A stretch of 64,000 nt of DNA from NCBI RefSeq assembly GCF_000737315.1, contig NZ_JMCB01000014.1:62001-126000 (forward strand), written 5' to 3'. The notes beneath the pieces were generated by a model, which searched no databases, was not told the DNA's origin, and saw nothing but the letters and a program-made list of their open reading frames with translations. Position numbers and translations under genes: made by a program. Shown here in pieces: positions 1-64,000 of the stretch (positions are counted from its first letter, which is position 1; each line of letters opens with the position of its first letter). This DNA is from Hyalangium minutum (GTDB taxonomy: Bacteria > Myxococcota > Myxococcia > Myxococcales > Myxococcaceae).

Positions 1-2700
1 ACCCTTGAAGGCGTAGTCCACCGCGAGCCGCGGCTGCATCCCGAACCCCTTCTGGCCCTGCAGCTCCGAGGCGCCGCCCGTGGGCAACACCACCGGCACC
101 GCGAGCCCCAGCCGAAGGGTGTCTCGCTCTAGAAGCAGCACCTTGGGGACGAGCCGGAGGTCTCCCAGGCCGCCCTTCCACGACTGCGCCAGGTTACCGG
201 TGGGCAGCTCGTTGAACTCGCCGTGCTGGAGCTTGAGAGGGGCCACGAGGCCCAGCTCGAAGCGTTCGCCCAGGCCGATGGCGCCCATCAGGTCGAAGCC
301 GAACTGGTTGCGCACCAGGTGCTGCAGCAGCGCGGAGTTGTCCGGGTTGATGACGACCAGCGGCTCGTGGGCGTAGTTGAGGTAGAGCCCGGCGCGCCAG
401 TTCCTGTCGCCCTGCACTCCCGGACTGTGCAGGCCGAGCACGTCGGCCTTGCCCGGAGCGGGCCGGAACTGCTGGACGTCGATGGCGGCCGAGGTGCCCT
501 GAGCCCATGAGGCGCCGGAGGCGGTCAGCGCCCCCACGGCTCCGAGCACCACCAGAGACCGGAGGCGCCGCGAGCGGACCACGGCACGCCCCGGGCGGCT
601 CCGGCACGACAGGAACACCAGGGCTAGCACCATCCCCGCTCCGCCCATCAGACCGCTGTTGCCCGAGCTGCTGCAGCCATTGCCGACCACGCGGTGAGTC
701 CCACCAATGGGCCCCTCCTGTGTGACGATCGTGTCGATGTCCGTGGCGGTGTTGTTCGCGAGGTTGGAGTTCTGCTGCTGCGGGCCCGACTCCGAGACCG
801 TGGCGGTCACGTCCACCGTGCCCGTGGCGGAGGGGCTCACGTCCACGACGAAGGTGAAGGTGACGGTGCCTCCCACGGGGACGGTGACGTTCGTCGCGAT
901 GCCTCCCGTGCCACTGGCATCCTGGCAGGTGGCGCCCGCCTCGCCCGAGCACGTCCACGTGGCGCCGGTGGCGTTCACGGGCAGCTGGACGGAGACAAGC
1001 GCGTCCGTCACGGTGTCGAGGCCCATGTTGGTGACAGTCACCGTATAGGTGACGGTGGCTCCCGGCACGGTGGAGGTCTGCCCATCGGTGATGGCGATCG
1101 CCAAGTCGAGCGAGGCGCACGCCAGCCACGGCTGGCTCAGGTTGGGCACGGTGACGAGCTGGCCGTCGGCGCCATAGGTGGCGCCGTTGGAAGGGAACTC
1201 GGCCAGCGACAGCGAGGAGGTGGTTCCCGACAGTCCTCCGTTGACGAAGGTCAGCGGAGTGCCGCCGCTCACCGCGATGAAGCCGCCACCACCTCCGCCG
1301 CCCGGGCCCTCGGCCTCGGCGGTGGTGATGACCTGGGAGCCGCCCTGGCCACCGAGAGCCTGCACGGTGATGTCCGAGAGGCTGTTGCTGAGGATCACGA
1401 CGGTGCCGCCACCGCCACCGCCGCCCGGCGCATCGTTGTGCGTGGCCAGGGTGTTCAGCGCGCTGTCGCCGTTGGCCTGGATTTCTCCGCTGCCCGCCAC
1501 GGTGGGCGAGATGAGGTAGACGAGTCCGCCCCCGTTACCGCCCGGGCTCCCCGCGCTGTCGTTCGCGTCGCCCGCACCACCGCCACCCCCGAGAAAGAGC
1601 CGGGAGGAAACGTCGTTGTCGAGCGGCCGTCCGCCCAGGCCGCCGACTTCCGCGCGCAGGTCTCCACCCCACGAGGCGTTGGTGGGGCCCACTTTGAGCG
1701 CATCCTGGTTCAACGAGGCGGCGCTGTACCCGCCTCGGCCACCACCCGAAGAGTCCGTCAGCGCATTCCCATTGGCGATGTATCCCGGGTCGAGCCGCCA
1801 CGCGGAGTCACCCACCACCGAGGCGCTCATCACCCCTTGTCCACTCCAAGGCCGGCCGTTGTTGCCGTTGGCACCTCCTCCTCCGGCCGCGTTGTGGCTG
1901 TTGCCACCGCCACCTCCGTTGGCTGGAGCTCCGCGGCCATAGCGTCCGCCCAGGGCGTCATAGACGGAGGTATCTCCGGCGATGCTCTCGCCCTTCTCAG
2001 CGCCGTCCTGGGCGTCACCCGAGCGATAGAGGGTGACCTGCGCCGGGATCGTCCGCGAGAAGTTCTCCACGGCGCCCCCTCGGAAGCCCTGGCCGCTCAC
2101 GTTGATGCTGCCATTCAGGGTGGTGGTGCCGCTGACATCCACCACCACGACGCCGCCGCTCTGCCCATCCCAGGGCCGCGCCACGAGGAAGGCTCCGTTC
2201 TCGATGGTGACGTTGTTGTATTGAGGCACGCGCACCACCTGGGTCCGTCCCGATGGGGTGTAGCCGTGCCGCAGCCCGGCGCAGCCCAGGTGAATCGTGT
2301 TGCCCTCCACGCGCTGGACTACGGCGAACTCATGGAGGCCCGCGCCATTCAGGTGGGCGATTGCGCCGTACGCAGGACCCTCCGAGGTGTCGATGGAGGC
2401 GCCCTGCATCTGCATGATGAAGACGAGATCGCCACTGTCCAGCGGGCCCGACGTGGGGGATGTCAGCTGGGAGATGTCCGTCACCTGGACACGGGTGGCA
2501 CCGGCGCTCGCGTCCGCTGCGAGGACGGCATATTGATTGACCACGGTGATGCCATCCGTGAGCGTGAGATCGCCGTCCGAACCTGGCAGGGCGAACTCCT
2601 GGTGGGCGGCATCGAACGTTGCAGGAGAGGTCTGGCCACAGGCGGTGACCAGCACACCTGCGGCAAGCAGCGCCCTCAGAGAGAACCTGGACATTTGCAT
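1..2700 (-). CDS. Large surface protein, 3' end outside window: lipoprotein signal + Gly-rich AgmC-like adhesin region + DUF11-like Ig domain + internal MYXO-CTERM-like segment + second signal-like segment + OmpA/TraB-type beta-barrel start
   Basis: Frame read by hand from ATG at 2700 (MQMSRFSLRALLAAGVLVTAC) to base 1 (...QPRLAVDYAFKG); no stop found, and the frame was re-checked at several points. Absent from the ORF track, presumably because the stop lies outside the window. DUF11-like LAIAITDGQTSTVPGATVTYTVTVTN; barrel-type start AIDVQQFRPAPGKADVLGLHS. Confidence 0.85.
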   Translation of the reverse strand, partial: MQMSRFSLRALLAAGVLVTACGQTSPATFDAAHQEFALPGSDGDLTLTDGITVVNQYAVLAADASAGATRVQVTDISQLTSPTSGPLDSGDLVFIMQMQGASIDTSEGPAYGAIAHLNGAGLHEFAVVQRVEGNTIHLGCAGLRHGYTPSGRTQVVRVPQYNNVTIENGAFLVARPWDGQSGGVVVVDVSGTTTLNGSINVSGQGFRGGAVENFSRTIPAQVTLYRSGDAQDGAEKGESIAGDTSVYDALGGRYGRGAPANGGGGGNSHNAAGGGGANGNNGRPWSGQGVMSASVVGDSAWRLDPGYIANGNALTDSSGGGRGGYSAASLNQDALKVGPTNASWGGDLRAEVGGLGGRPLDNDVSSRLFLGGGGGAGDANDSAGSPGGNGGGLVYLISPTVAGSGEIQANGDSALNTLATHNDAPGGGGGGGTVVILSNSLSDITVQALGGQGGSQVITTAEAEGPGGGGGGGFIAVSGGTPLTFVNGGLSGTTSSLSLAEFPSNGATYGADGQLVTVPNLSQPWLACASLDLAIAITDGQTSTVPGATVTYTVTVTNMGLDTVTDALVSVQLPVNATGATWTCSGEAGATCQDASGTGGIATNVTVPVGGTVTFTFVVDVSPSATGTVDVTATVSESGPQQQNSNLANNTATDIDTIVTQEGPIGGTHRVVGNGCSSSGNSGLMGGAGMVLALVFLSCRSRPGRAVVRSRRLRSLVVLGAVGALTASGASWAQGTSAAIDVQQFRPAPGKADVLGLHSPGVQGDRNWRAGLYLNYAHEPLVVINPDNSALLQHLVRNQFGFDLMGAIGLGERFELGLVAPLKLQHGEFNELPTGNLAQSWKGGLGDLRLVPKVLLLERDTLRLGLAVPVVLPTGGASELQGQKGFGMQPRLAVDYAFKG

Positions 2701-2942
2701 GTAGTGGATGACTCCTGTGCGCGGGGGCGAACTTCGGGCGCGCGGAGTATCGTCACTGACTCGCGGCTACGGGACTGCCTCAGACCCAAGGGCAGTTTCG
2801 CTGATCATGAGATGCTGAGATCCGGCCCGTCTGGTCGCTCCCACAAATGGACGGGAGTGCGCAGAGGCTCACCCACAGGGGCAATGGGCGGACGCCGCCG
2901 CATGGTGGACTGTGGCCCCCTCCATTTCAGGGGGAACACCAC

Positions 2943-4919
2943 ATGAGAAGCATTCCTGGGACTCTGGCGAGGGCGTTCACCGTAGCCATCTTCGTCATCC
3001 TCGCGGGCTGCGGTCCGACCGACGGGAACACCCATGACACCAATGACTGTGCTTCGGGGCAGCATCTGTGTTCCGGCGCCTGCGTGGACGTGCAGAGCGA
3101 CGAGGCCCACTGCGGCACCTGTGGGAATGCGTGTGCCGCCGGACAGAGCTGTGAGGCAGGCCAATGCCGGACTCCGCAGCCCCAATGCTCCACGGGGCAG
3201 ACTGTGTGCAGCGGGGGGTGCGTGGATCTCCAGAACGACTCCAACCACTGCGGGGCGTGCGGGCAGGTGTGTCCGTCGGGCCGGTGCTCCGCGGGCCAGT
3301 GCCAGTCCGTGAGCGCATGCGGCGACGGATCCATCGGGGACACTGAGACCTGTGACGACAACAACACCACGTCCGGGGATGGCTGCAGCGCGAGCTGCGC
3401 GAGCGAGACGGGCTGGAGCTGCCAGGGCGCTCCCAGCCACTGCCAGCGGCTGGAGGCCGAGCCCAACGACACCCGCGAGACGGCCACGGCGGTCCCGGGC
3501 CTGCGGTCGGTGGTCCTCCGGGGTGACATCTCCTCGAACAGCGACGTGGATGTGTACCGCCTCATGGTCACGGCCATCACCGACCTGCGGCTCGACACCT
3601 TTGATGGCTCCTACACCGGCAGTGGCGCGGGCACCTGCAAGGACGTGGACACCCTCCTGGAGCTGTTCAGGGAGGATGGGACGGAGTTGGCCACGGACGA
3701 CGACAGCGGAACGGCTCTCTGCTCCTCTCTCTCCCCGCAGAACAACTCCGAGGTGATGCGCCTGCCCGCGGGCACCTACTACATCCGCGTCAGCTCCGTC
3801 AGCACGGCCACCATCCCAGCCTACACGCTGCGGGTCCAGCTCCAGGCGCTCTGCGGTGACGGCACGCGCGAGGGGACCGAGCAGTGCGATGACGGGAACA
3901 CCACGGCGGGCGACCGATGCTCCGCCACCTGCCGCGTCGAGATGGCTTCCGAGGTGGAGAGCAACGACACGGTGGAGACGGCCCAGAGCCTGTCCTCGCT
4001 GCCGAGCCTCATCGGCAGCTCCATCTCGCCGGGCACCGACGAGGACGTGTTCCGCTTCACCCTGGACGCCCGCTCCGACTTGGAGATCGAGACCTTCGAT
4101 GGAAGCTACACGGGAGAGAACGCCAAAAGCTGCGACGACATCGACACGTACCTGGAGCTGCTGTCGGCGGACGGCACGGTCCTGGATAGCAATGACGACA
4201 GCGGATCCGGCAGTTGCTCGTTGCTGGATCCGGAGAGATCCTCGCTCCTGAAAGGGATGGCACCGGGCACCTACTTCGTTCGCGTCAGCTCCTACGGCTC
4301 CGTGGTGCTGCCCGCCTACTCGGTCTCGTTCCAGATCCTCGCGCAGTGTGGCGATGGCGTCGTGACGGGCTCCGAGGAGTGCGACGGTGGCGCGGGCTGC
4401 TCCGCGACGTGTGAGCGCATCCCCTCCTGCGGCGATGGGTATCTCGACTACCCCGAGGCCTGCGATGACAACAACACGGCGGATGGGGACGGCTGCTCCA
4501 GCACCTGCCAGCTTCCCGGGCTGCAGGAGGAGGTGGAGCCGAACGGAACCCTCGCTGAGGCGGATGCCCGCGCGAGTTCCTCTCCGTCCGTGCTCCTCAC
4601 CCGCTCCTCGACGGGGATCGCCGGCGGCTTCCAGGACCCACAGGACCTGGATGTGTACACGCTGCAGCTCGAGGCCGCAGCGACCGTCCGGCTCGAGACC
4701 GTCCAGGGTGGCCTCAACATGTGCGACTTTGGGCTCGACACCCTGCTGCGGCTCTCGGACGCGCAGGGGACAGAGCTCAGCGCGGATGATGACGGAGGAA
4801 ACGGCTTCTGCTCGCTGCTCGAGGTGTCACTGCAGGCGGGGACCTACTACGTGACCGTGGCGCACCTGGGACCGGCGGAGCCCGTGTCCTATGGCCTGAA
4901 GGTGTCGTTCCAGGAGTGA
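2943..4919 (+). CDS. Cys-rich modular lipoprotein (myxococcal CGDG disulfide repeats/DUF4215 + three PPC/DVUA0089-like domains)
   Basis: ATG 2943 after GGGGGA; lipobox LAGC; repeats such as CGDGxxxxxETCDDNNTTSGDGCSASC; three ExEPN/ESN...DxDxY/F...DDDSG modules. Confidence 0.85.
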   Translation: MRSIPGTLARAFTVAIFVILAGCGPTDGNTHDTNDCASGQHLCSGACVDVQSDEAHCGTCGNACAAGQSCEAGQCRTPQPQCSTGQTVCSGGCVDLQNDSNHCGACGQVCPSGRCSAGQCQSVSACGDGSIGDTETCDDNNTTSGDGCSASCASETGWSCQGAPSHCQRLEAEPNDTRETATAVPGLRSVVLRGDISSNSDVDVYRLMVTAITDLRLDTFDGSYTGSGAGTCKDVDTLLELFREDGTELATDDDSGTALCSSLSPQNNSEVMRLPAGTYYIRVSSVSTATIPAYTLRVQLQALCGDGTREGTEQCDDGNTTAGDRCSATCRVEMASEVESNDTVETAQSLSSLPSLIGSSISPGTDEDVFRFTLDARSDLEIETFDGSYTGENAKSCDDIDTYLELLSADGTVLDSNDDSGSGSCSLLDPERSSLLKGMAPGTYFVRVSSYGSVVLPAYSVSFQILAQCGDGVVTGSEECDGGAGCSATCERIPSCGDGYLDYPEACDDNNTADGDGCSSTCQLPGLQEEVEPNGTLAEADARASSSPSVLLTRSSTGIAGGFQDPQDLDVYTLQLEAAATVRLETVQGGLNMCDFGLDTLLRLSDAQGTELSADDDGGNGFCSLLEVSLQAGTYYVTVAHLGPAEPVSYGLKVSFQE

Positions 4920-4976
4920 CGCTGCGAGGGCGTGCCCGGCGCCAGCGCTCCGGCACCGGGCACGAGCCTCCTGCCG

Positions 4977-6278
4977 CTACCAGGGGCAGTTGACGACGTC
5001 CACCGTGCGCGTCAGCGATGGCGCGTGGTTGCCGGCGCTGTCCGTCAGCGTATAGGTGACGGTGTACCGGCCCGCCACCCAGCCATTCGGGTAGCCGTAC
5101 ACCCTTACCTCGGGCGTGAGGTTGCCGTAGCAGGCGTCCCACGCCTCCCAGCCCGGCTCCACGTAGGCGGCACCGCACTGGTGCGTCATCTGCGCGGCGC
5201 CGTTGAGGCGGAACGCGGGAGGTGTGGTGTCCTCCACCTTCACCGAGCGGATGGCGCTCACGGTCCAGCCATTCGCGTCCCTGGCGACGTACTGCACCGG
5301 GTAGGTGCCCTCGGCGCAGGTGTTCGGTCCCACGCCGTAGGCGTCATGCCCGGAGTTGAACGTGTGCACCGTCAACGGGCCGCACGCCGAGTCCCAGGCC
5401 TGCGCGCCCGGGTCCCCCCAGACGTCCTGGCCACACTCGAGCGTCATGTTCAGGCTGCCGAGGACCTCCAGCGTGGGCTGGCCATTCGAGCTCGGCGTGC
5501 ACGTCAGCGTGGAGACCTCGCCTTCGCCGGTGAGGTTCGGTCCCGGCGCGCAGCTCTGGCCTCCGGCACACACCCGCAGTGGGTTGCTGCACGTCCCCAA
5601 GGCCGTACAGACGTCCGCCGTGCAAAGGTCACCGTCGTCGCAGTCTTCGCTCCCCTCGCAGGCGGGGCCCACCATCTCCCCATTGATGCGGAGCACCGCG
5701 CCCACGGCACTGCTCATGGAGCAGCAGTCGTCCACTTGAGTGATGACCAGCCGGTTGCGCTCTCCCGGCTTGAAGTAGGCCGCCAGGTTGCCCGTCACGA
5801 GCGAATCCCCGATGAAGATGTAGCCCTCCGTCGCAACGATGCCGTTGGGGTGATCGGAGTTGAAGACCGTCACTCGGATGCCATCGTCCACCCAGGTGAA
5901 GGAGAGTTTGACCTCGTTCAGCACCGTCCCCGGCAAGACGTTCACGTACGTCTGGAAGTAGGTGAAGTCGCCGTAGACCCTGCACGCGCTCGGCACCTGG
6001 CAGAGGCGCGAGGACAGGTACATGCCGATGGTATCCGGGTCCGGCGAGGCGCCCCACCCCGCGGCCGCCTCGTCTGGGATGGAGGCCACGCCATACTCAC
6101 AGGTGTCTCCATTCCTCGGGGGGGTGCAGCCCAGGCGCACCAAGCCCTGTGGATTGGCGGTGGTCACCTCCGGCCCATCATGCATCTGCCATGGCGTACG
6201 GGTGTGCGCTCCGGCGGGCAGTCCTCCCAGCCAAACGAGGGCTGCGGCCATGGCTCCCAGGACACTGCGATGATTCAT
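4977..6278 (-). CDS. Secreted protein with two C-terminal DUF5011/HYR-like Ig domains
   Basis: ATG 6278 after GGGGGA; signal peptide MNHRSVLGAMAAALVWLGGLPAGA; PTLEVLGSLNMTLECG and PAFRLNGAAQMTHQCG...YTVTYTLTDSAGN domains. Confidence 0.8.
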   Translation of the reverse strand: MNHRSVLGAMAAALVWLGGLPAGAHTRTPWQMHDGPEVTTANPQGLVRLGCTPPRNGDTCEYGVASIPDEAAAGWGASPDPDTIGMYLSSRLCQVPSACRVYGDFTYFQTYVNVLPGTVLNEVKLSFTWVDDGIRVTVFNSDHPNGIVATEGYIFIGDSLVTGNLAAYFKPGERNRLVITQVDDCCSMSSAVGAVLRINGEMVGPACEGSEDCDDGDLCTADVCTALGTCSNPLRVCAGGQSCAPGPNLTGEGEVSTLTCTPSSNGQPTLEVLGSLNMTLECGQDVWGDPGAQAWDSACGPLTVHTFNSGHDAYGVGPNTCAEGTYPVQYVARDANGWTVSAIRSVKVEDTTPPAFRLNGAAQMTHQCGAAYVEPGWEAWDACYGNLTPEVRVYGYPNGWVAGRYTVTYTLTDSAGNHAPSLTRTVDVVNCPW

Positions 6279-6446
6279 GTGAAATCCCCCCACGGTTTTG
6301 AAGCAGTCAGCAGCTGCTCGCGGGCAGGCAGTGCCCAAGAGCGGCCGGACAGTCGCTACCGCTTCCACATGCATCAAGGCGTGCTGGGGTGCCGCTATTG
6401 GTCAGTGATTCGCCAGCAAGCAGGGCGTCTCCCAAAGGCCCCTGCT

Positions 6447-8006
6447 TTAGGGAGTCAGCTCCCTCCACGAGGCGAGAGGCAGGAGGCGGTTCGCCGCCGG
6501 GTCCATCTGGACGAGCGAGGCTCCCAGGAGGCCTACGCGCCGGCTGGGGCCGAAGCTCACGGGAGGCGTCAGGGGTGTCTCGAAGTCCCTCATGGACTCC
6601 AAGGCAGCCACCAGCCCGGCTTGGGTGACACCACTCCCCGCACGCTTCAGTCCTTCCACCAAGAGCTTGACGGACACGTATCCGCTCACCTGTGCGACCC
6701 AATGTCGTTCGGAAAGCGAGTGCCTCTGGAGAAAAGAGCGAAACTCGGGGCTTCGGGAGTGCAACGCGGCCTCCAGGGGCACGGGGCTAACGAAGCGCAC
6801 ACGCCGTGCCACCTCGGGCGCCATGGAAAGTCCATCCGGTCTCCCCAGCATGAGCGGGGCATAGATGGCCGTCTGTTGAGCCGAGTTCCCTAGGCCCGCC
6901 ACCAGCAGCTGGAGCTCGGAGAGCGTCCCTCCGAACAGAATTGCCGAGGGAGGATCGCGGCGAAGCGCGGCCACTACCGACTCCAGAGAGCGCGCGTCCG
7001 CGAGGTACAGGTGCTCTCGCAGCGTCACACCCTCGCGCCGCGACGTCTCCGTGCGTACCCCTGCCAACCACTGGCGGCCGGCGGCATCCTCCGGAGCCAC
7101 CACGGCCCAGTGCAAGGCCTTGGGGTCGGCCTCCATGCCGTGCTGCATGGCCACTCGCGCTTGCACGCTCAGCCCTGAATACAGCGCGAAGATGGCCTCC
7201 CCGGACGGCACATCCGTCGCCGGCAAGGCCATCAGAATGGGAGGGCTCTCCTCCTCTGCATGGCCGTCCCTGGGTTGAACCCCGTTCAGCAGCGCCACGA
7301 CTCCCGTTTCCAGGAGCCGGGCCTGGGCCGCGCCAGCTCCCGACTCGTCCTCAATGATCAGCTCCAACCTGCGGCGGTACACCCCTCCCTCCGCATTCAC
7401 CTCCGCGATGGCAGCCTGCAGTACATCCCGGACGTCCTGGCCCATGGGGGCCCGCGGGCCCGAGAGCGGCAACAGAGCTCCCACACGCAAAGCCTGGTCG
7501 GACACTCCCGGCGCTTTCTCCTCGCCCAGCACGCTCAGGTACGATGCGAGCGCGGACATGTCCTGCTCGGACAGCACGAAGTGGGGCATGGCAATGCTCA
7601 ACCGCCGCCCGGCAGGGTCCACGCCGTGTTGAATGGCCCGGGCCAGAGAGGCAACGTCGTACGCAGGGCGCCCGGCAGTCCGCCCGGGCGTGCCCTCCGG
7701 ACGCACGCGAGAGAGGCTGCGCGCGGTGATGTCCGGGGCTGCCACCCCGCCTTCCTGCGATCCCCTCCCTGTAGAGTGGTGGCAGTTGGCGCACGCCGCA
7801 GCCTGCCCGGACAACTCCACGCCCTCCTCCCCTAGGAGCGCGCGCAGCGGTTCACCGGAGGCAGTCACGCCTCGATGGAAGAGAGCCCTGCCCCGGTGCA
7901 CCTCCTCGGGCGAAGAGCGCGGCGCGGCGGCCGGCCGCACGACAGCGGCGGCCATCGCAACGGCAAGGCTGGCTCCCAGGAGTACCCACCCGCGTGCCCA
8001 GCTCAC
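6447..8006 (-). CDS. Cytochrome c domain fused to a type I periplasmic (branched-chain amino acid-like) substrate-binding domain
   Basis: GTG start after AAGGAGG; heme motif CANCH and likely axial Met in MPHF; C-terminal LRVGALLPLSGP...INAEGGVYRRRLEL periplasmic-binding signature. Confidence 0.85.
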   Translation of the reverse strand: MSWARGWVLLGASLAVAMAAAVVRPAAAPRSSPEEVHRGRALFHRGVTASGEPLRALLGEEGVELSGQAAACANCHHSTGRGSQEGGVAAPDITARSLSRVRPEGTPGRTAGRPAYDVASLARAIQHGVDPAGRRLSIAMPHFVLSEQDMSALASYLSVLGEEKAPGVSDQALRVGALLPLSGPRAPMGQDVRDVLQAAIAEVNAEGGVYRRRLELIIEDESGAGAAQARLLETGVVALLNGVQPRDGHAEEESPPILMALPATDVPSGEAIFALYSGLSVQARVAMQHGMEADPKALHWAVVAPEDAAGRQWLAGVRTETSRREGVTLREHLYLADARSLESVVAALRRDPPSAILFGGTLSELQLLVAGLGNSAQQTAIYAPLMLGRPDGLSMAPEVARRVRFVSPVPLEAALHSRSPEFRSFLQRHSLSERHWVAQVSGYVSVKLLVEGLKRAGSGVTQAGLVAALESMRDFETPLTPPVSFGPSRRVGLLGASLVQMDPAANRLLPLASWRELTP

Positions 8007-8027
8007 GGCGACCTCCTTTCATCCCCC

Positions 8028-8657
8028 CTACAAGGGCGAGGCCCCGAGGGGCGGGCTCGACTGCACTGGGGTGGGAGAGGGGCTCTTGGACTCGTCCGCC
8101 ACCACCCGCACAGCCTCGGCGATGCTCTCCGCCGACTCCATGGCGATGGACTTCGTCCAGGTCCCCGTGACCGCGTTGCCCAGCAGCAGCACCAGCGAGT
8201 GCTCCTCCGGCTTCTCCGTGTACCCGCCCAGCTTCTTGAGCAGCGTGCTCATGTTCTCGCGGCTACCGGTGAGGAACAGCCACCCCGGCTGCACCTTGAA
8301 TCGGGTGGCAAAGCGCCGCAGCTGCTCCGGGGTGTCCCGCGCGGAATCGACGGTCAGCGTGAGCATCACCACGTCCTTGCCGACGCGCGCCCCCAGCAGT
8401 CGTTGCACCTTGGCCAGGTTGGAGGTGATGGGCGAGCACGCGGTTCGGCAGGAGGCGAACGCGAAGTTGATGAGCACCGTCTTGCCCTGCATCAGGTCCG
8501 AATAGAACCGGTGCACCTTGCCTTCCTGGTCCACCACCTCGAGGTCCGTGAAGTAGCGGCGAGCCGCCTCGGAGTCCATCCGCTCCATTCCCTCCGCGCC
8601 ACTGCTTCCCGCCGCCAGCACGAGTCCAAGCACCACTGCACGCAGCCAGTCTTTCAT
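8028..8657 (-). CDS. SCO1/SenC family copper chaperone
   Basis: Signal peptide; CxxxC (FASCRTACSP) and downstream His (EEHS); ATG overlaps the upstream stop (ATGA). Confidence 0.9.
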   Translation of the reverse strand: MKDWLRAVVLGLVLAAGSSGAEGMERMDSEAARRYFTDLEVVDQEGKVHRFYSDLMQGKTVLINFAFASCRTACSPITSNLAKVQRLLGARVGKDVVMLTLTVDSARDTPEQLRRFATRFKVQPGWLFLTGSRENMSTLLKKLGGYTEKPEEHSLVLLLGNAVTGTWTKSIAMESAESIAEAVRVVADESKSPSPTPVQSSPPLGASPL

Positions 8658-9256
8658 CTTTGCACCTCCGCAGTTTTCTCCAGGGGCTGTCCCACCTCGC
8701 TCAGCGCCTCCCGCAGGCGGCTGGGCGTGGGCATGCCGTTGAGCCGGATCCACTTCCCCGTGGCTGGGTTCCCCACCAGCGTGACGGGGGTGTGGGACGT
8801 CTTGTCGGGCACCCAGCCTCCCAGGGCCTGCAGGACGCGCTTGACGCGCTCGGGCTCTCCCGTCAGGAAGCTCCACCCTGGGCGGGGCCCGGGCTCGAAC
8901 TTCTCCGCGAAGCGCTTCAAGCGCTCGGGCGTGTCCCTGACAGGATCGAGCGACACGGAGAGGAAGAGCACGTCCTTTCCCTCCGGCTCGCCCAGCTCGC
9001 GCCGCAGCCGCGCGAAGACGGCGCTCATGGGAGAACAGATGGTGGAGCAGGTGGTGAAGAGGAAGTTCACCACCACCGCCCGGCGGCCCGAGAGTTCCGA
9101 GGCCAGCCGCACGGGATGGCCGTCCTGGTCCACCAGGGTCTCATCGGGGATGTGGATGCCCCGGGTCTCTTCCGAGCGCACCGGCTCCGAAGCCTCCGGG
9201 GTGGGAGGCGCTGTCCCAACCCAGAGCGATGCGGCAGCGACCAGCACGAGTATCAC
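8654..9256 (-). CDS. SCO1/SenC family copper chaperone
   Basis: GTG 9256 overlapping the upstream TGA, RBS GGAG; CxxxC (FTTCSTICSP) and His (TSHT). Confidence 0.9.
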   Translation of the reverse strand: MILVLVAAASLWVGTAPPTPEASEPVRSEETRGIHIPDETLVDQDGHPVRLASELSGRRAVVVNFLFTTCSTICSPMSAVFARLRRELGEPEGKDVLFLSVSLDPVRDTPERLKRFAEKFEPGPRPGWSFLTGEPERVKRVLQALGGWVPDKTSHTPVTLVGNPATGKWIRLNGMPTPSRLREALSEVGQPLEKTAEVQR

Positions 9257-11244
9257 GGCGGCGTCTCCTGGACATGAAGGGATGCGGGCGGAGGTCCCTC
9301 GGCGGGCCCTACCCGGAGCGTCAACGGGGGCAGCTTGCCCAGGGGGCTGGCCGGCGTACGGGTCCCCACGAGCATCTGGTATTGGCCTGGCGAAGGTGGG
9401 GTGAAGCTCACCTCCAGCCCACCGTCCTCGACTGCTTGCGGCTCGACGACTCGCTGCCACGCCCCGGGAGGCTTGAAGAGCAGCACGGACACCTCTTGTG
9501 GGCGCAACGGCCGCTTCGTCGAGGCATTCACCAGGCGGAAGTGCAATCGCGTGGTCTGCGCCGCGTGCAGCCGTTTGTCCGCGTCGAACAGCGCGGTGAA
9601 CTCCACCTTCGGCACGCGCGCCTGCGCAGTGGCGCCCGGCGCCACCCGATATTCGAAGCAGACGGCCCTGCGCGGGCTGTCGAGCAGCAGAGGCACCTCG
9701 TACACGCCCTCCTGGCTCGGCTTCACCGCCGAGGCATACACCCCGGGCTTCACCTCGGAGAGGGAGCGGTCCACCACCATGACGGCGCGAGGCCGCCGGC
9801 CGTAATTGAGGTGGCTCCCCGAAGGGGCCATCATTCCCTCCTGGAAGAAGAAGAGAGCGCGATCCTCGGGAGAGGCGATGAGCACGCCCTGGCCATCGGG
9901 CGTAGGCACAACGGGCGCGGCGCCCTCCGCTTCGTCCCCCTTCCCCGGAAGTGTCTGGGCAAAGGGGATCCTCAGCGTCACGGGCTCCCCCGGCTTGGCC
10001 AGGCTCTCGCGTTGGATGAGCAGCAGCCGCTTGTCGCCCGCGTCCCGCACGTAGGCGAACTGGGGAGTGAAGGTGACGAAGTCGGGGGACACGAGTCCTT
10101 CGAAGACGTGGCGCGGCTGTCCCGTGGCCGTGTCCACCACGGAGACCTTCCCCGTGTCGCGGTGGAGGGCGAACAGCCAGCGCCCGCTCGGGTCCAACGC
10201 CACGCGCTCCACGCCCTCGCCAAGGCTGATCCGCTGGGCCACCTTGCGCCCGGCGCTGTCCACCACCACCACCTCGCCACGGGAGGGAATGGCGGCGTAT
10301 ACCGCGCGAGCCGAGTCACTCACCGCCAGGGAAGTCACTCCCTGGCCTACCTCCAAGCGCTCCACCACCTCGAGCCGATCCACGTCCACGCCGGAGAGGA
10401 CCTCCCCTCCCCTCCCGCTCACCCAGAGCATTCGCCCCTCCTCTGCGAAGACCAGCTCCTGAGGCCCGGGCCCCACGGGAAGGGTCCGCAGCACCTCCTG
10501 GCTCTTCGCATCCAGGAGGCTGACGGAGCCCTCCCCGTCATTGCCCACGGCGAGCAGTCCGCCGTCGGGGGAGAGGGCCAGGCGCGTGGGGCCCTTCCCC
10601 ACCGGGACAGTGCCTCGCAAGCGGAAGCGGACGGTGTCCACCACCGCGACGCGGTTCGCTCCGGGCAGGGAGAGGAAGAGACTCTCCTTGCTGGGGTGGA
10701 GCACCCAGTCCGCCGGGGCACCGGTCAGGGAGATGAGGCTGAAAAGCTTCGTCCGGCTGAAGGCCAACTGGGGATTGATGACCGACAGCGTATTGTCTTC
10801 GTTCAGCGTCACCGCCATGTAGCCGTTCATGTCCACGTCGGCTTTCCTGGACAGAAGCCCGCCCAGGAATTCGCTCACGAGCGTCTTGCAACCCTTTTCA
10901 TCTGGGGCCTGCTCACCGGCACGTGGCGTCATCCACGCCAGAGGGCGCTGACCGGCCAGCGGCTCCCCCGTGCGCGGGTCCGTCAAGGTGAAGGAAGCCC
11001 AGGCATCCGCCCCCGCTTTCACCTCGCCCCCCGAAGCCAGGGGCCGCAGGGAGAATGCGATTCGCACGTCCTCCCGCTCGAGCACCTGGGAGGGCGACTC
11101 GGGCGCGGGGGTCGCGGCGACTGAGCCCTCCACGACGGCTGCGCGAGACGAAGGAAGTGGTCTCCCCTGTGTAACCAGGAGCCAGATCAGGAGGCCCAGG
11201 CCAACGTAGAGCCCCCCTGCGACTGCCCATTTCAATTTGATCAT
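9253..11244 (-). CDS. YncE/YVTN-type beta-propeller protein (cytochrome d1-like fold) with N-terminal membrane anchor
   Basis: 663 aa; repeated VGxGP/LALSPDG...VSLLD blades; hydrophobic N-terminus; in operon with the oxidases and Sco genes. Confidence 0.85.
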   Translation of the reverse strand: MIKLKWAVAGGLYVGLGLLIWLLVTQGRPLPSSRAAVVEGSVAATPAPESPSQVLEREDVRIAFSLRPLASGGEVKAGADAWASFTLTDPRTGEPLAGQRPLAWMTPRAGEQAPDEKGCKTLVSEFLGGLLSRKADVDMNGYMAVTLNEDNTLSVINPQLAFSRTKLFSLISLTGAPADWVLHPSKESLFLSLPGANRVAVVDTVRFRLRGTVPVGKGPTRLALSPDGGLLAVGNDGEGSVSLLDAKSQEVLRTLPVGPGPQELVFAEEGRMLWVSGRGGEVLSGVDVDRLEVVERLEVGQGVTSLAVSDSARAVYAAIPSRGEVVVVDSAGRKVAQRISLGEGVERVALDPSGRWLFALHRDTGKVSVVDTATGQPRHVFEGLVSPDFVTFTPQFAYVRDAGDKRLLLIQRESLAKPGEPVTLRIPFAQTLPGKGDEAEGAAPVVPTPDGQGVLIASPEDRALFFFQEGMMAPSGSHLNYGRRPRAVMVVDRSLSEVKPGVYASAVKPSQEGVYEVPLLLDSPRRAVCFEYRVAPGATAQARVPKVEFTALFDADKRLHAAQTTRLHFRLVNASTKRPLRPQEVSVLLFKPPGAWQRVVEPQAVEDGGLEVSFTPPSPGQYQMLVGTRTPASPLGKLPPLTLRVGPAEGPPPASLHVQETPP

Positions 11245-11358
11245 TGGAAGCCGGGCCCCCTCGGTCCCGGCGTGATGGGCTGCGCATTCTCTTCAGCCGC
11301 ACCGAAAGGGCCATGCGGCCACAGTCCGGTGCGGCGTCGAGAGGTGCACCTTTGGGTC

Positions 11359-14300
11359 TCACTCCACCCGGAAGATGCCCCACATGCCGTCGGGGAAGAG
11401 GGCGCTGGGCTGGTCCTGGTAGAGGTAGTCGCCTTCCACCCGGAACTTCCCGCCCGCTCCATTCTGCGGCACCACGTTCCAATGCCGCATGGGCGCGTGC
11501 CCTCCCTGCGTGCCGACGATGTTCGAATCCTCCTTGTCACCAATCCGGGTCGAGCCATCCACCCAGGGCTCGTGCTGCCACTCGTGGCCGTGGAGCGTGA
11601 AGGCGTGACTGCGCGGATGCCCGGAGGCCTGCAACACCCGGAAGCGCACCTGATCGCCCGAGTTGGCGGTGAAGATGGGAGTCGCCGGATCCCCAAAGTC
11701 CTTCGAGCTCAGCAGGTCCGCCTGTTGCAAGTCATTCGCCTCGTCCAAGGCATTCTCAGGCCGCAAGCCGAGCCGGGCCCACAGAGGCTCGGTGCGGAGG
11801 TTGAATGCCTTATGGCCCGAGTCCTCCGCATCATCCGCGGCGTCATAGGGCAGCAGGGCGGTGCCACACTGGAGTCCGGCATCTTCACACTGGAAGCGCG
11901 GGTCGTCCGAGTGCAGGCCCAGCTCGTCCTGGTAGAGCAGCACGAACTCCCGGAACTTGCGCTGCTTGCCGTCCTTGTCCCGGTAGGAGACGGTGGCTTG
12001 GGCGTGCGTCCCTGAGTCCGTCTTCCAAGTGGCCCCTCGGGGCTCGATGATGAGCGCTCCCAGCGCGCTCTGCGTTCCGTGGTTCACCACGTCCGCCATG
12101 TCCCGAAGGTTGATGGCTCCGTACTCCACGGGTATCGGCTCGAATCGGCTGTGGGTGTTCTCGGGCGCGGGGGTCATGCCCTCCAGCGAGGCCAGCAGCA
12201 CGGGAGAGGTGATGAACGCGTCGTCCTCCAGCTTCCAGCGCCCCGCGTACCACCGGAAAACGCCCACGTTGCCTGGAGCCACCGTCTGCACCGGGTTGAG
12301 TCCCACGTTGGCCGAGTCACCCTCGCGCACGTTGAAGTCCACCAGTTGTGGGTGCAGCGAGGCGTGGTTGGACGACGCCACTTGATTGACGTTGAAGCCG
12401 TCCGTGATGACCGGCAGGAAGTTCCAGTGCGGCGTCTTGGGCATCACTTCGGGCAGGGCGTTGATGAGCTTGACCTCGATGCAATCCCCTGCGGCGGCCC
12501 TCAGGATGAGCGGCTCCGGGCGGCGCTTGCCACGGATGACGTCGTCCACATGCTCGGCGAGCACATAGAGGATCGCGTCCGGATCGAAGATGCGGAAGCG
12601 CTCGTTGTACACCAGCCTGCCTCCGGGCAGGTTGTCCCGCGCGGTCAGCGCGTACACGGTGTAGCGGCGCAAAGGCGCGTTGTCGGGACACGTGGGGTGC
12701 CCGACATTCTTCCGGCTGTGAATGGGGTTTCCCGGCAGCTCCTGCAGGTCGGGCTGAGTGTCTCGGTAGGTCCGGATGAGGCCCCACACCCCGTTCCACA
12801 AGTCGTCCGCAGGGGCGCTGTTATAGAGGTAGTCGGCGGTGGGGCCTCCCTGCACGGGCGGCAGGCGGTTCTCGAACTCGAAGTGCTCCGAGATGCCGAA
12901 CGCCTGGGCGTTGGAGAAGCCGCTGTTCGTGTCCGACGGCTCGTGCAGCCACCTCACCCCATTGATGGAGAGCGAGTGCATCTCCTCGTGTGCCCCCTCG
13001 ATCAGTCGGATGAGAATCCTGTCGCCTCCGTAGGCGCGCAGCAGCGGGGTGAATGGGTCGCCGTGGATCTCCGAGCGGAACACGTTGGCCATGTCCCCGG
13101 CAGGGCCCGCCTTCTGCACGAACACCCCGTCCACCTCCTGGGCAATGCGCAAAGGGATGGGCTCATTGCGGTAGGAAACCAACATGGTGCCAGGGTCTTC
13201 TTCGGCGATGGCCAGCGGGGGCGGATTCTCCGGGTTGGCGATGGCCCGAGGCAGTGGCTGGAGCTCGTTGCCCTGGATGTTCACCGGCTCTCCCCGGGCA
13301 TCGAAGACGAGGGCGAAGTCCGCGACAGCAAGTGAGAACTCCCGGAAGCTGTTCTCCCGGTTGGGGGTGAGGATGTCCGCGTTCCCTTGGGTGGGGCCGC
13401 CATCATCGCGCGTACCCAACTGCGCCCCCGTCTCCGGATCTCGCCACCGGCTCCCCTTCGGCTCAACAGCCAGCGAGGCGTACAAGCCATGTTGCTGGTG
13501 GGAAGAAGGCGAGAAGTGGTCGTGGGTGAAGACTGTCCGGACGGTGCGGTCGTTTCCGTCATCGTCGACGATGGGGTCTGCCCACCAGCGCTGCACCGTC
13601 GTCTGTGTGCCCAGGGGCGCAAAGGGAAGCAGGGGGTGCGGCCGCGCGGTCAGCTTCTGGCGTGGGCCCCCAGGCTGGGTCGTCCCATCGGCCTTGAAGG
13701 CTCCTCCCCGCGCGTTCGCCGCCGCGATGCGCATCTGCACTTCCTGGGCGGCAAAGGTGCCGTCCTCGTAGTTCCAGCCGTTGGCCGCCCCATCGGAGCT
13801 GGTGACGTCGAACTTCACCAGGTGGATGTGCTGGCCCACCGTGTCGGTGGGCGTGAAGATCTGGAACGCGTCCTCTTCGAGGACGTCCGGGATGAGGTTG
13901 GTGCCATGGGACACCACGCACTCGCCCGAGTTGGCGCGTATGACGAGCGGCTCAGGGGGACGCTCGCCGCTCAAGGTGGCCTGCACATCGTTGTTCAGGA
14001 CGAGGATGCGCGCCTGGGGGTCGTGCCAGCCCGCGCGGTTCACCACCATGTCCAACTGAACGAAGGCCACACGGTAGTCGCGCTCCTTGGTGCCCTTGGG
14101 GCAGGGGTCCGCGTACGGGGCTCCCGGCTTCGGCGGCTGGCCATTGACGAAGAAGGAGGCCTTCTTGCCCTCCGGCGTGAATGCCGGGTACGCCGCTGCG
14201 GGGAAGCCGTAGAGCGTCCTCTTGTTCTCTCCCCCTTCGAAGTCCCCGGCATGGAAGTCCATGGCCGCCCGCTCCGCTGGCGTCCCCTGGTCGGGCAACA

Positions 14301-16236
14301 GCTTGAGGTCCACCTCCTCCAGGCGCACGTCAAACTCACCGCTTTCGCCCAGGACGACGCCGCCCTGGGGGACGTTCACTACCAGGTGCCGAGGCAGCCC
14401 ACCGTTGACCTCCAGGTCCAGCGGAGGTTGGGCGGCGCGCCGACCCGCTACCCCCGCGATGTAGAAAGGGTACCCCGGAAAAGCGGGCCTCTTGACGTTG
14501 TCGCCGTTGGCCAGCGCCACCTGCGTGGGCTTGTACGTGGGCATGGGCGGCATGGGCCGCCCCGGCAGGGGAACCAACGCTGGAGTGGGAACGCCTTGTG
14601 CCAGCTCCCCGTCAGGCAGGTTTCTGTCCGGCGTGCCCGCCTCGAAGACGTCGTGGTTGCGCCACAGCGACCACATGCCCTGGGCGAAGTGGGGATAGAA
14701 GTGGCAGTGGAAGATGGCATCTCCCACCGTGAGGTTGCGGTTACCTCCTCCCCCAAAGTTGATGTCGTAGATGAAGGTGCTTCCGGGGCTGATGGTCTGC
14801 GAGTCCAGGTAGGTGGACTCGTCGTCCCGCGGTGAGTGCAGCCACTGGTGCGCGTGCAGGTGGAAGATATGCGCCTCCTTGGGACCCGCATGCATGTTGC
14901 GGATGCGCACCGGATCTCCCAGGTAGGCGTGGTGCACGTTGGACGGGTCCTCCGGGAACAGGGCCCTCTCCGCCTTGCCGTCCCCGTCTCGCTCCAGGTT
15001 CAGCGCCGGGTCTCCGTTAGGCCAGGAGGAGAGGAAGAACTCCTCGAACTTGCACTCGAAGCACTTCGCGCTGGGGCCAACACGCGCACGGTTCGCCAAC
15101 AGACGCGGACCCAATGCATCCGCTCCATAGTTGATGGCAAAGCCGTCCCGGATCGACCTCAACGTCGGGTCCTCCTCGAGCTCAGGGAAGGCCTGCACCA
15201 CCTTGATTTCATCGTGGAAGACGGCGGTGAACTCGCGAAAGACGCCCACGTTCTGCGAGGTGGGCGTCCCCAGCTCCGTGTCCTTGTAACCCGCGACGAT
15301 GGCGTAGAGGTCTCCATGGACGATTTCGTTGTCGTCACCCAGGATCTCCAGGATGGGAACGCCCTGCCCATCTCTGGCCGAGTAGTTGATGCGCGGAGTG
15401 CCGTCGCTGTTGCGCCCCTTGGTGGCGGCCTGGAGTTCTTCAGCCGTCACCTGCGAGCGGAACCAGCGGGAGCCTTTGGGCTCCACATGGACCGCTCCGA
15501 AGAAGCCCGCAGCGAGGGCCGCATTGTCCCCCTCTCCGCCCAGCAGGTGCGCCATGCTTCGGAACAGAAATGTGCCCTCTCGCTCAGCGAAGAGCCGGTA
15601 CTCGCGCGTCTGGCCGGGCTCCGCCAAGCTCTCGCCGTTGAGCCCCACGCGGGCGGCATCCGCGTCGATGTTGAGGTACTGCAGCCCCTGCACGTGCAGT
15701 CCGGCCGTGCGCGTCGCCGGTGCGTCGTTTCGGGGGTCATCCGAGGGCTCATCCAAAGGTTCCTCCGGAGGCTCCGGAATCTGGCCGCGGTCGGGCGCCA
15801 GCCAGTTGGTGAAGGTCACCTTCAGGCAATCTCCCTTGTTCACCCGGAGCACCAAGGGACGAGGCCGCTTGCCGTCGCGCAGCCTGGCATTGCCCGGGCT
15901 GGGGACGTTCCCCTCGATGGCCACTACGTCTCGGCGCAGGGCATAGACCATCCCGATGGGGTTGAAGGCTCCGAAGCGGTTGTAGGTGAAGACTTGATCC
16001 AGAGCCACCACGTCCGCCTTCACCGTGCGCTGGCAGGTGGAGCTGGGACTGTCGCTCGACGTCGAACTGTCGCTCGGCGTCAACGACGATGCCGCCTCTG
16101 ATGATGCCTCCTCTGAAAGCTCGGGTGGCGGCACACTCTCGGAAAACGGAGTGTCCGCGCCACATGCCAGCAGCACGCAGGCCGCAAGCGCAATCACTGC
16201 CTTGGACTTCACGCCTCTTCGTATTGGGACCCGCAT
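11359..16236 (-). CDS. Large MnxG-like multicopper oxidase lipoprotein, copy A (1625 aa)
   Basis: ATG 16236 after GGGGGGAG; lipobox LLAC; copper motifs HIFHLHAH, HCHFYPHFAQGM, GQHIH, THDHFSPSSHQQHG, HAFTLHGH. Confidence 0.9.
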   Translation of the reverse strand: MRVPIRRGVKSKAVIALAACVLLACGADTPFSESVPPPELSEEASSEAASSLTPSDSSTSSDSPSSTCQRTVKADVVALDQVFTYNRFGAFNPIGMVYALRRDVVAIEGNVPSPGNARLRDGKRPRPLVLRVNKGDCLKVTFTNWLAPDRGQIPEPPEEPLDEPSDDPRNDAPATRTAGLHVQGLQYLNIDADAARVGLNGESLAEPGQTREYRLFAEREGTFLFRSMAHLLGGEGDNAALAAGFFGAVHVEPKGSRWFRSQVTAEELQAATKGRNSDGTPRINYSARDGQGVPILEILGDDNEIVHGDLYAIVAGYKDTELGTPTSQNVGVFREFTAVFHDEIKVVQAFPELEEDPTLRSIRDGFAINYGADALGPRLLANRARVGPSAKCFECKFEEFFLSSWPNGDPALNLERDGDGKAERALFPEDPSNVHHAYLGDPVRIRNMHAGPKEAHIFHLHAHQWLHSPRDDESTYLDSQTISPGSTFIYDINFGGGGNRNLTVGDAIFHCHFYPHFAQGMWSLWRNHDVFEAGTPDRNLPDGELAQGVPTPALVPLPGRPMPPMPTYKPTQVALANGDNVKRPAFPGYPFYIAGVAGRRAAQPPLDLEVNGGLPRHLVVNVPQGGVVLGESGEFDVRLEEVDLKLLPDQGTPAERAAMDFHAGDFEGGENKRTLYGFPAAAYPAFTPEGKKASFFVNGQPPKPGAPYADPCPKGTKERDYRVAFVQLDMVVNRAGWHDPQARILVLNNDVQATLSGERPPEPLVIRANSGECVVSHGTNLIPDVLEEDAFQIFTPTDTVGQHIHLVKFDVTSSDGAANGWNYEDGTFAAQEVQMRIAAANARGGAFKADGTTQPGGPRQKLTARPHPLLPFAPLGTQTTVQRWWADPIVDDDGNDRTVRTVFTHDHFSPSSHQQHGLYASLAVEPKGSRWRDPETGAQLGTRDDGGPTQGNADILTPNRENSFREFSLAVADFALVFDARGEPVNIQGNELQPLPRAIANPENPPPLAIAEEDPGTMLVSYRNEPIPLRIAQEVDGVFVQKAGPAGDMANVFRSEIHGDPFTPLLRAYGGDRILIRLIEGAHEEMHSLSINGVRWLHEPSDTNSGFSNAQAFGISEHFEFENRLPPVQGGPTADYLYNSAPADDLWNGVWGLIRTYRDTQPDLQELPGNPIHSRKNVGHPTCPDNAPLRRYTVYALTARDNLPGGRLVYNERFRIFDPDAILYVLAEHVDDVIRGKRRPEPLILRAAAGDCIEVKLINALPEVMPKTPHWNFLPVITDGFNVNQVASSNHASLHPQLVDFNVREGDSANVGLNPVQTVAPGNVGVFRWYAGRWKLEDDAFITSPVLLASLEGMTPAPENTHSRFEPIPVEYGAINLRDMADVVNHGTQSALGALIIEPRGATWKTDSGTHAQATVSYRDKDGKQRKFREFVLLYQDELGLHSDDPRFQCEDAGLQCGTALLPYDAADDAEDSGHKAFNLRTEPLWARLGLRPENALDEANDLQQADLLSSKDFGDPATPIFTANSGDQVRFRVLQASGHPRSHAFTLHGHEWQHEPWVDGSTRIGDKEDSNIVGTQGGHAPMRHWNVVPQNGAGGKFRVEGDYLYQDQPSALFPDGMWGIFRVE

Positions 16237-16407
16237 GCTGATCTCCCCCCTGAGCAAGAGGGGCAGGGGTAGTTCAGCAGCGGGAGAGAGGGGATTGTCC
16301 GCCGGTCAGAGGCCGAGTCTCTTCCGTGACGCCTACTCTGAACAGCCGCGCCGGAGGAGCCATCCGGCTACGCTCCGGCGCGGCGTCGAGAGGTGCACCT
16401 TTGGGCC

Positions 16408-19400
16408 TCACTCCACCCGGAAGATGCCCCACATGCCCTCGGGGAAGAGGACGCTGGGCTGGTCCTGGTAGAGGTAGTCACCTTCCACCCGGAACTTCCC
16501 GCCCGCTCCATTCTCAGGCACCACGTTCCAGTGCCGCATGGGTGCGTGCCCTCCCTGGGTACCAACGATGTTCGACTCCTCGTTGTCGCCAATCCGGCTG
16601 GAGCCGTCCACCCAGGGCTCGTGCTGCCACTCGTGGCCATGGAGCGTGAAGGCGTGACTGCGCGGGTGCCCGGAAGCCTGCAACACCCGGAAGCGCACCT
16701 CGTCGCCATCTTTGGCGGTGAAGATGGGAGTCGCCGGCTCCCCAAAGTCCTTCGAGCTCAGCAGATCCGCCTGTTGCAGGTTATTCGCCTCCACCAAGGC
16801 GTTCTCCGGCCGCAAGCCGAGTCTCGCCCAGAGCGGCTCGGTGCGGAGGTTGAATGCCTTGTGGCCCGACTCCTCCGCGTCATCCGTGGCGCCGTAGGTC
16901 AGCAGGGCGGTGCCACACTGGAGCCCGGCATCTTCGCACTGGAAGCGCGGGTCGTCCGAGTGCAGGCCCAGCTCATCCTGATAGAGCAGCACGAACTCCC
17001 GGAACTTGCGCTGCTTCCCGTCCTTGTCCCGGTAGGAGACGGTGGCCTGGGCGTGCGTGCCCGGGTCCGTCTTCCAGGTGGCCCCCCGGGGCTCGATGAT
17101 GAGCGCCCCCAGCACGCTCTGCGTCCCGTGGTTCACCACGTCCGCCATGTCCCGAAGATTGATGGCTCCGTACTCCACGGGTATCGGCTCGAAGACGCCG
17201 TTCCTCTCTCGCGCGGAGCCCCCGGCCTCCAGTGAGGCCAGCAGCACGGGGGCGCTGACGGACTCGTCGTCCTCCAGCTTCCAGCGTCCCGCATACCACC
17301 GGTAGACGCCCACTTTGCCCGGCGCCACCGTCTGCACCGGGTTGAGTCCCACGTTGGCCGAGTCGCCCTCGCGCACGTTGAAGTCCACCAGCTGCGGGTG
17401 CAGCGAGGCCTGGTTGGAAGACGCCACTTGATTGACGTTGAACCCCTCCGTAATGACGGGCAGGAAGTTCCAGTGCGGCGTCTTGGGCAGGACTTCCGGC
17501 AGGGCATTGACGAGCTTGACCTCGATGCAGTCCCCCGCCGCGGCCCTCAGGATGAGCGGCTCCGGGCGGCGCCTGCCACGGATGACGTCGTCCACGTGCT
17601 CGGCGAGCACATAGAGGATGGCGTCCGGATCGAAGATGCGGAAGCGCTCGTTGTACACCAGCCTGCCACCGGGCAAGTTGCCCCTCGCGGTGAGGGCGTA
17701 CACGGTGTAGCGGCGCAAGGGCGCGTCCTCGGGGCAGGTGGGGTGTTTGGCATTCGCCCGGCCGTGAATGGGATTTCCCGGCAGCTCCAGCAGGTCGGGC
17801 TGGGTGTCGCGGTAGGTCCGGATGAGGCCCCACACGCCATTCCACAAGTCGTCCGCGGGGGCACTGTTATAGAGGAAGTCGGCGGTGGGGCCTCCTTGCA
17901 CAGGAGGCAGGCGGTCCGCGAGCTCGAAATGCTCCGAGATGCCAAACGCCTGTGCGTTGGCGAAGCCACTGTTCTTGTCCGCCGGCTCGTGCAGCCACCT
18001 CACCCCATTGATGGAGAGCGAGTGCATCTCCTCCTGTGCGCCCTCAGTCAGACGGATCAACACCTTGTCGCCTCCGTAGGCGCGCATCAGCGGGGTGAAC
18101 GGGTCGCCGTGCACGTCCGAGCGGAACACGTTGGCCATGTCTCCTGCGGGACCCTGTCTCTGCACGAACGTCCCTCCCACTTTCTGGGCGATGCGCAGGG
18201 GGATGGGCTCGTTGCGGTAGTTCAGCAACATGGAGCCAGGATCATCCGAGGAGATGGCCAGCGGGGGAGGATTCTCCGGGTTGGCGATAGCCCGAGGCAG
18301 CGGCTGGAGCTCGTTGCCCTGGACGTTGATCGGTTCTCCCCGGTCGTCGAAGACGAGGGCGAAGTCCGCGACGGCGAGTGGGAACTCCCGGAAGCTGTCT
18401 TCCCGCTTGGGGGTGAGGATGTCCGCGCGCCAGCGGGTAGGCCCGCCATCATCGCGCGTGCCCAGCTGCACCCCCGTCTCCGGGTCTCGCCACCGGCTCC
18501 CCTTCGGCTCGACAGCCAGAGAGGCGTAGAAGCCGTGTTGCTGCATGGAAGACGGCGAGAAGTGATCGTGGGTGAAGGACGTCTGGACGGTGCGGTCCTC
18601 TCCCTGGTCGTTGACGATGGGGTCTGCCCACCAGCGCTGCACCGTCGTCTGCGTGCCGAGGGGCGCGAAGGGCAGCAGCGGGTGGGGCCGCGCGGTCAGC
18701 TTCTGGCGTGGGCCCCCAGGTTTGGTTGTGCCATCGGCCTTGAAGGCTCCTCCCCGGGCGTTCGCCGCCGCGATGCGCATCTGCACTTCCTGGGCGGCAA
18801 AGGTGCCGTCCTCGTAGTTCCAGCCGTTGACCGAGCCGTCGGAGCTGGTCACGTCGAACTTCACCAGGTGGATGTGCTGGCCCAGCGTGTCGGTGGGCGC
18901 GAAGATCTGGAACGCGTCCTCTTCGAGGGCGTCAGGGATGAGGTTGGTGCCATGGGACACCACGCACTCGCCCGAGTTGGCGCGCATGACGAGCGGCTCG
19001 GGAGGGCGCTCGCCACTCAACGTGGCCTGCACGTCGTCGTTCAAGACGAAGATGCGCGCCTGGGGGTCGTGCCAGCCCGCGCGGTTCACCACCATGTCCA
19101 GCTGGACGAAGGCCACACGGTAGTCGCGCTCCTTGGTGCCCTTGGGGCAGGGGTCTGCGTACGGGGCTCCCGGCTTCGGGGGCTGGCCATTGACGAAGAA
19201 GGAGGCCCGCTTGCCCTCCGGGGTGAACGCCGGGTACGCCGCCGCGGGGAAGCCATAGAGCGTCCTCTGATTCTCCCCTCCTTCGAATTCCCCGGCATGG
19301 AAGTCCATGGCCACCTGCTCCGCCGGCGTCCCCTGGTCGGGCAGCAGCTTGAGGTCCGCCTTCTCCAGAGTCACGTCGAATTCGCCACGCTCTCCCAGGA

Positions 19401-21282
19401 CGACGCCGTTCGGGGGCACGTTCACCACCAGATGCCGGGGCAGCCCGCCGTTCACCTCCAGGTCCAGCGGGGGTTGGGCGGCGCGTCGGCCCGCCACCGA
19501 CGCGATGAAGAAGGGGTACCCCGGAAAGGCGGGCCGCTTCACCGTCTCGCCGTTGGCCAGCGTCACCTGCGTGGGCTTGTATGTGGGCATGGGCGGCATG
19601 GCTCGCCCCGGCAGGGGAACCAGTGCCGGGGTGGGAACGCCTCGTGCCAGCTCCCCATCCGGCAGGTTCCTGTCCGGCGTGCCCGCCTCGAAGACGTCAT
19701 GGTTGCGCCACAGCGACCACATGCCCTGGGCGAAGTGGGGATAGAAGTGGCAGTGGAAGATCGCGTCGCCCACCGTGAGGTTGCGGTTGCCTCCTCCCCC
19801 GAAGTTGATGTCGTAGATGAAGGTGCTTCCGGGGCTGATGGTCTGCGAGTCCAGGTACGTGGACTCGTCGTCCCGCGGTGAGTGCAACCACTGGTGGGAA
19901 TGCAGGTGGAAGATGTGCGCCTCTTTGGGGCCCGCGTGCATGTTCCGGATGCGCACCGGGTCTCCCAGGTAGGCGTGGTGCACGTTGGACGGGTCCTCCG
20001 GGAACAGGGCCCTCTCCGCCTTGCCGTCCTCGTCGCGCTCGAGATTCAGCGCCGGGTCTCCATTGGGCCAGGAGGAGAGAAAGAACTCCTCGAACTTGCA
20101 CTCGAAGCACTTCGCGCTGGGGCCGATGCGCGCACGGTTCGCCAGCAACCGCGGGCCCAGAGCATCCGATCCATAGTTGATGGCAAAGCCGTCCCGGATC
20201 GCTCTCAACGTCGGGTCGTCCTCGAGCTCGGGGAAGGCCTGCACCACCTTGATTTCATCGTGGAAGACGGCGGTGAACTCGCGAAAGACACCCACGTCCT
20301 GCGAGGTAGGCGTCCCCAGCTCCGTGTCCTTGTAGTTGGCGACGATGGCGTAGAGGTCTCCATGGACGATTTCGTTGCCGTCACCGAGGATCTCCAAGAT
20401 GGGAACGCCCCGCTTGTCCTTGGCCTCGTAGTTGATGCGCGGAGTGCCGTCGCTGTTGCGCCCCTTGGTGGCGGCCTGGAGCTCTTCGGCCGTCACCTGC
20501 GAGCGGAACCAACGGGAGCCCTTCGGCTCCACATGGACAGCACCAAAGAAGCCCGCGGCGAGGGCCGCATTGTCCCCTTCTCCGCCCAGCAGGTGCGCCA
20601 TGCTTCGGAACAGGTACGTACCCTCTCGCTCGGCGAAGAGCCGGTACTCGCGCGTCTGGCCGGGCTCCGCAAGACTATCCTCGTTGCGCCCCACGTGAGC
20701 GGCGTCCGCGTCGATGTTGAGGTACTGCAGTCCCTGCACGTGCAGTCCGGCCACGCGCGTCGCCGGTGCGTCGTTGCGGAGGTCCTCCGAGGGCACGTGC
20801 GAGGGAACCTCCGGAGGCTCCGGAATCTGGCCGCGGTTGGGAGCCAGCCAGTTGGTGAAGGTCACCTTCAGGCAATCTCCCTTGTTCACCCGGAGCACCA
20901 GGGGACGGGGACGCTTGCCATCGCGCAGCCTGGCATTGCCTGGACCGGGGGAGTTCCCCTCGATGGCCTCCACGTCGCGGCGCAGGGCATAGACCATCCC
21001 AATGGGGTTGAAGGCTCCGAAGCGGTTGTAGGTAAAGGCCTGGTCCAGAGCCACCACGTCCGCCTTCACCGTGCGCTGGCAGGTGGAGCTGGGACTGTCG
21101 CTCGACGTCGAACTGCCGCTCGGCGCCGAGGACGATGCCGCCTCTGCTGAGGCCGTCTCTGAAGGCTCTGGAGGCGGCACCTTCTCAGAGAGCGAAGTGT
21201 CCGAGCCACATGCCAGCAGCACGCAGGCCGCCAGCACAACTCCTGCCGTGGAATCTAGTCGTTTGCGTATGGGAACCAACAT
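16408..21282 (-). CDS. Large MnxG-like multicopper oxidase lipoprotein, copy B (1624 aa)
   Basis: ATG 21282 after GAGGGGGG; lipobox LLAC; HIFHLHSH, HCHFYPHFAQGM, GQHIH, THDHFSPSSMQQHG, HAFTLHGH. Confidence 0.9.
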   Translation of the reverse strand: MLVPIRKRLDSTAGVVLAACVLLACGSDTSLSEKVPPPEPSETASAEAASSSAPSGSSTSSDSPSSTCQRTVKADVVALDQAFTYNRFGAFNPIGMVYALRRDVEAIEGNSPGPGNARLRDGKRPRPLVLRVNKGDCLKVTFTNWLAPNRGQIPEPPEVPSHVPSEDLRNDAPATRVAGLHVQGLQYLNIDADAAHVGRNEDSLAEPGQTREYRLFAEREGTYLFRSMAHLLGGEGDNAALAAGFFGAVHVEPKGSRWFRSQVTAEELQAATKGRNSDGTPRINYEAKDKRGVPILEILGDGNEIVHGDLYAIVANYKDTELGTPTSQDVGVFREFTAVFHDEIKVVQAFPELEDDPTLRAIRDGFAINYGSDALGPRLLANRARIGPSAKCFECKFEEFFLSSWPNGDPALNLERDEDGKAERALFPEDPSNVHHAYLGDPVRIRNMHAGPKEAHIFHLHSHQWLHSPRDDESTYLDSQTISPGSTFIYDINFGGGGNRNLTVGDAIFHCHFYPHFAQGMWSLWRNHDVFEAGTPDRNLPDGELARGVPTPALVPLPGRAMPPMPTYKPTQVTLANGETVKRPAFPGYPFFIASVAGRRAAQPPLDLEVNGGLPRHLVVNVPPNGVVLGERGEFDVTLEKADLKLLPDQGTPAEQVAMDFHAGEFEGGENQRTLYGFPAAAYPAFTPEGKRASFFVNGQPPKPGAPYADPCPKGTKERDYRVAFVQLDMVVNRAGWHDPQARIFVLNDDVQATLSGERPPEPLVMRANSGECVVSHGTNLIPDALEEDAFQIFAPTDTLGQHIHLVKFDVTSSDGSVNGWNYEDGTFAAQEVQMRIAAANARGGAFKADGTTKPGGPRQKLTARPHPLLPFAPLGTQTTVQRWWADPIVNDQGEDRTVQTSFTHDHFSPSSMQQHGFYASLAVEPKGSRWRDPETGVQLGTRDDGGPTRWRADILTPKREDSFREFPLAVADFALVFDDRGEPINVQGNELQPLPRAIANPENPPPLAISSDDPGSMLLNYRNEPIPLRIAQKVGGTFVQRQGPAGDMANVFRSDVHGDPFTPLMRAYGGDKVLIRLTEGAQEEMHSLSINGVRWLHEPADKNSGFANAQAFGISEHFELADRLPPVQGGPTADFLYNSAPADDLWNGVWGLIRTYRDTQPDLLELPGNPIHGRANAKHPTCPEDAPLRRYTVYALTARGNLPGGRLVYNERFRIFDPDAILYVLAEHVDDVIRGRRRPEPLILRAAAGDCIEVKLVNALPEVLPKTPHWNFLPVITEGFNVNQVASSNQASLHPQLVDFNVREGDSANVGLNPVQTVAPGKVGVYRWYAGRWKLEDDESVSAPVLLASLEAGGSARERNGVFEPIPVEYGAINLRDMADVVNHGTQSVLGALIIEPRGATWKTDPGTHAQATVSYRDKDGKQRKFREFVLLYQDELGLHSDDPRFQCEDAGLQCGTALLTYGATDDAEESGHKAFNLRTEPLWARLGLRPENALVEANNLQQADLLSSKDFGEPATPIFTAKDGDEVRFRVLQASGHPRSHAFTLHGHEWQHEPWVDGSSRIGDNEESNIVGTQGGHAPMRHWNVVPENGAGGKFRVEGDYLYQDQPSVLFPEGMWGIFRVE

Positions 21283-21468
21283 TCCGAACCCCCCTCTGAA
21301 AAAACAGGCCCAGAGGTAGTTCAAGTGCGGGGGATGCGTCATTGCTCGCCGGTCCGGACGCGAGTCTCCTCACGGACTCCCAAGGTGACGCGGGCTGTCT
21401 CATCTTCAGCAGCTTGCCGAGTCACTTGTAGACTCCGCATCACGGCATGGCTTCCTTCGTCAGTCTTG

Positions 21469-21484
21469 GGTGATTGCTATCACC
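21469..21484. promoter_or_regulatory. Palindromic operator-like site GGTGAT-N4-ATCACC
   Basis: GGTGAT tgct ATCACC with perfect arms, in the divergent oxidase/beta-helix intergenic region; same geometry as the sites at 41.1-41.2 kb. Confidence 0.6.
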
Positions 21485-21534
21485 CTGAAGGATGCCCCTC
21501 CTGCCAACTCCCGCCGCGCGGAGGCCGTGCCCAG

Positions 21535-21550
21535 GGTGACCGCAGACACC
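21535..21550. promoter_or_regulatory. Operator-like site GGTGAC-N4-GACACC
   Basis: GGTGAC cgca GACACC, the same variant as 41201-41216. Confidence 0.55.
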
Positions 21551-21627
21551 CTCCATGTCTCGGGGAGGTCCTCACCCTCCGCTCACTGTGGGAGCGGGGC
21601 TCGCTCACCAATCGAGGAGAAACACCC

Positions 21628-23382
21628 ATGAAGAGCCTGATGAGCAGCCTGTTGATGCGCAGCGGAATGTCGAACCTGGAGGCCACGGCCCGCACGGTGC
21701 GTGGCGGCACGAGCCTGGCCACGCTCGTGCTCCTCGCGAGCGTCGCCAGTGGCGGCCTCGCTTGTGATCTGACACTCGAGGGCGATGAGCAGCCAGATCA
21801 GGAATTCTCCGCGGGCGCGGACGAGGTGGAGATCGAATGCGACTGCCCTCCCTCCACGGTGGCGGCCGCTCCGTCCGTGACGCTGGGCCCGGATGGACGG
21901 CTTCAGTACCGGCCCACCGCGCAAGGTGACACCGTGCCGGACTTCTCCAACGCCGGCTACCGCGGAGGCGGTGTCGCGCTGCCAGCCGTGCCGGTGGTGC
22001 GCACCCTGAACCCCATCTCGGGAGACGCGCAGGTGATGATCCAGCGCGCCATTGACGAAGTGTCTGCGCTGCCCCGGGACAGCCGGGGCTTCCGGGGCGC
22101 CATCCTCCTCAAGAAGGGCATCTACCGCATCCCCGGCTCGCTCTTCATCCGCGCCAGCGGAGTGGTACTGCGGGGCGAGGGCGACGAGGCGAACGGAACC
22201 GTGCTGCTGGCCACCGGCACCAACCGCCGGACCCTGCTGCGCATCGAGGGCGGACCGATCCAGCCCGCGAAGCCCACGCACACCCTCACCGATCGCTATG
22301 TGCCCGTGGGCGCTCGCTCCTTCAATGTGGACTCCACCTCGGGGCTGCGCGTGGGGGACACCATCGTCTTGGAGCGTCCGAGCACCGCCGAGTGGATTCG
22401 CGCCATTGGCATGGACCGCATCCCACCGCGTGCGGATGGCGGTGAAGTCCAGCAGTGGGAGCCCGGCTACTATGATCTCGAGTTCGAGCGCGTCATCACC
22501 GCCATCAACGGCACGCGGGTGTTCATCGACGAGCCGCTGGTGAACTCGCTCGACGCGAAGTATGGCGGGGGCACCATCACCCGCTACACCACGGGGAAGC
22601 GCCTCGAGGAAGTGGGCATCGAGCGCCTGCGCGGCGACACGGTGTACTCGGGGCCCGAGGATGAGAACCACGCGTGGACCTTCATGGAGTTCACCCACGT
22701 GGCGAACGCCTGGGTGAGCAACGTCACTGGCATCCACTTTTCCCACTCCGTCGTGATGGTGAGCGGCGACAGCAAGGCGATGACGGTGCGGAACGTGAAG
22801 TCCCTGGAGCCCATCTCCCTGATGGATGGCGATCGTCGCTATCCCTTCCACATCGTCAAAGGCCACGGGCTGCTGTTCTACAAGTGCCAGTCCTGGAACT
22901 CGCGCCATGACTTCGTCACGGGCAGCCGGGTGACGGGGCCCAACGTGTTCCTCGAGGGGCAGGCGTACGACACGGTGGAGGTGGGGCCGCACCACCGCTG
23001 GGCCGTGGGCACGCTGTTCGACAACATCATCGTCCGGGGCAGCGGCTCGCTCTCGGCGTACAACCGCTCCAACCAGGGCTCCGGCCAGGGCTGGTCCGGC
23101 GCCAACCAGGTGTTCTGGAACTCCGAGGCCCCCAGGATGACATGCGAGAGCCCGCCTACCGCACAGAACTGGAACGTGGGCAGTGTCACGGCGAAGCCCT
23201 CGCGCCAGTGCCTGTGGGAGTCCATCGGCAAGCCCGTCCCTATTGCCAGCCTGTACCGCGCGCAGCTGGCCCAACGGCTCGGAACCCAGGCCCTCCGCAA
23301 CCTGGATGCGACAGCCTCCGCCACTCCAGCTCCCTCAAGGTCTGCCCTGAGGCCCCCTCCCCGGCGGTTGGAGCCCCGGTGA
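21628..23382 (+). CDS. Lipoprotein with right-handed beta-helix (pectate/polysaccharide lyase-like) domain
   Basis: ATG 21628 after GAGGAG; lipobox GLAC; PDFSNAGYRGGGVALP, GAILLKKGIYRI, RHDFV, GPNVF, GPHHRWAVGTLFDN motifs typical of uncharacterised beta-helix polysaccharide enzymes. Confidence 0.7.
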   Translation: MKSLMSSLLMRSGMSNLEATARTVRGGTSLATLVLLASVASGGLACDLTLEGDEQPDQEFSAGADEVEIECDCPPSTVAAAPSVTLGPDGRLQYRPTAQGDTVPDFSNAGYRGGGVALPAVPVVRTLNPISGDAQVMIQRAIDEVSALPRDSRGFRGAILLKKGIYRIPGSLFIRASGVVLRGEGDEANGTVLLATGTNRRTLLRIEGGPIQPAKPTHTLTDRYVPVGARSFNVDSTSGLRVGDTIVLERPSTAEWIRAIGMDRIPPRADGGEVQQWEPGYYDLEFERVITAINGTRVFIDEPLVNSLDAKYGGGTITRYTTGKRLEEVGIERLRGDTVYSGPEDENHAWTFMEFTHVANAWVSNVTGIHFSHSVVMVSGDSKAMTVRNVKSLEPISLMDGDRRYPFHIVKGHGLLFYKCQSWNSRHDFVTGSRVTGPNVFLEGQAYDTVEVGPHHRWAVGTLFDNIIVRGSGSLSAYNRSNQGSGQGWSGANQVFWNSEAPRMTCESPPTAQNWNVGSVTAKPSRQCLWESIGKPVPIASLYRAQLAQRLGTQALRNLDATASATPAPSRSALRPPPRRLEPR

Positions 23383-23415
23383 CCGGCTGTCACCCCGCGA
23401 TGGCCGCCGCCCTCT

Positions 23416-24753
23416 TCATGTCTGAAGGTCGGCGAGCCAGCGCAGGGCACGCAGTCCGGGCATGAAGCCGTACTCACCACCCCGGGTGACGACGAACCGC
23501 GGCAGGCCCTGGAGGCGCCTCGGAATCGGCCGGCGTGGAATGGAGAAGCTGTTCGCGCCGTCGCTGGCCCCGGCGATGGGGTCCTTCGTGGTCCCCAAGC
23601 CGAGAAAGTCACCGCTGTTGATCCACTCCGACTGGACAAACTCGAACTGCCGTCCCAGGTGCGTCCCAATGAAAGCGAACATCAACCCCCGGTCGGCGCC
23701 ATCGTCCTCGGTGACGCCTTCCGGAAGCTGCGGGCCGTAGGCGGTTCCGCGGCGGATCATCCGGTGCAAGCGGACGACACCGGCCACATCAGCGTCTCGC
23801 GGATTCGCCCGCCGGATGTGCGATCCGGGCGGCGTCACATATCCCGTCGAGTCCCCCTGCCGGTAGAGGAAGTCATTGTTACGCCGAGGGTCGGCCCCCA
23901 GTTCGGGATCGTCATGGAACGGGCAGAGCGCCAGAGGGGCGCCACTGCGCCAGCGCCCCATCAGCTTGGCCGCGAGCAACTCCAGCTCCTCGGGGCTGGA
24001 GGAGTGGGCCCTCAGATACTGACGGAACGCCGCCACGCGCTGATGCAGCTTGCGGAAGACGATATACGTCCCGTTGCGTCCCAGGACCTCGGGCTGGGGC
24101 ATCGGAGGGAAGCCTCCCATCTCGTCGCGGTAGCCAAGGACGAACTCACCGGCCTTCAATGGCTTCTCCCGGGGGTTGCTCCCGGGGATGCCGCTCCCCT
24201 CGATGGCAGGGTGGCTGATGCCGTCCCGGAACCCAAAGGGCTCCTGCTGGGTGGGCAGCGCGTGGCAGTCCTGGCGCCAGATCACCTCGACCCCGCCCAG
24301 CGCCTCGAGCGCGCTCCGCGCTCGCCCGAGCGCCGTCGCCAGATGCTGCGAGTCCGGTGCAAGGGCCACGAGCACGACGTGGGCGTCCGGCGTCCCGAGC
24401 GGCTTCTCCCAATGCTCGGGGCTGCTCTCCCCTGTGTCTCCCAGCGCCTGGGCACGCGCGACCATCCCTTGCCTGAACTCCCACGCAAAGCTGTCGAGCG
24501 AGGCCTGCGGGACTCCCAGAGCCCTCAGTCCGTGAAACGTGAGCGCGACGCTCACCCAGGTATCACCCGCCGGGCTGCGCGGGTGGCCTGCCGAGGCCAC
24601 CACGGTGCTCAGCCGGCGCATCAGCTCGCGGCCCGCTTGGCGGTCATCAATTCGGAGCAGGAGGTAGGTCGCCGCATACGGAGAGGGCCGAGGGCGGAGG
24701 GTTCCGCTCTGGATGTCATCCAGCTCGAGAGGTGTGTCCGCAGCCTCGCTCAT
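23416..24753 (-). CDS. Dye-decolourising (DyP-type) heme peroxidase
   Basis: GFRDGISHP (GxxDG), proximal HIRRANPRD, distal RRGTAYG; alternative start at 24771; no signal peptide. Confidence 0.92.
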   Translation of the reverse strand: MSEAADTPLELDDIQSGTLRPRPSPYAATYLLLRIDDRQAGRELMRRLSTVVASAGHPRSPAGDTWVSVALTFHGLRALGVPQASLDSFAWEFRQGMVARAQALGDTGESSPEHWEKPLGTPDAHVVLVALAPDSQHLATALGRARSALEALGGVEVIWRQDCHALPTQQEPFGFRDGISHPAIEGSGIPGSNPREKPLKAGEFVLGYRDEMGGFPPMPQPEVLGRNGTYIVFRKLHQRVAAFRQYLRAHSSSPEELELLAAKLMGRWRSGAPLALCPFHDDPELGADPRRNNDFLYRQGDSTGYVTPPGSHIRRANPRDADVAGVVRLHRMIRRGTAYGPQLPEGVTEDDGADRGLMFAFIGTHLGRQFEFVQSEWINSGDFLGLGTTKDPIAGASDGANSFSIPRRPIPRRLQGLPRFVVTRGGEYGFMPGLRALRWLADLQT

Positions 24754-24767
24754 GGACCGTCCTGATC

Positions 24768-25781
24768 TCAATTCGCCGTGGCGATGTTCCTCCAGAAGCG
24801 CTCCAAACTCTCGTCGTGGCCGAACAGGGTGCTGAAGACCGTGGAGTCGGCCACCAGCACATCCCCGCCCCGGTCTCCTCGCGGCGGCATCCAGACGAGC
24901 GCATTGAACTCTGGGTTCCCGGCCAGCGTGAACGGATGGGGCCTGGACATGTCGATGGGCTGCCTGGCCAGGACATGGATGGCCCCCGTCGCCTCGCCCG
25001 TCACTGCGTAGTGCGGCAGGTGCTGGTGGAAGTTGAAGTTCGTGACTCCCGCGAGCCAGCCGCGCGTATCCAGATCTCTCAAGACCGTCAGCGGAGCAAT
25101 CCGGCGGCTTGCGCCCACCACCGCGGGGCGGAGACCGTATCGATTCTCGACGGGGATTCCGAGCCCCTGCATCAGCGAGCGGGTGTACCGCCCGAACCGC
25201 TGTTGGCGGGGCACCAGCGCGTCGCCATGGTGGGCATACTCCATCGCGCGCTCCTGCAACTCGGGTGAGGCTCCCACGTCGTGGTGAGGGCCGATGATGA
25301 CGCAGGTGCCCTCTCGCTGGAGGAAGTCCCGGACGGCCTCGATCTCCTCCGTGGAGGCCTCCTGCTCCGTGACCATGTGGTCCAGCCCGAAGATCAGCAA
25401 CGTGTCGGCATCCGCGAGGACTCGCTCATCGAGCGGAAGCCTGAAGCCGGCCTGGTCAACACGCTGGAACACGGGGACCCCATGCCCGGTGGCCTCCTGG
25501 ACGACCTGTTGGAACCGCACCCAGGCCCAGAAGAACAACTCCAGCGAGCCCGTGATCCCCTGCTGGAACTGCAACGGGTCTGCAAACCTCGGCGTCTCAT
25601 AGTCGGGCCAGAGCACCCGGCGGACCTCGGTCATGGTCGAGTAGCGATTGTCCATCCCGGTCACATCCCGGTTGGCTTCGCCCGGGTAGCTCCAAGAGAT
25701 GTAGACGCTGACGCGGCGTCGGCCCTTGACGTACTTCCGAGGCACATGCGCCTGGTTGTAGGTGCGCGCGGGTTCGCTCAT
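24768..25781 (-). CDS. Conserved hypothetical protein (337 aa) in DyP cassette
   Basis: Coding-like GC3 bias; stop next to the DyP start; segment DTLLIFGLDH...AVRDFL...IIGPHHDVG resembles a GATase-like flavodoxin fold (recollection only). Confidence 0.8.
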   Translation of the reverse strand: MSEPARTYNQAHVPRKYVKGRRRVSVYISWSYPGEANRDVTGMDNRYSTMTEVRRVLWPDYETPRFADPLQFQQGITGSLELFFWAWVRFQQVVQEATGHGVPVFQRVDQAGFRLPLDERVLADADTLLIFGLDHMVTEQEASTEEIEAVRDFLQREGTCVIIGPHHDVGASPELQERAMEYAHHGDALVPRQQRFGRYTRSLMQGLGIPVENRYGLRPAVVGASRRIAPLTVLRDLDTRGWLAGVTNFNFHQHLPHYAVTGEATGAIHVLARQPIDMSRPHPFTLAGNPEFNALVWMPPRGDRGGDVLVADSTVFSTLFGHDESLERFWRNIATAN

Positions 25782-25811
25782 GACCGTGTCCTCGATGCGG
25801 GTCCCTCCGCC

Positions 25812-26339
25812 TCACTGCATCTGCTCGAGCATCTCGGAGAAGGCGGCCTTGAGCTTCAGGGCCTTCTTGATCTCATCGGAAGTGACATACGGATACTCTC
25901 CGTACTCCATGAAGCTCGGGCACTGGTGCTGCCGGACGAACTTGTTGAACGCCTCGGGGTTCGTCTTCCAGTCCAGCGGGAAGCCTTCGAGGTTCTCGAA
26001 GACTGTGTCGACACCGGCCCTCTTGAAGAGCTCGATCGCGTCCTCGGTGTACTTGTCGAAGTTGGTGTCGAAGATGCCCTGATACATGAACCGCGTGTCG
26101 TCGTCGAAGAGCACCCAGCGCAGGTAGTGGAGCTTGAGTGGCGCGAGCAGCTCGGGGTCATGCTCCAGCGCCTTCGCCAGCTTGTGTCCATAGCCACGGA
26201 TGGCCTCCGCCCTCCCTGGCTTCACGTGGGCGATGATGGTGAAGCCGTAGCACGCCGGAGTCCTCGGCCAGATGGGGCCGTATTTCCCGACCTCCCACGC
26301 TTCATCGTGTTTTGGGATCAAGACCGCCGCTGGTTTCAT
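25812..26339 (-). CDS. Conserved hypothetical ferredoxin-like-fold protein (DyP-associated, LHY/FxRW type)
   Basis: LHYLRWVLFDDDTRFMYQGIFDTNFDKY motif; 30 bp upstream of the next gene; start codon uncertain. Confidence 0.8.
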   Translation of the reverse strand: MKPAAVLIPKHDEAWEVGKYGPIWPRTPACYGFTIIAHVKPGRAEAIRGYGHKLAKALEHDPELLAPLKLHYLRWVLFDDDTRFMYQGIFDTNFDKYTEDAIELFKRAGVDTVFENLEGFPLDWKTNPEAFNKFVRQHQCPSFMEYGEYPYVTSDEIKKALKLKAAFSEMLEQMQ

Positions 26340-26624
26340 ACCCGAGAACGTGGGAGGCGGATTTGAGTGCGTCAAGTCGTGGCTGCCTTGACGTGGGTGC
26401 CAGGCCCTCCGCCCTCGTCTGAGCAGGGATGCGGGTGCCAGCCGACAGGTGGGCAGCCCCCCCGGCCCTGGAAGGCACTGGTCAGTGCGAGGGCGCTGCG
26501 GAGTGAAATCCGCAGCGCCCAAGCTCGCACTCCCCCCCATGCGAGAGCAGTCTGAGGTTGCCGCAGGCATCCGCGGCGAGGGCGCTCGTCACCGGTCCCC
26601 TCTCCCGGGCGCCCCCAGTCTCAC

Positions 26625-27869
26625 TCAGGCCTGCGGATGGCGGCCGCTGCCCCTCAACTCGCTGCGGACCACATCGGCCACGCGGTCATGGACCGCATCG
26701 GCCACGTGCTGGCGGATCTCCTCACTGACGCGCTCGCGGATGGTGTCCACGATGCGCTCGGTGTCCGGCTGGCTGAAGTTCTGCTGGCTTCCCATCCACT
26801 GCTCGCCCATCCCGGCGCGCATCGGCCCGCCCAGCGTGTCACGGAGCGCCTCAACCAGCCGCGTCCGAAGCACCTCGCTGATCTGCTCGCGCAGGGAGAT
26901 GGAGATTCGCTCGTGGAGGGCCTCCACCAAGCGCCCGTGGATGGCGCTGGCGATGCGCTCGGGCTCCATCTGGCCGAAGCCCTGCGGGAAGCCCTGCGTC
27001 CGCCGCTCGGCGATGGCGGTGCGCAGCGCCTCCCCCAGCCGATCCCGCAGCGCCTCACGCACGGGCTCTCGCAGGGCGGAGTGGATCCGCTCGCGGAGGC
27101 CCTCCGCGATGCGCTCGCGGAGGGTACCGGCGACCTGCTCCGGGTCGAACTGGGCGAAGCCCTGCATCCGCCGCTCGGCGATGGCGGCACGCAGCGCCTC
27201 CCCCAGCCGCTCCTTCAGCGCCTCGCGCACGCGCTCGCGCACGGCGTAGACGAGCCGCTCATGCAGGCCATCGGCGAGGCGCTCGCGAAGGGTGTCGGCG
27301 ACCTGCTCCGGGTCGAACTGGACGAAGCCCTGCATCCGCCGCTCGGCAATGGCAGTGCGCAGCGCCTCCCCCAGCCGCTCCTTCAGCGCCTCGCGCACGC
27401 GCTCGCGCACGACGATGCTGAGCCGCTCCCGGAGGGCAACCTCGAGACGGTTGCACACCTTGTCCACCATGAACCCGGTGTCGAAGTGGCCATAACCCTG
27501 CTGCATGCCCATCCAGTTCTCGGCCATGGCGGTGCGCAGCGCCTCCCCCAGCCGCTCCTTCAGCACCTCGCGCACGCGCTCGTGAACGCCGGTGCAGACG
27601 CGCTCGCGGACGGCATCGGCCACGCGGGGGTGCATGGCCTCCGCGATGCGCTCGGTGTCGAACGGCGCGGCGCTCCCCGGCTGCTGCATCCCCATCATGC
27701 GCTCGCTCAGCGCGCTGCGCACCGCCTCGCCGACGCGCTCGCGCATCTCCATGCCCAGACAGTCTTTGAGGGCCGACAGGATCCGCTCAGGAACCACCTC
27801 GGCGATCCGTTCCTTGAGGGACTCGCCGAACATCTGCTGCTCATTCATAGAGGACTGCTCCTGGGCCAT
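26625..27869 (-). CDS. Hypothetical alpha-helical repeat protein (414 aa, seven ~56-64 aa repeats)
   Basis: ATG 27869 after AAGGAG; repeated FDPEQVAxTLRERxAxGLxER...ERVREALKERLGEALRTAIAERRMQGF. Confidence 0.85.
   Translation of the reverse strand: MAQEQSSMNEQQMFGESLKERIAEVVPERILSALKDCLGMEMRERVGEAVRSALSERMMGMQQPGSAAPFDTERIAEAMHPRVADAVRERVCTGVHERVREVLKERLGEALRTAMAENWMGMQQGYGHFDTGFMVDKVCNRLEVALRERLSIVVRERVREALKERLGEALRTAIAERRMQGFVQFDPEQVADTLRERLADGLHERLVYAVRERVREALKERLGEALRAAIAERRMQGFAQFDPEQVAGTLRERIAEGLRERIHSALREPVREALRDRLGEALRTAIAERRTQGFPQGFGQMEPERIASAIHGRLVEALHERISISLREQISEVLRTRLVEALRDTLGGPMRAGMGEQWMGSQQNFSQPDTERIVDTIRERVSEEIRQHVADAVHDRVADVVRSELRGSGRHPQA
27129..27410. repeat. Near-identical 168-bp-period tandem repeat inside the helical repeat gene
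   Basis: GGCGACCTGCTCCGGGTCGAACTGG... starts at 27129 and 27297. Confidence 0.9.
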
Positions 27870-28029
27870 GGGGGACTCCTTGAGTAGGGGTAGAACCACC
27901 CGCGAGCAGGCTTGCTTGCAGGGGCGCGGATAAATAGGGAAAGGGCACGGTCCCGGGTACGGTCCGCGGGGATGAGACATCTGTCAGAGCGGAGACATGG
28001 CCACTCAGTCGCCCGCCGCCCCGAGCTGA

Positions 28030-28575
28030 TCAGAACTCCGAGCCTGCTGGATCCGTCGAAAGCAGGCTGTAGCTCCGAAGGCTGATGTAGTGACCGTCTT
28101 TGAGCTCGCAGTCACGCAGGGTGCCCTCGTAGCGGAACCCCACGCGCTCCAGGAGCCGATTGCTGGCAGTGTTTCCTTCTTCCACCAGCGCTTCGATGCG
28201 GTGAATGCCTTTTTCCCGCAGCATGTAGCGAAGCAGAGCAGGCATCGCTTCCGTGATGATGCCTTGTTTCCAGAACCGGGGGAGCAGCCAGTAGCCGACC
28301 TCGGCTTTCCGATGCTGAGCCTGATAATGATTGTACCCGATCGCGCCCAAGGCTTCCTGGCTCTGCCTGCTGACGATCTTCCACCACTGCCCGGTCCCCT
28401 CCCGCTCCAGGGTTTCATAAAACTTCATCTGGGCTTGGGTGGCTTCGAGTGAATCGTACCGGACCCCGTAAAAGGGGATCACCTGCGGGTGACTCAGGCC
28501 TTCGAAAATAAAAGGCCGGTCCTCTGGCTCTATCCGCTGCAGGGTGAATCGGTCAGTGGTCAGGAGTGGAGGCAT
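28030..28575 (-). CDS. GNAT acetyltransferase, RimJ/RimL family
   Basis: AEVGYWLLPRFWKQGIITEAM, HRIEALVEEGNTASNRLLERVGFRYEG. Confidence 0.9.
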   Translation of the reverse strand: MPPLLTTDRFTLQRIEPEDRPFIFEGLSHPQVIPFYGVRYDSLEATQAQMKFYETLEREGTGQWWKIVSRQSQEALGAIGYNHYQAQHRKAEVGYWLLPRFWKQGIITEAMPALLRYMLREKGIHRIEALVEEGNTASNRLLERVGFRYEGTLRDCELKDGHYISLRSYSLLSTDPAGSEF

Positions 28576-28683
28576 CCACTGGCACTGAACCACACGAGGT
28601 GCGGGAGTCCAAGGCGACGATGCCGGGCCTGGGCCTACCGGGGCGAGCGCAGTTTTCGTAGAGGCTCGCCAGTTCCCCAAGTG

Positions 28684-28692
28684 TGGTATAAG
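28684..28692 (+). promoter_or_regulatory. Possible extended -10 promoter (TGnTATAAG), implying a nearly leaderless mRNA
   Basis: TGGTATAAG ends 9 nt before ATG 28702; no clear Shine-Dalgarno. Confidence 0.3.
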
Positions 28693-28701
28693 TGTGAGCA
28701 G

Positions 28702-29658
28702 ATGCGCCCCGTTTTTGTACTGCCCGTGCTCATCCTAAGCCTGCTGTGCCTCACGCTGGTCCTTGGCTGGCCCAAGTGTTCGCACGCTCCCGGGCAAGCG
28801 GACGCCTCGACTCAGGAAGCGGTGCCCCCCCGAGACGCGGGTGCCTCCCTTGGCACACTGGCGGGAGATATATCGGATCCTATTAAGCTCCCACAGAACT
28901 TCCTGGAAGGGGCACTGGATGTTTCGAACCGCTACTCCTTCACCGTCTCGGTCGAGGCCAACCTCTCAGGGCCGGAAGAGGGAGTGCAGCTCTGCAGTGG
29001 GTTGCTCCTTGCTCCACGGCTCGTTCTCACTGTGGGACATTGTGTCTGTGGTTGGCACAAGGCCGAGGCAGACGGCGATCTGAACGAGGCGCTCATTGAT
29101 CGCTCCGACTGCGCATCGTCCGCGACCATCATCGCGATGATCTATCAAACGCGCAAGCCAGGGAGAGCCCCCACCGCCATCCATGACCAACACCGAGGAG
29201 AGGTCCGCCCTCACCCCGAGCTTCGAATCGTGCGCGACGCATCGGGCAAGCTCACGACCGTCCACGCGAACCTCGCCCTCATCCTCCTCGAAGAGCCGGT
29301 GCAGGATGTCGCGCCTCCCCCCAAACTGGCGGACTCCGAGGCTCGGCTGGATGAGCCGCTCATCACTGTTGGTTATGGCAACGACGAAAGCGGCGCGGCC
29401 CTCTATGGGGAGCGCCGATTCAACACGAGTCGAGTCGTCAGCCTCCCAGGGGATCGCGAGCGAATCTTCCTGAGCCCCCCCGGGCAACTGCTCTATCAGG
29501 ATGACAGCGGCGGGCCTTGCCTCAGGGAGAGCCCCCAAGGTGACGTGCTGGTGGGTGTCTCCAACAGGGGGCTGAACAACGAGTCCATCTGCCTGAGCAC
29601 TTACTTCCACAGGGAGTGGCTGACAAAACAGCTCCTTGAGGCAACTCAGCCGAAGTAG
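28702..29658 (+). CDS. Trypsin-like S1 protease homologue with degenerate catalytic triad
   Basis: Signal/anchor peptide; LTVGHC (His), ANLAL (Asp to Asn), DDSGGP (Ser retained). Confidence 0.8.
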   Translation: MRPVFVLPVLILSLLCLTLVLGWPKCSHAPGQADASTQEAVPPRDAGASLGTLAGDISDPIKLPQNFLEGALDVSNRYSFTVSVEANLSGPEEGVQLCSGLLLAPRLVLTVGHCVCGWHKAEADGDLNEALIDRSDCASSATIIAMIYQTRKPGRAPTAIHDQHRGEVRPHPELRIVRDASGKLTTVHANLALILLEEPVQDVAPPPKLADSEARLDEPLITVGYGNDESGAALYGERRFNTSRVVSLPGDRERIFLSPPGQLLYQDDSGGPCLRESPQGDVLVGVSNRGLNNESICLSTYFHREWLTKQLLEATQPK

Positions 29659-29679
29659 AGCCATTGCTGGAGAGATATC

Positions 29680-30699
29680 ATGCTTCATCACGGTAGCCCG
29701 CCGCCTGCTTTGGCACGGCCGTTCCTCGCATTGCTGTGGCTTTTCGGGTATGCCTGCACGCCCTCGACACAACTGGCTCCAGCGCAAGAGTTGTCGGGTG
29801 TGCCCATGGGTCTGGATATCGGCACCACGAGTACGGTCTATCCAGGCGCACTGGACTCGGAGAACCACTTCGTCTCCAACGTCATGCTCGTTGCGGCCTT
29901 CTCCAACAAAACTAAGCAAGGATGCAGCGGAGTGCTCATCTCCCCCAAATGGGTCCTGACCGCGGCGCATTGCATCTGCAAAGATCGGGAAGCCTCCAAC
30001 GCCGACAAAGTGATGGCAGATTCAAGGTTGAACGCAGCATATCCGTCCGCTGGAAAGAATGAAGCTACCAAGAAGGGGATCGCCTCATGGAAGAACCTCA
30101 TTCTCGGCAACATGCACGCCGTCGCGGACACCTCGAATTGCCTCAAGCAGGTCGATGTCACTGTGATCAACTATGTGGCGTCAACCCAGCGTTACATTCC
30201 GTCACCATACAAAGGAGTGGACATTCGCCCTCACCCCCGGTTCTTGAATGTCAAAGACAGTGAGAATCGCGGATTGTTCACGGACGCGGATCTCGCACTC
30301 ATCCAACTCAACGACGCCGTAACGGAGAGCTTTCGTCCCATCCGGTGGCCCGACGCAGAGGTTTACAAGAATCAGCAGGTGGTCATGGTGGGCTATGGCC
30401 TCGGAGAAACCGGATACCCCACGAGACAATTCGGGTATCGCCACTTTGGCGATAGCCAGATCGAGCAGGTTGAGCATTACGCCTCAGGAAGCACCCGGTT
30501 CACCACCGCAGCCCAAGATCAAGACGGACGTGAATTCTCAAGGAACTACGAAGGCGACAGTGGAGGTGGAGTCTTCAGCATGGCGGACGACTCGGTGCTC
30601 GTCGGCATCATCAGTACGAGGAGAGACAGCCATGGCGGGGTTTTCGAGAGCGTGTATCCCTATCTTCAGTGGTTGAAGGGGGAAACTCCCAGCAACTAA
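29680..30699 (+). CDS. Trypsin-like S1 serine protease lipoprotein
   Basis: Lipobox-like GYAC; intact TAAHC, DLAL, GDSGG. Confidence 0.85.
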   Translation: MLHHGSPPPALARPFLALLWLFGYACTPSTQLAPAQELSGVPMGLDIGTTSTVYPGALDSENHFVSNVMLVAAFSNKTKQGCSGVLISPKWVLTAAHCICKDREASNADKVMADSRLNAAYPSAGKNEATKKGIASWKNLILGNMHAVADTSNCLKQVDVTVINYVASTQRYIPSPYKGVDIRPHPRFLNVKDSENRGLFTDADLALIQLNDAVTESFRPIRWPDAEVYKNQQVVMVGYGLGETGYPTRQFGYRHFGDSQIEQVEHYASGSTRFTTAAQDQDGREFSRNYEGDSGGGVFSMADDSVLVGIISTRRDSHGGVFESVYPYLQWLKGETPSN

Positions 30700-30810
30700 C
30701 TAAGGAGGCTGGAGGAAATCGTTTCCGCCTCCGATTTGGTTCTTTTTTGGTCCCAAAAATTGGAAGCGGCGGCAATCGAGCCCGCCACCTGCGGTTGCCC
30801 CCTCCAGAAC

Positions 30811-32217
30811 TCAGCGCTTGCCGAGCGTCTGAGCCAGCTCCTCGTACAGGTGAATGGCCGCGCGGATGGCCTTCTCCCAATCGCCCACGTGCAGGCTCTC
30901 GTTCTCCGAGTGCGCGTACGTGTACGGATCCTCCACGCCGATCAACAGCGCGGGCACCCCACCCAGCTCCTTCGCGAACGGCTCCACGAACGGGATGGAC
31001 CCGCCACACCCGATCGTCACCGCCTCGCGGCCGTACCCCTTCTGCAGCGCGCGGAACGCCGCCTGGAACGCCGGATGCGACGAGTCCGTGTACCACCAGC
31101 CCGACGGCGCATCCTCCTTGATGTGCACCTCCAGCCCCCACGGCGTCACCTTCCGCAGGTGCTCCACCAGCCGGCGCTGCACGTCCGCCGCGTCCATGTC
31201 CGGCACCACCCGGATCCCCACCCGCGCCCAAGCCGACTCGCTCACGATGTTTCGCGCGTCCTTCCGGCTGCTCGCCTGGAACGCGTTGATGGCAATCGAC
31301 GGCTGCCGCCAGTTTTGCTCCCACGGGTGCCGCCCGCCGCCCAGCATCTCCACCCCCTGAAGCAGCCCCACCTGCTGACGGAAGTACGCGTCATCCCCCG
31401 GCAGCGACTGGATGCTCTTCTTCTCGTCCTCCGTCAGCGGCTTCACCTGGTCCAGCACGCCCGGGATGGCGATCGAGCCGTCCGGGTTCGTCAGCGTCGC
31501 CAGCATCCGGCACAGCCCCATCACCGGATCCGGAATCGGCCCGCCCCACATCCCCGAGTGCACCGCCTGTTTCAGCCCCCGCACCTCGACTTCAACGGTC
31601 ACCAGCCCCCGCAGCGCCGTGGTGATGGACGGCAACCCCACGTCGAAGTTGCTCGTGTCCGTCAGCACGATGGCGTCCGCCTGCATCAGCGCCTTGTGCC
31701 TCTGAAGAAACGGCGTGAGGTGATCGCTCCCCACCTCCTCCTCGCCCTCGATGATCACCTTCACGTTCAGTGGCAGCGAGCCCACACCCTTCAGCCACGC
31801 GTCCACCGCCGACGTGTGCACCACGATGCCCGCCTTGTCGTCCGCCGCCCCACGCCCGTACAGCCGCCCGTCCCTCAGCTCCGGCTCGAACGGGTTGCTC
31901 TTCCACGCGCTCACGTCCCCCGGCGGCTGCACGTCGTGGTGCGCGTACAGCAGCAGCGTGGGCTTGCCTGGCGCCTTGAGAACCTCCCCGTAGACATAGG
32001 GGTGCGCCCCCTCGATTTCGAGCAACTGCACATTTTCAAAACCACGGTCCTTCAGCAGCTGCGCGGTGGCTTCGGCACTCTTGCGCACCTGGGCTGCATC
32101 AAACCCCGTGAAGGAGACGCTGGGGATGCGGACCAGGGTCTTCAGGTCCTCCAAGTACGCGTTCTTCTGGGACTCGAAACGGGCGAGGGCTTGGTCGATG
32201 GGCATGGAACGTTCCAT
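30811..32217 (-). CDS. M20/M25/M40 family metallo-dipeptidase
   Basis: YAHHDVQP, GRGAADDKAG, EGEEEVGS, AHSENE; alternative start at 32205. Confidence 0.92.
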   Translation of the reverse strand: MERSMPIDQALARFESQKNAYLEDLKTLVRIPSVSFTGFDAAQVRKSAEATAQLLKDRGFENVQLLEIEGAHPYVYGEVLKAPGKPTLLLYAHHDVQPPGDVSAWKSNPFEPELRDGRLYGRGAADDKAGIVVHTSAVDAWLKGVGSLPLNVKVIIEGEEEVGSDHLTPFLQRHKALMQADAIVLTDTSNFDVGLPSITTALRGLVTVEVEVRGLKQAVHSGMWGGPIPDPVMGLCRMLATLTNPDGSIAIPGVLDQVKPLTEDEKKSIQSLPGDDAYFRQQVGLLQGVEMLGGGRHPWEQNWRQPSIAINAFQASSRKDARNIVSESAWARVGIRVVPDMDAADVQRRLVEHLRKVTPWGLEVHIKEDAPSGWWYTDSSHPAFQAAFRALQKGYGREAVTIGCGGSIPFVEPFAKELGGVPALLIGVEDPYTYAHSENESLHVGDWEKAIRAAIHLYEELAQTLGKR

Positions 32218-32287
32218 ATCGCAAAAGTCGCGCGGGCAGCCCTACCTCCTCGGGTGATCGCGAGGCCGCACCGGTTAAGATGGTGAC

Positions 32288-32662
32288 ATGTCCGACGCTC
32301 CGACCCTGCTCCTCGTGGATGATGACAACTTCGTGCGGCGCATTCTCAAAGACACCCTCGCGGAAACCGGTATCGAGCTGAGGCTGCTCGAGGCCTCGGA
32401 CGGCGAAGAGGGCCTGGCCATCGCCGCGCGCGAGAAGCCCGCCCTCATGTTCCTGGACCTCTTCATGCCCCGGCGCAGCGGCCTCGAGGTGCTCGCCGCC
32501 ATGAAGCAGACCTCTCCCAAGACGCGCGTGCTCGTCATCAGCAGCATGGACGCCGAGCCCGTGGTGGAGCAGGCCCTGGCCGCTGGCGCCGTGGGCTTCG
32601 TGGGCAAGCCCTTCCACCCGCTGGAGATCGCATCCGCCGTCCGTCAGGCCCTGGCTCAGTAG
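32288..32662 (+). CDS. Single-domain response regulator (receiver only)
   Basis: LLVDDD, FLDLFMP phospho-acceptor, VISS, FVGKPF. Confidence 0.92.
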   Translation: MSDAPTLLLVDDDNFVRRILKDTLAETGIELRLLEASDGEEGLAIAAREKPALMFLDLFMPRRSGLEVLAAMKQTSPKTRVLVISSMDAEPVVEQALAAGAVGFVGKPFHPLEIASAVRQALAQ

Positions 32663-32674
32663 GAGGGCCGTCTC

Positions 32675-33670
32675 ATGACCGTCAACTATTGGATTGGCGA
32701 TTCCGTTGGTCGTGTCCTCGGTCCCCTGACGCTCCAGGCCCTGCGAGACTTGGTGGGCTCGGGCCGCCTGAAGGCGGTGGTGAAGGCCTCGCGCGATGGC
32801 AGCACCTGGTTCCCCATCCAGGAGCTCGCCGAGGTGAGGGACCTGCTCTCCACGGTGAAGCTCCCCACCGAGAAGGAGCTCGCCGAGAAGATCCGCCTCC
32901 AGTTGCGCCAGCTTCAGACCCTGAAGACCCCACGTGAGGTCTTCGGGCTGGCGCCCGGTGCGAGCCTGGATGAAGTGCGCCTGGCCTTCTTCAAGCACGC
33001 CAAGCGCTACTCGCCCGAGCACCTGGCCGCCGACGCGGCCCCGGAGCTGCGCCGGGCCTCGCAGGAGATGTTCGACTTCCTCTCGCAGAAGATGCGCGAG
33101 GCCGAGTCCGTCCGCCCGGCGCCTCAGGGCACTCCGGCCCGAGGCACCACCCCCGTGCCGATCCGGCCCGCTCCCCAGTTAACTCCGGCCCGAGGCACCA
33201 CCCCCGTACCGCTCCGGCCCGTCCCTCCCGGTTCGACGGCGCCCTTCAACCCGGCCTCTCCGATGGCCACGCCTGTGCGCAAGCAGGTGGCCGCGCCCAC
33301 CTACTCGAGCGAGGAGTTCGTCGGCCTCCAGCTGCGCAACCAGAACGACCAGGTCCACGCCGACATCCACGTCACCGACCGGAACCTCGGCATGTTCACC
33401 GAGCACCGGATGATCAACCTGTCCTCCGGCGGCCTCTTCATCAACACCCGGCGGCCGCTGAAGCTGGGCACCAAGGTGCGCCTGACGCTGCACTTCGCAC
33501 AGCCCCCGCGCGCCATCGAGCTGCGCAGCGCCGTCATCTGGGAGCACGCCCTGGATGACGGCAAGCAGCCCCAGGGCTATGGGCTGGGACTGGCGGGCCT
33601 CCGCCAGGAGGAGAAGACGTTCCTCCAGGAGTACGTCCGCGCCCACTACAAGCCGCCTGCCACCGGCTAG
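32675..33670 (+). CDS. GYF-like + degenerate J-like domain + PilZ (TIGR02266-like) protein
   Basis: N-terminal YWIGDSVGRVLGPLT; J-like EVFGLAPGASLDEVRLAFFKHAKRYSPEH; PilZ-type NLSSGGLFI...GYGLGL. Confidence 0.75.
   Translation: MTVNYWIGDSVGRVLGPLTLQALRDLVGSGRLKAVVKASRDGSTWFPIQELAEVRDLLSTVKLPTEKELAEKIRLQLRQLQTLKTPREVFGLAPGASLDEVRLAFFKHAKRYSPEHLAADAAPELRRASQEMFDFLSQKMREAESVRPAPQGTPARGTTPVPIRPAPQLTPARGTTPVPLRPVPPGSTAPFNPASPMATPVRKQVAAPTYSSEEFVGLQLRNQNDQVHADIHVTDRNLGMFTEHRMINLSSGGLFINTRRPLKLGTKVRLTLHFAQPPRAIELRSAVIWEHALDDGKQPQGYGLGLAGLRQEEKTFLQEYVRAHYKPPATG
33131..33220 (+). repeat. 51-bp-period tandem repeat encoding TPARGTTPVP(I/L)RP linker
   Basis: ACTCCGGCCCGAGGCACCACCCCCGT at 33131 and 33182. 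Confidence 0.9.
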
Positions 33671-33748
33671 GCGCTCGACCGGCAGAGTCCTCGCTGTGTC
33701 CTCCCCTCCTCTTGCGTGCCGCACGAGAGCATTCCAGGATGTGCTCTC

Positions 33749-35350
33749 GTGTCTGACACCTCCGAGTACCGGCCGCTCGAAGGACTTCCTGTGCCTGTCG
33801 CGGTCCTCCGCGCGGAGCGGTTGGTCTACGCCAACCCAGCGTTGAGGGCGCTGCTCGGCACCTCCTCGGAGGAGCTGTCCGGCCTCTCCATCCCGCAAGT
33901 GCTGGAGCGCTTCCTCCCGCAGGAGCGCACGTGGGTGCAGCCGCGCTACGAGTCCCGGACGCGCGGCGAGCACCCCACCGGCAGTGAGCTCTGGCTGCGC
34001 CTGAAGGACTCCAACGGGCGCGAGCGGCTGTGCCATGTCCAGACCCACCGCGGCTCTCAGCCCGATGAGCAGCTGGTCCTGGTGCAGGACATGGAGACGG
34101 AGGACACCGTCCGCCGGCTCACCGAGGCCCTGGCGGCCGCCGCGGTGAAGCTGATGCACTGCCGGAGCGAGCAGGACGTGTTGGAGCTGGCTGTGGACAC
34201 CATCCACCAGCAGGGCTTCTACATCTCGGTGCTGCGCCTGGAGGGGGACGTGTACCTGCATGGCCCCGTACGGCAGGATCCCGTGGCCCTCGCCTTCGGC
34301 GAGAAGCTCTACGGCCGGCCCATTCACGAGGTGCGATTCCCCCGCAGCAGCATTCCCCACCTGGATACCGTCCTCTCGCAGCGCAGGGCCGTCTTCCACC
34401 AGGACATCCACTCCGCGCTGGAGCACTTCCACACCCCGGAGCTGGCCGCGTACCTCAAGCGCACCTTTCCCAACGCCAACGCCCTGGATGCGCCCATCAT
34501 CGTCGGGGATGTGCCCTACGGCATCCTCGCGATCCAGGGCCAGCAGCTCAGCCCCGCGAGCGCGGGCACGCTGGAGCTCTTCGCCAACATGGTGGGCAGC
34601 GCGCTGGAGAACGTGCGCCACCACCGTGAGGCTTCGGCCCGTCTGGCGGAGCTGTCCCGGCTCCAGGGCGATCTGGTGGAGCAGGAGCGGCTCACGGTGC
34701 TCGGAGAGGCCGCCGGCGTGGTGGCCCACGAGGTGCGCAACCCCCTGGGCGCCATCCTCAACGTCGCGGCCGTGCTCAAGCGCGAGCCCCAGCTCAGCAC
34801 CATTGGCACCAGCGCGGTGGCCATGCTGGAAGAAGAGGTGACGCGGCTGGAGGACATCGTCCGCGATTTGCTGGACGTGGTCCGGCCCTTCGAGCCACGC
34901 CTCAAGCCGCTGCATCTGGGCGAGCTGGCCCGGCGCGTGGTGGACCTGCTGCATCCGGTCTGCGAGTCCACCGGGGCCCGCATCCAGCTCGAAGAGGCGG
35001 CGCAGCTGCCGCTGCTCCCAGGGGATGAGACGCTGCTGCAGCTCGCGCTGAGCAATCTGCTGCGCTACGCCCTGCGCTCCTCGCCTTCTGGAGGCACCGT
35101 GCGCCTGGCACTCTCGAACGCCCCAGGGGGCCTCTCCATCGTGATGGAGGACCAAGGCGCGGGGCTCTCGGGCGTGGACTCCCAGCGCGTCTTCGAGCCC
35201 TTCTTCACCAGCCGCGCCACGGGCGCCGGGCTTGGGCTGGCCGTGGTGCGGCGCGTGGTGCTCGCGCACGGAGGAAAGGTCGGCGTGAGCGGGCGGACCG
35301 AGGGCGGCGCTCGCTTCGAGGTCTTCCTGCCGGTGGGTGAGCGCGGCTGA
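33749..35350 (+). CDS. PAS-GAF sensor histidine kinase (atypical N-box)
   Basis: H-box AHEVRNPL, G1 EDQGAG, F-box FEPFFT, G2 GAGLGL; N-box reads NLLRYA; start GTG 33749 uncertain. Confidence 0.88.
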   Translation: MSDTSEYRPLEGLPVPVAVLRAERLVYANPALRALLGTSSEELSGLSIPQVLERFLPQERTWVQPRYESRTRGEHPTGSELWLRLKDSNGRERLCHVQTHRGSQPDEQLVLVQDMETEDTVRRLTEALAAAAVKLMHCRSEQDVLELAVDTIHQQGFYISVLRLEGDVYLHGPVRQDPVALAFGEKLYGRPIHEVRFPRSSIPHLDTVLSQRRAVFHQDIHSALEHFHTPELAAYLKRTFPNANALDAPIIVGDVPYGILAIQGQQLSPASAGTLELFANMVGSALENVRHHREASARLAELSRLQGDLVEQERLTVLGEAAGVVAHEVRNPLGAILNVAAVLKREPQLSTIGTSAVAMLEEEVTRLEDIVRDLLDVVRPFEPRLKPLHLGELARRVVDLLHPVCESTGARIQLEEAAQLPLLPGDETLLQLALSNLLRYALRSSPSGGTVRLALSNAPGGLSIVMEDQGAGLSGVDSQRVFEPFFTSRATGAGLGLAVVRRVVLAHGGKVGVSGRTEGGARFEVFLPVGERG

Positions 35351-35364
35351 ATGCTGCGGGCTGG

Positions 35365-36234
35365 CTACACCCGGATGCCCAGCACGCGCAGGCTGTTGAG
35401 CACGCCGTTGTCGAAGGCCAGGTTGCTGTAGGCGCCCACGTCCAGGTTGAAGCCGGAGCCTTGGCCCGTCAGGTCACGGGAGATGCGCTCGCCCAGCGCA
35501 TCCACCGTCTTCTCCTCCAACTGCGAGTTGCCGTCGCCCGTGGTGGCCGCGTGGCCCAGCTCGTGCGCCAGCGTGTGGATCAGCGCGGGGCTGTTCGGAT
35601 CAGCGATCTCGATGGAGGTGCTGCCGTTGCCCCAGCGGGTGACGCCCTCGGTGCCGCCACCGCCGTCCGGGTTCAGGCCCGGGTTGACGGAGATGGAGTT
35701 CAGGCCGTTGGCCTTCGCCGCGGCCAGGAGCTTGGCCCCATCCGGGTGGCTGGCAATCTGCTGGAGCGCCTGGGCCAGCCGGGGATCCGACACCTGGATG
35801 CCCTGAACCGACGTCCCACCGCCCGCCGCGTTGGCCGCCGGAGCAGCCGGAGCCGCGCGCGAGGCGCCGCCGTCCAGTGAGGGCATGCCGCCACCGCCAC
35901 CACCACCGCCGCCGCCACCACCACCGCCGCCCGCTGCGGGCGTGAAGCTGTCACCACCACCACCACCGCCGCCACCGCCCACCGGGGACGCGCCCGAGGG
36001 ACCCGAGGAGCCCAGATCCTGGCCAGGAGGAATGATGCCCGCGCGCTTCAGCTGCTCCAGCAGCGCCGCGAGGATCTTCTCCAGCTCGGCCAGCGTGTCC
36101 TGAACCTTCTCGTCCTTCTTCGCATCCGCCGGCTGAACGCCGCCTGCCTTCGCATCTCCCGTGGGGGCCTGAACGCGCTGAGCCAGCGACTGAAGCAGGT
36201 TCGAGCCGAAGCGACCGGAGATGGGCGACACCAT
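35365..36234 (-). CDS. Gly-rich, Cys-free protein with C-terminal HExxH zinc-metalloprotease-like domain
   Basis: RBS GGAGAGGAG; TLAHELGHAAT and downstream EE; G9 and G15 runs; no Sec signal peptide. Confidence 0.8.
   Translation of the reverse strand: MVSPISGRFGSNLLQSLAQRVQAPTGDAKAGGVQPADAKKDEKVQDTLAELEKILAALLEQLKRAGIIPPGQDLGSSGPSGASPVGGGGGGGGGDSFTPAAGGGGGGGGGGGGGGGMPSLDGGASRAAPAAPAANAAGGGTSVQGIQVSDPRLAQALQQIASHPDGAKLLAAAKANGLNSISVNPGLNPDGGGGTEGVTRWGNGSTSIEIADPNSPALIHTLAHELGHAATTGDGNSQLEEKTVDALGERISRDLTGQGSGFNLDVGAYSNLAFDNGVLNSLRVLGIRV
35887..35979. repeat. (CCR)n triplet tracts encoding poly-Gly (G15 and G9)
   Basis: CCACCGCCACCACCACCGCCG... read directly; boundaries approximate. Confidence 0.85.
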
Positions 36235-36353
36235 GGGCGGCTCCTCTCCCGACGGGCATTGTCGGAGTGGATGGGGTTTGTGCCTACATTCTCGGCTGGT
36301 GTGGGGAAGAGTTGCCTACTGACTCCTAAAAAAAGAGAGTCCTCGGAGTTTCG

Positions 36354-36369
36354 AGCATTTACGGAGCCA
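36354..36369 (-). promoter_or_regulatory. Possible sigma-54 -24/-12 promoter for the HExxH gene
   Basis: Minus strand TGGCTCCGTAAATGCT (GG-N10-GC); overlaps the stop of the upstream methyltransferase; no adjacent enhancer palindrome seen. Confidence 0.35.
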
Positions 36370-37474
36370 GAGGCCCGGACAGCAGGAGCCGGCAGCGCAG
36401 ACCGCCGTTCCGCACACGCAGGCTTCGTGTCTCTCGCAGGCCCAGGTCGCGAATCAGCCCGTCTTCATCTGGGACGATCAGCGCCGCGCGCCAACCCTGG
36501 AACGCCTTCCTCAAGGTGGCGCCCAGCGCCCGGTACAGCTCCGGCAGCTCACCGCCCTGCCCGACGCGCTTTCCATACGGTGGGTTGGCGACCACCAGCC
36601 CCGGCCCCGCGACGGGCGGCTGGAGCGTCTTCACGTCCCGCCTCTCCAGGGCCAGCGTCAGCCCGGCCCTCCGCGCGTTGCGACGCGCCGTCCCGAGCGC
36701 CCCCGCGTTGATGTCGAAGCCGTGCAGCGAGGCGCGCGGAGCGGGCAGTGCCTCCGCCTTTGCCCGGGACTGGCGCTCCTTCCAGGCCGCCTTGTCGAAC
36801 GAGGGGAAGCGCTCGAAGGCGAAGGTCCGCTCCAGGCCCGGAGCCCGGCGCATGGACATCCACGCGCCCTCGATGAGGAACGTGCCCGAGCCACACATCG
36901 GGTCCACCAGCGGCTCCGCGCCGTCGTAGCCCGCGAGCTGGAGGATGCCCGCGGCGAGCGTCTCACGCATGGGCGCCCGGCCAATCTCCTGCCGGTAGCC
37001 GCGCCGGTGGAGCGGCTCTCCGCTGGTGTCCACGCTCACGGTGCACTCGGGACCGTCGAGGCGCAGGAGCACCGTGAGGCCCTGTGTCCCTTCCTCGTCC
37101 AGCGCCCCCGCCCGCCCCACGGTGGAGAGCCTCCAGGCCTTGGCCAGCGCAGTGGGCACCGCACTCCCTGGCACCTTCGAGCCATGGGCCGCCACGGAGA
37201 GGCTGGGCAACTCTTTCCCATCCCACACGTGGCTCAGGTCCAGCCGCGCGAGCTCGCGCGTGAGGGCGCCCACGTCCGGTGCGTGGAAGTGGCCCAGGCG
37301 CAGCAGCACCCGGCTGGCGGCGCGCAGGCGGAGGTTGGCTTCCTGGTGCAGACCGGCGTGCCCCTCCAGTTCCACTCCGCCTTCCACCCGCCGAGGCGTC
37401 CAGCCCAGCGCGGTGGCCTCCGCCTCGAGCGCGGACTCCAGGCCTGGGGGGGCCACGGCGAAGACCTGCTCCAT
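36359..37474 (-). CDS. THUMP-domain class I SAM-dependent RNA methyltransferase (RlmL/UPF0020-like)
   Basis: LHRRGYR, APMRETLAAGIL, DPMCGSGTFLIE, NPPYGKR. Confidence 0.9.
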   Translation of the reverse strand: MEQVFAVAPPGLESALEAEATALGWTPRRVEGGVELEGHAGLHQEANLRLRAASRVLLRLGHFHAPDVGALTRELARLDLSHVWDGKELPSLSVAAHGSKVPGSAVPTALAKAWRLSTVGRAGALDEEGTQGLTVLLRLDGPECTVSVDTSGEPLHRRGYRQEIGRAPMRETLAAGILQLAGYDGAEPLVDPMCGSGTFLIEGAWMSMRRAPGLERTFAFERFPSFDKAAWKERQSRAKAEALPAPRASLHGFDINAGALGTARRNARRAGLTLALERRDVKTLQPPVAGPGLVVANPPYGKRVGQGGELPELYRALGATLRKAFQGWRAALIVPDEDGLIRDLGLRETRSLRVRNGGLRCRLLLSGPLAP

Positions 37475-37573
37475 CTGGCGGATGCGCGTCACGGACGGAC
37501 CATTGTCCGCGCCTGGGGGTCGGCCGCAATCGTTATCGTCCATGGCGCCTCATTTGCGTTAAGGGAAGGGCGC

Positions 37574-38467
37574 ATGAGCTCCGCCGAGTCCCCCACCGTT
37601 ACCCTCCGCAAGAAGCCCCTGGAGTACGAAGTCACCGTCACCGAAGTGCGGCAGGAGACGCACGACACCGCCACCCTCTTCCTGGACTTCGGGGGCGCGG
37701 CTGTCGAGTACAAGGCCGGCCAGTTCATCAACATTGACCCGCACCAGTTCCCCGCGTTGCGCACGCTCGCCGCGTACCTGCAGGAGCAGAAGGGCCGCCG
37801 GGAGCTGTTCCGCTCGTACTCGATGTCCTCCGCGCCCCACGAGTCCCAGGTGGCCATCACCGTGAAGGACGAGGAGTTCATCCCCGGGATTACGAAGTAC
37901 CCAGCGCTCTTGGCACCCTACCTCATCCACGGCCGGCTCACGGGCGCGCGCATCAAGGTCCAGGGCTTCATGGGCCCCTACACCCTGCCGGACGACGTGC
38001 AGGAGCGCACCGACCACATCGTGCACATTGCCGCAGGCTCGGGCGGGGTGCCCAACTTCGCCATCCTCAAGGACGCGCTGCACCGGGGGCTGAAGCTGCG
38101 CCACACCGTGCTGTGCTCGAACAAGACGTGGGCGGACATGCTGTTCCGCGAGGAGCTGGCCAAGCTGGAGGCCGGGAATCCGGGCACCGTGCGCGTGCTG
38201 CACACGCTCACCCGCGAGACGGACGAGTCGCGGTTCAACGACAAGGTGCGCAAGGGCCGCATCAGCCAAGCCCTTCTGGAGGAGCTCATCCCGGACAAGC
38301 AGACGTGCCTCGTCTACGCGTGCGGCCCGGCCATCACCGCGTGGGATCGGCGCAAGGCCATGGAGACGCGCACCCCGGCCACGCCCCGCTTCATGGAGAC
38401 GGTGCTCGGCCACCTCCACACGCTCGGCGTGGACGACAAGCGCATCAAGCGCGAGACGTACGGCTGA
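37574..38467 (+). CDS. FAD/NAD(P)-binding oxidoreductase (ferredoxin reductase family)
   Basis: RSYSMSS, AAGSGGVP, YACGP. Confidence 0.88.
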   Translation: MSSAESPTVTLRKKPLEYEVTVTEVRQETHDTATLFLDFGGAAVEYKAGQFINIDPHQFPALRTLAAYLQEQKGRRELFRSYSMSSAPHESQVAITVKDEEFIPGITKYPALLAPYLIHGRLTGARIKVQGFMGPYTLPDDVQERTDHIVHIAAGSGGVPNFAILKDALHRGLKLRHTVLCSNKTWADMLFREELAKLEAGNPGTVRVLHTLTRETDESRFNDKVRKGRISQALLEELIPDKQTCLVYACGPAITAWDRRKAMETRTPATPRFMETVLGHLHTLGVDDKRIKRETYG

Positions 38468-38750
38468 TTCCCCGCTGGGACCGATACAGAATTCTTGGAA
38501 TGCCGCGCTGAAGCGATGCTGGAGGTGGTTCCAGCGATCGCTATACCTCTTTGGGGGTATGGCCGGCGTTGATCGCGCGGCGATAGATGGCACTGGCCGG
38601 CACGGAGCCGGTGCGAGCAAAGCCGCTGCACTCAAGAAGCGCTGAAACCACCTCCCGTACGGGAGTGCACAGAACTCCTGCCCCGGCGGGCAGGGGAGGC
38701 CCATGCCGGGCCCGCTTATGGTGCGGAAGAAGCCACCTGAAGGGGGACCC

Positions 38751-39488
38751 ATGGTGAGGGCTGCAAGATGCGAAGCGTTCTCGCTGTGGCTGGGAACGTG
38801 CCTGGTGTTGCTGAGCGGGTGCGGGACCAGCCGGAGCGCCGAGCTTCGGAGCTGGTCATTGAATGGAGTGCCTCCGGAGAAACAGGAGGCCGTGCGCCAG
38901 GCCGAGAAGGAGCGGCAGCAGCTCTCGGCGAAGAAGGACCGGGCACACGGCGCCCTCCAGGAGACGAAGCGGGAGCTGGACCTCGCCCATCGCGAAGTGG
39001 AGGCCGCGGAGCTTCGCAAAGACGCTCAGGAGAAGCTCCTGGAGGCCGAGAAGCTCACGGGCCAGCCGGCCAGCGTCCAGCAGGTAGAGGCCCAGCTTCG
39101 GGCGGCGGACAGGGCGCTCGAGGTGGCCCAGGCCCGGGTGCGCTGGCGCCAGGTGAAGGTGGACGCGGCGGTGGCGCTGCGGGAGTGCCACGACAAGGAG
39201 CTCCAGCACGCGGACGCCGAGCTGGACTACGCCCGCTACCGAGTCCTGAAAGAGAGCGGGGACACCCGGGTCCACGCGTACACGGACGAGGAGTTCGTGT
39301 CGAAATCCTCGGACGCGAAGAGCGAGGCCGATGACGCCTGCCGCGAGTCCGCCGCCAGGACGAAGGACGAGCGAGAGGCGCTCGCGCAGTGGGAGGAGCT
39401 TCGCGGCCCCCTCCAGGCGCGCGGAGGGCTCGTGAGCCCTCCGGTGGGTGCTTCAGGAACACCCCAGCTGCGCGGCCCAGCGCGTTAG
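38751..39488 (+). CDS. Coiled-coil lipoprotein, hypothetical
   Basis: RBS GAAGGGGG; lipobox LSGC; long E/A/K/R-rich helical region. Confidence 0.75.
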   Translation: MVRAARCEAFSLWLGTCLVLLSGCGTSRSAELRSWSLNGVPPEKQEAVRQAEKERQQLSAKKDRAHGALQETKRELDLAHREVEAAELRKDAQEKLLEAEKLTGQPASVQQVEAQLRAADRALEVAQARVRWRQVKVDAAVALRECHDKELQHADAELDYARYRVLKESGDTRVHAYTDEEFVSKSSDAKSEADDACRESAARTKDEREALAQWEELRGPLQARGGLVSPPVGASGTPQLRGPAR

Positions 39489-41005
39489 CGCAGGAACCAC
39501 TTCTGGTTGGCGGTACCGCCGCACTCCCAGGTCTGCAGGCGGGCGCCGCTGTTCCCGTTCCACTCCTTGATGTCCACGCACTTGTTGGCCTGCGGGTTCA
39601 CGAGGTCACCCGCGCCGCTCAGCACGAACTTCTGGGCCGGGTTGCCATTGCAGGCGACGAGCTGAATCACGGCGCCGTTGGCCGTCGAGCCCCAGGCCAC
39701 GTCCATGCACTTGCCGAGCGCCCGGAGGGTGCCGTCCGAGTAGAACGTCCAGCTCTGCGCGCCGGTGCCATTGCAGTCCCACATCTGCAGCGGAGTGCCA
39801 TCTGTGGTGTTCGAGTTGGGAATGTCGATGCACTTGCCATTCCAGTTCGAGACGATGGCGCGGCCAGTGGGGGCAGGAGCGGAGGTGGTGAGTGTGAGGC
39901 CGTAGGCGGAGAGGAGAGGCCGGAGCGGCTGGAAGAACGTCGTGCCGCCCGTGGTGCAGTTGCCCGAGCCGCCCGAGGTGACGCCCTGGGCCTGATCACC
40001 GGAGAGCCAGGAACCGCCGGAGTCGCCGCCCTCGCAGCAGGCGTTCGTCTGGGTCATGCCATAGACGGCGCCCTGGGCGTAGTTGACGGTGACGTTCTTG
40101 GCCTGGATGACGCCGCAGCGCCAGCCGGTGGTGGAGCCCGAGCGGCAGATGGATGCGCCAATGGCGGCCTCGTTCGAGCCGGCCACGTTGGCCACGCCGC
40201 CCGCGTAGTTGTTCACCCAAGGCAGCGAGGCCCAGGAGCCGTTGACCTGCACCCAGCCGATGTCATTGCCGGGGAAGGTCGAGCCGCGCACGGTCCCCTG
40301 AGCCGCTCCGTTGGAACCCGAGGTGGTGGTGCCCACGCCGCCGCAGTGGCCCGCGGTGACGAAACCGCCGTTGACGGAGAAGCCGATCGAACAGCGCGCG
40401 TTGCCCGGGTAGTAGGCATCACCGCCGCGCAGATCGTACATCGTGCGGGGCTCCTCCTTCGAAGGCACCACGCGAACCGAGCCGTCCTCCGTGCCGAGGC
40501 CCGCGAGGAAGGACTTGGCGCTCCACAGGGCGAAGTCCTGGGCCGTGACGACGACGGTGTTGGTGGTGACGTCGACGTACCAGGTGTGGACGGACCGGCC
40601 GGCAAACCGGGCATTGCGGTCCAGCTCCGCCTTCACCTTCTCCAGCTGCTTCTCACTGCGAGCCACCAGCCGGGGCTCGGCGCCAGCGCGGCGGACGGCG
40701 TCGGCCTGGGCCGCGTCGGTGATACCGACGATGAGCTTGCTGCCGTCCTCGTTCAACCAGGCGCCGCCGAAGGCGTCGCCCAGGTCATCGCGCAGCGAGT
40801 GCTCGAGGCGCGCGGCCAGCGCCTCCGTGACCAGTCGGCGCTCGGCCTGCTCCGGGGTGAGGCGGAGGTCACGCTGCATCGCGGAGAGAACCTGCGGCGA
40901 GGCGGCCGGCAGGGCCACGGCCTCGGGCTCGGCGGCCACGGCAGTGGTGGGGACGGCGGACAGACCGGCGAACAGCGCCGTCAGGGCGGTGAGCTTGTTG
41001 ATCAT
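39485..41005 (-). CDS. Alpha-lytic/streptogrisin-type S1 protease with pro-domain and C-terminal ricin-B lectin domain
   Basis: Sec signal; TAGHC, NDIG, GDSGGS triad; QxW/GxC repeats. Confidence 0.93.
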   Translation of the reverse strand: MINKLTALTALFAGLSAVPTTAVAAEPEAVALPAASPQVLSAMQRDLRLTPEQAERRLVTEALAARLEHSLRDDLGDAFGGAWLNEDGSKLIVGITDAAQADAVRRAGAEPRLVARSEKQLEKVKAELDRNARFAGRSVHTWYVDVTTNTVVVTAQDFALWSAKSFLAGLGTEDGSVRVVPSKEEPRTMYDLRGGDAYYPGNARCSIGFSVNGGFVTAGHCGGVGTTTSGSNGAAQGTVRGSTFPGNDIGWVQVNGSWASLPWVNNYAGGVANVAGSNEAAIGASICRSGSTTGWRCGVIQAKNVTVNYAQGAVYGMTQTNACCEGGDSGGSWLSGDQAQGVTSGGSGNCTTGGTTFFQPLRPLLSAYGLTLTTSAPAPTGRAIVSNWNGKCIDIPNSNTTDGTPLQMWDCNGTGAQSWTFYSDGTLRALGKCMDVAWGSTANGAVIQLVACNGNPAQKFVLSGAGDLVNPQANKCVDIKEWNGNSGARLQTWECGGTANQKWFLR

Positions 41006-41043
41006 GAGGGGTTCCTCGGGGTGAGTTGTGGACCGCCGCCCCA

Positions 41044-41059
41044 AGCAGAAGGCGTGCCA
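41044..41059 (-). promoter_or_regulatory. Sigma-54 -24/-12 promoter of the S1 protease
   Basis: Minus strand TGGCACGCCTTCTGCT, 38 nt upstream of ATG 41005. Confidence 0.75.
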
Positions 41060-41138
41060 GCCTATCACGAGAAAGCGCTTTCACTCGAAAGGCGGTTTTT
41101 TCCGGAAGGCCTCTAGGATTGCCCACACCCGGTTTCCT

Positions 41139-41154
41139 GGTGACTCGTGTCACC
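41139..41154. promoter_or_regulatory. Perfect palindrome GGTGAC-N4-GTCACC (candidate enhancer/operator)
   Basis: GGTGAC tcgt GTCACC. Confidence 0.75.
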
Positions 41155-41164
41155 GCCAGAGACT

Positions 41165-41184
41165 GGGAAACCGCGCGGTTTCCC
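41165..41184. promoter_or_regulatory. Perfect 20-bp palindrome GGGAAACCGCGCGGTTTCCC
   Basis: Self-complementary sequence lying between the GGTGAC sites. Confidence 0.55.
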
Positions 41185-41200
41185 TCTGAGGGGCTCACAT

Positions 41201-41236
41201 GGTGACTGCCGACACCATTTGGTGACTGCTGTCACC
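41201..41236. promoter_or_regulatory. Tandem pair of GGTGAC-N4-G(A/T)CACC sites, 20-bp period
   Basis: GGTGAC tgcc GACACC (41201-41216) and GGTGAC tgct GTCACC (41221-41236). Confidence 0.75.
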
Positions 41237-41331
41237 AGTTGCTTCGGTGTGTGCCCCCGGTGGACAGGCGCGGGAATGGCATTCCCGGAGGCGTCACGGT
41301 CCCAACAGAAAACATGAAGACCGTGCCGGGC

Positions 41332-41347
41332 TGGTCCTGATGTTGCT
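41332..41347 (+). promoter_or_regulatory. Sigma-54 -24/-12 promoter of the GH30 gene
   Basis: TGGTCCTGATGTTGCT (GG-N10-GC, TTGC at -12), 74 nt upstream of ATG 41422. Confidence 0.65.
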
Positions 41348-41421
41348 TCACGCCGCGCGCGCCCGGACGAGCCTCACCGTATCCGGGCGTGGCTTTCCTC
41401 CCCATCCTTCAGGAACTGCGT

Positions 41422-43302
41422 ATGCCCATGAATCCCTTCCAGCGCCGGAGCCCGTGGAGCGGCCTCGCGGTCGCGGGGCTCCTCTGTGCCCTCTCCCCTT
41501 CCCTCGCGAGCGCCGCCAGCGAGTCCGTCCAGGTCTGGCTGACGAGCACCTCGAACAATGCCCTCTCCAAGCGGCTCAGCACCGAGCCGTCGAAGAACTT
41601 CGGGCCGGAGAGCGGCACGGCCACGGTGATCGACATCAACGAGGCCACCACCTACCAGACCATCGACGGCTTCGGCGGTGCACTCACCGATTCGTCCGCG
41701 TGGCTCATCTACAACTCGCCCCAGCGCAGCGCGATCCTCAATGACTTGTTCAGCGTCGGTGAGGGCGCCGGGTTCAACCTGGTTCGGCTGCCCATGGGCG
41801 CGTCGGACTTCGCGCGGAACAACTACACCTATGACGACACCTGCTGCGATCTGAATGACTTCTCGGTAGGCCACGACGCGGCCTACATCATCCCGTTGCT
41901 GCAGCAGGCGCGGCAGCTCAACCCCGAGGTGAAGATCCTCGCGGTGCCGTGGAGCGCTCCCGGGTGGATGAAGTTCAACAACTCGCTGACGGGGGGCGGG
42001 TACCTGCGCAATGACTTGTATGGCCTGTATGCCAATTACTTCGTGCGCTTCGCCCAAGCCTACAACAGCTACGGCCTGCCGATTCACGCCTTCAGCATCC
42101 AGAACGAGCCGCACAACGGTAACAGCACGTATCCGACGATGCAGATGGAGTCGAGCGACCAGTCGAACTTCGCGGCCCAGCACCTGCGGCCCGCGCTGAA
42201 CAACGCGGGGTTCGGCTCGGTGAAGCTCCTCGCGTGGGACCACAACTGGTACGACCACGGCGGCCCCGCGGGCTTCCCCTACGAGGTGATGAGCTACAAC
42301 AACAGCCAGGCGCGAGCGGCGGTCGCGGGCGTGGCCTACCACTGCTACGAGAGCCCCGAGGGCAGCTACACCGTCCAGAACGACTTCCACAACGCCTATC
42401 CGGACAAGGAGATCCACTTCACCGAGTGCACCGGCGGCACCTGGGCGACGAACCAGGCAGCGAACCTCGAGTGGGAGCTGCAGAACAACGTCATCGGGCC
42501 GCTGCGCAACTGGGCGCGAAGCTCGCTGTACTGGAACATCGCGCTGGACCCCAACAGTGGCCCCTACGTCGGAGGCTGCACCAACTGCCGCGGCATGCTC
42601 ACCGTGAACAACGGCGCGGGCACCTACACCAAGAACGAGGACTATTACGCGTGGGCACACCTGGCGAAGGTGGTGCGGGCCGGCGCGGTGCGTATCGCCT
42701 CGACGAGCCAGGCCAACGGGGGCATCCAGACCGTCGCTTTCAAGAACCCGGACGGCTCACTGGCGCTGATCGCCCTGAACTCCCACGACACCAGCACCCT
42801 CACCTTCAAGGTGCGCTGGGCCGGGCAGTCCTTCGACTACTCGCTCCCGCCGAGGTCTGTGGCGTCGTTCAAGTGGGGAGGCACCTACCGCCTCGTGAAC
42901 AAGGCCACGAACCGGTGCGTGGACATCGCCGGGCCGAGCACCGCCGACGGCGCCGCCATCCACCAGTGGGCCTGCCACACCAGCGCCAGCCAGCAGTGGC
43001 ACCTGGTGCCGACGGACAGCGGCTACTACCGGCTCGTCTCGCGCTACAGCGGAAAGGGGCTCGACATCGCCAGCCAGAGCACCGCCGACGGCGCCACCCT
43101 CCAGCAGTGGACCTCCTTCGGTGGCTACAACCAGCAGTTCAAGCCCGTCTCGCTCGGCAGTGGCTGGTACCGGTTCGAGGCGCGCCACAGCGGCAAGGTG
43201 CTCGACGTGGCCAACTGCTGGAGCAGCGGTGACGGCGCCAAGGTCCAGCAGTGGACCTGGTCCAACAACGACTGCCAGCAGTTCCGGCTTGAGCCGATGT
43301 AG
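41422..43302 (+). CDS. GH30 glycoside hydrolase (endo-beta-1,6-glucanase-like) with ricin-B lectin domain
   Basis: Signal peptide; GFGGALTDSSA, MGASDF, IQNEP acid/base, HFTECTGG nucleophile, WNIALD; QQW repeats. Confidence 0.92.
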   Translation: MPMNPFQRRSPWSGLAVAGLLCALSPSLASAASESVQVWLTSTSNNALSKRLSTEPSKNFGPESGTATVIDINEATTYQTIDGFGGALTDSSAWLIYNSPQRSAILNDLFSVGEGAGFNLVRLPMGASDFARNNYTYDDTCCDLNDFSVGHDAAYIIPLLQQARQLNPEVKILAVPWSAPGWMKFNNSLTGGGYLRNDLYGLYANYFVRFAQAYNSYGLPIHAFSIQNEPHNGNSTYPTMQMESSDQSNFAAQHLRPALNNAGFGSVKLLAWDHNWYDHGGPAGFPYEVMSYNNSQARAAVAGVAYHCYESPEGSYTVQNDFHNAYPDKEIHFTECTGGTWATNQAANLEWELQNNVIGPLRNWARSSLYWNIALDPNSGPYVGGCTNCRGMLTVNNGAGTYTKNEDYYAWAHLAKVVRAGAVRIASTSQANGGIQTVAFKNPDGSLALIALNSHDTSTLTFKVRWAGQSFDYSLPPRSVASFKWGGTYRLVNKATNRCVDIAGPSTADGAAIHQWACHTSASQQWHLVPTDSGYYRLVSRYSGKGLDIASQSTADGATLQQWTSFGGYNQQFKPVSLGSGWYRFEARHSGKVLDVANCWSSGDGAKVQQWTWSNNDCQQFRLEPM

Positions 43303-43317
43303 AGAGTGAGCCGCAGT

Positions 43318-44451
43318 TCAGGCCAGGGCAGCCACGTTCACCACCTGCTGGAACCGCGAGGCATGGGCTTGAAGAGCCTGCCTCGCCGCATCGCTCAGGC
43401 CGAAGACGATCACCCGATGGCCTGTCAGGGCCGCATTCAACAGCAGCTCGAAGACGTTTCCATCCGCCGGAGAGAGGCTCTCTCCCTGAAGAACGCCAAT
43501 GGCGTCCGGATCCCAGCGCAGCGCGGACCGAAGCGCCTCTGGCAGCTCGGCGGTGGGCTGCGCCAGCACCTGGTAGTTCGTGTCCTTCATCCGCTGCTGG
43601 ACCCGCTCGATGAGGTCCTTGGGCATGCTGAAGAGCCCGAACCACTGCTTGACCTCGGGGAACCACGCAAGCAGGGGATCAGGCGGGTGCAGCGCATCGC
43701 GGATGCGCTGGAAGCGGGCGGGATCTCCGCCGTCGCCGTCGAACGAGATCCAGCGAGCACAGACCTCCCCCAGGTGGTTGCGATCCTCATCCGCCTCGCG
43801 GAGGAATCGCTCCAACTCTTCCTCCGTGGCACCCGCTCGCCACAGCCCCCGGACGACGGCGCCTCGGACATTCAGGAAGTCGAAGGTGCCGAAGTCCTCC
43901 ATCCGGATGTCGAGGTGTGCACCGCGCTCGGAGAGCCCCACGGCCACGCCGGGGTAGCGTACCGGCCCCTCCGTGGGCGCCAGCACCGAGCGCGGAGGAG
44001 GCCACTGAGGCACGAGGGTGAACGGGTCGGCCTCGGCGTCCCAGCGCGCGGCCACCGCCAAGCCGAATCCCACCCGCCGCAGGGGACGCTCCCACAGCAG
44101 CGCATCGAGGTAGCGAGGCAAGGCACCCGGGTCTCCGTTGCAGCGCTCGACCTGATGGAAGGTGTCCAACAGAATGGAGGCCATGTCCGGATCCAACCCG
44201 GCGTGAGCACGGGTCAGGGCCGCGAGCACACGATGCTCCCCATGCTGGGTGTAGCCGTTGCTCACCCAGCCAGAGATGCCATTGCGGTACACCTCGTTGT
44301 TGCACCACGCGTAGAGCAACGCCACCACCCCGGGGCTGAGGGCCCCCACCTCCTTCCAGCGGGTGATGTCGAAGTCGACCTTCTGGAGCGCATCCGCCGT
44401 GGCCTGCGAGAGGTTCTCGACTTCATCTTCGGTCATGAGGGGGGACGACAC
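43318..44451 (-). CDS. Hypothetical mosaic protein (DUF4375/DMP19-like N-terminus)
   Basis: GTG after GGAG; NEVYRNGISGWVSNG resembles the DUF4375 EVxNGG motif; coding-like GC3. Confidence 0.65.
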   Translation of the reverse strand: MSSPLMTEDEVENLSQATADALQKVDFDITRWKEVGALSPGVVALLYAWCNNEVYRNGISGWVSNGYTQHGEHRVLAALTRAHAGLDPDMASILLDTFHQVERCNGDPGALPRYLDALLWERPLRRVGFGLAVAARWDAEADPFTLVPQWPPPRSVLAPTEGPVRYPGVAVGLSERGAHLDIRMEDFGTFDFLNVRGAVVRGLWRAGATEEELERFLREADEDRNHLGEVCARWISFDGDGGDPARFQRIRDALHPPDPLLAWFPEVKQWFGLFSMPKDLIERVQQRMKDTNYQVLAQPTAELPEALRSALRWDPDAIGVLQGESLSPADGNVFELLLNAALTGHRVIVFGLSDAARQALQAHASRFQQVVNVAALA

Positions 44452-44514
44452 GTGAGGCTCCAGGGCCAGAGAAGGTCGCGAAGATGCCCTGAGAGCCTCA
44501 TGCCTTCAACCGGC

Positions 44515-46353
44515 TTACTTCACGCCCACCGCGCTCCAGCTGTCCTTCACCTTCTGCACCTCCACCGAGTTGGCCCCGTACAGGTCCGTGGCGGCGTTGA
44601 TCGTCGCCTGGCGAGCCTGGGCGAAGGTGGTGTTCGGCGTCATGTAGTTCTCCAGGGCCCGGTAGAAGACCTTCAGGCCCTTCTCCATGCCGATGCCGTC
44701 CTTCACTTCCTGGCCCGACGTGCGGTTCTTGCCGCCGTTGGCCAGTAGGTAGAACGCGTTGTTCGCAATGCCGCTGGAGCCGTGGACCTCGGTCTGCTTC
44801 GGGTAGTTCTTGTAGTTGTCGATGGAGTAGCCGTCCTTCGTCGGGTCATCCATGTAGCGCAGCGCGTCCCCGGTGCCGTTGGCCGGCGTCCACGCGTCCT
44901 CGCCCATCTTCCAGTCGAACTCCACCGCCGAGTTCTTCTGCGAGGCGTACCACTCCACGCCCGTGCCCATGATGTCGCTGAACGCCTCGTTGAGGCCGCC
45001 GGACTCGCCCTCGTAGATGAGGCCCGCGGTGCGCTCGGTCAGCCCGTGCGCAATCTCGTGGCCGGCGATGTCCAGCGTGGTGAGCGGGCCCGCATCCTTC
45101 CCGTCGCCGTCGCCGTAGTTCATCTTCTCGCCATCCCAGTAGGCGTTCACGTAGTTCTTGTCCACGTGCACGTAGGACACCAGCTTCTCGCCCTTGCCAT
45201 CCAGCGAGTTGCGGCCCAGCACGTCCTTGAGGAAGTCGTACGTCATCTCCGCGCCGTAGTGCGCATCCACCGCCGCCTTCGTGCGCGAGTCGTCCGTCGC
45301 CTCGCCCCACACGTCGTTCTTGTCCGTCAGCGGCGTCTGGCCGCTGGCCGTCGCCTTGTTCTTCGCGTCGTACGTCACGACGCCATTGCCGCGCGTCTTG
45401 TCCTCGAGCGTGTAGGTGCCATTGGCCTGCTTCGTGGTGGAGAGGTCCACCTTGCCGCTGTAGAGCGTGCTGTCATCCGCCTTGCCCGTGGCCGGAGTGC
45501 CGGGCGTGGTCGGCGTGGCCGGCGTGGCTGGCGTCGTGGTGCCCGCCGTCTGGGACTGCGCGGCACCCGCGTGGTCCTTGGGCAGCTCGATGCCGCCCAT
45601 CTGGTCGAAGCTGCGCACCATCTCGCCGCTGTTGGCGTCGACGAAGTAGTTCATCCGGCGCGGGCGCTCATCGGCCTTCAGGTCGTTCACGTGGGTCATC
45701 TGCACGTGGTAGGCGGCGTGGTACTGGCCATCCTTGCCCTGGACGATAACGCGCTCGGCGGAGGGCGGGTGTGCCGCATCCGTGTTGCCCGCGAAGGCCT
45801 TCTGCGCAATGGACAGCGCGTCCTGCGACGACAGTTTCGCCGGCCCCGAGCCCAACCCTGCTGGGATGGGTTCCGTGCCGCCCGTGAGGCCGGACACCTT
45901 GCCGTCCTTGTCCAGGTGGCTGATGACCTGCTCCCCGAAGACCTTCACACCCTCGTGGGTGCGGTCCAGGCGGACATGCGTCATGCCAAGTTCGTCACGC
46001 GTGACAGAGCGGGGCGAGAAGGCGCTCTGCGCATCTCCGCCGGGCACGAAGCCGCGGGAGCTGCCACCGGACTGCTTCTGGATGAAGTCGAGCGACTTCT
46101 GGATGGCGCCGCGCGCCTCGGGGCTGCTGAGTTCCAGCGGGCCGGGCGTGGCCGAGGCCGGAGCGGCCGTCTGCGCGGTGAGCGACACCAGCGGCTTGTT
46201 GCCCGACGTGGCGAAGCTCGACTTCGCCTCGAAGCCCGAGCCCTGCGTGCGGGCCTGAGCAGCCACCGGCTTCTGCGGCGCGACGGTGTTGGCGGCGGCG
46301 GGGGTGAGGGAGGAGGACAGAGAGGGCTGCTGGGAACGGTGGGTGATCTGCAT
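44515..46353 (-). CDS. M4 (thermolysin-family) metalloprotease with FTP/PepSY propeptide, no Sec signal
   Basis: HEIAH, GGLNEAFSD, EVHGSSG; DELGMTHVRLDRTHEGVKVFGEQ FTP domain; polar Ser/Pro/Ala N-terminus. Confidence 0.93.
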   Translation of the reverse strand: MQITHRSQQPSLSSSLTPAAANTVAPQKPVAAQARTQGSGFEAKSSFATSGNKPLVSLTAQTAAPASATPGPLELSSPEARGAIQKSLDFIQKQSGGSSRGFVPGGDAQSAFSPRSVTRDELGMTHVRLDRTHEGVKVFGEQVISHLDKDGKVSGLTGGTEPIPAGLGSGPAKLSSQDALSIAQKAFAGNTDAAHPPSAERVIVQGKDGQYHAAYHVQMTHVNDLKADERPRRMNYFVDANSGEMVRSFDQMGGIELPKDHAGAAQSQTAGTTTPATPATPTTPGTPATGKADDSTLYSGKVDLSTTKQANGTYTLEDKTRGNGVVTYDAKNKATASGQTPLTDKNDVWGEATDDSRTKAAVDAHYGAEMTYDFLKDVLGRNSLDGKGEKLVSYVHVDKNYVNAYWDGEKMNYGDGDGKDAGPLTTLDIAGHEIAHGLTERTAGLIYEGESGGLNEAFSDIMGTGVEWYASQKNSAVEFDWKMGEDAWTPANGTGDALRYMDDPTKDGYSIDNYKNYPKQTEVHGSSGIANNAFYLLANGGKNRTSGQEVKDGIGMEKGLKVFYRALENYMTPNTTFAQARQATINAATDLYGANSVEVQKVKDSWSAVGVK

Positions 46354-46418
46354 GGCGGGCTCCGAGTGAGTGAGGGTAGGAATTAGTGCCTACCAGTGTG
46401 TTTATGTATGCCCTATGG

Positions 46419-46434
46419 AGCACGATGTGTGCCA
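46419..46434 (-). promoter_or_regulatory. Sigma-54 -24/-12 promoter of the M4 protease
   Basis: Minus strand TGGCACACATCGTGCT, 65 nt upstream of ATG 46353. Confidence 0.75.
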
Positions 46435-46505
46435 TGCGTCGCGTCACGAACCTGGATTGTAACTCCTTGTTTTTACGAGGACCGGTTCGATCGAGCGAGA
46501 CAACT

Positions 46506-46521
46506 GGTGACTTCCGCCACC
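46506..46521. promoter_or_regulatory. Operator-like site GGTGAC-N4-GCCACC
   Basis: tGGTGAC ttcc GCCACCa, one mismatch to the palindrome. Confidence 0.6.
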
Positions 46522-46562
46522 AGTGAGCACTGCGTCCCCTCGCAAACGAGAGTCACCAGCCT

Positions 46563-46578
46563 GTAGACAGGTGTCACC
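46563..46578. promoter_or_regulatory. Degenerate operator-like site GTAGAC-N4-GTCACC
   Basis: Two mismatches; a further GTCACC half-site lies 21 bp upstream at 46552-46557. Confidence 0.4.
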
Positions 46579-46744
46579 ACGCCACTTACACAAGCACACC
46601 TCAGCTTCGTCAGACCCGACGCACTGCATTCAAGGAATAAACAGAAGGATGCGTCAAAAAAGACCAATGAGACAAAGCATTAAAAACTGCTAAACCAGTT
46701 TTGCCCGCCGGACGTGTTTCCGGCATTGCCCCCGGAGTCTCCAC

Positions 46745-47029
46745 ATGAAGCTGAAGACCTTGATGATGAGCTTGGCGTTTGGCGCCTTCCTCTCTGCCTG
46801 TGGCGGCCCGCTGCCCGAGGAGGGCGTGGACAGCATGGCGGACGAGATCGGCAGCGCTGAGCAGGGCGTCTGTGAGGGTTGGGAAAGCGGCGGGCGCCGG
46901 TGTACCTGGAAGTGCAGCTCCGGCGGCATGTGGATCTACGCCACCGGCCAAGTGTCCTATGGCGGGTGCACTGCGTACGCGAACGACTTCTGCAAGGGCA
47001 CCGCGTCTTCCGTCTGCTGGAGCCGCTAG
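46745..47029 (+). CDS. Small lipoprotein precursor with six-Cys mature peptide (paralog 1, 94 aa)
   Basis: Lipobox LSAC, acidic spacer, CEGW...C-TWK-C...YGGC-TAYANDF-C...VCWS. Confidence 0.85.
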   Translation: MKLKTLMMSLAFGAFLSACGGPLPEEGVDSMADEIGSAEQGVCEGWESGGRRCTWKCSSGGMWIYATGQVSYGGCTAYANDFCKGTASSVCWSR

Positions 47030-47105
47030 CACCTTCTGGGCGAGGCAGTGAGGCGCCGCCCTCCATTTCTGAAGCACCCACCCTTCCCTGAGAAAGGCAA
47101 TTTCC

Positions 47106-47396
47106 ATGAAGCTGAAGACCCTGATGATGAGCCTGGCGTTCGGTGCCCTCCTCTCCGCATGTGGCGGCCCCATCACCGAGGAGGGCGAGGTCACGGAGCA
47201 AGAGATCGGCTCGACGAGCCAGGCCCTCTGTGAGGGTTGGGACAACGGCGCCCGCTACTGCACGTTCCGGTGCACCGCCTCGCAGACTACGCATTACTTC
47301 GCCGGCTACGGCGACGTGCCCTACGGCAACTGCACCGCGTACGCCAACAACTACTGCGGCCGAACCGCGGTCAGCGTCTGCTGGAGCAAGCTCTAG
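47106..47396 (+). CDS. Small lipoprotein precursor with six-Cys mature peptide (paralog 2, 96 aa)
   Basis: Near-identical leader; CEGW...C-TFR-C...YGNC-TAYANNY-C...VCWS; RBS AAAGG. Confidence 0.85.
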   Translation: MKLKTLMMSLAFGALLSACGGPITEEGEVTEQEIGSTSQALCEGWDNGARYCTFRCTASQTTHYFAGYGDVPYGNCTAYANNYCGRTAVSVCWSKL

Positions 47397-47406
47397 TCCG
47401 TTCCCC

Positions 47407-47442
47407 GGCAGCCCGGTCCAAAACCCCTCAGACCGGGCCGCC
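47407..47442 (+). terminator. GC-rich stem-loop after the peptide genes
   Basis: GGCAGCCCGGTC ... GACCGGGCCGCC arms (one imperfect pair); no U-tract. Confidence 0.45.
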
Positions 47443-47574
47443 GTCGGCGACACCGCAGCGGTGGGAACAGCTCAGGCGGTGTTGACCATCAGAAGCTTGT
47501 AAATCCTTCGCATCCTCGCGATGGATTTACCCGGTGGGGTGCTCCTTAGATGTATCCGCGAGAGGAGCCCCACC

Positions 47575-48216
47575 GTGTCCCCACCCGATGACTCTGATCC
47601 CAAGCCGCTGCTTCCCAAGCTCAGCCGCCGCGCCTTCTTCAAAGGAGCGGGCGCTTCCGCGCTGACCGCGTCCCTTGCCCAGTCCGCAGCCGAAGCGGCG
47701 GCAGCGGCCTCCCCAGCAGTGGTCGGCCCTGAGCCCTCCGCGCTGTCGCTCGTCATCAACGGCCACACCGTGACCGTCCACGCGGACCCCGCCACGACGC
47801 TGGCCGAGGTGCTCCGCAACCACCTGAGCATGACGGGGACGAAGATCGGCTGCGACCGCGGCGCCTGCTCCGCCTGCACCGTCTGGCTGGATGGCGAGGT
47901 CGCCGCCAGTTGCATGACGCTGGCCCTCGACGCCCGGGGACGGAAGATCACCACCATCGAGGGGCTCGCCCGCGGAGAGGAGCTCCACCCCGTCCAGCGA
48001 GCCTTCGTGGAGAACGATGCGCTGCAGTGCGGGTTCTGCACCCCTGGCATGGTCATGAGCTGCGCCGCGCTCGTGGAGCGAAACCCGAAGTGCACGCTCG
48101 ATGACGTGAAGCAGGCCGTCAGCGGCCATCTGTGCCGGTGCGGCACCTATCCCAACGTCTTCAAGGCCACCCTCGCCGCAGCCCAGGCGAGCAGCAAGGG
48201 CAAGGGGAAGAGCTGA
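47575..48216 (+). CDS. Tat-exported 2x[2Fe-2S] subunit of xanthine/aldehyde oxidoreductase (PaoA/YagT-like)
   Basis: GTG after GAGAGGAG; SRRAFFK Tat motif; GCDRGACSAC, QCGFC, CRC. Confidence 0.92.
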   Translation: MSPPDDSDPKPLLPKLSRRAFFKGAGASALTASLAQSAAEAAAAASPAVVGPEPSALSLVINGHTVTVHADPATTLAEVLRNHLSMTGTKIGCDRGACSACTVWLDGEVAASCMTLALDARGRKITTIEGLARGEELHPVQRAFVENDALQCGFCTPGMVMSCAALVERNPKCTLDDVKQAVSGHLCRCGTYPNVFKATLAAAQASSKGKGKS

Positions 48217-50696
48217 TGCAAGACGTCAAGGACACCACGGGCACCCAGTCGTCCCACAAGCCCGCCTCCGGCCAGCAGGAGCAGACCCCAGGCCCCCAGA
48301 AGCCACCGGCTCCGAACCCAGGCCCCGCCCGCCAGCAGGCCGTGCCGTATGGGATTGTCGGCCAGGGGCTGAAGGAGGTCACCCGGCGGGTGCCGCTGGA
48401 CGAGCCGCCCCCCCTGCCCGAGAACGCCAAGCTGAAGTCCATTGGCAAGCCCGTGACCCGGCTGGACGCCGTCGAGAAGGTCACCGGCAAGGCTCGCTAT
48501 ACCTTTGACGTCCAGCTCCCCGGCATGCTCTGGGCCAAGTGGGTCGCCTCGCCCCTGCCCCATGCCCGCATCAAGTCCGTGGACACCTCGGCGGCCGAGC
48601 GCGCTCCCGGCGTCCGCGCCGTTCACGTCCTGGAGCGGCTGCTGTCCACCGCGAAGCTGAGGGACCCCAAGGCCGAGCAGTCCCAGCGCTACCCCACCAT
48701 CCGCTACGCCGGCCAGCCCATCGCCGCAGTGGCCGCCGACACCCCTCGCGCCGCCGAGGCCGCCGCCAAGCTCATTCGCGTGGAGTACGAGCCCCTGCCC
48801 CACGTGACGGAGATCGAAGCGGCCATGAAGGAGAACGCGCCTCGCGTCTTCCCGGGCCCCACCGAACAGCCCGCCACTGCGGGAGGCGGCGGCGCGCCCC
48901 CAGGCCTGCCTCAGAAGGGCAACGTGCGCGGCCCTGACACCAAGCCCCGGGGCATGGGCCCTCGCGGCGACGTGGAGCAGGGCTTCCGCGAGTCCGACGT
49001 CATCATCGAGGCGGAGTTCCGGACCCAGGTCCAGACCCATGTGCCCATGGAGCCACATGGGCTCGTCGCCGACTGGCGGGACGAGGGGCTCACCCTCTAC
49101 GCCTCCACCCAATACGTCGGCAGCGTCCGGGACGAGGCCGCCGAGAACTTCGACCTGCCCAAGAACAAGGTCCGCGTCATCTGTGACTTCACGGGCGGCG
49201 GCTTCGGCGCGAAGTACGGCATTGGCAACTACGGGCTGCTGGCCATCCACCTGTCGCGCAAGGCCCGGCTGCCGGTGCGGATGATGCTCGACCGCCGAGA
49301 AGAGCATGTCTCGGGCGGCAACCGCCCCAACAGCATCCAGCGGCTCAAGCTCGGCGCCAAGCGCGATGGCTCCCTGACCGCCCTCCAGCTCCAAGCCCAT
49401 GGCAGCGGCGGCGTGGCCGGTGGCGCGGGCGTCGGCTTCGCCCACTCCACGCTCTACGCGTGCCCGAACGTGCGCGTGGAGCAGTATGACGTCTTCACCA
49501 ACGCGGGGCCCTGCGCGGCCTTCCGCGCCCCCGGCCAGGTCCAGGGCATCTTCAGTCTGGAGCAGGCCATCGACGAGCTGGCGGAGCGGATTGGGATGGA
49601 TCCCCTCGCGCTCCGGAGCAAGATCGACGTCTCCGGGACGGATGACTCGCTGGCGCGCGCCCAAGAGCGCCGGATCGGCGCCGAGCGCTTCGGCTGGAAC
49701 AAGCGGCGCCCCGCGGGCTCGGACAAGGGTCCGATCAAGCGCGGCATCGGGTTCGCCCAGTCCCAGTGGCTCTACCTGGTCCACCTCAACACCGCCTGCG
49801 AGGTGCGCGTGTCCGGGGATGGCTCCGTCGAGGCCTTCAGCAGCACGCAGGACATCGGCACGGGGACTCGCACCGTCCTGGCCCAGGTGGTCGCAGAGGA
49901 GTTCGGCCTGCGCCCAGAGGACATCGGGGCACGCGTCGGCGACTCGCGCTACCCCATGGGGCCCGCCTCGGGCGGAAGCCGCGTCACCAGCTCGTTGACG
50001 CCCGCCGCCCGGAACGCCGCCTACCGCTGCGCCCGGGAGCTGGCCAACCGGCTCGCCCGCGTCCTGGAGGCGAACGCGGAGGACATCGCCTTCGCCGACG
50101 GCAAGGTGGTGGTGAAGGGCCAGGCCTCGAAGACGCTGCCCTTCCGTGAGGCCGTCAAGAAGGCGGGCTTCGAGGAGATCTCCCAGCGCGCCGAGCGACG
50201 GGACGACTACGAAGGATTCGCGGCCTCCATGCGCGACATGGGCATCAGCAAGCACGGCATCGGCGGTGTGCAGTTCGCCGAAGTCGCCGTCGACACGGAG
50301 ACAGGCATCGTCAAGGTGGAGCGGGTGGTCGCGGTGCATGACTGCGGGCGCCCCATCAACCCCAAGCTCACCGAGAGCCAAATCTATGGCGGCGTCATTC
50401 AAGGCGTGAGCTACGCCCTCTACGAGGAGCGCCATCTGGACTCCGCGAGCGGACTTCAGCTCAACGCCAACGTGGACCAGTACAAAATTGTCGGTTCACG
50501 CGAGGTGCCGCAGATCGAGGTCCACCTGCTGGAGCAGCTGGGAGGGCAGTCCTCGACGGATGCGCGCGGCGTGGCCGAGCCCGCCAACGTGGCGACGGCC
50601 GCCGCGGTGGCCAATGCCTTCTACAACGCGACGGGCAAGCGCATCCGGACGCTCCCGATGACGCCTGCCAACGTGCTCGCGGCGCTGCGAGCCTGA
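48216..50696 (+). CDS. Molybdopterin-binding subunit, xanthine dehydrogenase family (PaoC/YagR-like)
   Basis: TGATG coupling; KVTGKARY, GGGFGAK, AFRAPG, QDIGTG, GVAEP. Confidence 0.93.
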   Translation: MQDVKDTTGTQSSHKPASGQQEQTPGPQKPPAPNPGPARQQAVPYGIVGQGLKEVTRRVPLDEPPPLPENAKLKSIGKPVTRLDAVEKVTGKARYTFDVQLPGMLWAKWVASPLPHARIKSVDTSAAERAPGVRAVHVLERLLSTAKLRDPKAEQSQRYPTIRYAGQPIAAVAADTPRAAEAAAKLIRVEYEPLPHVTEIEAAMKENAPRVFPGPTEQPATAGGGGAPPGLPQKGNVRGPDTKPRGMGPRGDVEQGFRESDVIIEAEFRTQVQTHVPMEPHGLVADWRDEGLTLYASTQYVGSVRDEAAENFDLPKNKVRVICDFTGGGFGAKYGIGNYGLLAIHLSRKARLPVRMMLDRREEHVSGGNRPNSIQRLKLGAKRDGSLTALQLQAHGSGGVAGGAGVGFAHSTLYACPNVRVEQYDVFTNAGPCAAFRAPGQVQGIFSLEQAIDELAERIGMDPLALRSKIDVSGTDDSLARAQERRIGAERFGWNKRRPAGSDKGPIKRGIGFAQSQWLYLVHLNTACEVRVSGDGSVEAFSSTQDIGTGTRTVLAQVVAEEFGLRPEDIGARVGDSRYPMGPASGGSRVTSSLTPAARNAAYRCARELANRLARVLEANAEDIAFADGKVVVKGQASKTLPFREAVKKAGFEEISQRAERRDDYEGFAASMRDMGISKHGIGGVQFAEVAVDTETGIVKVERVVAVHDCGRPINPKLTESQIYGGVIQGVSYALYEERHLDSASGLQLNANVDQYKIVGSREVPQIEVHLLEQLGGQSSTDARGVAEPANVATAAAVANAFYNATGKRIRTLPMTPANVLAALRA

Positions 50697-50712
50697 GACT
50701 TCGGAGAGAACC

Positions 50713-51702
50713 ATGCAGAGCTTCGAGTGGGTAGATGCCCAGTCCGTGGAGCAGGCCGTCTCGCTGCTGGCCGAGAGCACCGACGGCAAGCCGGTCGTCG
50801 CGAAGGCCGGCGGAATGGATCTGCTGGACCTCATGAAGGGGGGCGTGGTGAACCCCTCCCGGGTGGTGAATCTCAAGACCATCCCCGGGATGGACGGGGT
50901 GCGCTTCGACGCGCAGCAGGGCCTGGAGCTGGGCGCCCTGGTGACGCTGGCCCGGATTTCGAAGGACCCCGAGGTGCGCCGCCGCTTCGTGGCGCTCGCG
51001 GATGCGGCCGAGCACGCCGCGACGCCCCAGGTCCGCAACGCCGCCACCGTGGGAGGCAACCTGCTCCAGCGCCCCCGCTGCTGGTACTTCCGGGACGAGC
51101 ACTTCCATCAGGCCCGTGGCGATGAGGCCGAGCGGGTGCGCGAGGGCCAGAACCAGTACCACGCCATCTTCGACAACCAGCGCACGGTGATGGTGCACGC
51201 CTCCACTCCCGCCACGGCGTTGGTGGCCTATGGAGCATCCGTCGAGCTGAGCGGCCCCGGCGGCAAGACGCGAGTGGTGCCCGTGGCCGACTTCCTGCTG
51301 CCGCCGGACATGAAGCGCCCGCGCGATACGGTCATCGCTCCCAACGAGCTGCTGACGCGCGTGCGCATCCCAGCGCCCGCGGCGGGAACGAAGGCCGCGT
51401 ACCACAAGCAAGGTGAGCGCGAGAGCTACGACTGGCCCATTTGCGACGTGGCGGTGGTGTTGCGAATGGAGGGACAGACCGTCCGGCAGGCCGCGATTGC
51501 CCTGGGATGGGTGGCGCCCACGCCTCGGCGGTCGGCGGAGGCAGAGAAGCTCCTGGTGGGGAAGAAGCTGGACGAAGAGCTCGCTCGCCAGGCGGCGCGG
51601 GCGGCCGTGAGCGGGGCGACGCCGCTGTCGAAGAACGCCTACAAGGTCCCCGTGCTCGAAGCAGTCATCCGCAGGACGGTGCTGGCCGCCGCGGCAGCCT
51701 GA
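50713..51702 (+). CDS. FAD-binding subunit, xanthine dehydrogenase family (PaoB/YagS-like)
   Basis: AGGMDL, ATPQVRNAATVGGNLLQRPRCWYFR. Confidence 0.92.
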   Translation: MQSFEWVDAQSVEQAVSLLAESTDGKPVVAKAGGMDLLDLMKGGVVNPSRVVNLKTIPGMDGVRFDAQQGLELGALVTLARISKDPEVRRRFVALADAAEHAATPQVRNAATVGGNLLQRPRCWYFRDEHFHQARGDEAERVREGQNQYHAIFDNQRTVMVHASTPATALVAYGASVELSGPGGKTRVVPVADFLLPPDMKRPRDTVIAPNELLTRVRIPAPAAGTKAAYHKQGERESYDWPICDVAVVLRMEGQTVRQAAIALGWVAPTPRRSAEAEKLLVGKKLDEELARQAARAAVSGATPLSKNAYKVPVLEAVIRRTVLAAAAA

Positions 51703-51710
51703 GGAGGCGC

Positions 51711-51947
51711 ATGGACTCGGGCTCCGAGCCGAAGCCGCCGCGCGTCTGCCGGCGGGTGCGTTCGAAGGGAGAGCCGGGCGTCCAGTATGACGACGCCGTG
51801 GGCTGGGAGGTGGGCTTCGTCTCGACTGCCACCTTCTGGTGCGTGGCGACGGGCGAGAGCGTGGGGCCCGATGACGACCTGGTGCACCCGCATGCCTGTG
51901 GTGAGGGGCGCGTGTGCTTCCGGGCCCCCGTCGACGACGCCGGGTGA
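51711..51947 (+). CDS. Small 4-Cys protein (78 aa), probably co-transcribed with the molybdoenzyme genes
   Basis: RBS GAGGAGG overlapping the previous stop; CRRVRSK...FWCVATGESVGPD...HACGEGRVCF. Confidence 0.75.
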   Translation: MDSGSEPKPPRVCRRVRSKGEPGVQYDDAVGWEVGFVSTATFWCVATGESVGPDDDLVHPHACGEGRVCFRAPVDDAG

Positions 51948-52154
51948 TCGGTCCTCAACGAGACACGGCACGAGAAGGACAACGCTGTGTTCTGAACGGC
52001 CCTGCCTTCCAGTGCGGCAAGGTATTCCGAAACGGGCATCCAACCAGCGCTCGGGGACACTGCCCGCAATGAGGGCGGCATCCCATTGTGGCGCCGCTCC
52101 AGGACGCCTGCTCCTGGAGCGAGCAACCCCGTGTCAGTCCCTTCGGAGGAGTGA

Positions 52155-52688
52155 ATGTCTTTTTTTGATCTGCCGCTCTGGAAGCGGTGTGCCCTCATCG
52201 TGTGCAGCGCCGTCCTCGTGGCACCGCTGGTCTACGCCCAGTCCGAGTCCGGCAACCTCCGTACCGAGGCCGATCGCAGGATGGTGCACACCCAGTACTC
52301 GCTGCCCTACCAGTTGCACCTGACGTGCGAGCTATCGTGGCCCGGCCAGGTGCGGCGCTTCCGGGTCACTTGCAGCGACACCAGCAAGATCGATGTGAAG
52401 GTGGCGGACTGCTGCATCCCGGGCGACCACTGGCAGGTGACGGTCAGGCAGTGGGACTCCCGGCCCAACACGGCCGTGACGACCGCTCCCGGAGGGGCCG
52501 GCAGCTTCGGCGTGCCCGGGCGTGTCTACACGTACAACTCCTCGACGAACGTGGATGCCCTCATCGAGTGCAGCTACCCGCACGGCATCAACGTGTTCCC
52601 CGCCGAGGCAGACATCCTCTTGGAGTTCAGCGGCATGTGTTACGCGGAAGATGTGGACTCCAGCAGCGAGTTCAGCCGCGCCCGGTGA
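52155..52688 (+). CDS. Hypothetical secreted Cys-containing protein
   Basis: RBS GGAGGAG; signal peptide ending LVYA-Q. Confidence 0.75.
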   Translation: MSFFDLPLWKRCALIVCSAVLVAPLVYAQSESGNLRTEADRRMVHTQYSLPYQLHLTCELSWPGQVRRFRVTCSDTSKIDVKVADCCIPGDHWQVTVRQWDSRPNTAVTTAPGGAGSFGVPGRVYTYNSSTNVDALIECSYPHGINVFPAEADILLEFSGMCYAEDVDSSSEFSRAR

Positions 52689-52727
52689 GTTCCTAGGGAG
52701 GGAGGGGAAGTTCGCAGCACTGGCGTA

Positions 52728-52778
52728 CGCGGCCCCCCGTCTCGCACTCTCGCCCCGAGAGATCGACGGGGGGCCGCG
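52728..52778. terminator. Long hairpin between convergent genes (possible bidirectional terminator)
   Basis: 14-bp perfect arms CGCGGCCCCCCGTC / GACGGGGGGCCGCG enclosing an inner CTCTC/GAGAG stem. Confidence 0.65.
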
Positions 52779-52807
52779 ATCTTCTCCAGCGGCCTCTCAG
52801 CGTGGAC

Positions 52808-53539
52808 TCAGTCCTCCACGTCCACGCAGACCTCCTCCACCTCCTGCACGGAGTACTCCGTGGCCCCGTTGATGGTCGCATAGGAGGTGGGGTTGCCGTT
52901 CACGTCGATCGCCCACCGTTCGCTGCGAGGAATGCAGGGCACGGAGCCATCGGGGGGACGGGTGCTCGTGCGCGAGTTGTAGTGGAGCGTCACGGTGCGC
53001 GTGGCGTCGTCGTAGACCATGCGGTTCCCCTTGTCGTCCGTGCAAATGTCAGTGGGTGGCGCCGCGAGGGGACGCCCGGCCTCATCCCACGTATCAAAGC
53101 CGTGGTTGATGAGCCGTCCCGCTGAATCGTAGACGTAGGACGTCTCCCCAAACGACTCCGCGTGAAGGTACGGAGCCACGATGGTCCCCGAGTCGAAGCC
53201 GTCGCGGCTGACGCTGACGGAGATGGCCCGCACGCGCCCCACTGGAGACTGTTCATCGATGAAGTCCCTCAGGCTGGCATAGCGAACGGTCTGGGTATGG
53301 ACCGAAGGCTTCGCGTACTGGTCCAGGTAGTGGGCGGTGCACGTCCTCTCGAGGAGATCCCTGTTGAGCGCACAGTCGACGCGAATGGGTGGCTGGATGT
53401 TGGGATAGCCGTTGGTGAGGCCCTCGCCCGAGGACAGGTATTGGGTGGCGTGGTTCCGGCAGCGCCGCGTGGGGCTGGGTTCACAGCCTACAGCCATCGA
53501 GACCAGTACCAGGGCGCTCACTCGCCAGAAGAAGCTCAT
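52808..53539 (-). CDS. Hypothetical lipoprotein with YD-like segments
   Basis: Lipobox AVGC; YVYDSAGRL and YDDATRTV. Confidence 0.7.
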   Translation of the reverse strand: MSFFWRVSALVLVSMAVGCEPSPTRRCRNHATQYLSSGEGLTNGYPNIQPPIRVDCALNRDLLERTCTAHYLDQYAKPSVHTQTVRYASLRDFIDEQSPVGRVRAISVSVSRDGFDSGTIVAPYLHAESFGETSYVYDSAGRLINHGFDTWDEAGRPLAAPPTDICTDDKGNRMVYDDATRTVTLHYNSRTSTRPPDGSVPCIPRSERWAIDVNGNPTSYATINGATEYSVQEVEEVCVDVED

Positions 53540-53596
53540 GTCATCTCCCGTGGATGGGATACGCCCGGCCGCGCACGTCGGAGAACAGGATAGCTC

Positions 53597-54406
53597 TCAG
53601 AGCCAGCTTGAGTCACACCGAGGGCAGCTCCGGGCCCGATCGTACTCAGCCAGCGGCCCCTCAAAACCACAGGCGAAGCAGGTGCGCGGCTTCCCCGCGG
53701 CGGCGCGCGGCGCCTCCTCTTCCCTGCGCACCGCCGGGGCGGGAACCAGGACTGCCTCGGGGAGGGGGCGTCCCGGCTCCCAGACCTCCTCGATGCGGGG
53801 AGCCTCCAGCCGCTCGGGTGTCCCCTCCACCACTGCGGCGACGAAGCCGGGGGGCATCTCACGCGCCGCGTGCCGTTTGAGGCTCACGTCCTGGGAGAGC
53901 GAAGAGCCCGCGTTCGTTTTCACGGCGAACGAGAACGACAGACCTCCGGACAACAGGGAGTCCTTCACCGAGTCGGCGATGTCGAACTCGACGGACATGG
54001 AGGGCGAGCGCATGTCGCTCTCCTTGGGAATCTCCAGCGTGTCGAAGAGCTTCCACGCCGGACGCACGCGCGTGGCCTTCGGGTGCAGCTTGGACTCCAC
54101 GCGGAACTGCAGCTCGGAGAGCCCCTCCGGGAGCGAGAGGGGCAGACTCCAACGGACGACCTTGCCTGCGGCGAGCGCCGGCAGCGGGAGGCGCTTGAGG
54201 CTCAGCTCGCCTCGGTTGTTTGTGAGCCGGGCGACGATGTGCAGACTGTCGGTCGTGATCAGCGGCTCAAAGGCGCTCTGCAGCCATACCGTCGCGACCG
54301 CGTCGCCGGACGGCCCTCGGACCACGGGCTCCACGTGGATGTGGACCGCGCCAAACTCGCGGGGCGTGCGCCCGGTGTGGTCCAGAAAGTCTTCATACTC
54401 TGGCAT
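53597..54406 (-). CDS. Hypothetical protein with C-terminal zinc ribbon
   Basis: CFACG...CPRCDS at the C-terminus; start uncertain. Confidence 0.7.
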   Translation of the reverse strand: MPEYEDFLDHTGRTPREFGAVHIHVEPVVRGPSGDAVATVWLQSAFEPLITTDSLHIVARLTNNRGELSLKRLPLPALAAGKVVRWSLPLSLPEGLSELQFRVESKLHPKATRVRPAWKLFDTLEIPKESDMRSPSMSVEFDIADSVKDSLLSGGLSFSFAVKTNAGSSLSQDVSLKRHAAREMPPGFVAAVVEGTPERLEAPRIEEVWEPGRPLPEAVLVPAPAVRREEEAPRAAAGKPRTCFACGFEGPLAEYDRARSCPRCDSSWL

Positions 54407-54584
54407 GCGCGCATCCTGCCCCTGTGCGCAACCCACCACAACTGCCCCTCCCGTCTGAAGGAATGCGCTAAGCCGCCCCCTACAGCCTCAGCCTGTGGCC
54501 GGATCAATGGGAGGCTGGAGATGACGCTCCCAGGCATCAAGGAGATACACCGGGCAGTGAGTCGGCCTGGGCCTGCTGCCCGGC

Positions 54585-55718
54585 CTACAGGAACGTCACG
54601 CCAATGGTGAAGCTGGCCAGGAAGCCTCCGTGCTGGGAGAGATCGGCGGCGATATCCAGCAAGGGGTTGAGCTCACTGCCATCCTGCGTTTGGACGTTGT
54701 CCTGGCGCAGCCGGAAGCCCCAGCCCAGGCGGGGCACCACGTACAGGTGGCTGCCCAGCGCTCCGCGCAGCCCCAGGGACGCGGTGGCCACGGGCGTGGG
54801 GAGCAGATCCGCGTACTGCGCATAGTCCCCGGACTTCAGGTAGGACTCGCCCCCCGTGTTGTAGCTCACGCCACCCTCCAGGAAGGGACTCGCGCGGCGA
54901 GCGCCGAGGGGGTACAGGCGAAGCTGCCCGCTCAGGCGCCGGCCCCAGGCGCCGAAGCCCGCGCCGAGATTGAGGCCCACGTACTCGACCGGACGAAACT
55001 CCAACTCCGCGCCCACGATGCCCGAGGGGCTGTTGAAGCCAGCCGCCAGCCCCAGATCCACCTTGTTCCGGCCGCTGGGCTTGGAGCGCAGCTCCGGCTC
55101 GTAGGAGTCATCCGAGTCCCGTGAGGAGGAGGAAGAAGAGGAGGAAGGAGAGGCAGCCTCCTGCGCTTGCATCTCGGCGATACGCTCGGCGCGGCTCTTG
55201 GGCCGAGGAGCAGGCTCTGCGGTCGGGGCCTCCGGCGCGGGAGCGGGTGCGGCAGCGACAGCGGGAGGCGCCGCCTCAGCCACCTGTTTCTTGCGCTGCT
55301 CCTCCAAGGTGGCGGCCTGGGCGAGGATGTCCTGCGCCATGGCCACCATGCCCTTGTTGCTCAACTTCGGGCTGGCATACTCGTACGAGAGCGGGTGGGA
55401 GAGCTGCGGCGGTTGAACGGTCTGGAGCGTGTAGACGAGCTTGTACTTCGGGCCGCTGCGCGCCAGCGTCGCGTCGACGCGCACCTCCACCCCCTCCAGC
55501 TCGGTGCCGGGCAGGAGCGTGGCCTGCTCGGGGTTCTCGGCCAGCGCCTGCTTCAGGCCCGCCAGGGTGCGCGTCTGCAGCGTGCGCGCGCTCATCGCGG
55601 GGACCGAGCTCTCGAAGTGTCCCAGTTGCAGGCGCACGGGCTCGGCGAGCGCGGCAACGGGAAGGGAGACAGCGCCTAGCGCAAGGCCGAGGCTCAGGGT
55701 TCTAAGGAGGGGGGGCAT
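54585..55718 (-). CDS. Exported protein with C-terminal outer-membrane beta-barrel-like domain
   Basis: Signal peptide ALA-E; Pro/Ala/Ser linker; alternating aromatic strands ending IGVTFL. Confidence 0.75.
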   Translation of the reverse strand: MPPLLRTLSLGLALGAVSLPVAALAEPVRLQLGHFESSVPAMSARTLQTRTLAGLKQALAENPEQATLLPGTELEGVEVRVDATLARSGPKYKLVYTLQTVQPPQLSHPLSYEYASPKLSNKGMVAMAQDILAQAATLEEQRKKQVAEAAPPAVAAAPAPAPEAPTAEPAPRPKSRAERIAEMQAQEAASPSSSSSSSSRDSDDSYEPELRSKPSGRNKVDLGLAAGFNSPSGIVGAELEFRPVEYVGLNLGAGFGAWGRRLSGQLRLYPLGARRASPFLEGGVSYNTGGESYLKSGDYAQYADLLPTPVATASLGLRGALGSHLYVVPRLGWGFRLRQDNVQTQDGSELNPLLDIAADLSQHGGFLASFTIGVTFL

Positions 55719-55865
55719 GTCGCGGGCTCCGGGGGTGAGCAGCGGGCCCTTGGACGGCGTACCCCTCGGAATATTCGGAGCGTTTTACGGTGGCGCTTTC
55801 TGGCTCTGGCTGGACTCCTGGCCCCCCGTGAGTGAAGAATCCTCCAACGCTTGGAGCCCTGCGCG

Positions 55866-56693
55866 ATGCGCCCACCGAACTGCAAGGTCATCCTCATCAC
55901 GGGAGCCTCGTCCGGCATCGGCAAGGCCTGCGCTGAGTTGCTGACCGCGGAAGACCACATCGTCTATGGGACGAGCCGCAGGCCCTCCGCTATGCCCACC
56001 GAGTACCGGATGCTGGAGATGGACGTCACCCGGGACGACTCGGTCCAGCGCGCGGTGGAGAGGGTCCTCGCCGAGTCCGGCACCCTCGACGTCGTGGTGA
56101 ACAACGCTGGCTATGCCCTGGCAGGTTCCATCGAGGACACCACCCTCGAGGAAGCGCAGCAGCAACTCGACACCAACTTCATGGGCACCGTGCGCGTGTG
56201 CAAGGCCGTGCTCCCGCCCATGCGTGCCCAGGGCTCGGGACTCCTTATCAACGTCAGCTCCCTGGGAGGTGCCCTGGGGCTTCCCTTTCAAGCCTTCTAC
56301 AGCGCCAGCAAGTTTGCACTGGAGGGCTTCACCGAGAGCTTGCGCCAGGAGGTGGCCCCGTTCGGGATCCAGGCCACCCTGATTCAACCCGGGGACGTGC
56401 GCACGCCCATCACCGACAACCGCCTCCAGGCTCGCCAGTCCGCTCCAGGCTCCGCCTACCGCGCGTGCTTCGAGGCGGCCCTGCGCATCATCGAGAAGGA
56501 GGAGCAGGCGGGTGTTGCGCCCGAGCAGGTCGCGCGGCTCGTGCTCGCGCTGGTGAACCACCCGTCCGTGGCCGTGCGTTACACCGTGGGCCACTTCTCC
56601 CAGCGCGCATCCACCGCCTCCAAGCCCTTCCTGCCCTCCCGGATGTTCGAGAAGCTCGTCATGTCCTTCTACGGCCTGTCCCGGCGCTCTTGA
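55866..56693 (+). CDS. Short-chain dehydrogenase/reductase
   Basis: TGASSGIG, NNAG, YSASK. Confidence 0.93.
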   Translation: MRPPNCKVILITGASSGIGKACAELLTAEDHIVYGTSRRPSAMPTEYRMLEMDVTRDDSVQRAVERVLAESGTLDVVVNNAGYALAGSIEDTTLEEAQQQLDTNFMGTVRVCKAVLPPMRAQGSGLLINVSSLGGALGLPFQAFYSASKFALEGFTESLRQEVAPFGIQATLIQPGDVRTPITDNRLQARQSAPGSAYRACFEAALRIIEKEEQAGVAPEQVARLVLALVNHPSVAVRYTVGHFSQRASTASKPFLPSRMFEKLVMSFYGLSRRS

Positions 56694-56708
56694 GCGGGAA
56701 ATCAACAG

Positions 56709-57554
56709 TCATTTCGCCGCCACAGGCTCCACGTTCAGCAGCCGCGTCAGCTTCGGCTGTACCCCGAAGGAGCCCAGCAGCGTCTCCAGCTTCGCGCGCG
56801 CCGGGCGGTTCTCCCGGTGCACGCGACGGCCCAGAATCAGCTCGTTCTTCAGCGAGTGCTCCCAGCCCGTCAGCTCCGTCACCGTCACCTGGTAGCCGAA
56901 CGACTCCAGCGTCATCGCCCGAATCACATTCGTCAGGTGCGAGCCGAACTCCCGCCGGTGCCACGGGTGCTGGAAGAGCATCCCCAGCGTCGCCTCCACC
57001 TCGGCCCGGTGGCCCTTGAGCTGCGCGGCCACCTCCGCCTGGCAGCACGGCACCACCGCCACGTAGTCCGCCCCGTGCTGGATGGCCGCCGCCAGCGCGT
57101 CATCCGTCGCCGTGTCACACGCGTGCAGCGCCGTGAGCAGGTGGATCCGCTCGGGCCACTGCGCGCCCTCCAGGTGCGCTGTCTGGAACTCCATCCGCGT
57201 GAAGCCCAGCCGCTTCGCCCGCTCCTCGGCACGCGCGGTCAGCTCGGCGCGGCCTTCAATCGACAGCATCGTGCCCGCCGCCGCATCCTTCAGGAACAGC
57301 TCGTAGAGGATGAAGCCCAGGTATGCGTTGCCGCTGCCCGCATCCACCACCACCGGCGAGGGGTGGCGCGTCAGAATGTCCTCCAGCGCCGGGCGCAGCA
57401 GCCCCACCAGGTGGTTGACCTGCTTGAGCTTGCGCAGAGAATCCGCGTTGAGGTGCCCCTCGCGCGTGAGCAGGTGCAGCTCGCGCAGGAGCGCCTGGGA
57501 CTGATCCGGCAAGAGCTCTCGCCGGACCTGGGGGGCTTTGACGTTGCGCCTCAG
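56709..57554 (-). CDS. Class I SAM-dependent methyltransferase (Methyltransf_32-like); start codon uncertain, possibly CTG
   Basis: RKLKQVNHL, VVDAGSGNAYL, ALHACDTATD, VPCCQ. Confidence 0.85.
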   Translation of the reverse strand: MRRNVKAPQVRRELLPDQSQALLRELHLLTREGHLNADSLRKLKQVNHLVGLLRPALEDILTRHPSPVVVDAGSGNAYLGFILYELFLKDAAAGTMLSIEGRAELTARAEERAKRLGFTRMEFQTAHLEGAQWPERIHLLTALHACDTATDDALAAAIQHGADYVAVVPCCQAEVAAQLKGHRAEVEATLGMLFQHPWHRREFGSHLTNVIRAMTLESFGYQVTVTELTGWEHSLKNELILGRRVHRENRPARAKLETLLGSFGVQPKLTRLLNVEPVAAK

Positions 57555-58117
57555 ACGGACACCACCTCGGTCACCTCGGGGATCAGCTCGCGCAGCCGCC
57601 CCTCGATGCCCATCTTCAGCGTCGCCGTGGAGGACGGGCACCCGCTGCACGAGCCCTGCATATGCAGGTAGACGATGCCGCCCTCGAACCGGTCCAGGGT
57701 AATGTCCCCGCCGTCCTGCGCCACCGCCGGGCGGATCTCCGCGTCCAGGATGTCCCGGATGCGGTCCTCCACCGAGCCGCTGCCGCCGCTGGCCGCCGCC
57801 GCGCGGGCCGCCGCCACCGCCGCCTCGTCCAACACTGGCTCGTTGGAGCCCAGGTGCGAGTCCAGCGTCGCCATCACCGCGTCATTCAGCTCGTCCCACT
57901 CGCCCTCGTCGCCCTTCGTCACGGTGACGAAGTTCAGGCCCACCATCACCGCCGTGACGCCCTTGACGTCCATCAGCTTGAGGGCCAGCGGGGACTTCTT
58001 CTCGGCGTCCTCCCGGTTGGTGAAGTTCACCGCGCCACTGGCCACCAGGCGCCGGTCCACCACGTACTTCAAGGTACTGGGGTTCGGGGTCCACTCGAGC
58101 TGGATGTTCACCGACAT
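57551..58117 (-). CDS. NifU/Nfu family Fe-S scaffold protein
   Basis: TPNPSTLKY N-terminal domain; RPAVAQDGGDI and GSCSGCPSS (CxxC). Confidence 0.93.
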   Translation of the reverse strand: MSVNIQLEWTPNPSTLKYVVDRRLVASGAVNFTNREDAEKKSPLALKLMDVKGVTAVMVGLNFVTVTKGDEGEWDELNDAVMATLDSHLGSNEPVLDEAAVAAARAAAASGGSGSVEDRIRDILDAEIRPAVAQDGGDITLDRFEGGIVYLHMQGSCSGCPSSTATLKMGIEGRLRELIPEVTEVVSV

Positions 58118-58315
58118 GGTCACACTCTCCTGTCTCTCTCCTCTAAGACGCCGGGCGCCCCATAGCAACCCAGACCCCTGGGACGCAAACGACCCATGTA
58201 TCCCACCGGCCCCCTTTCGCCCGGTGGGCCCGTCGTATGGGCCACAACTGGACGTCTGGGTGTAGAGCCCGATGCGGAGATCGGTGTATGACCCCATTAC
58301 TTAAGGACTTCTCCT

Positions 58316-58885
58316 ATGGAGCCGAAGCTTCCCGCCCGCCCTTCCGCCGAGCCCCGCGCCCTGCCCCGCATCCCGGTCAGTGTGATGGAGGGTCTCTTCC
58401 TGCGCGGCCTCAAGGCCGAGGGCCGGCTGGCCGAGCGCCTGCTCTCCTACGGGTATGACATCAAGAAGCCCGAGGTCAGCTACTCGGTGCTCACCTACCA
58501 GCGCTGCGTGAACGCCGCCCGCGCCGAGGCCTTTGGCCACCTGAGCGACGAGGAGGCCTACCGGCTGCTCGGCCGGAAGATGGTGGACGGCTTCCTGGAG
58601 ACGCTGGTGGGCAAGGTGGTGGCCGTGGCCATGCCCATGATTGGCCCGGCGCGCGTGGTGGAGCGCCTGCCCCGCTACTGCGCGATGATGGGCCGCGGCG
58701 AGATGGAGGTGCGCATCACCCCCGCCGGAGAGACGGCGCGCCGCATCTACTTCGGCGACATCTACAACCGCCCGGAGTTCTTGGCGGGAGCACTCGAGGT
58801 GGGCCTGGAGCGCGCGCACGTCAAGCCCACCGTCACCGTGGAAGAGCGCACCGCCGAGGGCTACCGGCTCTTCCTGCGCTGGTAG
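58316..58885 (+). CDS. DUF2378 family myxobacterial protein
   Basis: MEGLFLRGL...GYDIKKPEVSY...GRKMVDGFLETLVGK pattern. Confidence 0.8.
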   Translation: MEPKLPARPSAEPRALPRIPVSVMEGLFLRGLKAEGRLAERLLSYGYDIKKPEVSYSVLTYQRCVNAARAEAFGHLSDEEAYRLLGRKMVDGFLETLVGKVVAVAMPMIGPARVVERLPRYCAMMGRGEMEVRITPAGETARRIYFGDIYNRPEFLAGALEVGLERAHVKPTVTVEERTAEGYRLFLRW

Positions 58886-58948
58886 TTGCCCCGGGCGCTT
58901 CCTGGCGAGCCCCTCCCCTGGCCGTTATAGGCTCGCGCTACCTCCTGC

Positions 58949-60115
58949 GTGCCGATGTCCAGCTCCCTCCCGCTCACCTTGCGCGTCCACCGTGCCATCA
59001 CCGAGCTCCCTCGCGGGGCGTGGGATGGGCTGCTCGACGACGAGGCCGTGCCCTTCCTGGAGTGGGCCTTCCTGGCTGCGCTGGAAGAGGGCGGCTGCGC
59101 CACGCCGGAGCGAGGTTGGCACCCGAGGCACCTGACGCTGTGGCGAGGCTCGCGCCTGGTGGCCGCCGCACCCGCGTACCTCCGGGATGACAGTGACGGC
59201 GAGTTCGTCTTCGACGGGGCCTGGGCTACCGCCGCCGGGCGCCTGGGCCTGCGCTACTACCCGAAGCTGGTGCTCACCGTGCCCTTCACCCCCGCCACGG
59301 GCCGCCGGGTGCTGGTGGCTCCCGGAGAGGACCGGGCCGCCCGGGAGGCGGAGCTATACGGCGCCGCGCAGGAGTACGCCCGCGCCGAGCGGCTGTCCGG
59401 GCTCCACGTCCTCTTCCACACCGAGGCAGAGGCCGCAGGCCTGGAGGCTGCGGGCTTCGCGCTGCGCCTGGGGGTGCAGTACCAGTGGACGAACGCGGGC
59501 TACTCCACGCTGGAGGACTTCCTCGGCCGCTTCCACTCCAAGCGGCGGACCCAGCTCAAGCGCGAGCTGCGCGCCCCCGAGAGCCAAGGCATCACCCTGC
59601 GCACCTTGCGTGGCGAGGAGCTGGCCGAGCTGACGCCGGACGCGCTGTTCCGCCTGTACGCCTCCACGGTGGACAAGTACCCGTGGGGGCGGCGGTTCCT
59701 CACCCCGGACTTCTTCGCCCGGCTGCTCGCCACCTTCCGGCACCGCTGCGAATTCGTGGAGGCCCTCCGGGGAGGACAACGCATCGCTGGAGCGTTCAAC
59801 TTCGTCAGCCCGGGCGTCCTCTATGGCCGATACTGGGGCTGCTTCGAGGAGCATCCCTTCCTGCACTTCAACGTCTGCCTCTACCACCCCGTCCAGGAGG
59901 CCATCCGCCTCGGCCTGCGCCGCTTCGAGCCCGGGGCTGGCGGGGAGCACAAGCTCACCCGAGGTTTCGAGCCCCACATCACCTACAGCGCGCACCTGCT
60001 CCTTCACCCTGGACTCGACCGGGCGGTGCGTGCCTTCCTGCTCCAGGAGCAGGCTGCCGTCCGAGCGGGCCTGCCCAGGTGGCAGGCGGAGACGGGTTTC
60101 AAGGAGGAGGGCTGA
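58949..60115 (+). CDS. FemAB-related GNAT-fold protein (DUF482-like)
   Basis: PFLEWAFLAALE, GEFVFD, YYPKL...VPFTPATG, LYGRYWG, LHFNVCLY, EPGAGGEHKLTRGF. Confidence 0.88.
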   Translation: MPMSSSLPLTLRVHRAITELPRGAWDGLLDDEAVPFLEWAFLAALEEGGCATPERGWHPRHLTLWRGSRLVAAAPAYLRDDSDGEFVFDGAWATAAGRLGLRYYPKLVLTVPFTPATGRRVLVAPGEDRAAREAELYGAAQEYARAERLSGLHVLFHTEAEAAGLEAAGFALRLGVQYQWTNAGYSTLEDFLGRFHSKRRTQLKRELRAPESQGITLRTLRGEELAELTPDALFRLYASTVDKYPWGRRFLTPDFFARLLATFRHRCEFVEALRGGQRIAGAFNFVSPGVLYGRYWGCFEEHPFLHFNVCLYHPVQEAIRLGLRRFEPGAGGEHKLTRGFEPHITYSAHLLLHPGLDRAVRAFLLQEQAAVRAGLPRWQAETGFKEEG

Positions 60116-60152
60116 AGCGCGGCGAGCGCCTCAGCGTCTGAGGAAAGAGCTT

Positions 60153-60476
60153 ATGGCCCAGAAGTTCGAAAACGACGAGAACGTCGTTACAGAGACCCAG
60201 CACGAGAAGAAGCTCAAGAAGCCCAAGCTCTACAAGGTCCTCCTGCACAACGACAACTACACCACGCGCGAGTTCGTGGTGGCGGTGCTCAAGGAGGTCT
60301 TCCACAAATCCGAGACGGATGCCGTGCAGATCATGCTCCACGTTCATTACAACGGCATCGGCGTGGCGGGCGTTTATACGTATGAAGTCGCAGAGACGAA
60401 GATCAAGATTGTGGAGGCCGCAGCGCAGGACAATGGGTTCCCGCTGCGCCTCTCGATGGAACCAGAGGAAGGTTGA
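60153..60476 (+). CDS. clpS: ATP-dependent Clp protease adaptor ClpS
   Basis: YKVLLHNDNYTTREFV, MLHVHYNG, FPLRLSME. Confidence 0.96.
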   Translation: MAQKFENDENVVTETQHEKKLKKPKLYKVLLHNDNYTTREFVVAVLKEVFHKSETDAVQIMLHVHYNGIGVAGVYTYEVAETKIKIVEAAAQDNGFPLRLSMEPEEG

Positions 60477-60479
60477 ACC

Positions 60480-62771
60480 GTGGCTGGACCGCTGATTGCC
60501 AAGGAGTTGCAGACGAGCTTCCGCAATGCGCTGGAAGAGGCGCGGAAGATGCGGCACGAGTACCTCACGCTCGAGCACCTGCTGCTCGCGCTGACCAAGG
60601 ACGCGCGCACCCGCGAGGTCCTCAAGGCGTGCGGCGCCAACCTCAAGCGCCTGCAGGAGCGCCTGGAGACCTTCCTGGAGGAGACGGTCGAGCGCCTGCC
60701 CGAGGACGCGGACGCCGAGCCGCAGCAGACGATTGGCGTGGAGCGCGTGCTGCACCGCGCCGCCATGCACGCGCTGTCGGCCGAGCAGAAGGTGATTGAT
60801 GGGGGGGACATCCTGGTGGCCATGTTCCGCGAGGAGGAGAGCCACGCGCTCTACGTCCTGCAGCAGGAGGGCGTCACCCGGTTGGACTTGCTGAACTACA
60901 TCTCCCACGGCGTCTCCAAGGACGGCTCCCCGTCCGAGGGCGGCGGTGAGCCGCGCAATGTGCCCGCGGGGGAGGACGAGGACGGTGAGTCCTCGAAGAA
61001 GAGCCCGCTGGAGGCGTACACCACGGAGCTCAACAAGGAGGCCGCGGCGGGCCGGATTGATCCGCTGATTGGCCGCGAGAAGGAGCTGGAGCGCACCATC
61101 CAGGTGCTGTGCCGGCGCCGGAAGAACAACCCGCTCTACGTGGGCGAGACGGGCGTGGGCAAGACGGCCATCGCCGAGGGCCTGGCGCTGCACATCCACG
61201 AGGGCAAGGTGCCGGAGGTGCTCAAGGGCGCCACCGTGTACTCGCTGGACATGGGCGCGCTGCTTGCGGGCACGAAGTTCCGCGGCCAGTTCGAGGAGCG
61301 GCTCAAGGGCGTGCTCAAGGAGCTGCAGGAGCACCCCAACGCCATCCTCTTCATCGACGAGATTCACACCATCGTCGGCGCGGGAGCCACGAGCGGCGGC
61401 TCCATGGATGCATCCAACATCCTGAAGCCGGCGCTGGCCAACGGGCGGCTGCGGTGCATCGGCTCGACGACGTACCAGGAGTTCAAGGCGTCGTTCGAGC
61501 GCGACAGGGCGCTGTCTCGGCGCTTCCAGAAGATTGAGGTGCCGGAGCCCTCGGTGGAGGACACCATCAAGATCCTCGAGGGGCTCAAGAGCCGCTACGA
61601 GGACCACCACGGGGTGAAGTACGACACGGATGCCATCCGTGCGGCGGCGGAGCTGTCGGCCAAGCACATCAATGACCGGTTCCTGCCGGACAAGGCCATT
61701 GACGTCATCGACGAGACGGGCGCGGCGGAGAAGCTGAAGCCCGAGGGCGTGCGCACCGGCAAGGTGACGATGGCGGACGTGGAGAACGTGGTGGCGAAGA
61801 TGGCGCGGATTCCTGCCAAGAGCGTGTCGGCGCAGGAGGGCGTGCAGCTGCAGAACCTGGAGAAGGAGCTGCAGGGCGTCATCTTCGGCCAGGACGAGGC
61901 CATCCGGAACCTGACGAGCACCATCAAGCTGGCGCGCTCGGGCCTGCGGTCCCCGGAGAAGCCGATTGGCAGCTTCCTGTTCTCGGGCCCCACGGGCGTG
62001 GGCAAGACGGAGCTGGCCAAGCAGCTGGCGAAAGTGCTGGGGGTGGAGTTCCTGCGCTTCGACATGAGCGAGTACTCGGAAAAGCACACGGTGAGCCGGC
62101 TCATCGGTGCGCCTCCGGGGTACGTGGGCTTCGACCAGGGCGGCCTGCTGACGGACGCCATTCGCAAGCACCCCTACGCGGTGCTGGTGCTGGATGAGAT
62201 TGAGAAGGCGCACCCGGACCTGTTCAACATCCTGCTCCAGGTGATGGACCACGCGACGCTGACGGACAACAACGGCCGGAAGGCGGACTTCCGGAACATC
62301 ATCCTGATCCTGACAACGAACGCGGGAGCGCGGGAGATGAGCACCAAGTCCATCGGCTTCGGGGACGTGCAGGCGCCGGCGGATGCGAAGCGGGCGAAGA
62401 AGGCCATCGAGCACACGTTCACGCCGGAGTTCCGCAACCGCCTGGATGGATGGATCCTGTTCAGCGGCCTGTCGCCGGAGGTCATCCTCAAGGTGGTGGA
62501 CAAGGAAGTGGGCCTGCTCCAGGCGATGCTCACGGAGAAGAACGTGAAGCTGGAGCTGACGGCGCGGGCAAAGGCGTGGCTGGCCGAGCACGGGTACGAT
62601 CCGGCGTTCGGCGCGCGGCCGATGGCGCGGATGGTAGACAACACGCTGAAGAAGCCGCTGGCCGAGGCGCTGCTGTTCGGCGAGCTGAAGAAGGGTGGCG
62701 TGGCCCGGTTCGATGTGGAGGGCGATCAGCTCAAGCTGAAGACCGAGCCCGTCGAGGCGGCCACGGCGTAG
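60480..62771 (+). CDS. clpA: ATP-dependent Clp protease ATP-binding subunit ClpA
   Basis: [14 protein letters not shown]-domain; Walker A GETGVGKT and GPTGVGKT; directly after clpS. Confidence 0.96.
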
Positions 62772-62783
62772 CAGCGCCGGTCC

Positions 62784-62839
62784 CCCGGGAGGAGAGCGCC
62801 TCTCCTCCTGGGTACTGGCCCCCTCCAAGGGGGCCAGTA
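62784..62839 (+). terminator. Two adjacent stem-loops after clpA
   Basis: CCCGGGAGGAGAG/CTCTCCTCCTGGG and perfect 11-bp TACTGGCCCCC/GGGGGCCAGTA. Confidence 0.6.
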
Positions 62840-62850
62840 GAATCATTGGG

Positions 62851-63462
62851 ATGCGCTGGCCGAAGAAGTCCGCGATGGCCATTCCCGCATGTGCACTGCT
62901 CCCAGCACTCCTCATGGGACTTGCCTCTGCCTGCGCGGCCAGCAGGCCGCCGAAGTTCTGGCGTGATGCTCAGAACCGGCTCGTCGTGGAGGGCCCACTC
63001 CTCGGCCCCATCGACACTTTGGAGGCCCTTGGGCTTCAACTCTGCGGCGCGCTGCACGAGCGACCCGGAGTCGCTGCAGGTAACCGGCGTGGAGGCCAGG
63101 AGTATTGCGGCGTCATCTATCAACACCCGGGGGATGAGCGCTTCTACGCGAGCCACCCCTCGACGTTGGGGCCACCCCTGGAGGCTCCAGGTGGACGGAA
63201 GCAGTGCTACGTTCCGGATGCGGTGAGCGATCCCAGCGCCCCGGACTCGCGCATCTACGCGGACTACCACAGCCACCCTTCCATCACCCGCTTCTCCCCC
63301 GAAGATCTCCAGGCCCGGCGGCAGCGCTTCTACTTCCGCGTGATGTTCAACCCCATCTGCGAAGTGTATGTGTACGACTTTCAAGCCCGGACAGTGCTTC
63401 AACTGACGGACGGGAAGCTCGTCCCCATCAAGTACGTGACGGATGACCTGCGGGGCGAATGA
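62851..63462 (+). CDS. Lipoprotein with JAB/MPN-like (DUF4329-type) metal-binding motif
   Basis: Lipobox LASAC; EYCGVIY ... YHSHP ... FSPED. Confidence 0.7.
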   Translation: MRWPKKSAMAIPACALLPALLMGLASACAASRPPKFWRDAQNRLVVEGPLLGPIDTLEALGLQLCGALHERPGVAAGNRRGGQEYCGVIYQHPGDERFYASHPSTLGPPLEAPGGRKQCYVPDAVSDPSAPDSRIYADYHSHPSITRFSPEDLQARRQRFYFRVMFNPICEVYVYDFQARTVLQLTDGKLVPIKYVTDDLRGE

Positions 63463-63491
63463 TGCGGCTTGCGGCTCGTGAAGGTGACTGG

Positions 63492-63896
63492 ATGAAGAAC
63501 TTCTCTCTTGGAGTGCTCCTCCTCGCGTGCACGGGCTGCTTCCATCTCCATCGGAAGCCGGTGATTGCTCCAGAGGAGGTCGCCGCCCAGATCCAGTTTC
63601 CCGAGTGGAGCCAGGATGCGACGACGACCCTCACGGGCTCCCAGCTCAAAGCGCTCCAAATTGCACTGGACGACTTCCGGCCCATCGGCACAGCGCCATC
63701 CACGACCGGGGACGCGTACACGAACTGCCTGTTGAAGCTCGAGACCTACGATGCGTGGGTTCGCCGTGGCGAGGGAATGACCTTCATCCACTTCACTCCC
63801 AAGGAGGACGAGAGGTGCGGGCTCCAGCCCACCCTCATGGATGCCGGTGCGAGCTATGCCGTCAGCGACGACGGCGTCATCCTCAAGCGCGAATGA
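63492..63896 (+). CDS. Small myxobacterial lipoprotein, partner of the JAB-motif gene
   Basis: RBS GAAGG; lipobox CTGC; in-frame ATG at 63459 overlaps the upstream stop (ATGA); ALDDFRP...C...C...DAGASYAVSDDGVILKRE. Confidence 0.8.
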   Translation: MKNFSLGVLLLACTGCFHLHRKPVIAPEEVAAQIQFPEWSQDATTTLTGSQLKALQIALDDFRPIGTAPSTTGDAYTNCLLKLETYDAWVRRGEGMTFIHFTPKEDERCGLQPTLMDAGASYAVSDDGVILKRE

Positions 63897-63920
63897 CCGG
63901 GAAGAGCTCCCAGCTTCGGG

Positions 63921-64000
63921 CTACTCCACCCGGTAGCTCTGCACGGCGCTGCTGAGCTGCTCGGAGATGATCTGCAGCGTGGTGGCGGCCTCGCCCGCCG
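63921..64000 (-). CDS. C-terminal fragment of a probable methyl-accepting chemotaxis protein (rest outside window)
   Basis: Hand translation ...AGEAATTLQIISEQLSSAVQSYRVE-TAG. Confidence 0.6.
   Translation of the reverse strand, partial: AGEAATTLQIISEQLSSAVQSYRVE

Follow-up and report, generated by a model that had tools for sequence, protein, structure and literature searches.

Organization of the locus

The window analysed, a stretch of 64,000 nucleotides from Hyalangium minutum (contig NZ_JMCB01000014.1), carries six co-oriented genes on the minus strand between positions 6447 and 21282, all of the types named in the preliminary description. In the direction of transcription, the genes and the two RNA elements found among them are the following:

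16408..21282, minus strand: oxidase A, MnxG-like six-domain multicopper oxidase, 1,624 aa
16336..16392, minus strand: strong RNA hairpin 3' of oxidase A, identified by folding
11359..16236, minus strand: oxidase B, 1,625 aa, tandem paralogue of oxidase A
11282..11349, minus strand: paralogous RNA hairpin 3' of oxidase B, identified by folding and alignment of the 3' flanks
9253..11244, minus strand: YVTN-type beta-propeller, 663 aa
8654..9256, minus strand: Sco-1, copper chaperone, 200 aa
8028..8657, minus strand: Sco-2, copper chaperone, 209 aa
6447..8006, minus strand: cytochrome c/periplasmic-binding-protein fusion, 519 aa

The start of oxidase A was placed at an internal Met, as in the preliminary description; the longest open reading frame extends to 21342. 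The propeller stop codon overlaps the GTG start of Sco-1 (GTGA), and the Sco-1 stop overlaps the ATG start of Sco-2 (ATGA), in agreement with the overlapping junctions described earlier. Sco-2 and the fusion gene are separated by 20 nt containing a GGAGG ribosome-binding site, the two oxidase genes by about 170 nt, and oxidase B and the propeller by 114 nt. The gene upstream of oxidase A is divergent. The next gene after the fusion (4977-6377, minus strand) encodes an unrelated surface protein, with a bacterial Ig-like domain alone, that is not conserved in related loci. The third-position GC content of the reading frames (GC3 of 0.84-0.86), the dN/dS of 0.20 between the oxidases, the thousands of homologues and the Pfam or NCBIfam matches obtained for all products indicate that these are real genes rather than chance reading frames. 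Inspection of the sequences reveals an export signal on all six products.

The multicopper oxidases

Both oxidases match the NCBIfam model NF041487 (manganese-oxidizing multicopper oxidase MnxG), with 1017 bits for oxidase A and 1024 bits for oxidase B (E=0), and this is the sole NCBIfam model matching either of them. Clustering with CueO/laccase-type proteins, which the preliminary description had regarded as evidence against its MnxG-type assignment, was not observed, as no CueO, laccase or copper-resistance NCBIfam model matched either oxidase at E<=0.01. Compared with the P. putida GB-1 type represented by the profile, the oxidases are shorter (about 1,624 aa vs 1,894 profile positions), and their scores of about 1,020 bits amount to a third of the 3,100 bits set as the equivalog cutoff, which places them outside the Pseudomonas-type orthologues. 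Homologues from other organisms also lie below this cutoff (Leptothrix 739, Undibacterium 1109, Nitrospira 896, Myxococcus stipitatus 940, Sorangium 900).

The solved structure of Bacillus MnxG (PDB 9bxa) aligns with the oxidases over their full length and across all six of its domains, in six stretches (E=4.5e-136, residues 95-1643), and the C-terminal oxidase domain matches MnxG domains 2, 4 and 6. The other PDB match is just a small laccase (E=0.0016, 87 residues). Sequence identity amounts to 35-44% with the long proteobacterial homologues and 26-30% with the Bacillus-type proteins.

The four copper motifs reported previously are present in both oxidases: HIFHLH (residue 456), HCHFYPHFAQGM (510), HIH (803) and HDH (905), with an additional HGH at 1548/1549. 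Their ligand residues are invariant in an alignment of 10 homologues sharing 52-64% identity with oxidase A. Together they provide the complete ligand set of a multicopper oxidase (type-1 site and trinuclear cluster), once per oxidase and aligned to the same motifs of 9bxa, and follow the MnxG order: HxxHxH, HCHxxxHxxxxM, then HxH, HxH. In the three-domain copper oxidases (E. coli CueO, P. putida CumA, M. xanthus CuoA/B/C), which are roughly 500 aa long, the motifs are arranged as HxH, HxH, HxxHxH, HCH; the Hyalangium oxidases have the multicopper oxidase ligands in common with them, but differ from the CueO/laccase type in their length of 1,624 aa, in the number of cupredoxin domains (six vs three) and in the model that they match. 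Full-length homology, six domains and the permuted motif order place the oxidases in the MnxG family in the broad sense.

At the N-terminus, both oxidases exhibit a lipoprotein signal, with basic residues and a hydrophobic stretch ahead of LLAC|G; in oxidase A, the lipobox Cys25 is followed by a Ser/Thr/Pro-rich tether. Of 22 Myxococcota copies, 20 possess a lipobox, compared with 3 of the 65 others; on the basis of this motif the oxidases are predicted to be lipoproteins. No Tat motif is recognisable in these Sec-type lipoprotein signals.

The accessory proteins

The propeller protein matches the YVTN repeat model TIGR02276 and Pfam propeller models, and possesses a hydrophobic N-terminus, read as a membrane anchor, and a C-terminal extension. 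In the set of 54 homologues, conservation extends to C119, C529 and M471 but to no His, which makes a NosZ-like copper centre unlikely. Both Sco proteins match PF02630 (Sco-1, E=7e-18; Sco-2, E=1e-17) and display the CxxxC motif of Sco1/SenC proteins at residue 70 (CSTIC and CRTAC, respectively), followed by a downstream His in 'KTSHTP' and 'PEEHSL'.

The fusion protein combines a signal peptide, a cytochrome c domain (PF00034, E=7e-5) and a binding-protein domain (PF13458). Its CANCH motif at residue 72 and distal Met140-Pro141 are those of a class I c-type cytochrome (CxxCH plus distal Met), and 28 homologues show no variation at C72, C75, H76, M140 or P141. In the predicted model (pLDDT 85) the binding domain resembles LivJ-type proteins. 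Foldseek matched it to LivJ-type binders of a generic kind, whose ligands are fatty acids, branched-chain amino acids and aromatic acids, too broad a set for a specific ligand to be named. Taken as a pair, the propeller and the fusion protein most likely play a role in assembly, scaffolding or redox poising.

Distribution of the cassette and relation to the Pseudomonas operon

The cassette is widespread, with a homologue present in at least 590 species genomes. A synteny search, suggested in the preliminary description, found the full gene order downstream of the oxidase in 28 of the 50 informative loci, spread over many phyla, so that the propeller-Sco-Sco-cytochrome c/binding-protein cassette has been kept across wide phylogenetic distances. 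Among the loci that carry it are those of Myxococcus stipitatus and Sorangium, of the closest metagenomic relative and of Nitrospira. In Leptothrix discophora, a known manganese oxidiser, the cassette is on the opposite strand from the oxidase gene and upstream of it. No functional study of the four-gene cassette was found in the literature searched.

The operon of P. putida GB-1 comprises mnxG, a YVTN propeller, two successive SCO1/SenC genes, a gene for a substrate-binding protein that includes a cytochrome c domain and, in last place, a SurA-domain gene (Table 4, PMC11409713), which bears out the statement in the preliminary description that pseudomonad loci also carry Sco and beta-propeller genes. 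The comparison is based on this table and on the NCBIfam profile, there being no Pseudomonas among the 80 loci or in the plasmid collection. Five gene types of the GB-1 operon (PputGB1_2447 and the five genes after it) recur here in the same order and orientation. The Hyalangium locus differs in the tandem duplication of the oxidase gene, in the absence of the sixth-position SurA-domain gene and in the lack of an MnxS/MnxR-type regulator nearby. Furthermore, the lipoprotein signals contrast with the ordinary signal peptides of the proteobacterial homologues examined (for example Leptothrix and Undibacterium; P. putida is not among the loci).

Other Myxococcota (Sorangium, Polyangium, Myxococcus, Corallococcus, Cystobacter, Minicystis) possess the same cassette, and their oxidases form one clade in the tree. 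Their identity to the Hyalangium oxidases is just 53-64%; Hyalangium therefore represents a lineage without a close sequenced relative in the collections searched, and no match in the species-representative genomes reached 100%. The best matches and the tree agree in placing the locus within Myxococcota. Sorangium has its own, independent tandem oxidase copies, and in Myxococcus stipitatus the two Sco domains, encoded here by separate genes, are fused in one protein. Homologues are common throughout Myxococcota, some of them already annotated in databases as 'manganese oxidation' or 'manganese oxidase', and in a 2022 preprint P. putida-type MnxG is named as one of the most frequent Mn-oxidase homologues of Deltaproteobacteria. 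The degree of novelty claimed in the preliminary description was thus too high: the Hyalangium locus is one more example of the cassette, not in itself a discovery, and the features peculiar to it (the duplication, the lipoprotein signals and the hairpins) are modest.

Proposed function

Taking these likenesses together, the locus is probably the Myxococcota version of a P. putida-type mnxG operon, encoding exported, Mn(II)-oxidising lipoprotein oxidases loaded with copper by Sco proteins. It is a sound candidate rather than a new kind of system, with homology and synteny pointing to Mn(II) as the substrate. Each oxidase would contain one type-1 copper and one trinuclear copper cluster within six cupredoxin domains. 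Since the signals are of the Sec lipoprotein type and lack a Tat motif, the oxidases would cross the inner membrane unfolded and be loaded with copper once outside the cytoplasm, the two Sco chaperones being the most likely donors. The mature enzymes would then be tethered to a membrane by the lipid anchor and the flexible Ser/Thr/Pro linker, where they would take single electrons from the metal substrate and pass them to O2, with the membrane-anchored propeller and the cytochrome c/binding-protein fusion as conserved partners. The metal oxidised is most likely manganese, first as Mn(II) and then as Mn(III), in which case Mn(III/IV) oxide would be deposited at the cell envelope. The activity proposed, Cu-dependent and leading from Mn(II) to Mn(III/IV) oxide, would be that of a manganese oxidase (EC 1.16.3.3). 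In P. putida GB-1, MnxG and McoA each oxidise Mn(II) independently (PMC13631088), and MnxG of Bacillus oxidises Mn(II) as well as Mn(III) (PMC5622069). The sequence gives no support to the functions suggested earlier in spore coats, in prey killing or in the oxidation of polymers.

We know of no Mn-specific residue signature, and the substrate is therefore not readable from the sequence. The same enzyme family and assembly machinery could act on Fe(II), Cu(I) or phenolic and humic compounds, with Mn oxidation absent or a side activity; this explanation is possible, though clearly the less probable one. Multicopper oxidases are often promiscuous, CueO and CotA oxidising Mn in vitro with a Km 10-20-fold higher; moreover, the Hyalangium oxidases fall under the NF041487 equivalog cutoff, and members of the family are found in hundreds of species for which Mn oxidation has never been described. 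A hint of iron comes from the closest relative, in which a cytochrome c/FTR1 iron-permease fusion is encoded directly upstream of the oxidase, and the window itself holds a DyP peroxidase gene 2 kb upstream of the oxidases. However, neither FTR1 nor DyP neighbours stand beside the oxidase in the other 82 loci, so an iron-uptake link (ferroxidase plus permease, or an EfeB-like DyP) was rejected as a conserved association. In addition, the family members with functional data are all Mn oxidases, and the cassette in common with GB-1 argues for a conserved function.

A further explanation concerns the fate of the electrons rather than their source. The haem c domain, whose ligands are invariant, is a constant component of the cassette, which occurs in Nitrospira as well, and an oxidase able to reduce O2 on its own has no obvious need of it; the domain might deliver electrons from Mn(II) to the respiratory chain, and not solely to O2 at the trinuclear cluster, as part of an energy-conserving module. 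This is very unlikely, as the trinuclear-cluster ligands are all intact, so that the oxidase itself is expected to reduce O2, and the locus offers no link to a respiratory complex. To our knowledge, such coupling is not known for any MnxG.

The duplicated oxidase genes and their hairpins

Oxidases A and B are 90% identical, with dS of 0.28, dN of 0.057 and dN/dS of 0.20. As tandem duplicates are often short-lived, one of the two might be a redundant copy being lost, but this is highly improbable. The dN/dS of 0.20 holds over the whole length at this dS, both reading frames are open, and all copper ligands are intact in A and B. Departures from otherwise invariant columns are nearly all common to the two oxidases and are therefore older than the duplication; conserved residues lost in just one copy number two, both in oxidase B. 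Collectively, these findings indicate that the tandem duplication is old and that both copies, judging from dN/dS, are maintained by purifying selection.

The hairpin lies directly 3' of the oxidase A stop codon and has no U tract (MFE -48.2 kcal/mol, z=-3.3, for the 91 nt folded, 16320-16410); its counterpart after the oxidase B stop has an MFE of -41.3 kcal/mol and z=-4.1 (91 nt folded, 11271-11361). Alignment of the two 3' flanks reveals that the hairpin was duplicated along with the oxidase gene, and the stem of the oxidase B hairpin is preserved by paired changes from G-C to A-U. The idea that the duplicated 5' regions or the hairpins contain a riboswitch or another known RNA was rejected, as the Rfam search of 4800-22000 gave no match at E<=1. 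The scan detected no sigma-70-like site, terminator-like sites occurred at chance level, and by eye the upstream regions do not fit the sigma-54 consensus.

Since each oxidase gene is preceded by an upstream region of its own, with a hairpin between the two genes, A and B could be expressed differently. A division of labour between them, through expression specific to a life stage or setting (vegetative vs developing cells, swarm vs fruiting body) or through a preference for Mn(II) vs Mn(III), is a speculative and rather unlikely extension of the proposed Mn(II)-oxidising function. If true, myxobacteria would have a trait not recognised before, a lipid-anchored surface that forms Mn oxide, and the cytochrome c/binding-protein partner would join the redox chemistry. 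Mn oxidation in P. putida has long been said to need cytochrome c maturation genes, a requirement that this partner could also explain.

Comparison with the Bacillus system and implications

MnxG of Bacillus sp. PL-12 (Mnx complex, 9bxa) has the same six-domain architecture, and its copper motifs come in the same order with the same spacing, but it is about 400 residues shorter and lacks Sco, propeller or cytochrome partners. It requires the small subunits MnxE and MnxF (PMC5622069), which, judged by gene layout alone, have no counterpart at this locus. A spore-coat enzyme complexed with such subunits, suggested by the full-length homology and by the fact that many myxobacteria sporulate, is extremely improbable here, given that the gaps around oxidase B and the divergent upstream neighbour leave no space for small co-oriented genes, that the accessory set is the pseudomonad operon's, and that identity to the Bacillus-type proteins is below that to the long proteobacterial type.

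In the literature searched, no report of Mn oxidation by a myxobacterium was found; a survey of ferromanganese concretions reported Myxococcota as a prominent part of the RNA-derived community (PMC13395527). If the operon is active as a P. putida-type Mn(II)-oxidising system, the Mn oxidisers would come to include a group of predators abundant in soil and sediment. Few natural oxidants and sorbents are as strong as manganese oxides, yet the enzymology of their formation is based on a handful of organisms.

Gene Organization

Six long open reading frames, all on the minus strand, lie between positions 6447 and 21342 of the window; the window has a G+C content of 65–70%, and the GC3 of the six frames is 0.80–0.86. 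With gene starts chosen from the junction sequences, the operon is composed of two tandem oxidase genes and four accessory genes:

start at Met 21282, minus strand: oxidase A, with signal MLVPIRKRLDSTAGVVLAACVLLAC, followed by GSD
start at 16236, minus strand: oxidase B, with signal MRVPIRRGVKSKAVIALAACVLLAC, followed by GAD
9253–11244, minus strand: YVTN propeller gene, its TGA stop overlapping the GTG start of Sco-1 (GTGA)
8654–9256, minus strand: Sco-1, its TGA stop overlapping the ATG start of Sco-2 (ATGA)
8028–8657, minus strand: Sco-2, with 20 nt and GGAGG before the next gene
6447–8006, minus strand: cytochrome c/binding-protein fusion, the last gene, with a GTG start

The observations of the preliminary description proved correct in every detail. 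A short inverted repeat recognized by eye, AGCAGGG...CCCTGCT at 6418–6446 (minus strand), comes immediately after the last gene's stop codon and is possibly where the operon ends.

Oxidases and Copper Sites

Against Pfam, the oxidases give weak Cu-oxidase_3 and Cu-oxidase_2 matches and nothing else. The sole matching NCBIfam model is NF041487, "manganese-oxidizing multicopper oxidase MnxG" (E=0, seven stretches), with scores of 1017 bits for oxidase A and 1024 bits for oxidase B. These scores match those of Betaproteobacteria homologues, and the equivalog cutoff of the model (3,100 bits) was reached by no homologue tested. The PDB search likewise returned one strong match, chain A of 9bxa, which is MnxG (E=4.5e-136), aligned in six stretches between full-ORF residues 95–1643 and chain residues 6–1203.

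Motif pairs in the alignment with 9bxa
Window HIFHLHSHQW; Bacillus MnxG HVFHYHVHQW
Window HCHFYPHFAQGMW; Bacillus MnxG HCHLYPAFGIGMW
Window GQHIHLVKFDV; Bacillus MnxG GFHIHFVKFDV
Window FTHDHF; Bacillus MnxG FFHDHL

Each oxidase contains, in order, one HxxHxH, one HCHxxxHxxxxM and two more HxH motifs (HIH and HDH), with an extra HGH in the last domain. The copper-ligand residues are all invariant in the alignment with eight homologues that share 52–64% identity with oxidase A. The deposited Bacillus MnxG (9bxa chain A) has Ala at the position of the type-1 copper His, H516, within its counterpart of the second motif; this His is present in the window's oxidases and in all ten aligned homologues, and the Ala may be natural or engineered. 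The C-terminal 161 residues of the oxidase match MnxG domains 2, 4 and 6, which shows a three-fold repeat of a two-domain unit.

Both oxidases begin with textbook lipoprotein signals, and between each signal and the first conserved domain lies a stretch of about 45 residues with abundant Ser, Thr, Pro and Glu. Such a signal occurs in 20 of 22 Myxococcota copies, in contrast to 3 of 65 others; Leptothrix, Undibacterium and most Acidobacteriota homologues have ordinary signal peptides. The lipoprotein signal is a clade trait of Myxococcota.

Accessory Proteins

The propeller combines YVTN repeats with a membrane anchor. A set of 54 homologues retains C119, C529 and M471, and none of the His residues is conserved. 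Sco-1 and Sco-2 both match PF02630 and carry CxxxC at residue 70. The last protein carries a signal peptide and joins a cytochrome c domain to a type-I periplasmic binding domain (PF13458), and its haem site, CANCH with Met140-Pro141, is entirely invariant in 28 homologues; the Sorangium homologues are named "cytochrome c/ABC transporter substrate-binding protein" by NCBI. Its AlphaFold model (pLDDT 85) resembles LivJ-type binding proteins generally, and no specific ligand class stands out among the structural likenesses. Homologues of the fusion on metagenome contigs reach 91% (P0122) and 84% (P0123) identity; close relatives have therefore already been sampled in the environment.

Comparison with Known mnx Operons

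The mnxG operon of Pseudomonas putida GB-1 comprises mnxG, a gene for a 40-residue YVTN beta-propeller repeat protein, two SCO1/SenC genes, a gene for a substrate-binding protein with a cytochrome c domain, and a gene for a SurA-domain protein (PMC11409713, Table 4). The first five gene types occur in the same order in the window, whereas the sixth, SurA-domain gene is absent from its operon. The gene that follows instead (4977–6377) encodes an Ig-like surface protein and is not conserved in other loci. In GB-1, either MnxG or McoA alone suffices for Mn(II) oxidation (PMC13631088). In Bacillus, MnxG acts together with two small subunits, MnxE and MnxF, in one complex (PMC5622069). The window locus leaves no room for genes of that kind, and its system is therefore of the pseudomonad rather than the Bacillus type. 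The sequence identities of oxidase A agree with this assignment, amounting to 35–44% with long proteobacterial homologues as opposed to 26–30% with plasmid-borne Bacillus and Priestia proteins.

The preliminary description had interpreted the locus as a candidate Mn(II)-oxidation system of MnxG type. NF041487, 9bxa and the gene order uphold the part of that interpretation that concerns the MnxG family and a P. putida-type operon, and membership in both is very probable.

Tandem Duplication and Hairpins

Oxidases A and B share 90% protein identity, with dS 0.28, dN 0.057 and dN/dS 0.20, and no relaxed segments were found along the comparison. Departures from columns invariant in eight other homologues are almost always common to both. 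Judging from these substitution patterns, neither copy is decaying. Besides the oxidase gene itself, the repeated unit takes in about 90 nt of upstream and about 75 nt of downstream sequence. In a neighbour-joining tree, built without support values, the two are sisters, joined next by the closest metagenomic relative within a Myxococcota clade, and the tandem copies of Sorangium and Methylobacter are separate in origin from the window's pair. Two or three MnxG-like genes stand in tandem repeatedly, in lineages that are unrelated (loci L003, L005, L007, L030 of Sorangium, L076 of Methylobacter luteus, L025, L045 and L047).

A very stable hairpin follows each oxidase gene:

16336–16392, minus strand: hairpin 3' of oxidase A, MFE −48 kcal/mol for a 91-nt stretch, z −3.3
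11282–11349, minus strand: hairpin 3' of oxidase B, MFE −41 kcal/mol for a 91-nt stretch, z −4.1

The two are paralogous and differ by paired changes that keep the stem; these compensatory changes suggest a maintained RNA element. Neither hairpin has a U tract or an Rfam match. They could serve as attenuating or transcript-stabilising elements.

Genomic Surroundings

On the strand of the operon, 2 kb upstream of oxidase A and with a divergent gene in between, there is one further gene to note:

23416–24771, minus strand: DyP-type peroxidase (TIGR01413, 102.6 bits)

Some DyP enzymes oxidise Mn(II). A DyP-type peroxidase adjoining the oxidase was not found in the other 82 loci, and none of the window's neighbour genes is linked to the cassette of four accessory genes in other genomes. 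The rest of the window encodes a PilZ protein, a histidine kinase and a cluster of secreted hydrolases, namely a ricin-domain alpha-lytic protease (39485–41080), a GH30 enzyme with ricin domains (41341–43302) and an M4 thermolysin-like protease (44515–46389), which fits a predatory or saprophytic lifestyle. In the closest relative (L001), the gene immediately upstream of the oxidase encodes a cytochrome c/FTR1 iron-permease fusion (7829–9640), which neither the window nor the other loci contain.

Distribution

The protein search returned 3,062 oxidase homologues at E<=1e-10, the best outside the window at 62–64% identity. Matches come from Archangium, Sorangium, Polyangium, Minicystis (already labelled "manganese oxidation"), Myxococcus, Corallococcus, Cystobacter, Vulgatibacter and Lujinxingia, then from many Acidobacteriota. 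Best matches and tree place the window's oxidases in Myxococcota; among the matches listed, none comes from a close relative with a sequenced genome. At least 590 loci were confirmed in species-representative genomes, including Nitrospira, Planctomycetota, Methylobacter and Leptothrix discophora.

Among 50 loci whose sequence continues for 7 kb or more downstream of the oxidase, 28 have the propeller, Sco and cytochrome c/binding-protein genes there in this order; five further loci, one of them with less than 7 kb downstream, have the full cassette upstream instead. Gene by gene, the cassette was confirmed in the closest relative, in Myxococcus stipitatus and in Sorangium So0157-2, the last with two oxidase genes in tandem. 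In M. stipitatus (L002), both Sco domains are fused in one 381-aa protein (17360–18505), and the opposite strand encodes a histidine kinase/response regulator pair immediately beyond the cassette.

Pyrinomonadaceae (Acidobacteriota) homologues (P0092, P0096, P0100, P0101, P0106, P0114–P0120) reach 1,900–2,800 aa through fusion to WD40-like beta-propeller, dipeptidyl-peptidase, PPC and Ig-like domains. On a contig assigned to "Candidatus Methanoperedens nitroreducens" by binning (L026, DYGR01000032.1), a propeller gene comes after the gene for an MnxG homologue (45% identity); this reflects either a binning error or transfer into the archaeon, whose relatives use metal oxides.

A 2022 preprint already counts P. 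putida-type MnxG as one of the Mn-oxidase homologues found most often in Deltaproteobacteria. The window locus belongs to an already known, widespread kind of operon.

Proposed Mechanism

All six products carry export signals. Each oxidase has one complete copper site set, copper-binding motifs occur in both Sco proteins, and a haem c site is present in the last protein. The oxidases would cross the membrane unfolded and then obtain copper from the two Sco proteins, the lipid anchor keeping them tethered. They would transfer electrons from Mn(II) and Mn(III) to O2. The propeller and the cytochrome c/binding protein have the appearance of obligatory partners. Cytochrome c maturation genes have long been known to be needed for P. 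putida Mn oxidation, according to a title cited in PMC11930936, and it may be speculated that the cytochrome domain accounts for this requirement. Taken from sequence, manganese is a reasonably probable physiological substrate of the oxidases.
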